The position numbers and the translations under genes are program-made. This document shows positions 1 to 32,000 of a stretch of DNA of 32,000 nucleotides, in pieces. The DNA is from Candidatus Saccharimonadota bacterium (lineage in GTDB: Archaea; Micrarchaeota; Micrarchaeia; Micrarchaeales; Micrarchaeaceae): the NCBI RefSeq assembly GCF_002214165.1, contig NZ_CP019964.1, positions 150,001-182,000 of the forward strand, given 5' to 3'. The notes below the pieces were generated by a model. It was not told the DNA's origin. It saw only the letters and a list, made by a program, of their open reading frames with translations, and searched no databases. Positions within the stretch are counted from its first letter, which is position 1; the number at the start of each line of letters is the position of its first letter.

Positions 1-1
1 T

Positions 2-136
2 TCCGACAAGGAGAAAAGCGACTTGGGAAGCAAGATGTCAAAGCTTGGTGATGCAGAGAAGGCACTATTAAGCGCAAGAGATGACAAAATAAGCGAGGGG
101 ATTAACCTTATAGATAAAATGGTAAACGGTGGATGA
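2..136 (+). CDS. 3' end of an upstream gene, product not identifiable from 44 residues
   Basis: Frame 2 is open from the window edge (SDKEKSDLGSKMSKLGDAEKALLSARDDKISEGINLIDKMVNGG) to TGA at 134-136. That stop overlaps the ATG at 133 of the next gene (ATGA coupling). A secretion ATPase often sits upstream of T2SSF genes, but no motif is visible here. Confidence 0.4.
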   Translation, partial: SDKEKSDLGSKMSKLGDAEKALLSARDDKISEGINLIDKMVNGG

Positions 137-1155
137 TATTGTATTACAAGGATAACAACAAAGGCAATGCGCAAAATAACGATCCTAATACAAATGCCAC
201 TCAAATGCCGAACCCCACGCAATCAAATTCATACCAGGTACCCGCAGGAGGTATTGGAGGCACTCCTGAAGATGAATCAAGAAGAAGGGTGCGCAGGGAT
301 ACAGCATCATTCCAGAGGCCGAGCCGCATAGATCTTTACCTGCAAGGAGTAGCTGCAAAGCATAAAGGGCTGGAACAGTCTTTGAAGGAGCAAGGAATAA
401 ATGAAAGTGTTACATCTTTCCTAAAACGTATGCTTTTTGCATCAGTTATTGTAGCAGTTTCAATAGGTGTGGTCGGGTTTATACTATTCTTGCATCTAGG
501 ACTTGTAATTGCATTTGCGGCTTTAGTTGGTATCGTTGTAGGAGTGGCAGCTTTTCAGTTCTCATTTAAGGCCTTCATAAACTATCCAAGCAAGAAGAAG
601 GTTTCAAATGGGAAGGACATAGAAAGGAACATCCTTTTTGCATCAAGAGACCTTATAATATCACTCCGTTCTGGAATGCCATTATTCAATGCAATGGTAT
701 CTATAAGTTCTGGATATGGAGCAGCAAGCAGGGAGTTTGCCCATGTAGTAGAGAAAGTTCAGTTCGGTGAATCCTTAGAACAAGCAATAGATGATACAGC
801 ATCCGAAAGCAAGAGTGCATCTTTCAGGAAGCTCATGATTCAGGCTTCTGTGAGCATAAAAGCAGGTTCAAATATAGTTGACTCTTTGCAGGAGATAGTA
901 GACGATCTTTCAAGGGAAAGGGTAATACAGCTGCATGCTTATGGGCAAAAGCTGAATGCAATAGCAATGTTCTATATGCTTTTCGGAGTCATACTCCCGA
1001 GCATGGGTATAGCAGTTGTCACTATATTGACAACATTCATAGCACTGATAGTAGTAACCCCAGAACTGCTTTACGGGGTATTGGTAGGTATTATTTTCCT
1101 GCAGGTGGTCTTCTTGCAGATGATAAGGAGTTCAAGGCCTATATTTACAATGTGA
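133..1155 (+). CDS. T2SSF-domain membrane platform protein of a type IV pilus-like system (TadB/TadC, PilC/FlaJ-like half)
   Basis: 340-aa ORF. It has a soluble T2SSF-type helical domain (IISLRSGMPLFNAMVSISSGYGAASREFAHVVEKVQFGESLEQAIDD...IKAGSNIVDSLQEIVDDL) flanked by TM helices. The first ~65 aa are N/Q/P-rich low complexity. ATGA overlap with the upstream gene. Confidence 0.8.
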   Translation: MILYYKDNNKGNAQNNDPNTNATQMPNPTQSNSYQVPAGGIGGTPEDESRRRVRRDTASFQRPSRIDLYLQGVAAKHKGLEQSLKEQGINESVTSFLKRMLFASVIVAVSIGVVGFILFLHLGLVIAFAALVGIVVGVAAFQFSFKAFINYPSKKKVSNGKDIERNILFASRDLIISLRSGMPLFNAMVSISSGYGAASREFAHVVEKVQFGESLEQAIDDTASESKSASFRKLMIQASVSIKAGSNIVDSLQEIVDDLSRERVIQLHAYGQKLNAIAMFYMLFGVILPSMGIAVVTILTTFIALIVVTPELLYGVLVGIIFLQVVFLQMIRSSRPIFTM

Positions 1156-1159
1156 TACA

Positions 1160-2146
1160 ATGGAGTTTAGATTTGAGCGTTTGGTTTCAAGGAACATCTC
1201 TTACAAGCTGTCGCACTTGCTAGACCTTGCAGGGCTCAAAATGACTGTAAACAAACTCCTGTCATACATGGTAATAGGATCTATACTGCTTATGGTTATA
1301 GTTCCATTTGTGCTGTACTTCATGAAAATAAATATAATATTGGCCATATTATCTGTTGTCATAGCTCCTGCAGTGTACTTGGTAGTAATATACTTTATAT
1401 TGAACTACCTTATAGATAAGAGGAAGTCAATCATGGAGAATTTCCTGCCTGACTATCTGCAGATAACTGCCGCAAACCTAAGAAGCGGTGTGTCTTTGGA
1501 TAGGGCAATGCTGATGGCAGCAAGGCCTGAGTTTGGGCAGTTGAGCCTGGATGTCAAGGAGATGAACAAGAAGATATATGGTGGCGAAACACTTGATGCT
1601 GCCCTTACCGAGCTTGCAAACAGTTATGATTCAACTACATTGAAGCATTCCGTTCGTATGGTATTGGAGGCATATAGGTATGGAGGTGCAATGTCTGACT
1701 TGATTTCACAGATGTCAAAGGACCTTAAAAACCAGCAGCTTACAATGAAAGAGATTTCGGGGCAGCTGCTTATGTACAGCATATTCATAGTATTCGCAGG
1801 GCTTATAGCAGCTCCCGCCATGTATGGCCTTACAAGCCAGATGATTGTTGTTACTGATACAGTATGGAAGGGTATACTGGCAGCCAATCCTGGTGGATTG
1901 CCAACTACAGGGGTATCTTTTCTAAAGCCAAGCCCTCCAAAGATATCCCCACAGACATATCACACGTTCTCATTGATATCAATAATATTTATTACGGGTT
2001 TTGCAGCCATAATCATGTCGACAATACAATCGGGTTCTGCAATAAAAGGCATTAAGTTCGTACCTGTATTCATAATAGTTGGGATAATCCTGTATTATAT
2101 AGTAGGTACTGTGATAAGCGGAATATTCACTGGATTGGGCGCTTGA
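1160..2146 (+). CDS. Second T2SSF-domain membrane platform protein (TadB/TadC, PilC/FlaJ-like half)
   Basis: 328-aa ORF starting 5 nt after the previous stop. T2SSF-type domain (FLPDYLQITAANLRSGVSLDRAMLMAA...GETLDAALTELANSY...YRYGGAMSDLISQMSKDL) bracketed by N- and C-terminal TM helices. Confidence 0.8.
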   Translation: MEFRFERLVSRNISYKLSHLLDLAGLKMTVNKLLSYMVIGSILLMVIVPFVLYFMKINIILAILSVVIAPAVYLVVIYFILNYLIDKRKSIMENFLPDYLQITAANLRSGVSLDRAMLMAARPEFGQLSLDVKEMNKKIYGGETLDAALTELANSYDSTTLKHSVRMVLEAYRYGGAMSDLISQMSKDLKNQQLTMKEISGQLLMYSIFIVFAGLIAAPAMYGLTSQMIVVTDTVWKGILAANPGGLPTTGVSFLKPSPPKISPQTYHTFSLISIIFITGFAAIIMSTIQSGSAIKGIKFVPVFIIVGIILYYIVGTVISGIFTGLGA

Positions 2147-2343
2147 TCCATACCCAAAAAGGTGAATAAACCTGCATCACGAAATAATTGACGATTATAC
2201 TTACCCGATATCTATTTATCGTATCTTTTAATGCACTTGCTAGTCGGATTTTGTATAACTTTTGATAAAATGAAAATATCCTATCTATAACCATCAATGC
2301 AATAATGCAAAATTAGCGGATATAAATGCATTCAATACATCTA

Positions 2344-4140
2344 TCAATTGGATTCTGTGTAACTTATATAATTCGTGTATGCCATATTGCTCTGTGTTAA
2401 ATTATACGAGTAATTATAGTAATTGAAGGCATTCCCATTAAGAGGATACCATGCAATCAGCCCATAATCATTCAAGGGCCTTCCATCCAGTCCCTGGTAA
2501 TATAAGTATTCTACCGATGCAGGGGAAAGAGATTTATTGTAAATCTGCACATTTGCGATTGAGCCATTGAAATTATTCATTACAAGTTGGTCGCTCCCAA
2601 CAATCATTTTTCCAGCTATATTTATTTCGTTTATTGATATTGATGGGGTCAGTGGAGGCGGAAAGGCAATCTGTGTTGTATTGACAAGTTTACCATTAAC
2701 ATACAGAGACAAGTTTCCTGTAACCTTATTCCATACACCAGTAATAAAATACCAGTTATTTGGGGCTATTACCCCACCAGATGAATTATACTTAAATATA
2801 TTAGCAATATTGCTCCATCCAACTATTGCTTTACCGTCTTTACCTTTAACCCCTATATAAAATAATCCATTAGGTTCATTTATTATCTTGCCATTTACAT
2901 CTGCTATATTTTGCGAGTAGTTTCCTTTTCCATTATTATTTATCCATGCAGATATCGTTATATTTGAAACTAATTCTGGACCGAATGAAGAGATATTTGC
3001 ATCTGAGTTTACACCATCAAATTCTGCAACCTGCCTGCTGTAAGAATTAAATGACACCAAGCCGTAATTCGAAGTAGTATCTGGGTTGTACTCGCCTTCC
3101 TGTAAATAATCTTCGCTATCATTGGACTTAAAGTAATATCCATCGGCTATATAATTTTTCAAAGCTGTATAATTGTAAAGTGCAGGATTAGGACCAAGGA
3201 TTACCTTTGTTGAACCTGAATTGCTGTACTTAGATAATAAATTTATCGTGCTATTAGGGTATACAAGGTAGGGCTTTGATATACCTGTTGTATTGGTTAC
3301 ATTTGCAACTAGGCCCGCCATCCCGCATACGCTTCCATTAATTCCACTTGCGTTATTTGCTAAAAGTATGTAATTGCCATTCTGGATACTGCTTGGAATG
3401 CTCTGGCATGTGGGCTTTGTGAAATAATATAAAGTTCCTGGCAGTGTAGGGGACATATAAGTAAATCCGGAAAGTGCATAACTTGAATTTCCAAGTGTAT
3501 AAAGTGTAAAGTTCAATGGGATAACTAGATTGTTGAAATTTGCATTCTGCACACTGTGAAGATCAGGCATCCCTTCCAAGGAGACATTTGCAACAGCAAC
3601 TATTGGATAATAGGAGAGCAGCCCGCTGTTATTTAGTATTGCAACGGCTGTATACTCCGCTTCCAAATCTGTTGAATTTGACTGATAAACATTCAGGGTC
3701 CCATTTTCAATTTCAAGGTCTACCCCATCTGCGCTTGCTTTGGACTCAAGTAGATTTAAATAGTCTGAAATGTCCATCCCTATAGCATTCCTATAATCAA
3801 TTCCATACAAGCTTTGGTTATCCATCAGATCTATAATATCAGATTTTGTATTAATTACAAAATTATTACCTCTTAATTTTGGATCCGATTCATAATTAAC
3901 AAGCACGGAAACCGAATTTTTTAGGGATAATTTAAGGAAGGAAGAAATAGCCGGACTTATTGTTTTAACCATAGCGCTTGATGAACCTGTGCTTACAGCA
4001 GAAGAGGACAAGTCGTCATAGCTTATATTAAGTGTTACATAGGTAATCAATTCTGCCATCATAAGTATTAGCACTATTATCATTAGCAAAGTTAAGAGTA
4101 TGCCTTTCTTGTTTTTGCCATTAAATCTATTCAGCCCCAT
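2344..4140 (-). CDS. Pilin-like (putative class III signal) surface protein with one C-terminal LamG/concanavalin-like module
   Basis: 598-aa ORF. N-terminus is GKNKKG followed by ILLTLLMIIVLILMM (basic stretch then hydrophobic helix). C-terminal LamG_3-like signature: NITISAWINN...LYVNGKLVN...FNGSIANVQIYNKSLSPASVEYLYYQG...LIAWYPLNGN. About 25 N-x-S/T sequons by my count. The ATG overlaps the upstream stop by 10 nt. Confidence 0.75.
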   Translation of the reverse strand: MGLNRFNGKNKKGILLTLLMIIVLILMMAELITYVTLNISYDDLSSSAVSTGSSSAMVKTISPAISSFLKLSLKNSVSVLVNYESDPKLRGNNFVINTKSDIIDLMDNQSLYGIDYRNAIGMDISDYLNLLESKASADGVDLEIENGTLNVYQSNSTDLEAEYTAVAILNNSGLLSYYPIVAVANVSLEGMPDLHSVQNANFNNLVIPLNFTLYTLGNSSYALSGFTYMSPTLPGTLYYFTKPTCQSIPSSIQNGNYILLANNASGINGSVCGMAGLVANVTNTTGISKPYLVYPNSTINLLSKYSNSGSTKVILGPNPALYNYTALKNYIADGYYFKSNDSEDYLQEGEYNPDTTSNYGLVSFNSYSRQVAEFDGVNSDANISSFGPELVSNITISAWINNNGKGNYSQNIADVNGKIINEPNGLFYIGVKGKDGKAIVGWSNIANIFKYNSSGGVIAPNNWYFITGVWNKVTGNLSLYVNGKLVNTTQIAFPPPLTPSISINEINIAGKMIVGSDQLVMNNFNGSIANVQIYNKSLSPASVEYLYYQGLDGRPLNDYGLIAWYPLNGNAFNYYNYSYNLTQSNMAYTNYISYTESN

Positions 4141-5975
4141 GATAAAACACTCACATTGTATACATTCATTGTCCCATTTACATTTAGCAATTCCGGTGAA
4201 GACGCTTGGCTTATTATGTCAGATGAAGCAAAGCCGGGAGGTGTAAAATTCGATTCTATAAACCTTACGTTGTCCGGATTTAAAGAACCACCATTTCCGC
4301 CAAAACCGCTATGCCCTATCCCAGAGTAATCATTAAAATTACCAAGCAGTGGATACCATCCAATAACACTGCTGCTCACAGGCTCTCCTGCAATTCCTTC
4401 ATCATATAAGGTAACAGCTTGGTTTGCGTTTACCGCGCTGTCATAAACTTGTACATTGGATATTGCCGCAGTGGCGAGTTCATTACCCCCTGGAGGGTTA
4501 TCCCCAATTCCTAATGTCGGATACTCCATTCCGGATATAGGTACAGTAAGAAGGCAATTTTTAGCTTCTACCCCATTTAAGTATATTGTGACATTCGTGT
4601 AATTCACTACCGACACAACAGCGTTATACCATTTGTTGGGGAATACTGTGCCTGCATTGGTAGAGCAGAATTCCCAATCGCTCGGCCAGTCCTCTCCTAT
4701 TCCAAAGTTATTACTAGACCCGCCTGCCCAAGTACCTCCAAAATCCAAATTCTGACTTCCTCCTATACCGCCATTGGCAGATCCATTATAAATGTCAACT
4801 ATAGGGCTTTGGCCTCCCCCAACACCTGAAGTAGGGTCATCTGCCTGCGAGAGATAAAACCACTGGTTTATTGTGTAATTTTTCCCAGGATATGTGAAAT
4901 TTGGTGCATAAAATCCGGCAGTTCCATCAAAATAGGCAACTTTCAAATCAGGGGCATAGGTGCTATTTATGTATATTCCCGTATCCTCATTATGGTATAG
5001 ATTATCCATGATTATGTCTGCCTCAGGTGCTTGATCATTGAGGTACAAATCAGCGATCGCCGAAAGCATGCTTTGGTTTTCAGTCAAATTTACGTTGCCT
5101 ATTGATATGTCTCCGGTATTAAAATAGGTTACGTTATAAGATTTAAATACATTGGGATTGCTCTCAGAATTTAATGGATACCACTCAAGGAGGTTTGATG
5201 ATCTTAGAGGAATTCCCATTGTACCTTCATCATAAAGAGACGAAACTTGTGTGCGTGTTAACCTAGATCCATAAATCTGCACATTTGAAATATATCCAGG
5301 GAAATAGGCACCCTGATAACTGAAAAGTCCAATGTTAAATCCTGTAGCTCCTTCCAAAGCCCCAGAAAATTTTTGTGTGAGGTTCCATTCGCCGTTTATG
5401 TACAAAGTGTAATTTCCCCCTATAACTTTGCCATCCTGGCTAATAGATTCATTCTCAGTAGCCACAACTTGGTACCATCTATGGGGCTTTAAGCAATATG
5501 GGGAATCATCGGCAAAAGTATTTCCTGTATTGTTAGTGACTAATACCTGTATATTGCAATTCCCATTTAGGAAAATTGACATGGATCCGTAATTGTATGA
5601 AGAAACAGCAGATATAATTCCCGCATTATTATCGGGTATATAATTGAGATAAATCCAAGCGACATAAGTCAAATTCTCTGCTGCAGGTACCGATAGCTGT
5701 GATGATATATAACTGTTGTATCCATCAAAAGAAGCTGCCCCGAAAGTATTGTACGACCTCGTATAACCGGAAAATGGGTTATCAAGTGCACTTAAGTAAC
5801 CGCCCAAAGGTGTAGATGTAAGCACTTGCAGGTCATCCTCAACCTGTGAAATAGAGGATTGATAAGATATAGGAGCTATAAAATGAATATAAAGCAGTAT
5901 TGAAATGGCTGCAGCAGCAACTATAAGTGCAAACACCGCGTCAAGCGTAAATATAAACCCTTTTTTATTAGTCAA
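4131..5975 (-). CDS. Pilin-like (class III signal) surface protein with two LamG modules
   Basis: 614-aa ORF. N-terminus is MTNKKG|FIFTLDAVFALIVAAAAISILL. The two LamG closing motifs are YISNVQIYGSRLTRTQVSSLYDEG...LLEWYPLNSE and AISNVQVYDSAVNANQAVTLYDEG...VIGWYPLLGN. The only start that retains the signal peptide is TTG at 5975, in a TTGA overlap with the upstream stop. Confidence 0.75.
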   Translation of the reverse strand: MTNKKGFIFTLDAVFALIVAAAAISILLYIHFIAPISYQSSISQVEDDLQVLTSTPLGGYLSALDNPFSGYTRSYNTFGAASFDGYNSYISSQLSVPAAENLTYVAWIYLNYIPDNNAGIISAVSSYNYGSMSIFLNGNCNIQVLVTNNTGNTFADDSPYCLKPHRWYQVVATENESISQDGKVIGGNYTLYINGEWNLTQKFSGALEGATGFNIGLFSYQGAYFPGYISNVQIYGSRLTRTQVSSLYDEGTMGIPLRSSNLLEWYPLNSESNPNVFKSYNVTYFNTGDISIGNVNLTENQSMLSAIADLYLNDQAPEADIIMDNLYHNEDTGIYINSTYAPDLKVAYFDGTAGFYAPNFTYPGKNYTINQWFYLSQADDPTSGVGGGQSPIVDIYNGSANGGIGGSQNLDFGGTWAGGSSNNFGIGEDWPSDWEFCSTNAGTVFPNKWYNAVVSVVNYTNVTIYLNGVEAKNCLLTVPISGMEYPTLGIGDNPPGGNELATAAISNVQVYDSAVNANQAVTLYDEGIAGEPVSSSVIGWYPLLGNFNDYSGIGHSGFGGNGGSLNPDNVRFIESNFTPPGFASSDIISQASSPELLNVNGTMNVYNVSVLSWG

Positions 5976-6511
5976 TCAACCGCCAAATTACCATTTGTCC
6001 AGGTTTCAACTATGACAGATACCTGCATGTTATTCAGCATTGCACTTGAAGTCTGCCTCACCACACTAGTAGCATTGTACAGTGCAGGGTTTCTGCCTAT
6101 CTTTATATTTATTCCACTGCCCCTTATTACTATATAGTAATTGTACGAAGCCCCTAAAGAAGTCTTTGTAGCCTGATAATTTGAATTTGCCATGGCTATG
6201 AAGGTATAAAGCTTGCTATTGCTTATCTGATCGGATCCATTCTTCAACAAACCTATTGATATTTCATTCCAATTTGCATTATCGGATAAATTTACATCAT
6301 CTTGCCAATTTATAGGGTAACCTGGTGTCATTAAGGTGCCCGACATTGTAAATGCCTGTATACTCATCACCGTGGATCCATCGCTGTAAGAAAGGGCCAG
6401 CTGATTGTTGATATTATACCAAGTATAAGCCAGCAAGGTCAATGCCACAGTAAATATGACTATCGAAAATATGACATCGATACTCCAAAACTGTGCTTTG
6501 GCATTTTTCAT
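5972..6511 (-). CDS. Small pilin-like protein (class III signal, no LamG module)
   Basis: The ORF track extends this gene to 6562. Starts at ATG 6511 (MKNAKA|QFWSIDVIFSIVIFTVALTLL) or ATG 6523 place a short basic leader directly before the hydrophobic helix and avoid a long overlap with the upstream gene, whose stop is at 6516-6518. The rest is a ~150-aa globular domain. Confidence 0.65.
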   Translation of the reverse strand: MKNAKAQFWSIDVIFSIVIFTVALTLLAYTWYNINNQLALSYSDGSTVMSIQAFTMSGTLMTPGYPINWQDDVNLSDNANWNEISIGLLKNGSDQISNSKLYTFIAMANSNYQATKTSLGASYNYYIVIRGSGINIKIGRNPALYNATSVVRQTSSAMLNNMQVSVIVETWTNGNLAVD

Positions 6512-6515
6512 ATTA

Positions 6516-9197
6516 TCAACCATGCAACGAATATTTCTTGTAAGGCGGAAGCCCCTGTTCATAAAGCTGTTCTATCTCTGTACCATTCAAGGTCGAATTG
6601 TATATCTGTATATCGGAGATAGTTCCTGTGAAGTTCTCCGGTGTGTTAGGAGGTCTTGTACCTGGTATAGAGGTTGTCAGATAATCTTCTACTCCTGATG
6701 AACTGTATTCTCCAATGGAGCTTCCAACTTCACCTCCGTCTATATAAAAGGTTCCAACCCCTGGCGAACCGCTATTATAAGTCAAAGCCGCAAAATAAGT
6801 TGTATTAAATGAACCTTCAAAAGGTATACTTCCAGTATTGTAAACCCAACCAAATATATATCCTGTCCTATTCATGCTTACGAATGGCATGTTCCAGCCA
6901 TTAGGTGCACTTATCCCTACAATAGGCCCTCCGTTATGAGGGCTGTTGAACCACGCAACTACTGTAAAATTATGATTGGTGCCAAGCCAATAACCTATTG
7001 TGGAATTTATCTTAGCGCTATTTGCACCCGAACTTCCATTTAAGAAAAGGTAAGGTCTTGAATTGATATGCTTGCTAAACACGGCACTTGTGAATCTCAC
7101 ATTGGAAAATGAGTCTATAACTGTTGTATTATACCCATAATCTTCTGTAGTGTTGTCCAATGTGAACCATGCAATTAAGTTGGATCCCCCTAAAGGCGCA
7201 GAAGCCATCCCATTTTTATACAATTCTGCCACCTGGTAACTTTTGAGCTCATCAGCATACAGTTGTAAATTTGCTATAGAGCCATTGAAGCCATCAGGGT
7301 AAAAGCTGCTATTGTAACCTATGTAATATGGAGAATATTGGGTAATTGGCAGGAAAGCCGCGGTGCTGCTGTTTATTAATAGGTCATTTTCAAACAATCT
7401 TTCAGAACCTGTATTGAAATTGTACTCAGCGGTTACAAAAGTCCATTTGTCTTTAGGGATGCTGATGGTTTTATTAGAAAATACTGGATAATTACCTATC
7501 TCCAAGCTCAAATCTCCTGTCTTATTTATGTAAAGTGAAAATCCAGAGTTGGCTGTCCTATTTATATCATTTATTATAGTTTCTGGCTGCGTTGAAGGAC
7601 CTCTGTAATAAACCCACGCGCTGACTGTGAAAGAGTTATTTCTTGCGATATCAAGCAGGACATCAGAGGGAGGAACCTCTACATATGTCGGTGAAGAGGG
7701 AGTGAAATTAGCAACGTAAATCTTTGCGTAATCAGATTCATTTTCCCAAGTGTAATTGCCGGATATCTGGCCGACATTTCCTATCCCGCTCAAATCAAAT
7801 ATTGTATTACTGTATCCCGAATCCAAAGGATACCATCCAACCAAGTTGTCTTCAGAGAACAGATTGCCGTTGAATGCATTTACCGTTACGTTGTCGGTGC
7901 CGTTTGTCCATACCACATCAGTGACGTTGCTTATCAAGTTTGAGGTTAGGTAATTCGTGAATTTAAGAGGGGAGCCTAAAGTTCCCGTGCCTGTGACCAA
8001 TCCAAGGTCAACGCCATTTAGCTGATTGTTTAATATATTAGATGCATTCATAGACAATATGAAGCTATTGCTGAACGTCAGCCCTTTTGAAGTAATTTGA
8101 GGGGTTGAAGTATAATTGCCCAGATAATTATTTATATTGCCATTCAGGGTCCACCATCCAACCAAGTTATTGAAATCTGATGGCGCCCCGTTCATCCCAG
8201 AAGAATAAATATACTTTACGTAGCTTGAATTTACTGCTTCGTTATAAATTTGTAGGTTTGCCATTGAGCCTTGGAAATAAGCACCATCAGTAGGGAAATA
8301 ACCAATATATATTGGACCAGATAAGCGTGGTATTGGAGTATTAGTTGTGTTGTCGATAAGAACTCCATTTACATAAAGATGCATCGCCCCGCTTGTATAG
8401 TTATATGTGCCGACTACGTTCTGCCATTTGAAATATGAAATATCTGCATACGTTGAGCTTCCTCCACCTCCATCATTGCTGAACTGGAGCTTGGGATTAG
8501 TAGTAGTGCCTTGCTCTATCATATATGGAGCGCCAGTTCCAGAATTAGCCTGTCCCAAAAACCCTCCGTTATTAGGATCCCAAGAAATGGGGTTTACCCA
8601 TATGCTCCAGGTAAAGCTGTTTGATTCCAGCTCACTGGTATTTGGTATATTTATGTCTGCATTCCCATCGAAATTAGCAACCTTTCCATATCCTTGCACT
8701 GATGTCATAAGATGCTCTGCCAGGTAGTCATATCCTGCGGTATAAGAGTTTATTATTATATGGCCATTGTTGTTGTAAAATTCCATTGTTCCAGCAGATG
8801 GAACACGATAAAAGTCATACCCTACAGGAGTACCAGAGATTTGCATATTTCTTGCAGCGCTATAAGACAATGCTGTTATATTCTCATTCCCTACCTTCAT
8901 AGTGGCTATTACTTCGCCTCCGCTACTCAACGATAAATTATAGTTGTCGAATGTGCCTGTACTAGGAAGGGTAATAGATGACAAATATCCATTTCCAGAC
9001 TCTAAGGCAATATCTATGTGCTCGGCTACGGTTTGTGTTATAAGTTGGAGTTCAGAATATTCCTGCTCCTGCAAGGAGTAAGCCCTTTCGTTAGCAACAA
9101 GTGCAAATATGACTAAAAATATTAGGAGGACTATAGAATAAACTATTACAAACTCTATAGCTATCTGGGATTTGCTCTTGCCACATTTGCTATTCAA
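6516..9197 (-). CDS. Giant pilin-like (class III signal, DUF361-type QxxxEF) surface protein with three complete LamG modules
   Basis: 893-aa ORF. N-terminus is KSKS|QIAIEFVIVYSIVLLIFLVIFALV, with Glu at +5. LamG signatures: FTWSIWVNP...LYVNGVLIDN...SMANLQIYNEAVNSSYVKYIYSSG; FTVSAWVYY...SIANLQLYADELKSYQVAELYKNG; FTVVAWFNSP...TISDIQIYNSTLNGTEIEQLYEQG. There is no ATG before about residue 100, so the TTG at 9197 is the only start that keeps the signal. Confidence 0.75.
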   Translation of the reverse strand: MNSKCGKSKSQIAIEFVIVYSIVLLIFLVIFALVANERAYSLQEQEYSELQLITQTVAEHIDIALESGNGYLSSITLPSTGTFDNYNLSLSSGGEVIATMKVGNENITALSYSAARNMQISGTPVGYDFYRVPSAGTMEFYNNNGHIIINSYTAGYDYLAEHLMTSVQGYGKVANFDGNADINIPNTSELESNSFTWSIWVNPISWDPNNGGFLGQANSGTGAPYMIEQGTTTNPKLQFSNDGGGGSSTYADISYFKWQNVVGTYNYTSGAMHLYVNGVLIDNTTNTPIPRLSGPIYIGYFPTDGAYFQGSMANLQIYNEAVNSSYVKYIYSSGMNGAPSDFNNLVGWWTLNGNINNYLGNYTSTPQITSKGLTFSNSFILSMNASNILNNQLNGVDLGLVTGTGTLGSPLKFTNYLTSNLISNVTDVVWTNGTDNVTVNAFNGNLFSEDNLVGWYPLDSGYSNTIFDLSGIGNVGQISGNYTWENESDYAKIYVANFTPSSPTYVEVPPSDVLLDIARNNSFTVSAWVYYRGPSTQPETIINDINRTANSGFSLYINKTGDLSLEIGNYPVFSNKTISIPKDKWTFVTAEYNFNTGSERLFENDLLINSSTAAFLPITQYSPYYIGYNSSFYPDGFNGSIANLQLYADELKSYQVAELYKNGMASAPLGGSNLIAWFTLDNTTEDYGYNTTVIDSFSNVRFTSAVFSKHINSRPYLFLNGSSGANSAKINSTIGYWLGTNHNFTVVAWFNSPHNGGPIVGISAPNGWNMPFVSMNRTGYIFGWVYNTGSIPFEGSFNTTYFAALTYNSGSPGVGTFYIDGGEVGSSIGEYSSSGVEDYLTTSIPGTRPPNTPENFTGTISDIQIYNSTLNGTEIEQLYEQGLPPYKKYSLHG

Positions 9198-9278
9198 TTA
9201 TATCAGTAATAATATACCCTATAAAATAATAAATATTACATTTAAAAGAAAAGAATTAAAGAAAACAATCCTAAAAAC

Positions 9279-9737
9279 TCACTCTATCTTTATCGAATTC
9301 TCCTTAGCTCTGTCAGACTTATCCACATTTATTGTCAGTGTGCCATTTTCATACTTTGCCTTTGCCGTTTCGGATTTTACCTCTTCTGGAAGTGAAATTT
9401 CCCTGTAATAGCCTATTGAAGCCCTTTCCTTGGAGTAATAATTCTTTTTTTCAATCTCTTTATTCTCACTTTTTTCTGCTTTGACTATTATGCGGTCACT
9501 TTTTACCTTGAGGTCCAAATTTTTCTTATCTACTCCAGGCATGTCCAATTTTATCTGCAACGAGTCTCCCTTGTCTATTATATCTGCATCTGGTATATTG
9601 AATCCATTTTCAGCTATATCAAAGTACCTTTCTGGATGCAGTGACCAAAGTGCGGAGCGCATAAACCTGTCCATTCCAGAAAATACATCAAATGGGTCAT
9701 ACAGCTTAACCCTGTTCTCTTCTTTTTTGTTTTCCAT
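9279..9737 (-). CDS. hsp20: Small heat-shock protein, Hsp20/alpha-crystallin family
   Basis: Alpha-crystallin domain: DIIDKGDSLQIKLDMPGVDKKNLDLKVKSDRIIVKAEKSE...YYREISLPEEVKSETAKAKYENGTLTINVDK. The track starts at GTG 9746. ATG 9737 is preferred because GGGTGA (9743-9748, minus strand) lies 5 nt upstream of it. Confidence 0.9.
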   Translation of the reverse strand: MENKKEENRVKLYDPFDVFSGMDRFMRSALWSLHPERYFDIAENGFNIPDADIIDKGDSLQIKLDMPGVDKKNLDLKVKSDRIIVKAEKSENKEIEKKNYYSKERASIGYYREISLPEEVKSETAKAKYENGTLTINVDKSDRAKENSIKIE

Positions 9738-9753
9738 TTTATTCACCCGTTTT

Positions 9754-9778
9754 AAATGTCAACTTTTATTTGACATTT
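9754..9778. promoter_or_regulatory. Perfect inverted repeat AAATGTCAA-N7-TTGACATTT, candidate operator
   Basis: Read directly: arms at 9754-9762 and 9770-9778 are exact reverse complements. The repeat lies between the hsp20 start (9737) and its predicted TATA box (about 9791-9801), in the intergenic region shared with the divergent wHTH regulator gene. Confidence 0.5.
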
Positions 9779-9790
9779 TCAACAATTAAT

Positions 9791-9801
9791 TATTATATAT
9801 A
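9791..9801 (-). promoter_or_regulatory. Candidate TATA box for hsp20
   Basis: The minus strand reads CTATATATAATA. A start about 25 nt downstream would fall near 9770, inside the palindrome. Confidence 0.3.
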
Positions 9802-9807
9802 GAAAGT

Positions 9808-9817
9808 TATTTAAATA
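9808..9817 (+). promoter_or_regulatory. Candidate TATA box for the regulator-grpE-dnaK-dnaJ transcript
   Basis: TATTTAAATA is centred about 27 nt upstream of the ATG at 9840. That ATG has no Shine-Dalgarno sequence, which fits a leaderless mRNA. Confidence 0.35.
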
Positions 9818-9839
9818 TTTTGGTGCATTAATATAAGCG

Positions 9840-10277
9840 ATGAAGTTTATAATAATAAAGTCAGTTGACAAGCCCTATTCGGATGATCCTGACTCTTTCA
9901 TAAGTTGGTTCTGCAAGTCATTTGGACTGGAAAGTGAAATAGAGAACAGCGACAGCATAGAGAAGGATTTGTTAAAGCAGTTTATAAATGCGGCATTGGC
10001 AGGTAAGGGCATATCAAGCAGTGACTTGACTGAAAATTTCAAAATAGCCAGGACTACTATAATATATCATCTTAATAGGCTTATAGAAGCAGGATGGATA
10101 GTAAAAAGAGGAAGAATGTACTATCTAAGAGGGAAAGAATTGAGCGATGTGATAGAGGAGATTGAATACGATATAAATCGCGAAATGATGAAAATGCTTG
10201 ACATAGCTAAACAATTTGATAGATTATCTAAGAGCAGATCAGAAAATAAAAAGTTTAAAAAAGTAAAAATCGAGTGA
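9840..10277 (+). CDS. Winged helix-turn-helix transcriptional regulator, candidate heat-shock regulator
   Basis: 145-aa ORF. HTH-like segment ISSSDLTENFKIARTTIIYHLNRLIEAGWIVKRGRMYYLRG, followed by a charged, probably coiled-coil tail. Its stop codon abuts the grpE region and it is divergent from hsp20. Confidence 0.65.
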   Translation: MKFIIIKSVDKPYSDDPDSFISWFCKSFGLESEIENSDSIEKDLLKQFINAALAGKGISSSDLTENFKIARTTIIYHLNRLIEAGWIVKRGRMYYLRGKELSDVIEEIEYDINREMMKMLDIAKQFDRLSKSRSENKKFKKVKIE

Positions 10278-10289
10278 GTGGTGTTAAGG

Positions 10290-10985
10290 ATGGATGACAA
10301 GAAGGATTCTAAAAAAGAGAAAGTCAATTCAGCGGATAATGGGATTCAAGGGTCAAATGCCAAAGAAGATAAAGATGTTAAAGAGTCTAGAAACGAAGAA
10401 AATAAGTCAGAAGAAACTTCTGAAGGTAACAAAGGAGACAACCACTTAGTGGAAGTGGAAGAGGACTTAAAGGCAAGAACGGAAGAGGTTAAGGAATATA
10501 AGGAAAGGATGTTGCGCATGGCCGCGGAATTTGACAATTACAAGAGGAGAGTACAAGTTGATTTAAATAATGCAAACAGTTTGGGGAAGTTAGATGTGGT
10601 CAAGAAATTGCTTCCCGTAATTGATGAATTTGAATTGGCACTAAAAGCCGTTGAAAAATCCAATGACAAGGAAGTAAAAGAAGGTATAGAGATGCTGTAT
10701 AAAAATATCATGAATATACTTAAAAAGGAAGGGCTGGAGGAGATTCAATCAACAGGCAAGTACGACCCCTATCTCCATGATATTGCAGTGGTTAAAGAGA
10801 GCAACGATCCGGATGGCCACATTCTTCAAGTCATAAGCAAAGGATATAAATTCAATGGCAATGTGATAAGGCCAGCATCGGTAATAATATCAAAAAAAGA
10901 GAATGATAAAGGGCAAGGAGAGAAGAAAGAGAACAAAGACAGTAAAGGAAGCCCTTCTGATAATGAAGAGCACAATATGGAATGA
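10290..10985 (+). CDS. grpE: Nucleotide exchange factor GrpE
   Basis: GrpE signature KEYKERMLRMAAEFDNYKRRVQVD plus the C-terminal beta domain (HDIAVVKESNDPDGHILQVISKGYKFNGNVIRPASVIISK). The track starts at GTG 10278. ATG 10290 has GGTG 6 nt upstream. N- and C-terminal K/E/D-rich tails. Confidence 0.9.
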   Translation: MDDKKDSKKEKVNSADNGIQGSNAKEDKDVKESRNEENKSEETSEGNKGDNHLVEVEEDLKARTEEVKEYKERMLRMAAEFDNYKRRVQVDLNNANSLGKLDVVKKLLPVIDEFELALKAVEKSNDKEVKEGIEMLYKNIMNILKKEGLEEIQSTGKYDPYLHDIAVVKESNDPDGHILQVISKGYKFNGNVIRPASVIISKKENDKGQGEKKENKDSKGSPSDNEEHNME

Positions 10986-11018
10986 AATTTATTATACTTA
11001 ATTATAAACGGTGAAACT

Positions 11019-12875
11019 ATGAGCGAAAAAATAATAGGAATAGATTTAGGAACTTCAAATTCTGCTGCAGCTGTTTTAGAAGGTGGTAGACCTACCATAA
11101 TACCAAGCAGCGAAGGTGCGTCCCTATACGGAAAGGCTTTCCCAAGCTATGTTGCGTTTACAAAAGACAACCAAATTTTAGTTGGAGAGCCTGCAAAAAG
11201 GCAAGCGGTTGCAAACCCTGAAGGTACAATAAGCGGGTTTAAAAGGAAAATGGGAACCGACTTCATTTACCATATTAACAACAAGGACTATAAGCCACAG
11301 GAGCTTTCTGCAATGATACTGCAGAAAATAAAAAGGGACGCAGAAGCCTTTTTAGGCGAACCAGTAAAAAAGGCCGTCATAACAGTTCCTGCATATTTCA
11401 ATGATAACCAAAGGCAGGCAACGAAGGATGCAGGGGCAATTGCAGGGTTGGATGTAGTCAGATTGGTCAATGAACCTACTGCTGCATGCTTGGCCTATGG
11501 CTTGGACAAGAATGACAAAGAGATGAAAATCCTTGTATATGATCTTGGAGGAGGAACCTTGGATGTAACAATAATGGAATTTGGAAAAGGTGTATTTGAG
11601 GTAAAATCAACCAGTGGAGATACGCAGTTGGGCGGAACAGATATGGACAAGGCGATAGTGGATTTCCTAGTAAGTGAAATCAATAAGCAGTATGGAATTG
11701 ATGTATCAAAGGACATTCAGGCAATCCAAAGGTTAAAAGAAGCAGCAGAGAAAGCGAAAATTGAGCTTTCAACAGTGCTTACAACCGATATAAGCTTGCC
11801 TTTCCTATCCCAAAAGGCGGGGCAGCCCATAAACTTCTCATATAAATTAGATAGGGCAAAGCTTGAGAGCTTGGTGTTGCCAATAATAGAAAGATCCGCA
11901 AAACCGGTAAGGCAGGCGCTTGAGGATTCAAAGATAGAGCCAGAGCAGCTAGACAAGATAATACTTATAGGAGGGCCAACAAGGATGCCAATAACCCAGA
12001 GGTATGTAGAGCAGCTGATTGGCAAAAAGATAGAGAGAGGCGTAGATCCCATGGAAGCTGTTGCACTAGGTGCAGCAATACAGGGAGGAGTCCTTACAGG
12101 AGAAGTCAAAGACATACTGCTATTGGATGTTACACCTCTAACGCTTAGCATAGAGACATTAGGAGGAGTAGCAACACCAATAATAAAGAGGAATACGACA
12201 ATACCAATAAAGGACTCACAAGTATTCACAACTGCGGATGATTTCCAGACCAGTGTAGATATACACGTGTGCCAGGGAGAGCGCCCTCTGTTCAAGGACA
12301 ACATAGATTTGGGAAGGTTCACCTTAACAGGCTTGCCTCCAGCAAAACGCGGTGTCCCTCAAATAGAAGTAACTTTTGATATAGACTCTAACGGTATACT
12401 CCATGTAACTGCAAAGGACAAAGCATCAGGAAAGAGCCAGTCGATAGATATAGTCGCTCCGAACAAGATGAATAAGGATGACATAGAAAAGAAGATAAAA
12501 GAAGCACAGGAGAACGAAGAGAAAGACAAAAAAATAAGGGAGCAGATAGAAATAAAGAACAACGCGGAATCAATGATCTATACAACAGAGCATACGGTTG
12601 AGGATTTGAAGGACAAGCTGTCAGAGGATGACAAGAAGAAGCTTGAGGACTTAAAGAGCAAGCTTCAAGATTTGGTGAGCAAGGACGATTATGATGCAAT
12701 AAAAGCAGCTACCAATGAACTCCAAACCGCTTTGGCAGACATAAGCAGCCACCTTTACCAGGCAGCCTCCGGAAACAGCCAAGGACCTTCAGGTGGCAAC
12801 CCTGGAGAAGGCGGCAATCCTTCTGATAACTCAAGTGAAGGAACGACTGATGCAAACTTTAAAGCAGGAAGTTGA
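11019..12875 (+). CDS. dnaK: Chaperone DnaK (Hsp70)
   Basis: [34 protein letters not shown] and [13 protein letters not shown] are unambiguous Hsp70 motifs. GGTGA Shine-Dalgarno upstream. Confidence 0.98.
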
Positions 12876-12888
12876 TTTAAATATTTGA

Positions 12889-12901
12889 TTTTTATTTTTT
12901 T
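12889..12901 (+). terminator. Oligo-T tract after dnaK (possible archaeal terminator or attenuator)
   Basis: TTTTTATTTTTTT lies 14 nt after the dnaK stop. Archaeal termination typically uses oligo-T. Confidence 0.35.
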
Positions 12902-12939
12902 GTAATACATAAGTAACCCATATAGCAGGTGTAAGAAAG

Positions 12940-14052
12940 ATGACTAAAGACTACTACTCAATTTTAGGTGTCAGCAAAAATGCATCACAGGAAGATATCA
13001 AGAGCGCTTATAGGCAGCTGGCCCTAAAGTACCATCCAGATAGGAATAAGGATCCATCTGCTGAGGAGAAATTCAAGGAGATAAATGAAGCTTATGCCGT
13101 GCTGAGCAATCCAGAGAAGAGAAAGCAATACGATGCATATGGCCCTGAAGGATTTAACAGGCAATACAACCAAGAGGATATATTCAGGAACTTTAATTTT
13201 GAGGACATATTCCGTGATATGGGATTCAATGTAGGGGGAAATTTCTCTGAAAGCGATGATTTCTTCGATACAATATTCGGTGGTGGCAGAGGCGGTAGGC
13301 AAAGGGATGATCAAGGGAAAGACTTGCTTACAAAGGTAAACATATCAATGGAAGAGGCAGTACATGGAACTTCAAAAAGAATAAAGATTACGCATATAAA
13401 GGAATGCGACAAATGCAAAGGAACAGGGGTTGAGCCAGGATACAAGATTAAAAAATGCCCTACATGTGCAGGAACTGGGCAGGTAAGGAATGTACGAAGA
13501 ACACCATTTGGGATGATGCAGACTATAAGCATCTGCCCTACATGCGGGGGAACTGGAAATATACCAGAGAAGAAGTGCACAAAGTGCAACGGTACGGGAA
13601 GGCTTAATGCAAGTGAAACAATAGATGTCGAAGTACCAAGAGGAATCGCCACGGGCAACAGGCTTAGGGTTTCCGGAATGGGAGACTATGGAAAGGACGG
13701 TCAGGGGGACTTATATATAGAGATAAACATACTTCCAGACAAGCGATTTGTAAGGAGGGGAGATGATATCTACATGGAAGCTCATGTACCATTCTATACA
13801 GCTATAACTGGTGGTGTCGAGAAAGCAAAAGGTATAGATGGCGAGGTTGAATTTGAAGTAGAGCCTGGCACGCAGGACAGTGAGCAGGTATTGGTAAAGG
13901 GCAAAGGGATGCCGCATTTCAATAAAGGCGGCTTCGGAGATTTGATAATAAAGATAAAAGTGGATATCCCAAAGAAGCTCACTTCTGAACAGAAGGAGCT
14001 GATAGAGAAGTTCAAGGATCTCGATTCCAATAAAAAATCATGGTTCAAGTAA
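12940..14052 (+). CDS. dnaJ: Co-chaperone DnaJ (type I: J domain, G/F region, four CxxCxGxG zinc motifs)
   Basis: [33 protein letters not shown]. Zinc motifs [24 protein letters not shown] and [13 protein letters not shown] Shine-Dalgarno upstream. Confidence 0.97.
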
Positions 14053-14056
14053 TCAT

Positions 14057-15397
14057 ATGAAGCAACAATTAAACGATAATCTACTGTCCGCTTACAATCC
14101 TTGGTGGAGCAGTAAATACCGGAATGCCAAAAAAACCAAATACCTCGCTTATTACAGCAAATTGTACAAGCTCCCTGAGCTCAAAAACGGCCAAAAGCTG
14201 ATAATAACAAATACAGATTATAACGAATCTATTATAAAGCAAATTCTATATGGGTATGTAAACCGCAGAAGATCTAAGAGAAATATGGTGTATGTGCCTT
14301 TTGAAAATTTGGGGGATTCTGACGTAATAAGTATATTCAGGGAGATAAAGAAAAGCCCTAGCAAGCTGGATGTATTTGTAAGCGGGATAGACCCATATCT
14401 GAAATTTTCCTTAGATAAAGGAAAACTACTATTCAGCACAATAAACAACTCCAAAAGCATAAAGAAACTATTTATATCAACAAGGTTCCTGCCGTCAAGC
14501 ACAAGCAACAGGCATATTACAAAGCTTTCAACAGGAGCAAAGCACTATACTATAAGCCCTATCACTTTCAGAGACTATATATTGAAATTCGGCAAGCACG
14601 ATATTAAAGGTTATTTAGCATCTCTTCCAATTATAGCAAAATCCAACCCTAAATATATGGAGAAAATATACTTGCAGGCTTGTGCAATAAGGGATTCAGG
14701 CAACGAGAGCTTTTTTAAGGACCTGTTCTCGTCATATTCAAGATCCGGCGGATTTATAAGCTCGATAGTGGATTACAAGAACAAAGAGGATCTATATGAT
14801 GCAGTCTATAATTACCGAAAATCATTGATGCAAGAATTCGAAAGCCTTAAAGTCCCTGCTTATGATCTAGAGAAACTACTTTTTGCCATAACAAATTCCT
14901 GCGGCAGCATATATACTTTTGATTCAATGGAATCTGATACTAAGCTGCCAAAGAGGTTGGTGATGTACTATTATAAACTGCTATTAGATCTTGGCATAAT
15001 AAAGCCTGTATTAAAATTTGACATCAAAAATAACAGTCCAACAAAATTAGTAAGAAAAACATATCTGTCCGATCCAATAACCTATATTGCGTTTTCTGAT
15101 TTTTACAATAACTATAACAGGACCGAGATCCTGATGCAGGGCCCATTAATCGAAAACATTGTAGGGGTTGAGCTGATGCGAAGGTTTGGTCAAGTATACA
15201 CTTTGAAGGAGGGGGTAGAGGTAGATTTCTTCCTGCCTAGCATGGATTTAGGTATAGAGGTCAAAAGCGGCAGCGCAAAGTATAACTCTTACCATATGGA
15301 TTTCCCAAGGAATCGGGTAGTATTCAATTCAAACAGGTTAAAGAAAGAAAATGGGTTGTTCGAGATACCTTACTACCTATTCTTGGCACTGATGTAA
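14057..15397 (+). CDS. COG1373-like (AAA_14 + DUF4143) protein with degenerate Walker A and B motifs
   Basis: Family-typical N-terminal NPWW. C-terminal DUF4143-like block: GPLIENIVGVELMRRFGQVYTLKEGVEVDFFLPSMDLGIEVKSG. Where the P-loop G-x-R-x-x-GKT is expected the sequence is LIITNTDYNESII. Where Walker B (hhhhDE) is expected it is VFVSGID. The gene starts 4 nt after the dnaJ stop. Confidence 0.6.
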   Translation: MKQQLNDNLLSAYNPWWSSKYRNAKKTKYLAYYSKLYKLPELKNGQKLIITNTDYNESIIKQILYGYVNRRRSKRNMVYVPFENLGDSDVISIFREIKKSPSKLDVFVSGIDPYLKFSLDKGKLLFSTINNSKSIKKLFISTRFLPSSTSNRHITKLSTGAKHYTISPITFRDYILKFGKHDIKGYLASLPIIAKSNPKYMEKIYLQACAIRDSGNESFFKDLFSSYSRSGGFISSIVDYKNKEDLYDAVYNYRKSLMQEFESLKVPAYDLEKLLFAITNSCGSIYTFDSMESDTKLPKRLVMYYYKLLLDLGIIKPVLKFDIKNNSPTKLVRKTYLSDPITYIAFSDFYNNYNRTEILMQGPLIENIVGVELMRRFGQVYTLKEGVEVDFFLPSMDLGIEVKSGSAKYNSYHMDFPRNRVVFNSNRLKKENGLFEIPYYLFLALM

Positions 15398-15419
15398 AAG
15401 GAATAAGCAAAAATCAAAA

Positions 15420-15911
15420 TCAAGCAGTACCAAGTTTTATAGCAGGGAATCCATGCTCTTTTCCAACCTGGTTGAATATGTCAACCGATTCTCTCGCAAG
15501 CGCTATATCAGGATCGACATCAAACGCTATTGCCATGTTTATTATCTTGTCCATTGTTGCCTCTTGACCGCTTGTCAATATAAATAATATTGATATGACG
15601 TATACAAGATGGTTCTTGAACTTTATGCTTGCAATGCCATTTAGGATATCCCTGTTTACTGGGACTCCAATTGCATTGAAAAGGCGCTCTATATTATTTC
15701 TGTTTATGTCCTTTCCTGTTATATCAAGTACCCCTGCAGCTACAAAGTAAGGGAGTACATTGCCTGCAAGGTTTGCCGGTATATAACTGTTTATTTCTGC
15801 TAACCCTCTTTTAACCTGCGCAGTTAGCAAAAAAGAAATGAGATCCCTGGTGAACCCTATGTCATCATTCAGTATTTGCATTAAGCTTTTTCCTTCTTCC
15901 ATAAAAACCAT
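15420..15911 (-). CDS. Small protein of unknown function; possible tandem repeat of a ribosomal stalk P1/aL12 N-terminal-domain-like fold
   Basis: Two ~45-aa segments, YFVAAGVLDITGKDINRNNIERLFNAIGVPVNRDILNGIASI and YVISILFILTSGQEATMDKIINMAIAFDVDPDIALARESVDIF. Both resemble my recollection of the archaeal P1 NTD (Y.YAALLLh..GKEI.EENl.aVL.AAGVE..EARvKALVAAL). No acidic tail. ATG 15911 overlaps the upstream stop (TGATG); the track starts at TTG 15914. Confidence 0.5.
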   Translation of the reverse strand: MVFMEEGKSLMQILNDDIGFTRDLISFLLTAQVKRGLAEINSYIPANLAGNVLPYFVAAGVLDITGKDINRNNIERLFNAIGVPVNRDILNGIASIKFKNHLVYVISILFILTSGQEATMDKIINMAIAFDVDPDIALARESVDIFNQVGKEHGFPAIKLGTA

Positions 15912-16648
15912 CAATTTGACAATACATCAAAGCCTGAATCTGTTATCTGGTATGGCAAGCTTGATAATTTATGTGCCGAATTCCTAAGCTTAGTTACTTC
16001 TATCGAATACTGTGTAGCACCTTCACTGCGATTCATGCTAAGCACCATTATTCCATCAAACATTGATGTGCTGTAAAGCCCTATGCTTAAAGGATCGCTG
16101 TTGCTAACATTCTGATTAACCTCATATGTCAGTATTGAGGTCACTCCAATATCCCTCAAAGCTTCGGTCATATAGGTTATTGCTCTTGTAAATGTCCTAT
16201 CGTCTTCCATGATAGGCCTTAAGCTGCTTATAGAATCAAAAATCACTAATTTTGATTTATTGGTCTGTATATCTGATACACAATCGCTTATGAATTTTTC
16301 AAAGTTCTCCCTGCTCTTGAATGCATCTATTAATGGTCTGTGGCTTATTTGTATCATGTTGCTGCTTATATAATCTTCATAATCGTCGAAAGAATAAAAG
16401 GCATTTTTTATATTATTAACCAATGCTCCCTTCCTTTCTTCATTGGTAATGAAGGTGGACGGAATTTCAAGCTTTGCATTATGGTATAATATTTCGAGCG
16501 AAAGAAGCGTTTTTCCCGCTCCCGGAGACCCCAAGAAAAGAATCTGCGATCCCTCCGGAATTCCTCCTCCAACCATATTGTCCAACCCCTTAACCCCTGT
16601 TTTTATTCTATTTACTACTCCACTATCTATATTCACACCAATTTTCAA
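15911..16648 (-). CDS. KaiC-like / RecA-superfamily single-domain ATPase (paralog B)
   Basis: TGVKGLDNMVGGGIPEGSQILFLGSPGAGKTLLSLEILYHNAK (Walker A), paired glutamates TNEER, Walker B LVIFDSIS. The start is TTG 16648 in a TTGA overlap with the upstream stop; GTG 16636 is an alternative. Confidence 0.85.
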   Translation of the reverse strand: MKIGVNIDSGVVNRIKTGVKGLDNMVGGGIPEGSQILFLGSPGAGKTLLSLEILYHNAKLEIPSTFITNEERKGALVNNIKNAFYSFDDYEDYISSNMIQISHRPLIDAFKSRENFEKFISDCVSDIQTNKSKLVIFDSISSLRPIMEDDRTFTRAITYMTEALRDIGVTSILTYEVNQNVSNSDPLSIGLYSTSMFDGIMVLSMNRSEGATQYSIEVTKLRNSAHKLSSLPYQITDSGFDVLSN

Positions 16649-17376
16649 TCCTTTATCTGAGGCAATGACAAGACTGCTATACCATCACCTTTTATCTCAT
16701 AAGGATACGTTCTGAAACTATGGTCCGTGCCCCTCATCTTGATAACCTCCAATATTGGGACTCTATTGTTGCTCCCACCCTCCAGATAAAGCGAGATTAT
16801 ACCATCATACATGAAGAATTCTGGTTTGAACTGTATATCCTCTCTTGTTGCGGTGTTCAATTCTATTGTCATTAAGGATGTTATATTCTGTGAGCGCAAT
16901 CCATTAATAAGGTCCATAGTCAGCTGCCTATACGTCAGCTTGTCCTTTATCATGAGCTTGATTACCGTTATAGAATCAACTACCAAATTGCTTGCTTTGT
17001 ACGAACTGGCAATAGAGCTTATTCCCGATACCAATTCATTGAAAGAATAACTTCCGCCATCGGTATCTCTCTGTACATACTGTCCCGTTTTTTCAGATCC
17101 ATAAATAATTAGCTTGTTCTGGCTTATCAAGTCGTCTATGTCTTTAAACTCCGGAAAAGCGGCTTTTGCATTCTCTACTATCATGTCAGAGGTTTCTTCC
17201 AGCGAGAACATCAGACTTACTTCTCCGGCTTTTGCATTATGGTAAAGGTACTCAAATGAAAAAAGAGTTTTACCTGCCCCTGGCCCTCCTGCCAATGCAA
17301 CCTGGTTGCCCTGTGGTATACCACCCCCTACAATATCATCAAAATTTTTTATTCCTGTTTTAGTCCTTTCTCTCAT
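16645..17376 (-). CDS. KaiC-like / RecA-superfamily single-domain ATPase (paralog A)
   Basis: TGIKNFDDIVGGGIPQGNQVALAGGPGAGKTLFSFEYLYHNAK (Walker A), FSLEETS paired glutamates, Walker B LVVDSITV, and ILEVIKMRGTDHS near the C-terminus. Confidence 0.85.
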   Translation of the reverse strand: MRERTKTGIKNFDDIVGGGIPQGNQVALAGGPGAGKTLFSFEYLYHNAKAGEVSLMFSLEETSDMIVENAKAAFPEFKDIDDLISQNKLIIYGSEKTGQYVQRDTDGGSYSFNELVSGISSIASSYKASNLVVDSITVIKLMIKDKLTYRQLTMDLINGLRSQNITSLMTIELNTATREDIQFKPEFFMYDGIISLYLEGGSNNRVPILEVIKMRGTDHSFRTYPYEIKGDGIAVLSLPQIKD

Positions 17377-17523
17377 CGGAATCTATATTATTATCCCATT
17401 CAATATATTTAAATTATTCCTCGACCGTTGCATTAAATTCAAAGTCCTATAAATTTTCCAATAATATAAGAGTATTAATAGATATGATATAAAAAATATC
17501 TAAAGCTTGAAATAGGGGTTTCC

Positions 17524-18699
17524 ATGGATCTAGATAGTTCTTTTAAGTTTCTTGAGTATTCAAGAGCCAGCAGAAGCGCTGGAATAATATTCATGGTGCT
17601 TGCCTTTCCTTTATACTTAAAACTGCTCAACTTAAAACTTGTAACTATAGGGATAATAATTGCGGCTATAATGCTTGTCACGGTTATTGAAACGCTGGCA
17701 CTTGGAATGTTTGGGGACAGATATGGCTATAAATACAGCTTGCTGATAGCCGAATTGCTACCTGTAATAGGAGCATTCCTTCTGTTCTATTCAAGCAGCT
17801 TGGATATTATAATAATCGCCATGGTGATAACAGGATTAAGCGGCGGTGCTGGTGGAATGAGGGGATTATTTTCACCAGGCCTAACCGCATTGATAGCAAG
17901 CAACTATGAAAACGAATCTATAAGAGTCAAGAAATTAGGAATCCTTACAATGCTCACATCACTTTTTTCCATCCTTGGATCATTTATGCTTGCTTCGGAA
18001 TCGTTTATATCAAGATACGTCGGCACATTGATGGCTTACAGGTACCTTTTCCTTTTCGCAGACTTGCTGCTTCTAATATCCTTCATAAGCATAATATTTG
18101 TCAAGGAAATCAAGAGGCCTAAGAAGACATCAAAGATAATGAAGAAGGAGAGCTTCAAATACATATCAAAAATAATGGTGATCAATATAGTCTCTGGAGT
18201 CGGAACAGGGATTTCCGTGCCCCTGCTTCCTTTATGGATAGAACTGATGTATAGCACGGGTGCCACAACTGTAGGTATAATATTCGGAATCTCATATATT
18301 ACAACCGCACTTGGTTCTTATCTCGCATCAAAATCCTTTGGCCGCTTCAATGTTCTCAATGTCTCTTCAATTACCAGGACAGCAAGCGGCATCATTCTGA
18401 TAGCGATGGCTCTGTCACCTACTGTAATAATAGCCGGGTTTATGTATATATTGAGGTCGATATTTGCAGGCTTTGGAAGCCCTAACAGGTCTGCCCTAAA
18501 TGTGCGTGGCATAGACAAAGAGGATTACGGTTCAGCTACCAGCTTCAACGGGGTATCAAGCAGGATGTCCCAGTTGAGTTCTGGGTTAAGCGGGTACCTT
18601 ATGGATATATCACTGCCAATACCTTTGATAATAGGGGGCATATTTCAAGGCGCAAGCGGCATACTATACAAGATATTTATAAAAGAAAAGAAGAAATGA
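17524..18699 (+). CDS. Major facilitator superfamily (MFS) transporter
   Basis: 391-aa polytopic membrane protein with about 10-12 hydrophobic helices, an MFS-like loop motif GMFGDRYGYKYS after TM2, and a basic central loop (KEIKRPKKTSKIMKKE). Confidence 0.7.
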   Translation: MDLDSSFKFLEYSRASRSAGIIFMVLAFPLYLKLLNLKLVTIGIIIAAIMLVTVIETLALGMFGDRYGYKYSLLIAELLPVIGAFLLFYSSSLDIIIIAMVITGLSGGAGGMRGLFSPGLTALIASNYENESIRVKKLGILTMLTSLFSILGSFMLASESFISRYVGTLMAYRYLFLFADLLLLISFISIIFVKEIKRPKKTSKIMKKESFKYISKIMVINIVSGVGTGISVPLLPLWIELMYSTGATTVGIIFGISYITTALGSYLASKSFGRFNVLNVSSITRTASGIILIAMALSPTVIIAGFMYILRSIFAGFGSPNRSALNVRGIDKEDYGSATSFNGVSSRMSQLSSGLSGYLMDISLPIPLIIGGIFQGASGILYKIFIKEKKK

Positions 18700-18766
18700 T
18701 TTCCATAATATAGATCTGAGAGCCGAATTCTAACAACCAACATTATAAAGTGTATAAAAATTAGAC

Positions 18767-18838
18767 AGCCTCAGACGGGAATCGCACCCGCGGCCTTCTG
18801 CTTACCATGCAGACGCTCTACTACTGAGCTACTGAGGC
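18767..18838 (-). tRNA. tRNA-Thr (anticodon GGU), no encoded CCA, non-canonical D- and T-loops
   Basis: Minus strand folds as GCCTCAG TA GCTC AGTAGTA GAGC G TCTGC ATGGTAA GCAGA AGGCC GCGGG TGCGATT CCCGT CTGAGGC T. This is a full cloverleaf with a 7-bp acceptor stem. The D-loop lacks the GG dinucleotide and the T-loop has G at position 55. Confidence 0.75.
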
Positions 18839-18846
18839 AGACAAAA

Positions 18847-19230
18847 TCATATTATTATGGAGTTCAAGTTCCTTCCTATCTTTAGTGCATTCGTCATTGT
18901 TATGGTGTAATGCTTATCTGTTTCATTCATCTCTTCTGGCTTTATGAAGTACCATCCTTTAATGTTCATCCTCCAAGCTATAAATGTATTCATTCCCGTG
19001 TTGCTTTCCCAATCCATGAGGCTTTTGTACCTATCCTTGTCTATAGACAGGCTCGATCTATCCCAGGCTTTGCACTCGAATGCAAACCCTTTCTTATTCT
19101 TTATAACAATTATGTCAGGGCTAAGCGAGTTAACTCCGCTTCCTGCGGACCGTATCACGGAATAATTAAGCTTGTAGAAGAAATTTATCAACTCCCTCTC
19201 ACTCCTAGCTCCTTTTACATATCTGTGCAA
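18847..19230 (-). CDS. hjc: Holliday junction resolvase Hjc
   Basis: KGARSERELINFFYKLNYSVIRSAGSG...SPDIIVIKNKKGFAFECKAW matches the archaeal Hjc catalytic pattern (E...D...E-x-K). Confidence 0.9.
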   Translation of the reverse strand: MHRYVKGARSERELINFFYKLNYSVIRSAGSGVNSLSPDIIVIKNKKGFAFECKAWDRSSLSIDKDRYKSLMDWESNTGMNTFIAWRMNIKGWYFIKPEEMNETDKHYTITMTNALKIGRNLNSIII

Positions 19231-19341
19231 GCAACCACTCTTCTAAAAGCCAATAAATAATTGAGCAGCTAAAGTTATAAATTTATTCCTAACCTGCTGA
19301 TTTATAACACGACAATTAAAATGAGCATTATAATCTAAAGA

Positions 19342-20901
19342 TTAGAAAAGCCTCTTTTGGCCCGCCTTTGCCGCAGCCGGCTTTGGCATTCTCTCCAGGC
19401 TTTTCTTTATCCTAAGTATCATATCATACATCTTTTTCTCCCTGAAACTTGAAACCATGAAATATGTTTCATCTTTTGTATCCTTTGTTATCAGCACGTA
19501 TATGTTTCCAACATTGAATCTTCCTGTCCTGCCCTTCCTTTGTATGCTCCTTATAGAGCTAGTTATTGGCTCGTAGAATATCACCGTATCCACGCTAGGT
19601 ATATCAAGGCCTTCTTCTCCAATAGAAGTAGCTACAAGAATGTTGAACTTCCCATCCCTGAAGTCCTTTATAACTTGCATCTGCTGATCCTGTGTCACTC
19701 CTTCCTTTTTCCCTACAAAGGCCATCGCTTTTAAGCCTGCATTGTTCAAAACTTCAACTATCTTTGATATTGTATAGCGGTACTGCGCAAAGATAATTAT
19801 CTTGTTGTCTATGTGATTTTCAGTTATAAGCTGCACAAGAGCTTTCATCTTCGGGTGCTCCTCCCCGTTTTTGAGTGCTGTTTCTGCTATGCCAACCGCT
19901 TTCAAAAATACATGGTTTTTGAGCATGCTTTGCACGCTCCGATTCTTCTTCTCTTTATTTCTTATCGAATCTATATAAGACATGAATGGCTGAATGCCTT
20001 CTGTGGTTACCAAGTCGTAAGCATGGAGCAGGTCAAGTACGTATATATAGTGGAATATTGCTATGAATTTGTAATTGCTTCCCTTAAGCTGGTCTATGTT
20101 TTTACCGATGTCCAAAATCCTCATTTTTGAGATAGACTCCAGCTTCTTGAACGGGCACAAGCCTATATGGAACAAAGCATAAAGGTGCTCTTCAATTAGT
20201 CCTTTTAGCAAAGAAGAAATCCTTTCTACGGTTTCCCCTTTCTCAACCAATATCTTTGTCACATTTTTTTCTTTTACGTAAGGTGCCACGTCAGGATCTT
20301 CTGGAGTTCTAACTTCTATATTGTCTATTGCAAGGGTGTCAATCAGTTCCATAATCTTGTCCCTACTATTCCCAGGTGATGCTGTAAGCCCCAATATTTT
20401 AATGTTCTTTTCCTTGCATTTATCTGCCACATAGGTATATGCATACCTGCCTACTGCCCTATGAACTTCATCAAATATAGCAATCCCAAATTGGTCAAGG
20501 TCAAGGTTTGAGGATTTCAGGTCATTTGCAACTGTCTGTGGGGTTGCTATTATAATCCTTGCCCTCTCCTCAAGTACCTTTCTCTTTGCGATTGGCAGTT
20601 TTCCAGTCAAAAGAAGTATATCATCCTCATTTATATTTAGAAGTGAGCGCAGAGAATTAAAGTGCTGTTCGCTAAGAGGCTTTGTAGGGGCAAGCATCAA
20701 TGCCTTTTTGCCATCATATAGGGTGCACGCAATTGAAAATACCGCTATCAAAGTTTTTCCAAGCCCTGTAGGAAGCACGACCAACGTGTTGCCTCCATTG
20801 ATTATGCTCCTGATTATGTTTATCTGGTAAGCCCTAGCCTCAATGCCCTTTGATTTGACAAGCTCAGAGCATTGGCCTATAAACGAAAAGTCATTTTCCA
20901 T
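19342..20901 (-). CDS. hef: Hef/FANCM/Mph1-type SF2 helicase, helicase portion only (no ERCC4 nuclease domain)
   Basis: ARAYQINIIRSI...LVVLPTGLGKTLIA (motif I), IFDEVHRAVG (motif II, DEVH), LGLTASPG (motif III), and the C-terminal lobe VATSIGEEGLDIPSVDTVIFYEP...QRKGRTGR (motifs V and VI). The ORF ends at 519 aa, soon after motif VI. Confidence 0.85.
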   Translation of the reverse strand: MENDFSFIGQCSELVKSKGIEARAYQINIIRSIINGGNTLVVLPTGLGKTLIAVFSIACTLYDGKKALMLAPTKPLSEQHFNSLRSLLNINEDDILLLTGKLPIAKRKVLEERARIIIATPQTVANDLKSSNLDLDQFGIAIFDEVHRAVGRYAYTYVADKCKEKNIKILGLTASPGNSRDKIMELIDTLAIDNIEVRTPEDPDVAPYVKEKNVTKILVEKGETVERISSLLKGLIEEHLYALFHIGLCPFKKLESISKMRILDIGKNIDQLKGSNYKFIAIFHYIYVLDLLHAYDLVTTEGIQPFMSYIDSIRNKEKKNRSVQSMLKNHVFLKAVGIAETALKNGEEHPKMKALVQLITENHIDNKIIIFAQYRYTISKIVEVLNNAGLKAMAFVGKKEGVTQDQQMQVIKDFRDGKFNILVATSIGEEGLDIPSVDTVIFYEPITSSIRSIQRKGRTGRFNVGNIYVLITKDTKDETYFMVSSFREKKMYDMILRIKKSLERMPKPAAAKAGQKRLF

Positions 20902-21064
20902 ATATATACCATTGCAAATTATAATTTATATTAGTAATGCATAAAGGGCAAAGAAGTGCTTTACCAGTAAGGGAAAGATACAAAGGTATATATACTTTTT
21001 TTGCATATCCCTCTTTATATTACTCGTAGATTAAGTAATAACTGATTAAATCTTATGAAAACTT

Positions 21065-21151
21065 GCTGCTGTAGCTCAGTGGGAGAGCGTCCGGCTGAAG
21101 TAACTCATTTCAGATACCGGAACGTCGCAGGTTCAAATCCTGCCAGCGGCA
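21065..21151 (+). tRNA. tRNA-Phe (anticodon GAA) with a 15-nt intron at the canonical 37/38 position
   Basis: GCTGCTG TA GCTC AGTGGGA GAGC G TCCGG CTGAAG[TAACTCATTTCAGAT]A CCGGA ACGTC GCAGG TTCAAAT CCTGC CAGCGGC A. The exon-intron junctions fold into 3-nt bulge / 4-bp helix / 3-nt bulge. Confidence 0.9.
21101..21115 (+). other. tRNA-Phe intron (bulge-helix-bulge substrate)
   Basis: C32-U33-G34-A35 pair with U21110-C-A-G21113. The 3-nt bulges AGU (21099-21101) and AUA (21114-21116) each carry a splice site after their second nucleotide. The intron stem is 2 bp plus a tetraloop. Confidence 0.75.
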
Positions 21152-21208
21152 CTTCGCTTTTTAATGGAAAAATATATGGATAACTGAAGCCCAAGCATTT
21201 CAGGATAA

Positions 21209-22675
21209 TCATTTCTTTTTCTTGATTTTCTTCATTTCAGGTATCGTGAACCTGTTCCAGAAGATTTTATAAAGTCTGAGCTTGTCTGGTATGTCCCTAA
21301 GATAAGGCAAATACGGAAGGAATAAAAGCAGTATTAAGGCCACTGTCGCAACTATCCCATTTTCAAGGTCATTCCACCATGGCAGTCCTGATGTAATTAT
21401 CTCCATGTAATCGTATGGCGCCATCCAATAGCTCCCAACCTGCCACCACATTCCACCTGCTTTGAGCATGCCCCATTGGACGGTCCTCAACCCATAAGCG
21501 CTTGCAGTGCTCTGAAACTCTCTGGTGTCAGATAGAAATCTTATAACATAAGTATAATTTAAGCCGCTTGTCTCCTCGCTCTGAAGGATCTCCTGGTAAG
21601 TGCCCGCTTGGGCCATCTTCACCAATTCTGCTATAGATACTATTAATGGATCAGAAGACTGTGATGCATCCTGCATTGACCAATTTTTGCTGAAGAAAGA
21701 ATTGGCTTCCGAAAAGCTTATGCTGCGTTCCTTTGGGCTTTCAGACAAATATTCCGCCATATAATTTCTTGCATTATAAGAAGAATTGATGTATGTGTCA
21801 TATGGAGATACAACATATACTGTTGAAGTGTTGAACGTATATGGATCTATGGTATCAAGGTATGTCGCTGTATGTGAGCTTTGATTCAACTCGCTTAGCA
21901 GTGTTATCGCCATTATATTCGGATTTGATTGCGCAACGCTTTGTATAGTCAAAGGCGGCACATAAGGAGAGCGCAGGAGTATTGCAAAAACAAGCACAAT
22001 CGCAAATATATAAACCATGCGCTTGTACATTGACTTGTGGTCCGCAGGAACCATTGTATAAGGTATCCCTTTCTTATAAGGCTTGTTCAATCCTTTGTTC
22101 TTGACAAGCATAAAATGGGTAAAGATAAGGAATATGAGCAATATAGGGACTATTGCGACATGCCATCCAAGCAGTGCGCCATTATTAAGGGGGTTAATCC
22201 AATAACCCAAGCCTAATCCATCCCATAAGTCCGCCCCTGCCTTATCATTCCACTGGGATACAAAGCCGCCTTCCAGACCTATTCCAAAAGCATATTCCAA
22301 TAAAACAAGCAGCAATAAAACTACTCCTATCATCCATACGAGCTTTTTTTGCTTGTAAGCAGAAGTTGAGAACTGCACAAATAAATGCAAGAACATAATA
22401 GTAACAAATGCCTCTGCCGCCCAAAGATGTATGCTCCTTACAAATGCACCTACTGTTGTAAGGTCCCACCAGTAAGGTCCAAATATAAGCATTATTATTC
22501 CAGTAACTGCAAGTATGGCGAAGAGTTCCAATAAATAAACGCCTAATGTAAAGAAGAAATTGTTTCCATAAGATGGAACCTCATTTATATAGAAAAACTT
22601 CAAAAGGGATTTTATCTCCGACTTTATCGAGCTGCCACTTTCAGATTCACTGCTATCAGATTCTGCAATTGGCAT
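21209..22675 (-). CDS. Cytochrome b-like di-haem membrane protein (bc/b6 N-terminal domain family) with a long C-terminal extra domain
   Basis: Helix A-like FAILAVTGIIMLIF. Helix B RSIHLWAAEAFVTIMFLHLF has two His 14 residues apart. Helix D GWHVAIVPILLIFLIFTHF has two His 15 residues apart. A largely non-hydrophobic region of roughly 200 aa follows (about residues 240-450), then a C-terminal TM helix (IVATVALILLLFLPYLPYL). Confidence 0.65.
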   Translation of the reverse strand: MPIAESDSSESESGSSIKSEIKSLLKFFYINEVPSYGNNFFFTLGVYLLELFAILAVTGIIMLIFGPYWWDLTTVGAFVRSIHLWAAEAFVTIMFLHLFVQFSTSAYKQKKLVWMIGVVLLLLVLLEYAFGIGLEGGFVSQWNDKAGADLWDGLGLGYWINPLNNGALLGWHVAIVPILLIFLIFTHFMLVKNKGLNKPYKKGIPYTMVPADHKSMYKRMVYIFAIVLVFAILLRSPYVPPLTIQSVAQSNPNIMAITLLSELNQSSHTATYLDTIDPYTFNTSTVYVVSPYDTYINSSYNARNYMAEYLSESPKERSISFSEANSFFSKNWSMQDASQSSDPLIVSIAELVKMAQAGTYQEILQSEETSGLNYTYVIRFLSDTREFQSTASAYGLRTVQWGMLKAGGMWWQVGSYWMAPYDYMEIITSGLPWWNDLENGIVATVALILLLFLPYLPYLRDIPDKLRLYKIFWNRFTIPEMKKIKKKK

Positions 22676-22812
22676 TATAAATCATCTTCATTCTGTGTTT
22701 TTTTGCAAAACTTTAAAAAGCTTACTTATTAATTGTCAAAATCCAACAAATGCAGGTATCAAAACAATCCAAGCAATTATCTTCGACAATAAAATACGGG
22801 CCGTGCCTAAAT

Positions 22813-23613
22813 TTATAGCTCTAAATATTGATTTATAAATTGGGAGATCTTAAGCAGTGCTTCAGGATTTATCTTGAACACTTTAGTTTTTGAAAGATCA
22901 ATCCCTTTAAGGTTATTGTCTTCATTCAAGATTCTCATTACCTGCGCTATCCTTTCTTGTGTCAATCCCAAGTTTTTTTGAGAATCCAAAATAGCGTTCT
23001 TCAGGATCTTTTTCTTGTGCTCCATTATAAGGTCCAATATCCTGTATTCAGATGCAGAGACCTTATTTTTTACAGGCTTTAAATAAATTATTTCAGAATC
23101 CACCTTTGGGACAGGATAAAACGAGCCCCTTTTGACTTTCATTATCTTGTATACTGAAAAATTCAGCTGTGCGAATACACTCAATTTAGAATAATTCCTT
23201 TCCCCTGGCTTTGCGGTAAGCCTTTCCGCAAATTCTTTCTGCACGCACAACAGGGCTTCCTTGTGGTTATCCGCAAGCCACTTCAATGTTTTACTTGACA
23301 GATTGTAGGGTATGTTTGATATTATAATTTCGTATTTGCTCGCATCAATGTCAAATTCAAAGAAATCCATATTTAATAAAGTCAAGTTAGGCTCATATGC
23401 GAGAGAGCTCAGCAATTCCTCATACAACGAAGAATCCTTTTCAACCGCAAGTACGGATTTTGCCCTTTTGCAAAGCTCCTCTGTCAATATCCCCCTGCCT
23501 GGACCAATCTCTATCACATTCCTGTTTCTGCCATATTCAGATTCAATAGCAGCTATATTACGGTTATTCAGGAAATTTTGGCCTAGTGATTTTTTAATAT
23601 GGGGAAGGTTCAA
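22813..23613 (-). CDS. ksgA: 16S rRNA (adenine1518/1519-N6)-dimethyltransferase KsgA/RsmA/Dim1
   Basis: KKSLGQNFLNNRNI, the SAM-binding motif VIEIGPGRGILTEEL, and the catalytic NIPYNLSS. Confidence 0.92.
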   Translation of the reverse strand: MNLPHIKKSLGQNFLNNRNIAAIESEYGRNRNVIEIGPGRGILTEELCKRAKSVLAVEKDSSLYEELLSSLAYEPNLTLLNMDFFEFDIDASKYEIIISNIPYNLSSKTLKWLADNHKEALLCVQKEFAERLTAKPGERNYSKLSVFAQLNFSVYKIMKVKRGSFYPVPKVDSEIIYLKPVKNKVSASEYRILDLIMEHKKKILKNAILDSQKNLGLTQERIAQVMRILNEDNNLKGIDLSKTKVFKINPEALLKISQFINQYLEL

Positions 23614-23671
23614 AATTATCTACCTTGCTGTTTTATATAACATTTATATAATTGTATATTAATATTAAATC

Positions 23672-24925
23672 ATGCTATCCAAGCAGCTGAAATCACAAAG
23701 TGCTGTTGAGTTTTTATCTACTTACGGATTTGTAATACTGATAATAGGAATTGTGATATCGTTGCTCTTTGCATATATATCGCTGCCAAAGTCTATAATC
23801 CCTTCACAATGTGATTTCTATAACGGATTCGATTGCCTAAGCTCTGGGTATTCTGTAAACTACTCTACAAAGATAGGCAGCGTGTTCACACTGATAGCTT
23901 CTGACACTGAGCCAGGTTCCGTCAAAATAACCAACTTCTCAGTAAAAATAGGCACTTACAATAGCAATTATGGTTTCTGCACCCCAAATGTAAGTGAGGG
24001 TGGACAGAAAATATACTGCTATGCATATTTCAATAATTTTACTCCTGTAATAGGCAATCAATACGATGGGCTTTTTGTTCTTAAATCCGATTACTGTTCA
24101 GCCCCTCCACAGAATCTTTCTGACGTGAACTGCTTGAGTAAGCCTGCAAATTTTACCTTTGACGGGTCCTTTAGGGTACAGGCAGCCGACTTAAACTACT
24201 CTTACGATCCATACTATGCCAATATATCAATAACCAATTCAGGAGGAAAGATACCTGCAGGTTACCAAGCCAATATAACTATAGATCCTGCTAGTTTCCG
24301 TAGTGCAGAAACACAAAATTTAGGAAATATAAGATTCTATTACAATGGCAAAGAGCTTTACAGCTGGTGCCAAGATAACTGCAGCTCATCTTTTTCACAG
24401 GCCACGTTTTGGGTAAAATTGCCGGTATCTTTATATTCTGATGAATCAATCCCCATAACCATGGAATTTCTACCAAAAACTGCAAATTACAGTGGGGATT
24501 ATTCAGGAGAGGCACCTCAGCTTAGTCTACCATATGCAGGATATGACAATGGTGACAAGGTGTTCGATTTTTACAGCGATTTCAACGGAGTTGTATTAAA
24601 CAATGCAAAATGGAACACAACGCCCGATGCAATCTACACTGTAGACAATGGGCTCACATTTTCATCTGCAGGTTCTGGATATATTGAGAGCTTGCCGAAA
24701 TTTAACAGTTATACCGAAAAAGAGGCTTACGTATATCCGAAATCAGATACCTGGGAAAATTTCACAGAAAAAGGAAATTACTACTTCAACTATTCGGAAG
24801 GCCCTATTTTTATTTATCCAAGTGGCAGCAGTGGCAAGATGCTTTATATATTAGTAAGGAATATCCCTCCTTCCGGTATTGCTCCTAATATAGGAATTGG
24901 TAGCCTTGAAAAGCAGCCAACCTAA
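23672..24925 (+). CDS. Pilin-like (class III signal, QxxxEF type) surface protein with a DUF2341-like domain and a concanavalin-like domain
   Basis: N-terminus QLKS|QSAVEFLSTYGFVILIIGIVISLLF, with Glu at +5. DUF2341-like block: ISITNSGGKIPAGYQANITIDPASFRSAETQNLGNIRFYYNGKELYSWCQDN...ATFWVKLPVSL...IPITMEF. It is followed by VFDFYSDFNGVVLNNAKWNT, as in DUF2341/LamG proteins. Confidence 0.65.
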   Translation: MLSKQLKSQSAVEFLSTYGFVILIIGIVISLLFAYISLPKSIIPSQCDFYNGFDCLSSGYSVNYSTKIGSVFTLIASDTEPGSVKITNFSVKIGTYNSNYGFCTPNVSEGGQKIYCYAYFNNFTPVIGNQYDGLFVLKSDYCSAPPQNLSDVNCLSKPANFTFDGSFRVQAADLNYSYDPYYANISITNSGGKIPAGYQANITIDPASFRSAETQNLGNIRFYYNGKELYSWCQDNCSSSFSQATFWVKLPVSLYSDESIPITMEFLPKTANYSGDYSGEAPQLSLPYAGYDNGDKVFDFYSDFNGVVLNNAKWNTTPDAIYTVDNGLTFSSAGSGYIESLPKFNSYTEKEAYVYPKSDTWENFTEKGNYYFNYSEGPIFIYPSGSSGKMLYILVRNIPPSGIAPNIGIGSLEKQPT

Positions 24926-25173
24926 CCGAATGTTCATTTATTTATTGCAACCAGACAAACATTTTTATATCTGTTAGTCCTTAATGAATATTGAAAATAG
25001 TCATACTTAAAACTTTATGGCGTTTACAATGTTATCAATTATTAACAAATCATCATATGCGGCATATCTAATGCCACAAATTGATTTAAACACAGTGAGC
25101 ATAAGTGCATAGCAAGAGAAGTAATGCTGTAAAGCCGAATGACTATTTCTAAAGCAAAAGACAAGTGAATTTA

Positions 25174-26679
25174 ATGGCAAAGTCGTATATAGACATTGTA
25201 AAGTATGTAATAGAAGCAAAATTTGATATAGATGGGACAGTAGAAAAGCCTGATATAATAGGCGCTATTTTTGGGCAAACCGAAGGTTTGCTTGGAGAAG
25301 ACCTTGATCTAAGGGATTTGCAGAAGAACGGCAAGATCGGAAGGATAGAAATAGAGAGTTCATCCAATTCCGGGAAAACATCCGGTACGCTTGTACTCCC
25401 TTCCTCATTGGACAGGGTAGAAACATGTATATTAGGAGCCGCAATAGAATCTGTTGATCGGGTAGGCCCATACGAAACAAATTTCAAGGTGCTAAAGATA
25501 GAGGACACAAGGAATGAGAAGAGAGCCCATGTAATAAACCGTGCAAAGGATCTTCTAAAATCTCTCATGGAAAACGTCATACCAGATAGCAAAGAGATAA
25601 GCGATATGGTCGAGTCTGAAGTAAAGTCCAGCACAGTAATAAATTATGGCCCCGAGAATCTGCCTGCTGGCCCTGATATAGACAAAAGTTCAAGCATAAT
25701 AATAGTGGAGGGGAGAGCTGATGTGGTTAATTTGCTGCGTAGCGACATAGCAAATGCAATCGCAGTGGGAGGAGCTACTACGGACATACCAAAGAGCCTG
25801 ATAAAACTAGCTACCGAAAAAGAGGTTACTGTATTCACTGACGGAGATCATGGCGGTACCATGATAGTCAAGAATATAGCAAGCGTAGCTGATATCGATT
25901 ATGTAGCAAGGGCACCGGATGGCAAGGAGGTAGAAGAGCTCACAAGAAAAGAGATAATAAAAGCCCTAAGATCAAAGATGCCTATGGAGCAGGCAGCAGT
26001 TGTATACAAAATCAGCCTGCCTGAGAGCAACCATAACTCTGAGAGCAGGGGAAATAATAAGGAAAGTGCAAACAACAACTATAATAAGGACAGGCCAAGG
26101 TTCAAGAACAACCATAACTATCCACAGTATTCAAAGCCAGCAGAACCACAGGAACAAAAGAAGCAGTTGAGAGGACCAGAGCCACCAGTAGACGCAGAAG
26201 AAGATAAGATCCATGTAGAAACAAGCAGGGAACCCAAGGTCGAGAACAAAGAGCCTGAAGCAGTCCCTGCCAAAAAAGAAGTGGAAGAAAATCAGAGGCC
26301 TGCACCGGAAAGGCAGCAATCTATCAAGAAACAAGCAGCAAAGGAGGAGCTTAAGGAAAAGCCAGCAGAACTGGTAGAGAAAGTTAAGTTAAAGCCCGAG
26401 GAAAGCATGATAGCTTCCTTGTCAGAACTTAAAAACACCCTTAGAGGAAGAATTTATGGCTCTGACAAAAAGCTAATAGCCGAAGTTCCTATCCGTGAGC
26501 TTATCCAGTCAATACAGGATATAGACAATATCGAATCCATAGTGTTTGACGGAATAATAACACAGAGGCTCGTTGATCTGGCAAACAAAAAGAGTGTAAA
26601 ATCAATATATGGGGTAAGATCAAGCCAGATAGCACGCAAATACGGGTCAATGCTCCTTTACACTTCAGATGATGTCTGA
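25174..26679 (+). CDS. dnaG: Archaeal DnaG primase (TOPRIM) with a ~120-aa low-complexity insertion
   Basis: The N-terminal domain YIDIVKYVIEAKFDIDGTVEKPDIIGAIFGQTEGLLGEDLDLRDLQKNGKIGRIE is typical of archaeal DnaG. TOPRIM motifs IIIVEGRADVVNLL and VFTDGDHGG. The track starts at GTG 25165; ATG 25174 is preferred. Confidence 0.92.
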   Translation: MAKSYIDIVKYVIEAKFDIDGTVEKPDIIGAIFGQTEGLLGEDLDLRDLQKNGKIGRIEIESSSNSGKTSGTLVLPSSLDRVETCILGAAIESVDRVGPYETNFKVLKIEDTRNEKRAHVINRAKDLLKSLMENVIPDSKEISDMVESEVKSSTVINYGPENLPAGPDIDKSSSIIIVEGRADVVNLLRSDIANAIAVGGATTDIPKSLIKLATEKEVTVFTDGDHGGTMIVKNIASVADIDYVARAPDGKEVEELTRKEIIKALRSKMPMEQAAVVYKISLPESNHNSESRGNNKESANNNYNKDRPRFKNNHNYPQYSKPAEPQEQKKQLRGPEPPVDAEEDKIHVETSREPKVENKEPEAVPAKKEVEENQRPAPERQQSIKKQAAKEELKEKPAELVEKVKLKPEESMIASLSELKNTLRGRIYGSDKKLIAEVPIRELIQSIQDIDNIESIVFDGIITQRLVDLANKKSVKSIYGVRSSQIARKYGSMLLYTSDDV

Positions 26680-26690
26680 TTAAGGTGCAC

Positions 26691-26705
26691 TTATTTTTAT
26701 TTTTT
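26691..26705 (+). terminator. Oligo-T tract after dnaG
   Basis: TTATTTTTATTTTTT begins 12 nt after the dnaG stop. Confidence 0.35.
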
Positions 26706-26798
26706 AAATCTAAAATTTTTAGACGCAACAAAAAAGCAAATCTTAATATTTCTTTACTTTAAATATTAGTTTAAATAAAAACTATTAATGGTCATATA

Positions 26799-27155
26799 AT
26801 GGGGGAAAAAGAAACCAAAAAATACAAATACCGTGAATTCCACAACATACTGCTAAAGCTGTTCATCTTGAAAAAAATTGACCAAGACAAAAAGGCTTAC
26901 CCTTACGATATAATAAAAAAGATAAAGAAATCTCCACTTTTGTCGAATTTAACCGAAGAGGGTTCCATCAAAAATGATGTATACAACATAATATCAGTAT
27001 TGGAAAAAGCAGGTTATATAGAATCGGAAGCAATAAAGAGCGATGGCAAGATAAAGAAATATTACCACATAACTCCCGATGGCAAAAAAGCCTTAAATGT
27101 GATAAAAAAAGATTTCCATAAGCTTGTAAAAACAGTCACAAGCCTTATAAAATAA
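26799..27155 (+). CDS. PadR-family winged-helix transcriptional regulator
   Basis: 118 aa. AYPYDIIKKIKK...VYNIISVLEKAGYIESEAIKSDGKIKKYYHITPDGKKAL follows the PadR pattern (Y.YdI...i......G.lYp.L..Le..GlI........r.rk.Y.lT..Gr). Confidence 0.7.
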   Translation: MGEKETKKYKYREFHNILLKLFILKKIDQDKKAYPYDIIKKIKKSPLLSNLTEEGSIKNDVYNIISVLEKAGYIESEAIKSDGKIKKYYHITPDGKKALNVIKKDFHKLVKTVTSLIK

Positions 27156-27202
27156 TCTGAATCGTGTCAACTATACAAATTCGAGTTAGAATTTGAGCTA
27201 GG

Positions 27203-28189
27203 ATGTATCCCATGGTAAAAAATGCGCTAGAAATTAAAAACTTAGTTGAGAAGTTCGGAGATTTTACCGCTGTCCGAGATATATCATTCAACGTGAAGGA
27301 GGGAGAGATATTTGGGCTTTTGGGGCCTAACGGTGCTGGAAAAAGCACAACTCTAAACCTGATACTGACATTGCTTACTCCAACTTCAGGCTCGATAAAT
27401 CTTTATGGAATAGATATACACAAGGAGGTTCACAGGGCAAAGAAGATGATAGGCTTCATGACACAGGAGACAGTAGTGGAGCAGGATCTGACACCCCGCC
27501 AGAACCTTGAGATATTTGGAGAACTATACCACATAGAAAACATAAAAGATAAAATAGCAGAAAGCTTAAAAGATGCAGAACTGACGGATTTTGCAGATTA
27601 CAAAGCAGGCTCAATGTCGGGTGGAATGCAGAGAAGGCTTGCACTGGTAAGATCGATGATACAAGATCCAAAGATAATAATTTTGGACGAGCCAACTACA
27701 GGACTGGATGTCCAGAACAGGACAGCATTATGGGAAAAGATACGTAGCCTGAATAAGAAAGGCATCACAGTGCTGCTTACAACACAGTACCTTGAGGAAG
27801 CCGATGCTCTATGCGACAGGATAGCAATAATAGACAAAGGAGAAATAAAAGCAATAGGCACAGCATCCGAGCTTAAAGCATCTGTCAGCTCGGGGGACAT
27901 AGTAGAGATAGTAACGCAATCGGATGCTACAGGCAAAGTTGCTTCAGTGCTGGAAGATTTTGGGCTGTCTCCCGTAGTCAAAATAGATATAGTAACAGCA
28001 GCAATCGAAAAAGGAGAGATAGCGAAATTCTCCGATATAACAAAAGAGCTGATAAAGGAGAATATACCGATATTGGGGATAAGCATGCACCTCCCAACAC
28101 TTGATGACGTATTCATAAAGCTTACCGGAACCGGATTAAGGGATAAGGCGGAGGGGAAGCCACAAATTCAAATGAGGTCCAAAAAATGA
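27203..28189 (+). CDS. ABC transporter ATP-binding protein (ABC-2/DrrA-type exporter)
   Basis: Walker A GLLGPNGAGKSTT, Q-loop MTQE, signature MSGGMQRRLAL, Walker B IIILDEPTTGLD, plus the C-terminal domain typical of ABC-2 ATPases. Confidence 0.93.
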   Translation: MYPMVKNALEIKNLVEKFGDFTAVRDISFNVKEGEIFGLLGPNGAGKSTTLNLILTLLTPTSGSINLYGIDIHKEVHRAKKMIGFMTQETVVEQDLTPRQNLEIFGELYHIENIKDKIAESLKDAELTDFADYKAGSMSGGMQRRLALVRSMIQDPKIIILDEPTTGLDVQNRTALWEKIRSLNKKGITVLLTTQYLEEADALCDRIAIIDKGEIKAIGTASELKASVSSGDIVEIVTQSDATGKVASVLEDFGLSPVVKIDIVTAAIEKGEIAKFSDITKELIKENIPILGISMHLPTLDDVFIKLTGTGLRDKAEGKPQIQMRSKK

Positions 28190-29310
28190 GTATCGTAAGC
28201 GATTCTTTAATTATATACAAAAGGGAAATGCTGATATTCAAAAGCAAGCTTAGGACAAACCTAATTAGGTCGCTGATATTCCCATTAGTGCTTATATTGA
28301 TGCTTGGCAACCTCGGGGCAAATTCCGATATAATAACAAACATAGGTGTAGTAAACTATGCCTCAAATCCATCAGCTTATAACTTTGTACAGTCACTACA
28401 ATCAAACAATGACCTAAACGTTGAAATGCTTACGACACAGCAAGCTGCATTATCCGCATTGAAGGCGGGCCAAATTACAGATGTTGTGGTAATATCCCCA
28501 AGTTTCCCAAGCTTAAACACGCAAAATCCTGGAATATACATATATTATGCAAACAATTTTGCCGACCTTGGAAATTCAGTTAATATAATAGAGTCATTGG
28601 CAGAGCAGTACGAATCGAATATAGGAAAGCCTATAGAGTACTCGTCAACTTCCTCTCCTGATCAGGTGGTTTCAGACCCAGCATATGCCGCGGATGCCAG
28701 TTACAGGACATTCCTGGTTGGCGGTGTAATAGTAATGGTCGCCGTTTTTGGATCCATGTTCGGTGGAGGTATGTCAATTATAACCGATAGGCAGTTAGGC
28801 AACTTAAAGTCATTCCTGATAACTCCAATAAATAAACTGTCAATCATATTAGGGAAGATAATGTCCGGAACAACCCAAGCATTGATATATGGAGTAATAG
28901 CTATTTTGATAGGGCTGCTTGATGGTGCTACCGTAGCCATGGGCATAGCAGGCGTTGCAATAATACTAGTGCTTATCGCATTGACTGCGGTAGCATTTTC
29001 TGCGATAACGATAATACTTGCATCAAGAATCTCAAAGATCGAGGTATATTCGATAATTGCAAATGCAATAACATTACCTCTTTGGTTCATATCTGGAGCA
29101 TTTTTCCCCACATCCTCATTGCCCTCGTGGCTATACCCTCTCAGCGTAATAGATCCATTGACATATTCCGCAAGTGGTATAAGGTATATCATGATGTACG
29201 GATATTACCCAATCAATTCTGCGATATTAGATTTTTCAGTTCTGATAGCATTCTCGGTGGTAGTGCTATTATTGAGCTTTAAGCTGTTCAGCACCACTAT
29301 AGGAAAATGA
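28186..29310 (+). CDS. ABC-2 type transporter permease
   Basis: The ATG overlaps the ATPase stop (ATGA). One N-terminal TM helix, a ~150-aa extracytoplasmic loop, then five clustered TM helices. This is the ABC-2 permease topology. Confidence 0.85.
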   Translation: MSIVSDSLIIYKREMLIFKSKLRTNLIRSLIFPLVLILMLGNLGANSDIITNIGVVNYASNPSAYNFVQSLQSNNDLNVEMLTTQQAALSALKAGQITDVVVISPSFPSLNTQNPGIYIYYANNFADLGNSVNIIESLAEQYESNIGKPIEYSSTSSPDQVVSDPAYAADASYRTFLVGGVIVMVAVFGSMFGGGMSIITDRQLGNLKSFLITPINKLSIILGKIMSGTTQALIYGVIAILIGLLDGATVAMGIAGVAIILVLIALTAVAFSAITIILASRISKIEVYSIIANAITLPLWFISGAFFPTSSLPSWLYPLSVIDPLTYSASGIRYIMMYGYYPINSAILDFSVLIAFSVVVLLLSFKLFSTTIGK

Positions 29311-30914
29311 GTGATAAAATGTATAAAATAAGCTTGATTTCATTATGCATAATAGTTCTAGGTTTGGCGGGCATTTCATCAGCCCAAGGGTTATCGCAGG
29401 TAAGCGGTGCATTATCAATAACAAATCTACAAATATCTCCATCTCCTTTAGTGGCCGGAGAGAATGCAACCATCTCGTTCAACCTATATAATTCCTATTC
29501 GCATTCATTATATGACATCAACCTGCAGCTACTCTCTCAGAACCCTATGCTTAATTTCTCTCCTGTGTATAGCAATATAATATACAATATAGGAGAGGGC
29601 ACAGATAATGACGGCGTTTTTTACTTCACATTTAGAGTCCCAAAGAATATACCTGCGGGAGAATATGAAATAGACGCAGTTGCTACATATAGGTCAAAAT
29701 TTGCAGAAACACCGACATTCACAACATCAGAGCCAGGTGAATCCGAAATGCCTATCTATATATACATATACGGAAAGCCTGTTTTAAGCGCCAGCATACA
29801 GCAGGCCAATCCAATTGTTCCAGAATCCGATGCCAATCTGGAAATTGACCTTACCAATCTTGGGAATGGGGTAGCTGACAATGTAACAGTAATACTGCAT
29901 AATTCTACTTATTTGAAATTTATAGGGCAAAGCAAATTCAGCATATCCGATCTGCCAAATTCACAATCTACAGATTTATCTGCACAGGCTTATGTATCGA
30001 GAGGGATAACCTCTGGGGTACAGGATATAAATGCCACACTAGTATATGAGAACATGTTTGGGAACAAAACTGTGGAAAATGAGACACTGCCAATAAATGT
30101 GCTTATCAACAGCCCTGAAATATCTGTAAGCACAAGCTCATCTGTTCCAGAAACGTTATACTCCGGAGGAAACCAGACTATAACCCTGCTGATAAGCAAC
30201 TCTGGATTAGGCACTGCTAAAAATCTGACATTGTCATTGCTCCCAAACCAGAATATAACTTATGGAAGCATGGACAAGTTCTTCATTCCAACACTTGAGC
30301 CTGGAAGCTCTAACACAGAGCCAATATACATAAAGTTGGGAAGGGAATTTGAAGGAAACAGCACAAAATTGCCTATAGAGTTGACTTATTCAAATGCGAA
30401 TCTGAAAAACTCAACATCAAGAAACTTTAGTATAAATATATCCGTGCAGAAATCTGCAATAATCAATATAGAGAACTTGAGCGATACCCTATTGCCAGGA
30501 GCTACAGATGTTCCTGTAACACTGCAGATAAAAAACACCGGAAACGAAGAGGCACAGGAGATGACCCTGAGTTTTGAATCAGTATATCCAATAACCCCGG
30601 TAGACTCAAATTCCTATGTAAATGCCTTGCAGCCAGGGCAATCTGTCAACGTGACATTCTATGTTAATGTCGATTCAAAGGCAACTGCAGGATCATACCC
30701 CATAACAATATACGAGGAATGGTTGCAGCCCAATGGAGGACCAACCCAAGAATTCTCAGGAACAAACAACTATTATGTGGAGGTATATAGTTCAAGTAAA
30801 AAAAGTTCAGCTGATAGTTTTATAAACTACATATACGCTTTAATAATCATAATAGTAGTAATTTACATAATATTCAGAATACTAAAGAGATCTAGCAGTA
30901 AAGGTAAAAAATAA
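29307..30914 (+). CDS. Secreted, C-terminally membrane-anchored surface protein with CARDB/COG1361-like repeats
   Basis: ATGA overlap with the permease stop. Signal peptide MYKISLISLCIIVLGLAGISSAQG. Four repeats of the pattern x-I-x-N-x-G-x-x-x-A-x-N-h-T-h (for example EIDLTNLGNGVADNVTV, TLLISNSGLGTAKNLTL, TLQIKNTGNEEAQEMTL), each followed by an (A/P)G.Y.I motif. C-terminal TM anchor IYALIIIIVVIYIIF plus a basic tail. Confidence 0.6.
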   Translation: MSDKMYKISLISLCIIVLGLAGISSAQGLSQVSGALSITNLQISPSPLVAGENATISFNLYNSYSHSLYDINLQLLSQNPMLNFSPVYSNIIYNIGEGTDNDGVFYFTFRVPKNIPAGEYEIDAVATYRSKFAETPTFTTSEPGESEMPIYIYIYGKPVLSASIQQANPIVPESDANLEIDLTNLGNGVADNVTVILHNSTYLKFIGQSKFSISDLPNSQSTDLSAQAYVSRGITSGVQDINATLVYENMFGNKTVENETLPINVLINSPEISVSTSSSVPETLYSGGNQTITLLISNSGLGTAKNLTLSLLPNQNITYGSMDKFFIPTLEPGSSNTEPIYIKLGREFEGNSTKLPIELTYSNANLKNSTSRNFSINISVQKSAIINIENLSDTLLPGATDVPVTLQIKNTGNEEAQEMTLSFESVYPITPVDSNSYVNALQPGQSVNVTFYVNVDSKATAGSYPITIYEEWLQPNGGPTQEFSGTNNYYVEVYSSSKKSSADSFINYIYALIIIIVVIYIIFRILKRSSSKGKK

Positions 30915-30932
30915 CCTGAATCTGGTGAAAAT

Positions 30933-31856
30933 ATGGTCATGCAAAGAGGTATAAAAGAAGTATTGAAAAATTACAACATGCCACTATGGATAAGCGATTA
31001 CGTAGACGCGTACATCAGGGAGGATCCATTAAATTCAATGAAAAGGGCTACCAGCTTTATAAATGTAAAGCGTAAAAGGGGGTCTGTTACAAGCACATAT
31101 GTAATCTTGCCAAATGGCATTAAATTCAGCATGTCTGACATATCCAAAATCCTTAGCTTGTTCTATTATGGCGAAAAGCAAGTTGAACTGATGGCCGAAA
31201 GCTGGTCATCACGGCCGGATCCGGTGCACGTAAACTATGTAAAGCATTTCATAAATGTGGGCAAAGCAGAAAAAAGGCACCTAAGAGCTATAAAGAACCT
31301 TATGGACGGACTAATGAGAAAGCCTGAGGAACCACCCCAGATTATTAAAGATGTCTTCTCATATATAATGAATCTTGACCAGTGGGAAGAGAGATTTATA
31401 GCACTCTACATGATAATGAGGTACTCCTACAGTGCAATATTCGGCCAGGTATTCTATAAAGTATTCTACTTTGTGATGCCTGAGTTTATGAGGTCTTTTG
31501 GAAAGGTATATATAGATGAAAACGGAGATTTGAAGTGGGCTTTGGAAGAAACACGCAACATGATAAAAAATGGGAGTATTAGCGAAAGCAGGGTTTTGAA
31601 GATATCAGAGGATCTGCTAAGCCTGATTGAGGCTTCAGTAAAATACGAAATCTCTATAACAAAGGATTTGGAAGTCGAAAAAGAAATAAGGCTTATGCTC
31701 AAGGTTGCAATTGCTTACCCATTGCATGAACTAAAGGACCTAGGCGTAAATGTGGATATCAAGAAGGAGGAATCAACGATAGATACGCTTTCAGATAACC
31801 TTCTAAAGCAAAATAATAAAAACGAGCAAGATAAGGCAGTGCCTACAAAAATTTAA
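30933..31856 (+). CDS. Hypothetical protein, predicted all-helical, last gene of the PadR-ABC operon
   Basis: 307-aa ORF on the same strand, 18 nt after the previous stop. I recognise no motif. The C-terminal ~60 aa are charged. Confidence 0.5.
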   Translation: MVMQRGIKEVLKNYNMPLWISDYVDAYIREDPLNSMKRATSFINVKRKRGSVTSTYVILPNGIKFSMSDISKILSLFYYGEKQVELMAESWSSRPDPVHVNYVKHFINVGKAEKRHLRAIKNLMDGLMRKPEEPPQIIKDVFSYIMNLDQWEERFIALYMIMRYSYSAIFGQVFYKVFYFVMPEFMRSFGKVYIDENGDLKWALEETRNMIKNGSISESRVLKISEDLLSLIEASVKYEISITKDLEVEKEIRLMLKVAIAYPLHELKDLGVNVDIKKEESTIDTLSDNLLKQNNKNEQDKAVPTKI

Positions 31857-31904
31857 ATAGGTTATTATTGCAATTAATAATAAGCATCAAATAGAGATGA
31901 TAGA

Positions 31905-32000
31905 ATGGCAGACGAAATGAACGTAGCAAACGATGAAACAAGAACTGAAGAAGAAGGCAGAAAAACAAATGAAACAAATATTGTCTATATAGGAAAGAAG
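31905..32000 (+). CDS. albA: 5' end of a probable Alba (Sac10b) chromatin/RNA-binding protein gene, truncated by the window
   Basis: MADEMNVANDETRTEEEGRKTNETNIVYIGKK. The final NIVYIGKK matches the conserved Alba start (n.V.IGkKpvMnYV). Only 32 codons are visible. Confidence 0.45.
   Translation, partial: MADEMNVANDETRTEEEGRKTNETNIVYIGKK

Follow-up and report, generated by a model that had tools for sequence, protein, structure and literature searches.

Four tightly coupled genes of Ca. Mancarchaeum acidiphilum Mia14 (Micrarchaeota, DPANN), which we call g1 to g4, are likely to encode minor or tip pilins of an archaeal pilus, three of them modular and with lectin modules for attachment to a host, and these three large LamG proteins are probably the adhesive accessory pilins that contact the host cell. 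They lie in the window, the 32,000-nucleotide stretch that was analysed, which carries Mia14_0171 to Mia14_0177, with proteins 100% identical to the Mia14 proteins. Golyshina et al. (2017, Nat Commun 8:60; PMC5498576) place Mia14_0170-0177 in the Methanococci/Methanothermobacteria/Thermococci group of type IV pili, and they list the ATPase, both TadC genes and 0176 as pilus components. The window is best read as holding the distal part of this organism's type IV filament locus, which is Epd/Tad-like ('clade 1' or 'System 1').

The window opens on the 3' end of Mia14_0171 (ASI13507.1; 1-136, plus strand), a conserved 233-aa cytoplasmic protein of unassigned function that sits between the ATPase and platform genes and has a relative at the same position in 45 of 80 fetched loci. 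Its stop overlaps the next start in an ATGA at 133-136, where the two halves of the platform begin: Mia14_0172 (133-1155, plus strand), which is TadB/TadC-like, and Mia14_0173 (1160-2146, plus strand), each with a single T2SSF domain (Pfam E 1.2e-15 and 1.4e-13, respectively). Mia14_0172 also matches ArlJ/UpsF weakly in NCBIfam and is labelled GspF/TadC both in GenBank and in Supplementary Table 2 of Golyshina et al. This pair converges on the minus-strand operon of g1 (Mia14_0177, 6516-9197, 893 aa), g2 (Mia14_0176, 5972-6511, 179 aa), g3 (Mia14_0175, 4131-5975, 614 aa) and g4 (Mia14_0174, 2344-4140, 598 aa). Its junctions are a 4-nt gap from the 893-aa stop to the 179-aa start, a TTGA overlap at 5972-5975 and a 10-nt overlap at 4131-4140; the g2 reading frame itself reaches 6562 (196 aa, 5972-6562), the GenBank protein being the 179-aa version from 6511, which is 100% identical to Mia14_0176. 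The open reading frames and Pfam thus reproduce exactly the layout given in an earlier note on this DNA, of two ATGA-coupled single-domain T2SSF genes converging on a four-gene operon. The same note had pointed upstream of position 1 for the motor, and a FlaI/TadA-type ATPase (T2SSE, 561 aa; 255 bits against the FlaI model, 173 bits against TadA) is found there, two genes away on the same contig. A gene for a coiled-coil protein also lies upstream, outside the window, and neither this protein nor the 233-aa protein matches any family in Pfam or NCBIfam.

Laminin_G_3 is matched over three stretches in g1 (Pfam E 3.7e-46), two in g3 (3.2e-25) and one, C-terminal, in g4 (7.9e-18; residues 391-543, after a region of about 350 aa without a family match), while g2 is small and pilin-like, has no LamG and gives no Pfam match. 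A motif scan recovered all six copies of the closing motif [SA][ND][VLI]Q[IVL]Y ... LY that had been reported with these modules, at residues 313, 642 and 861 of g1, 230 and 506 of g3 and 529 of g4. In each operon protein a single segment is hydrophobic, the N-terminal one, and the three LamG proteins hold 2.8-4.2 N-glycosylation sequons per 100 aa (25 sequons in g4) versus 0.3-0.6 in the T2SSF proteins. The AF2 model of g3 consists of an N-terminal helix (residues 11-63), two jelly rolls and a C-terminal hairpin, and a globular pilin head does not clearly stand out as a unit of its own; the C-terminal strands '...YNVSVLSWG' are conserved. Foldseek confirmed the LamG folds expected for the ectodomains, with laminin LG4-5 and neurexin LNS at E 1e-14, and it also returned the receptor-binding domains of clostridial neurotoxins, a match to the generic lectin-like jelly roll only. 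The model of g2 (pLDDT 79.8) shows a helix at residues 4-60 and a four-stranded sheet, for which Foldseek found no similar pilin among solved structures (best E 0.03, to ribosomal proteins).

All four N-termini carry predicted class III (prepilin-like) signals, with one helix after K/R and a small residue. With the slash marking the predicted cleavage site, they read KSKS/QIAIEFVIV in g1, which is of the QxSxE (DUF361) type with Glu at +5, MKNAKA/QFWSIDVIF in g2, MTNKKG/FIFTLDAVFALIV in g3 and ...KNKKG/ILLTLLMIIV in g4. In the QxSxE class III motif the Q is the +1 residue of the EppA cleavage site (Sivabalasarma & Albers 2026 preprint). Homologues bear out the earlier suggestion of class III signals, since every gene position has its own conserved motif directly after [KR][GAS], behind a leader of variable length. 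All 40 sampled members of the g1 family have Q11 and E15 (Q+1 and E+5), and 39 of them carry Laminin_G_3; the conserved carrier domain of about 150 aa that precedes the LamG modules has 321 relatives (50%-identity clusters), and in the 150 best of them the match begins within the first 60 residues. No change in [KR][AG]-QFWS-x-D occurs among 26 homologues of g2, whose leaders span 3 to 17 residues. For g3, 27 homologues all retain G6, F7, F9, T10 and D12 and the motif occurs in 56 of 69 orthologues, and the g4 motif [KR][GAS]-[ILVQMF]-[LIVMF]-[LIVMFA]-T-[LIVM] is present in 48 of 61 positional orthologues. Conserved cleavage-site motifs behind variable leaders argue for class III signals and against plain signal anchors. 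A simple rule, which asks for [KR][GAS] and then 20 uncharged residues with a mean hydropathy of at least 1.7, selects only g1-g4 and one more of the real genes in the window (23672-24925); over the 80 related loci it selects 98% of g3, 89% of g4, 89% of g2 and 51% of g1, and 4% of the remaining ORFs that reach 150 aa. The residue before the Q of g1 is L or F in 14 of 44 orthologues, a non-canonical -1 for PibD/FlaK-type peptidases. Curated archaeal class III and pilin N-terminus models match none of the four proteins even at E up to 10, a sub-threshold DUF7288 match for g3 being the only one obtained.

The locus is a nine-gene module conserved across Micrarchaeota. The T2SSF pair is adjacent in 43 of the 47 species-level loci with enough flank, and is accompanied by at least two LamG genes in 38 of them, among these the complete genome of Ca. 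Micrarchaeum sp. A_DKE, so that the linkage of LamG genes to T2SSF and ATPase genes, raised earlier from this one stretch, holds in most of the Micrarchaeota genomes examined. The same nine-gene arrangement recurs in differing genomic contexts (loci L004-L006), and the LamG operon lies away from the machinery in two to three genomes, one being L041. g2 is always inside the operon and is found with the machinery also in loci that lack LamG genes; one subclade keeps machinery and g2 and has class III proteins that are small or non-LamG. Surface parts diverge faster than machinery (28-33% and 53-62% identity to A_DKE, respectively). In domain content, the ectodomain modules (LamG, beta-propeller, DUF2341) are swapped between lineages: in g3 orthologues a PQQ beta-propeller takes the place of the first LamG, and g1 relatives add DUF2341, Big_1 or beta-propellers.

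What would the filament itself be made of? Probably not of the giant LamG proteins. In clade 1 systems a small gene standing by itself normally encodes the major pilin (Makarova 2016), the window contains no major pilin gene, and MIA14_0118 is listed as a pilin by Golyshina et al.; since the major pilin would thus be small and encoded elsewhere, a tip or minor-pilin complex is the better alternative. The proposal in the earlier note of a pilus with an oversized lectin-like tip or minor-pilin complex therefore gains from the ATPase, the synteny and the N-termini, as well as from this habit of clade 1 systems. No A24 peptidase gene was found in or near any fetched locus, and the Mia14 genome has one FlaK-like peptidase (Golyshina et al., 2017). 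The fifth gene selected by the rule (23672-24925, plus strand) stands alone and encodes a 417-aa protein with a KS/QSAVEF N-terminus and a DUF2341 match (E 1.6e-07); archaeal pilus loci of clade 1 are predicted to use DUF2341 proteins as tip adhesins (Makarova 2016), and this one is a possible further substrate of the same system.

We propose that g1-g4 would be inserted in the membrane via the N-terminal helix and that the single FlaK/PibD-like peptidase would trim the short basic leaders before Q, Q, F and I (in g1, g2, g3 and g4, respectively). ATPase and platform would then pull the helices out of the membrane, and the four proteins may join through them into a priming or tip complex comparable to GspHIJK or to FimU-PilVWX with PilY1, capping a filament of the small major pilin encoded elsewhere. 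At the tip, six heavily N-glycosylated lectin modules could bind glycans or glycoproteins of the wall-less host Cuniculiplasma, and this binding would attach the ectosymbiont. Golyshina et al. call pili of Mia14 only 'likely', with no images in the text consulted, and cite pili-like connections between ARMAN and Thermoplasmatales seen by electron microscopy.

A long filament may not be needed, as the machinery could instead support a bindosome- or pseudopilus-like display, in which the processed g1-g4 would either build a short membrane-proximal structure or stay in the membrane by their helices, as a lectin coat instead of an extended pilus tip; we regard this as rather unlikely. Class III signals do occur on surface proteins outside filaments, for example on substrate-binding proteins in archaea including Sulfolobus, ectodomains of up to about 850 aa are bulky and hard to fit along a filament body, no major pilin gene is present in the locus or the window, and the consulted text of Golyshina et al. 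shows no Mia14 filament. However, the stand-alone major pilin of clade 1 makes its absence from the locus expected, with MIA14_0118 annotated; the ARMAN-Thermoplasmatales connections look like pili, and the conserved, fixed order of the four pilin-like genes is reminiscent of minor-pilin priming sets.

It is improbable that Sec/YidC simply inserts these proteins as ordinary lectin-like type II signal anchors that have nothing to do with the machinery, the adjacency being coincidental or merely regulatory. The failure of the curated models, the 18 LamG copies of Mia14, most of them outside pilus loci (Golyshina et al., 2017), and the separated operons such as that of L041 would fit such proteins. 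Yet the adjacency is kept in 38 of 47 species-level loci in differing contexts, and a plain anchor needs none of the (near-)invariant features seen here, namely [KR][GA], then Q/F/I and an acidic +5/+6 behind leaders of varying length; g2, without LamG, always remains in the operon and with the machinery. Least probable of all is release of the LamG proteins at the host as soluble lectins or toxins, in a use resembling type II secretion, to which the machinery is homologous. Type II substrates bear Sec or Tat signals and not pilin-like N-termini, the sole hydrophobic segment here is a long uncleaved-type helix directly after the basic leader, and the neurotoxin match that could suggest a toxin covers only the jelly roll. 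Modular minor or tip pilins remain our preferred reading.

The impression of novelty conveyed by the earlier note was overstated, as the locus and its LamG link were published in 2017 and modular pilins with LamG are familiar from bacteria. Golyshina et al. reported that LamG (arCOG07813) genes are expanded, with some linked to pilus loci, and proposed a role in host interaction; in the text and pilus gene table consulted, class III signals on the three LamG proteins are not stated, the LamG proteins are absent from the table, and comparative synteny or motif analysis does not appear. The present analysis adds the upstream ATPase, the conserved nine-gene module, the position-specific cleavage motifs and the ectodomain swapping.

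Among known systems, the closest precedents are the PF13385 modular pilins of the Streptococcus sanguinis PilC type and the predicted adhesins of clade 1. With clade 1/System 1, exemplified by the Epd pilus of Methanococcus maripaludis (Makarova, Koonin & Albers 2016; Sivabalasarma & Albers 2026 preprint), the locus shares the split TadC-like platform, the CpaF/FlaI-type ATPase, several class III proteins in the locus, the QxSxE-type signal with Q at +1 and a small major pilin elsewhere. It differs in having neither a dedicated EppA-type peptidase nor a FleN/MinD ATPase, only four pilin-like genes, accessory genes (the 233-aa and coiled-coil proteins) without family assignment, and adhesin modules that are tandem Laminin_G_3 fused to pilin-like N-termini. 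In S. sanguinis, PilC carries a ConA-like lectin module and PilB a vWA module, and PF13385 occurs among the modules of the 15 commonest modular-pilin architectures in bacteria (Raynaud et al. 2021 PNAS, PMC8179133). There, as in Mia14, a class III signal and pilin helix serve as the carrier onto which a functional module is grafted, with a predicted location at the tip and a predicted role in glycan adhesion. The bacterial proteins, however, have the IPR012902 N-methylation motif, are cleaved by a PilD-type peptidase and usually hold a small pilin module that can be recognised as such, with a single further module behind it, whereas in Mia14 the signal sequence is unrelated, up to three LamG occur in tandem and all operon members but g2 are modular; a comparison with solved structures found no sequence similarity. 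With GspH-I-J-K and FimU-PilVWX plus PilY1 the operon has in common a fixed set of four pilin-like genes, oversized members and a proposed adhesin-presenting cap, a likeness of gene number and architecture with no sequence or fold match. The PilY1 beta-propeller (IPR008707) is absent from the Mia14 proteins, a PQQ-type one being found in g3 orthologues of other Micrarchaeota. Saccharibacteria (Patescibacteria/CPR), ultrasmall obligate episymbionts, are described as binding their hosts via type IV pili (abstract of PMC11623550); these pili are bacterial and their pilins unrelated to those of Mia14.

The proteins of the locus match those of Candidatus Mancarchaeum acidiphilum Mia14 at 100% identity. 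This organism is a micrarchaeotal (DPANN) ectosymbiont of Cuniculiplasma divulgatum. The window matches both the Mia14 genome (952 kb) and the MAG contig GCA_027353625.1. The earlier note had described here a type IV pilus-like locus with LamG-bearing 'pilins', and its ORFs, Pfam domains, gene coupling and motifs were all recovered in place. On the plus strand two platform genes, Mia14_0172 (133-1155) and Mia14_0173 (1160-2146), each encode one Pfam T2SSF domain (E 1.2e-15 and 1.4e-13). The minus-strand operon facing them consists of Mia14_0177 (6516-9197, 893 aa, here g1), Mia14_0176 (5972-6562, g2), Mia14_0175 (4131-5975, 614 aa, g3) and Mia14_0174 (2344-4140, 598 aa, g4), with junctions formed by a TTGA overlap, a 10-nt overlap and a 4-nt gap; beyond g1 the gene map continues with an Hsp20 gene, Mia14_0178. 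The g2 ORF is 196 aa long, while the GenBank version has 179 aa and starts at 6511.

The machinery extends into the 10 kb upstream of the window (L001). The note had pointed upstream of position 1 for an assembly ATPase, and a T2SSE gene of the FlaI/TadA type is indeed found there, two genes before the window start (561 aa, L001 7621-9306, Pfam T2SSE E 1.8e-35). Against NCBIfam it scores 255.7 bits with FlaI versus 173 bits with TadA, both under the equivalog cut-offs. It is preceded by a gene for a 444-aa coiled-coil protein (L001 6303-7637) and separated from the platform genes by Mia14_0171 (233 aa, L001 9303-10004, with its 3' end at window positions 1-136), which shares an ATGA overlap with the first T2SSF gene; all three are coupled to the T2SSF pair. 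The 233-aa and 444-aa accessory proteins are without family assignment; for the former, 45 of 80 related loci have a relative in the same place, and the latter is detectable by sequence in only 10 of the 80. Further upstream, L001 also encodes an 812-aa protein (2795-5233, plus strand) in which a long stretch of low complexity separates transmembrane segments at the N-terminus from a J-domain at the C-terminus. Such a layout is unusual among proteins with a DnaJ domain; the gene lies upstream of one for an M50-family membrane protease. No A24 prepilin peptidase was found in the window, the scanned upstream proteins or the 86 fetched loci (in the 80 genome loci of relatives, L007-L086, the signature searched was G.GD.K in multi-TM ORFs); for Mia14, MIA14_0570 is reported as a FlaK-like peptidase (Golyshina et al., 2017; PMC5498576). 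A promoter and terminator scan of the convergent intergenic region (2147-2343) gave no useful result, the scan being of bacterial type and not designed for archaea. A genomic-island signature was dismissed, as the GC content of the locus (0.36-0.40) is like that of the remaining window.

The same nine-gene arrangement is found in three divergent homologues (down to 39% identity) in unrelated genomic contexts. Among GTDB species genomes, 106 were found to encode a relative of g2; almost all of them are labelled Micrarchaeota, and the complete Ca. Micrarchaeum sp. A_DKE genome is one of them. Counting only the 47 loci with enough flanking sequence, the T2SSF pair adjoins g2 in 43, and in 38 of these 43 the operon also contains at least two LamG genes, while the other five have no detectable LamG gene. 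Where the pair is missing nearby (4/47), two loci have at least two LamG genes, one has a single LamG gene and one has none. In LamG-less loci the genes beside g2 encode proteins with class III-like N-termini that are small or lack LamG, and the LamG modules therefore appear to be an elaboration of ordinary pilin-like genes. One Micrarchaeota subclade keeps the ATPase, the T2SSF pair and g2 without LamG neighbours (L030 9989-16743, L052 5764-15061, L081 9998-16786): upstream of g2, L052 has a pilin-like ORF of ~200 aa with RG|QNAIELL and a gene for a protein of 427 aa with RLQTSLEF; in L030 and L081 no neighbour with a class III-like N-terminus was seen. Eight cassette-bearing contigs (L008, L020, L021, L031, L052, L053, L055 and L074) are filed as Marsarchaeota, Methanothrix, 'Acidiferrales bacterium' or 'bacterium' MAGs; these labels probably reflect mis-binning and not a real wider distribution.

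In each of g1-g4, [KR][GAS] stands directly before a run of over 20 hydrophobic residues, a pattern conserved for each gene position. In the g2 family [KR][AG]-Q-F-W-S-x-D is invariant in 26 homologues, with leaders of 3 to 17 residues; in the g3 family G6, F7, F9, T10 and D12 are invariant in 27 homologues and K5, I8 and A13 nearly so, with leaders varying from 'MKG' to 'MNKLLKGNSRG'. A word-indexed homologue search with the N-terminal 174 residues of g1 gave no match; an exhaustive search with its first 175 residues found 321 relatives at the level of 50%-identity clusters, and in the best 150 of these 321 the match begins within the first 60 residues, the proteins being mostly 880-1140 aa long. 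Among 40 sampled members of the g1 family Q11 and E15 (Q+1/E+5) are invariant, and 39 carry Laminin_G_3. QxSxE, with its Q as residue +1 after cleavage, is the motif of the DUF361/EppA class. For a quantitative comparison across the 80 loci we used our own simplification of the class III rule ([KR][GAS], then 20 uncharged residues with mean hydropathy of at least 1.7), which was calibrated on the background ORFs of these loci and is not the exact rule of FlaFind. It accepted 98% of g3, 89% of g4, 89% of g2 and 51% of g1 orthologues, versus 4% of the remaining ORFs; for machinery proteins the rate was 0-2%. In 14 of 44 g1 orthologues the residue before the invariant glutamine is L or F, and not G, A or S (for example in L004 6588-10004 and L038 5226-8483; one such start is MRL|QVALEY), which could reflect either tolerance of the peptidase or a different handling of the leader.

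What do these N-termini carry? Laminin_G_3 (PF13385, gathering cut-off 27.6 bits) matches g1 in three stretches (157 bits), g3 in two (89 bits) and g4 in one (65 bits), and all six of the expected closing motifs are present in the three proteins. The predicted structure of g3 (pLDDT 72.7) starts with an N-terminal helix (11-63), continues with two jelly rolls that have a helical/strand insert (289-357) between them, and closes with a C-terminal hairpin; outside the LamG modules the model contains only the helix, the insert and the hairpin. In Foldseek it matches laminin LG4-5 and neurexin LNS pairs (E ~1e-14) and also pentraxins and neurotoxin receptor-binding domains, the laminin, neurexin and pentraxin matches ranging from E 1e-14 to 1e-8. 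The LamG reading of the ectodomains in the note is thus borne out by both domain scores above the cut-off and structural matches to LamG folds. A PDB sequence search with the whole 893-aa g1 gave no match. The g2 protein has no match in Pfam; its AF2 model (pLDDT 79.8) shows a helix (4-60) followed by a four-stranded sheet, a pilin-like layout, which lacks structural confirmation because Foldseek against the PDB returned nothing significant (best E 0.03, ribosomal protein uS3). The LamG assignment is solid, a pilin head only putative. A LamG/ConA-like fold alone does not fix the ligand, and binding of carbohydrates or glycoproteins is a prediction.

The modules are not constant among relatives. 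In g3 orthologues of other Micrarchaeota a PQQ beta-propeller commonly takes the place of the first LamG; examples of this type are L004 10529-12658, L006 10569-12758 and the homologous proteins P0052, P0058, P0070, P0076 and P0085. Both ends stay the same in such orthologues, with KG|FIFTLDA at the N-terminus and the 'YNVSVVxW' strands at the C-terminus, and the variable modules look as if inserted into a conserved scaffold. Relatives of g1 carry extra DUF2341, Big_1 or beta-propeller domains. Identity to the A_DKE proteins is 53-62% for the machinery but only 28-33% for the LamG proteins, a difference that fits exposed, fast-evolving interaction surfaces.

Elsewhere in the window a stand-alone 417-aa protein (ASI13528.1, 23672-24925, plus strand), annotated as 'PHA01755 superfamily protein', combines a class III-like N-terminus of the QxAxEF type (KS|QSAVEF) with a DUF2341 domain, contains 8 cysteines and is probably a further substrate of the same pilus system; protein accession numbering suggests a locus number of ~0192-0193, versus the candidate MIA14_0194 of the published table. 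Two adjacent genes for KaiC/RecA-like ATPases (245 and 243 aa, 15911-17376, minus strand) lie ~6.7 kb from the pilus operon; a role of KaiC-like ATPases in regulating type IV pili of archaea has been proposed. At 27203-30914 (plus strand) the ATPase and permease genes of an ABC transporter precede the gene for a surface protein of 535 aa, which has a transmembrane anchor at its C-terminus besides CARDB and NPCBM-associated domains (a COG1361 S-layer family protein in GenBank). A 504-aa ORF (25165-26679, plus strand) is a putative DnaG-type primase by the look of its translation; its C-terminal half contains a long, charged low-complexity stretch (~130 residues) in which E, K and P are abundant.

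How would these parts work together? The analysis shows the components, motifs, synteny and folds of the locus; cleavage and assembly of g1-g4, their position at a tip and their ligand are what we infer. In the mechanism that we find best supported, a FlaK-like peptidase would trim the leaders of g1-g4, the ATPase and the split platform would pull the helices out, and the four proteins would assemble, as minor pilins, into a complex that primes or tips a filament of a small pilin encoded elsewhere and that displays six glycosylated lectin modules to the wall-less host. It is possible, and we hold it tentatively, that the cassette of four prepilin-like proteins, present in more than 100 species of Micrarchaeota, is both the lectin-armed priming/tip complex of an Epd/Tad-like pilus and the primary host-recognition device, with swapped modules (tandem LamG, PQQ beta-propeller, DUF2341, Ig-like) setting the host range. 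A short pseudopilus or bindosome-like display structure would be an unlikely arrangement, to which two observations are relevant: the 32-kb window encodes no small major pilin, the other ORFs that satisfied our rule being antisense shadows of real genes, and a 'pilin/flagellin with class III signal peptide' has been reported as MIA14_0118 (Golyshina et al., 2017; PMC5498576).

That the LamG proteins are signal-anchored lectins unrelated to the pilus machinery appears improbable. In its favour, no curated class III model matched: in Pfam the first 70 residues of g1-g4 gave only noise at E up to 10 and a sub-threshold match to DUF7288 for g3. The only NCBIfam matches, to 'TafC family fimbrial protein', are sub-threshold and confined to the LamG parts. 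Against it, the adjacency of LamG and T2SSF genes, which the earlier note allowed might be coincidental, is not so, with the T2SSF pair in 43 of 47 loci and at least two LamG genes in addition in 38 of 47. Conservation, moreover, sits exactly at the junction between the variable basic leader and the hydrophobic helix, as a peptidase site would predict; a mere membrane anchor would not need it. Very improbable, in our opinion, is that the LamG proteins are secreted substrates. In each of g1-g4 the N-terminal hydrophobic segment is the only one. N-glycosylation sequons number 2.8-4.2 per 100 residues in the three LamG proteins versus 0.3-0.6 in the platform proteins, a density that fits extracellular glycoproteins.

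To our knowledge, the molecular basis of host recognition and attachment in DPANN archaea is largely unknown. If the LamG proteins are pilus-presented adhesins, they are concrete candidates, testable in the two Micrarchaeota that are cultivated with their hosts, Mia14 (on Cuniculiplasma) and Ca. Micrarchaeum A_DKE (on a member of the Thermoplasmatales); such tests would bear on attachment and host range, and possibly on the exchange of DNA or metabolites. The grafting of lectins onto pilins would then have arisen in archaea as well as in bacteria. If true, the host-recognition reading would make the cassette the first adhesin-pilus apparatus to be defined in an archaeal episymbiont. It would also be the archaeal equivalent of the modular pilins of bacteria, having arisen on an unrelated pilin scaffold. 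Much of the groundwork is already in print: earlier work described the locus, assigned it to a pilus, linked it with LamG genes and raised the idea of host interaction. An expansion of LamG-like genes in Mia14 was described by Golyshina et al. (2017; PMC5498576), whose Supplementary Table 2 lists 0170 as a CpaF-family ATPase, 0172 and 0173 as TadC and 0176 as a secreted component of the pilus system, with the three LamG proteins absent from it; a 2018 review restates these points. In the literature we found no statement that the LamG proteins of Micrarchaeota are themselves prepilin-like. What is added here, as read from sequence, is that they appear to have prepilin character, that the four-gene cassette is conserved across Micrarchaeota and that modules are swapped. 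The gain is incremental, and current models are not contradicted.

Among known systems the closest are the clade 1/System 1 (Epd/Tad-like) archaeal filaments, which, like the Mia14 locus, combine an ATPase of the FlaI/TadA/CpaF family with platform genes. The Mia14 locus also shares their defining trait, a platform split into two genes with one T2SSF domain each (Makarova et al., 2016). Clade 1 systems have two TadC genes, several class III minor pilins, small stand-alone major pilins (about 70 aa, the gene usually standing alone) and large DUF2341 proteins predicted to be tip adhesins (Makarova et al., 2016). In the Mia14 locus the ATPase, the split platform and, at the motif level, putative class III proteins are present; the placement of the ATPase in clade 1 (arCOG01819, 'ATPase of CpaF family' in Supplementary Table 2) and the presence of the peptidase come from Golyshina et al. 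(2017; PMC5498576). No solute-binding protein family was matched by any of g1-g4, and we rejected membership of the bindosome type, as no such domain follows the predicted signal. The PilY1/PilC type of tip adhesin was rejected likewise: a PilY1-type protein is not itself a pilin, whereas the Mia14 proteins have pilin-like N-termini and no propeller. There is a resemblance to modular pilins, defined for bacteria by Raynaud et al. (2021; PMC8179133), a known domain (here PF13385 in three, two and one copies) being grafted on an N-terminus that has an archaeal-type motif, a long helix in the AF2 models and a predicted cleavage site; unlike in bacteria, the IPR012902 motif, by which the family is defined, is not found, as expected for archaea. 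By analogy, the locus may work in the manner of bacterial modular pilins such as PilC of S. sanguinis, and of the archaeal clade 1 pili for which Makarova et al. (2016) predicted an adhesin cap.

Follow-up and report, generated by a model that had tools for sequence, protein, structure and literature searches.

What would a protein that resembles part of the ribosomal stalk be doing next to a pair of KaiC-like ATPases? The question arises in a window of 32,000 nucleotides (the whole stretch of DNA analyzed, in which all coordinates below are given) from Candidatus Mancarchaeum acidiphilum (Micrarchaeota, DPANN), a small acidophilic archaeon. A triad of tightly packed genes, all on the minus strand, encodes two single-domain KaiC-like ATPases and a protein of about 160 aa that we name here P1x2. 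The three genes and the element upstream of them are

16645..17376, minus strand: KaiC-A, 243 aa, a single-domain ATPase of the KaiC/RecA superfamily with a match to PF06745.
15911..16648, minus strand: KaiC-B, 245 aa from a TTG, a paralog of KaiC-A and likewise a single-domain KaiC-like ATPase with a match to PF06745.
15420..15914, minus strand: P1x2, 164 aa from a TTG, stop codon at 15420-15422, the small putative partner protein.
17406..17413, minus strand: TTTAAATA, TATA-like by resemblance to the consensus only, located about 30 nt before the KaiC-A ATG.

The three open reading frames are where the original prediction placed them, and all the peptide strings that it quoted are found in the translations. 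It also described the genes as linked by overlapping stops and starts. The junctions are present in the sequence (TTGA at 16645-16648 and TGATG at 15909-15913), but the literal overlaps are uncertain because the true starts of KaiC-B and P1x2 are probably a few codons downstream of the longest ORF starts. For KaiC-B the JGI call (241 aa) begins at the GTG at 16636, which is probably the true start, and the orthologs have starts equivalent to the next few codons after it. P1x2 has three possible starts: the TTG gives 164 aa, the ATG at 15911 gives 163 aa, and the ATG at 15902 gives 160 aa; this last one, starting with MEEGKS as in the NCBI annotation and in the orthologs, is likely to be real. 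Whichever starts are used, the intergenic gaps within the triad are at most 9 nt, and the only sizeable intergenic region that the three genes have is the one upstream of KaiC-A. Scans for bacterial-type promoters and terminators reported nothing above chance.

Two possible contexts for the triad can be set aside. A tie to the neighboring DnaK/DnaJ/GrpE cluster is out, given that the flanks differ in other loci (L007, L012, L015, L016, and L018). And an identity as a defense system is out, as PADLOC models give no significant match for any of the three proteins: nothing for KaiC-A and P1x2, and for KaiC-B only noise at the level of the P-loop (E = 2e-4 and 1.4e-3; 16-18 bits).

The first two genes were proposed to be paralogs, and the comparison agrees. 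KaiC-A and KaiC-B are identical at 79 of 237 aligned residues (33%), and both match the Pfam KaiC family PF06745, with E-values of 1e-48 and 3.6e-37 respectively (166.2 and 128.4 bits vs. a cutoff of 26.6, with 228/231 profile positions covered). KaiC-A has the Walker A motif GGPGAGKT, the catalytic SLEE, the Walker B motif LVVDS, and KMRG; the KaiC-B counterparts are GSPGAGKT, TNEE, VIFDS, and KLRN. The Walker A motif, the EE pair, the Walker B motif, and the K-x-R arginine-finger region are kept in 5/5 orthologs of each paralog, and the catalytic motifs of both proteins align with those of KaiC CI. The strings that had been read as signs of intact ATPases (SLEE/TNEE and LVVDSIT/LVIFDSIS) are indeed there and kept in all orthologs; judging by these motifs, both proteins are apparently catalytically competent. 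The best PDB match of KaiC-A is the CI half of the KaiC structure 8zn5_B (4.6e-45), and its orthologs conserve the gene order in other genomes. In the KaiC-B family, the columns invariant among 16 orthologs include two family-specific motifs, AFKSRENFEKF at the position of the B-loop, and a C-terminal PYQITxxGFDVL.

Which KaiC are they? KaiC-A and KaiC-B fall under the cutoff of every named archaeal KaiC subfamily; for KaiC_arch_3 the scores are 117/104 bits (KaiC-A/KaiC-B) vs. a cutoff of 249, and for thermo_KaiC_1, 90/83 bits vs. 307. They are not the circadian clock KaiC (NF006799 / TIGR02655), being single domains of about 240 aa that score 139.7 and 110.2 bits vs. a cutoff of 408. They are not the two halves of a split CI/CII KaiC either, since both match CI better than CII. 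Finally, the archaellum protein ArlH/FlaH is out (28.6 and 55.8 bits vs. the NF052589 cutoff of 215), and no arl genes are found beside the triad.

The third protein belongs to an unnamed family, for which an exhaustive search yields 123 cluster representatives. Members share an N-terminal helical region of about 50 residues, in which there is a long amphipathic helix, and after it two tandem P1-like three-helix units, which match helices 1-3 of the P1/P2 N-terminal domain. With residues numbered from the M at 15911, the P1x2 of the window has

15792..15884, minus strand: long N-terminal amphipathic helix, residues 10-40, predicted by AF2 with pLDDT 93-95.
15615..15758, minus strand: P1-like repeat 1, residues 52-99, with helices 53-64, 71-80, and 87-96, and Y55.
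15462..15611, minus strand: P1-like repeat 2, residues 101-150, with helices 102-113, 120-129, and 136-153, and Y104.
15423..15461, minus strand: C-terminal tail FNQVGKEHGFPAIKLGTA, short and clade-specific, neither acidic nor a hinge.

Y55 and Y104, one starting each unit, are invariant in the 56 sequences of the family alignment A1. The module can itself be doubled: when the module structure is examined across 159 proteins, 47 of them are a double-length form with two P1x2 modules.

The original prediction read the protein as two consecutive segments of about 45 aa, both similar to the dimerization domain of the stalk protein P1. Using the single sequence, P1x2 has no Pfam match (PF00428 included) and a PDB search reports no match; TIGR03685 gives a weak match over residues 55-87 (E = 0.0076; 16.6 bits vs. 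a cutoff of 100), and in a pairwise self-alignment the internal repeat is not significant (score 26 vs. shuffles 22 +/- 4.3, p ~ 0.18). Using family profiles, both the similarity and the repeat are detected. The P1x2 profile matches the P. horikoshii P1 (PDB 3A1Y, chain 3a1y_A) with E = 5e-10, and in this match positions 56-98, in repeat 1, align to P1 residues 1-43. TIGR03685 is matched by 47/56 family members (best 4.4e-14), and PF00428 weakly by 6/56. In repeat 2, profile positions 107-153 match the N-terminal domain of eukaryotic P2 (4v6i_Bv, 1.2e-3; 2lbf_B, 8e-3). When the family profiles of the two repeats are compared to each other with hhalign, they align over 43 columns with a probability of 98.5% and E = 3.3e-15. 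In the reciprocal direction, a query with P1 residues 1-43 against 1,421 ORFs matches only the 22 that encode P1x2, in most cases through two domains. The match is limited to helices 1-3 of P1 (residues 1-43), and P1 helix 4 is missing from each repeat.

The structure prediction also depends on the family alignment. AF2 from the single P1x2 sequence is poor (pLDDT 53); with the family alignment it produces a compact model with pLDDT 93.1 and pTM 0.82. In a Foldseek search with this model, the match of best probability is P1 itself (3a1y_A, prob 0.97, RMSD 0.8 Å over 42 columns); the whole model has no significant E-value, and only this small-domain match is informative. The long N-terminal helix, which was absent from the original prediction, has a hydrophobic stripe throughout the family at positions 10/11, 14, 17/18, 21, 28/29, 33, and 36/37. 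Profile comparison indicates that this helix is not a third repeat. According to the model, any groove in P1x2 like the one that receives P0 may be filled by the protein's own N-terminal helix. As for the C-terminal tail, with clade consensus YN..aP..G..I..EI, it is conserved in the clade with gene order A-B-P (KaiC-A, KaiC-B, P1x2) and in the tandem copies of L014, and it is absent in the P-A-B and stand-alone forms. The idea that the tail (YN..aP..G..I) is the KaiC-binding element is thereby weakened: the L014 copies, non-adjacent to KaiC, have it, and the KaiC-linked L018 and L028 do not.

Is P1x2 then a stalk protein? The flexible linker and acidic tail of stalk proteins were said to be lacking, and they are: the protein ends in NQVGKEHGFPAIKLGTA, and D/E account for 4 of its last 30 residues. 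Having neither hinge nor acidic tail, P1x2, as far as its sequence tells, is therefore not a stalk protein. No acidic-tailed ORF is found in any of the fetched loci. In the supplement of the Mia14 paper, arCOG04287 has a count of 1, and P1 is absent from the list of missing ribosomal proteins. This suggests that a normal P1 is also encoded in the Mia14 genome, from which the window comes, although the single count could in principle be P1x2 itself.

It is the gene neighborhood that ties P1x2 to KaiC. P1x2 directly adjoins a KaiC-B-type gene in 13 distinct lineages of Micrarchaeota, with P1x2 sequences whose identity goes down to roughly 25-45%. The small gene is therefore kept beside KaiC-like genes in many other genomes, as expected from the original prediction. 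The linked loci have four architectures (A-B-P, P-A-B, PP-B, and A-B-PP), and the flanking genes vary between them. Among 12 metagenome loci with a KaiC-B-type gene, P1x2 is adjacent in 9, and the remaining 3 end at a contig edge right after KaiC-B. The conserved neighbor is specifically of the KaiC-B type, and KaiC-A is dispensable in some lineages; L032 is a lone A-type KaiC with no P1x2. The linkage is not universal. About half of the sampled P1x2 family is a separate branch without a KaiC link, with stand-alone genes that have no KaiC within 5 kb (L003-L006 and L009); in one genome, about 7 kb separate a tandem of P1x2 genes from a partial KaiC-B; and L017 has a KaiC A-B pair without P1x2. 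From the stand-alone branch, the 7 kb separation, and the pair in L017, we conclude that P1x2 can exist, and presumably function, without an adjacent KaiC.

Our preferred reading, to which we assign a probability of about 0.6, is that the operon encodes a heteromeric KaiC-like ATPase (A + B) together with P1x2 as an adaptor or regulator of the KaiC-B ring. It builds on what is directly observed: homology, repeat, fold confidence, motif conservation, and gene linkage. The three genes would form one operon, and the two paralogs a heteromeric ATPase, with P1x2 as its dedicated non-enzymatic partner. The functional core would be KaiC-B plus P1x2, and KaiC-A a frequent but dispensable third component. 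P1x2 would be an exapted piece of the ribosome, consisting of an amphipathic helix and two copies of helices 1-3 of the P1/P2 dimerization domain, possibly arranged as a pseudo-dimer, as the original prediction suggested. It would bind the KaiC-B ring depending on its nucleotide or phosphorylation state, in a regulatory role similar to that of KaiB for cyanobacterial KaiC, and through a helix-clamping surface that it retains from P1. The invariant, KaiC-B-specific motif AFKSRENF, located where KaiC has the B-loop that binds KaiB, is a candidate for the docking site; by gapless extrapolation from the alignment, it would correspond to KaiC residues 116-123, the cyanobacterial B-loop on CI to which KaiB and SasA dock.

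The same homology could point to the ribosome instead. P1x2 could take the position of a P1 dimer on a P0 spine helix, or heterodimerize with P1, and KaiC-A/B could load, remove, or phosphorylate it; the number of factor-recruiting stalk tails would be altered, and a KaiC-type switch would be coupled to translation. The known job of P1/P2 N-terminal domains, the sole detectable homologs of the P1x2 repeats, is to dimerize and clamp P0 helices. Moreover, some stand-alone members are near translation genes (L004 and L009 near a tRNA synthetase, KsgA, and an ORF similar to EF-Tu domain 2; L003 near S6e/eIF2-gamma), and the normal P1 suggested by the Mia14 supplement would be available. But these neighbors vary by locus and may be due to chance, and in none of the 32 loci is P0, P1, L11, or another stalk gene a conserved neighbor. 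The missing helix 4 argues against it too, and so does the conserved 30-residue amphipathic helix, which in the compact, high-pTM model may already occupy the P0-type groove. We regard this alternative as unlikely. A version that retains the stalk specificity within the KaiC-B partnership, with a KaiC-B (+A) ring that loads or strips tail-less P1x2 pseudo-dimers on P0 and so tunes the factor-recruiting tails of the ribosome, seems to us distinctly unlikely.

Another possibility is that P1x2 is not a regulator but a client, and that the KaiC-A/B ring is an ATP-driven machine that builds, takes apart, or remodels oligomers of P1x2, such as a helical scaffold; a need for multimers would then explain why there are single, tandem-gene, and double-length forms. 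Duplications at all levels suggest selection for multivalency (each module has two repeats, 47 of the 159 proteins have two modules, and L014 has tandem genes), and partner remodeling is common among RecA-superfamily rings. However, we know of no KaiC-family unfoldases or remodeling enzymes, the characterized roles being those of slow ATPase/kinase switches, and a whole branch of P1x2 exists without KaiC. We find this proposal quite improbable. That same branch, together with L017, shows that the genes are separable, which could mean that they only share a promoter, that P1x2 and KaiC do not interact, and that the similarity to P1 is functionally meaningless; the interaction is, after all, a prediction from gene linkage. 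But adjacency outlasts changes of gene order, loss of KaiC-A, module duplication, and full turnover of the flanks, and such persistence across 13 diverged lineages is a pattern typical of gene products that physically interact. Co-regulation alone is thus highly doubtful, and we favor P1x2 as a partner of the KaiC-B ring.

To our knowledge, the P1/P2 N-terminal domain has been seen only in ribosomal stalk proteins. Here the domain is duplicated, has lost its tail, is joined to a long helix, and is genetically tied to a KaiC-like ATPase in Micrarchaeota. Because the pairing recurs in related genomes, it seems that a part of the ribosome has been reused as an ATPase partner, which would be a clear case of a core ribosomal interaction domain put to other use. 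It would also give a concrete putative partner to one of the numerous orphan KaiC-like ATPases of archaea, few of which have a known output. Should the module in fact contact the stalk, translation in host-dependent DPANN archaea with minimal genomes would have a new means of regulation. There is a practical side as well: IMG annotates several P1x2 members as "ribosomal protein L12E/L44/L45/RPP1/RPP2", a mislabeling that may bias both the counts of ribosomal proteins in DPANN genomes and the marker sets used for them. We found no paper describing the KaiC-B/P1x2 module, nor a Pfam or NCBIfam model for it; an earlier mention in Makarova et al. 2017 is possible.

How does the module compare with known systems? 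In the archaeal P0(P1)2 complex (3A1Y), P1 (aP1/L12) has the same signature as the P1x2 repeats, Y-x-Y-A-A...G-K/R-E-I...N...G. The two side-by-side units of P1x2 echo the P1 homodimer, and its long helix, in the same chain, would echo the P0 spine helix. But the P1 subunits are separate chains, whereas P1x2 has both domains fused in one; it has no counterpart of P1 helix 4, of the flexible hinge, or of the acidic tail that binds factors; and its gene is outside any ribosomal operon and tied to KaiC-like ATPases. The eukaryotic P1/P2 heterodimer (2LBF, 4BEH, 4V6I) is, like P1x2, a pair made of two diverged copies of one fold, and the repeat 2 profile matches P2 with E = 1e-3 to 2e-2, which is marginal alone and leans on the link between repeats 1 and 2. 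Unlike the heterodimer, the P1x2 copies are covalently fused and tail-less.

On the ATPase side, adjacent paralog pairs (such as TIGR03877/TIGR03878) with variable small neighbors are said, by Makarova et al. 2017 and TIGRFAM descriptions, to be known in archaea. The archaeal KaiC-like ATPases PH0284 (2DR3), PH0186 (2ZTS), SSO2452 (2W0M), and ArlH/FlaH have the same single RecA-like domain of about 240 aa and, like KaiC-A and KaiC-B, presumably assemble into hexamers. Cyanobacterial KaiC is a CI-CII fusion, and it is to its CI half that the single-domain KaiC-A and KaiC-B, far below the circadian cutoffs, are both closest. KaiA is absent here and nothing points to a clock. KaiB has a thioredoxin-like fold, unrelated to that of P1x2, and in both systems a small non-enzymatic partner is encoded beside the ATPase.

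The small protein P1x2 is 100% identical to a protein annotated as hypothetical in Candidatus Mancarchaeum acidiphilum. The strain Mia14 is a cultured ARMAN-2-like member of the Micrarchaeota, a DPANN archaeon. P1x2 is encoded next to two paralogous single-domain KaiC-like ATPases, KaiC-A and KaiC-B, and the triad and its surroundings are as follows.

16645-17376, minus strand: KaiC-A ORF
15911-16648, minus strand: KaiC-B ORF
15420-15914, minus strand: P1x2 ORF
About 30 nt before the KaiC-A ATG: TTTAAATA, TATA-like by sequence resemblance
17524-18699: MFS transporter gene, divergent from the triad on one flank
14057-15397: DUF4143 gene, converging on the triad on the other flank, last gene of the HTH-GrpE-DnaK-DnaJ cluster
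9279-14052: complete chaperone cluster, with HSP20 (minus strand) followed by HTH_24-GrpE-DnaK-DnaJ (plus strand)
18847-20901, both on the same strand: Hjc Holliday-junction resolvase (127 aa) and a 519-aa Hef/XPB-like DEAD/ResIII helicase
133-2146, minus strand: two T2SSF-family membrane proteins
Within 133-9197, minus strand: three large Laminin_G_3 (concanavalin-like) proteins of 598, 614 and 893 aa
Within 133-9197, minus strand: 196-aa ORF beside the T2SSF and Laminin_G_3 genes

The stop/start junctions TTGA and TGATG by which the triad had been described as linked are both found in the window. JGI calls KaiC-B at 241 aa, from a GTG at 16636, which is probably the start, a few codons downstream of the ORF start; that of P1x2 is probably the ATG at 15902 (MEEGKS) used by the NCBI call and the orthologs. 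Whichever starts apply, the gaps within the triad are at most 9 nt and the only real intergenic space is upstream of KaiC-A, so by their layout the three genes look like one operon. Around it, the adjacency to the chaperone cluster is not kept in more distant relatives, the Hjc and helicase pair is kept in the 83% relative (L001), and the genes at 133-9197 probably form a cluster for a pilus or for surface adhesion, which would matter for a host-attached lifestyle.

Each ATPase is a full-length single KaiC domain (PF06745 at 1e-48 for KaiC-A and 3.6e-37 for KaiC-B), and the two are 33% identical. Compared with two-domain KaiC, both match CI more closely than CII, so they do not represent a CI/CII protein split in two. 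Both retain Walker A, the EE pair, the Walker B aspartate and the K-x-R(G/N) arginine-finger region, as do five orthologs of each. Neither reaches the curated cutoffs for circadian KaiC, KaiC_arch_3/4, thermo_KaiC_1/2, ArlH/FlaH or any named subfamily. KaiC-B orthologs are distinguished by invariant motifs, above all F-K-S-R-E-N-F-E-K-F and a C-terminal PYQITxxGFDVL. As for a defence system, that reading of the triad is excluded by PADLOC.

Queried as a single sequence, P1x2 has no Pfam or PDB match, and TIGR03685, the model for archaeal P1, is matched only weakly (E = 0.0076, residues 56-88). Searched exhaustively with phmmer, 1.84 billion representatives yield 123 relatives at E <= 1e-3. Of the 159 family proteins collected, 111 consist of a single module of ~160 aa, 47 of two full modules (~320 aa) and one of three. 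No model in Pfam or NCBIfam describes the family. In an alignment of 56 single-module members, unit 1 reads PYxYAAGxLxxxGREIxxxN...G..PD and unit 2 HLxYxYAxYFLxxxGxE...LG..PD, and the only invariant columns are the equivalent tyrosines Y55 and Y104.

It is with this alignment that the ancestry becomes clear. The original prediction had seen two tandem segments of the stalk P1 N-terminal domain, and both the match and the repeat hold up: unit 1 of the family profile matches this domain in P. horikoshii P1 (3a1y_A) with E = 5e-10, unit 2 matches, independently, the N-terminal domains of eukaryotic P2 (E = 1e-3 to 2e-2), and the profiles of the two units match each other with 98.5% probability and E = 3.3e-15. 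By pairwise alignment within the window protein alone, the repeat is insignificant (p ~ 0.18). TIGR03685 is matched individually by 47 of the 56 members, at best with 4.4e-14. Reciprocally, P1 residues 1-43 searched against 1,421 six-frame ORFs from the window and 32 fetched loci match 22 ORFs, all of them P1x2, in most cases twice per module.

The AF2 model built on the family alignment is compact and of high confidence (pLDDT 93.1, pTM 0.82): a long helix spans residues 10-40 and is followed by a short one and by two units of three helices each. Foldseek with the whole model reports no significant match; the match of highest probability is 3a1y_A (probability 0.97, RMSD 0.8 Å over 42 columns, target-normalised TM 0.68). 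Each unit is missing helix 4 of stalk P1. An unbroken hydrophobic stripe along the N-terminal helix, found family-wide, together with the high pTM suggests that this helix lies against the two units, perhaps in the way a spine helix of the stalk base P0 sits in the P1 dimer.

Unlike a true stalk protein, P1x2 has no hinge and no acidic tail, as had been noticed from the sequence. The IMG/JGI name of several single- and double-length members, ribosomal protein L12E/L44/L45/RPP1/RPP2, is thus probably mistaken, and could swell the number of ribosomal proteins counted in DPANN bins. Judging indirectly by the genome paper, which counts one arCOG04287 (P1) and lists only L37e, S17e and S27e as missing ribosomal proteins, a normal P1 is probably encoded elsewhere in the Mia14 genome.

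The original prediction would also have fallen if no other genome kept the small gene next to a KaiC-like pair; many do, and none of the grounds named for refuting it applies. With duplicates removed, P1x2 is linked to KaiC in 13 lineages and four architectures. The triad recurs with differing flanking genes in the 83%-identical relative (L001/L010), in 42-45% relatives (L007/L011, L008, L012, L013) and in L015 and L016. The order is permuted to P1x2-KaiC-A-KaiC-B in L018 and L028; L023 and L024 have a double-length P1x2 upstream of KaiC-B and no KaiC-A; and in L027 a double-length P1x2 follows the two ATPases. A metagenome scan seeded by KaiC-B-specific motifs finds 12 real loci: 9, among them L023, L024 and L027, with P1x2 immediately adjacent, and 3 in which the contig ends right after KaiC-B. 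The linkage persists even where the gene order differs, KaiC-A has been lost, the module is doubled or the flanking genes have been replaced.

There are also exceptions. The only readable KaiC-A/KaiC-B pair without P1x2 (L017, Micrarchaeaceae GCA_038878635, 2893-5524) has a 370-nt gap between the two genes and ~800 nt of AT-rich non-coding DNA downstream; IS605 HTH_OrfB and Cas12f/TnpB-like fragments adjoin this stretch, which suggests transposon-associated loss or relocation. L014 (Micrarchaeia KM4345-18, 4824-5906) has two single-module P1x2 genes in tandem, 3 nt apart, with a partial KaiC-B ortholog (P0192) ~7 kb off, where this 13.6-kb contig ends, and a third paralog (P0024) on another contig of the MAG; the tandem may represent a step between the single-module form and the fused, double-length one. 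In L032 an A-type KaiC stands without P1x2, and the five more distantly related P1x2 genes of L003-L006 and L009 are stand-alone, on a branch separate from all KaiC-linked forms in a crude neighbour-joining tree. Architectures and exceptions taken together, the conserved pair is KaiC-B and P1x2.

Some observations accompany these loci. Ten nt downstream of the lone A-type KaiC lies a 351-aa Cys-/Asn-rich protein (L032:1583-2638) that lacks a Pfam match and has a transmembrane segment at its N-terminus, a different candidate partner for the A-type ATPase. Some bins carrying the system are labelled Marsarchaeota, Saccharimonadales or Acidoferrales; since L015, the 'Marsarchaeota' locus, matches the Micrarchaeia locus L016 gene for gene in synteny, the labels are probably binning or labelling noise and not a wider host range.

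We favor, at a probability of roughly 0.6, a role for P1x2 as a non-enzymatic adaptor or regulator dedicated to the KaiC-B-type ring, in which it would act through the protein-clamping surface inherited from P1. The linkage pattern is as expected of physically interacting products; that the genes are only co-regulated seems improbable, as does, to the same degree, that P1x2 is a client of the ATPase. Anchoring the Walker B of KaiC-B (KLVIFD) on residues 140-145 of S. elongatus KaiC, with a gapless alignment of the region, places the invariant B-specific AFKSRENF on residues 116-123. KaiB binds KaiC at this stretch, the B-loop (PMC12084410, citing Tseng et al. 2014), and that AFKSRENF falls on it supports the adaptor or regulator reading. 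We hypothesize that AFKSRENF is a putative docking site for P1x2; KaiC-A has a 6-residue insertion at this place.

A role at the ribosome, in which P1x2 would bind P0 or P1, is somewhat less improbable than those two and still unlikely. Stand-alone P1x2 genes lie beside tRNA-synt_1b, a small EF-Tu-domain-2-like ORF and KsgA/RrnaAD (L004:3797-8420, L009:3787-8263) or beside S6e and eIF2-gamma (L003:1-1236), and the window has KsgA at 22813-23613, ~6 kb from the triad. These translation genes could be there by chance, or reflect a faint link to translation.

The original observation and its identification of the components are thus confirmed, and in P1x2 a ribosomal domain has been reused, a robust finding and an unexpected one, in a module of narrow taxonomic range, the Micrarchaeota. 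Full-text searches of the literature turn up no pairing of KaiC with the ribosomal stalk and no such P1 paralog, with the KaiC-neighbourhood study of Makarova et al. 2017 outside this scope.

Small, variable partners are a known theme among KaiC-like ATPases, and to our knowledge P1x2 is the first of them to be an exapted, duplicated stalk dimerisation domain.
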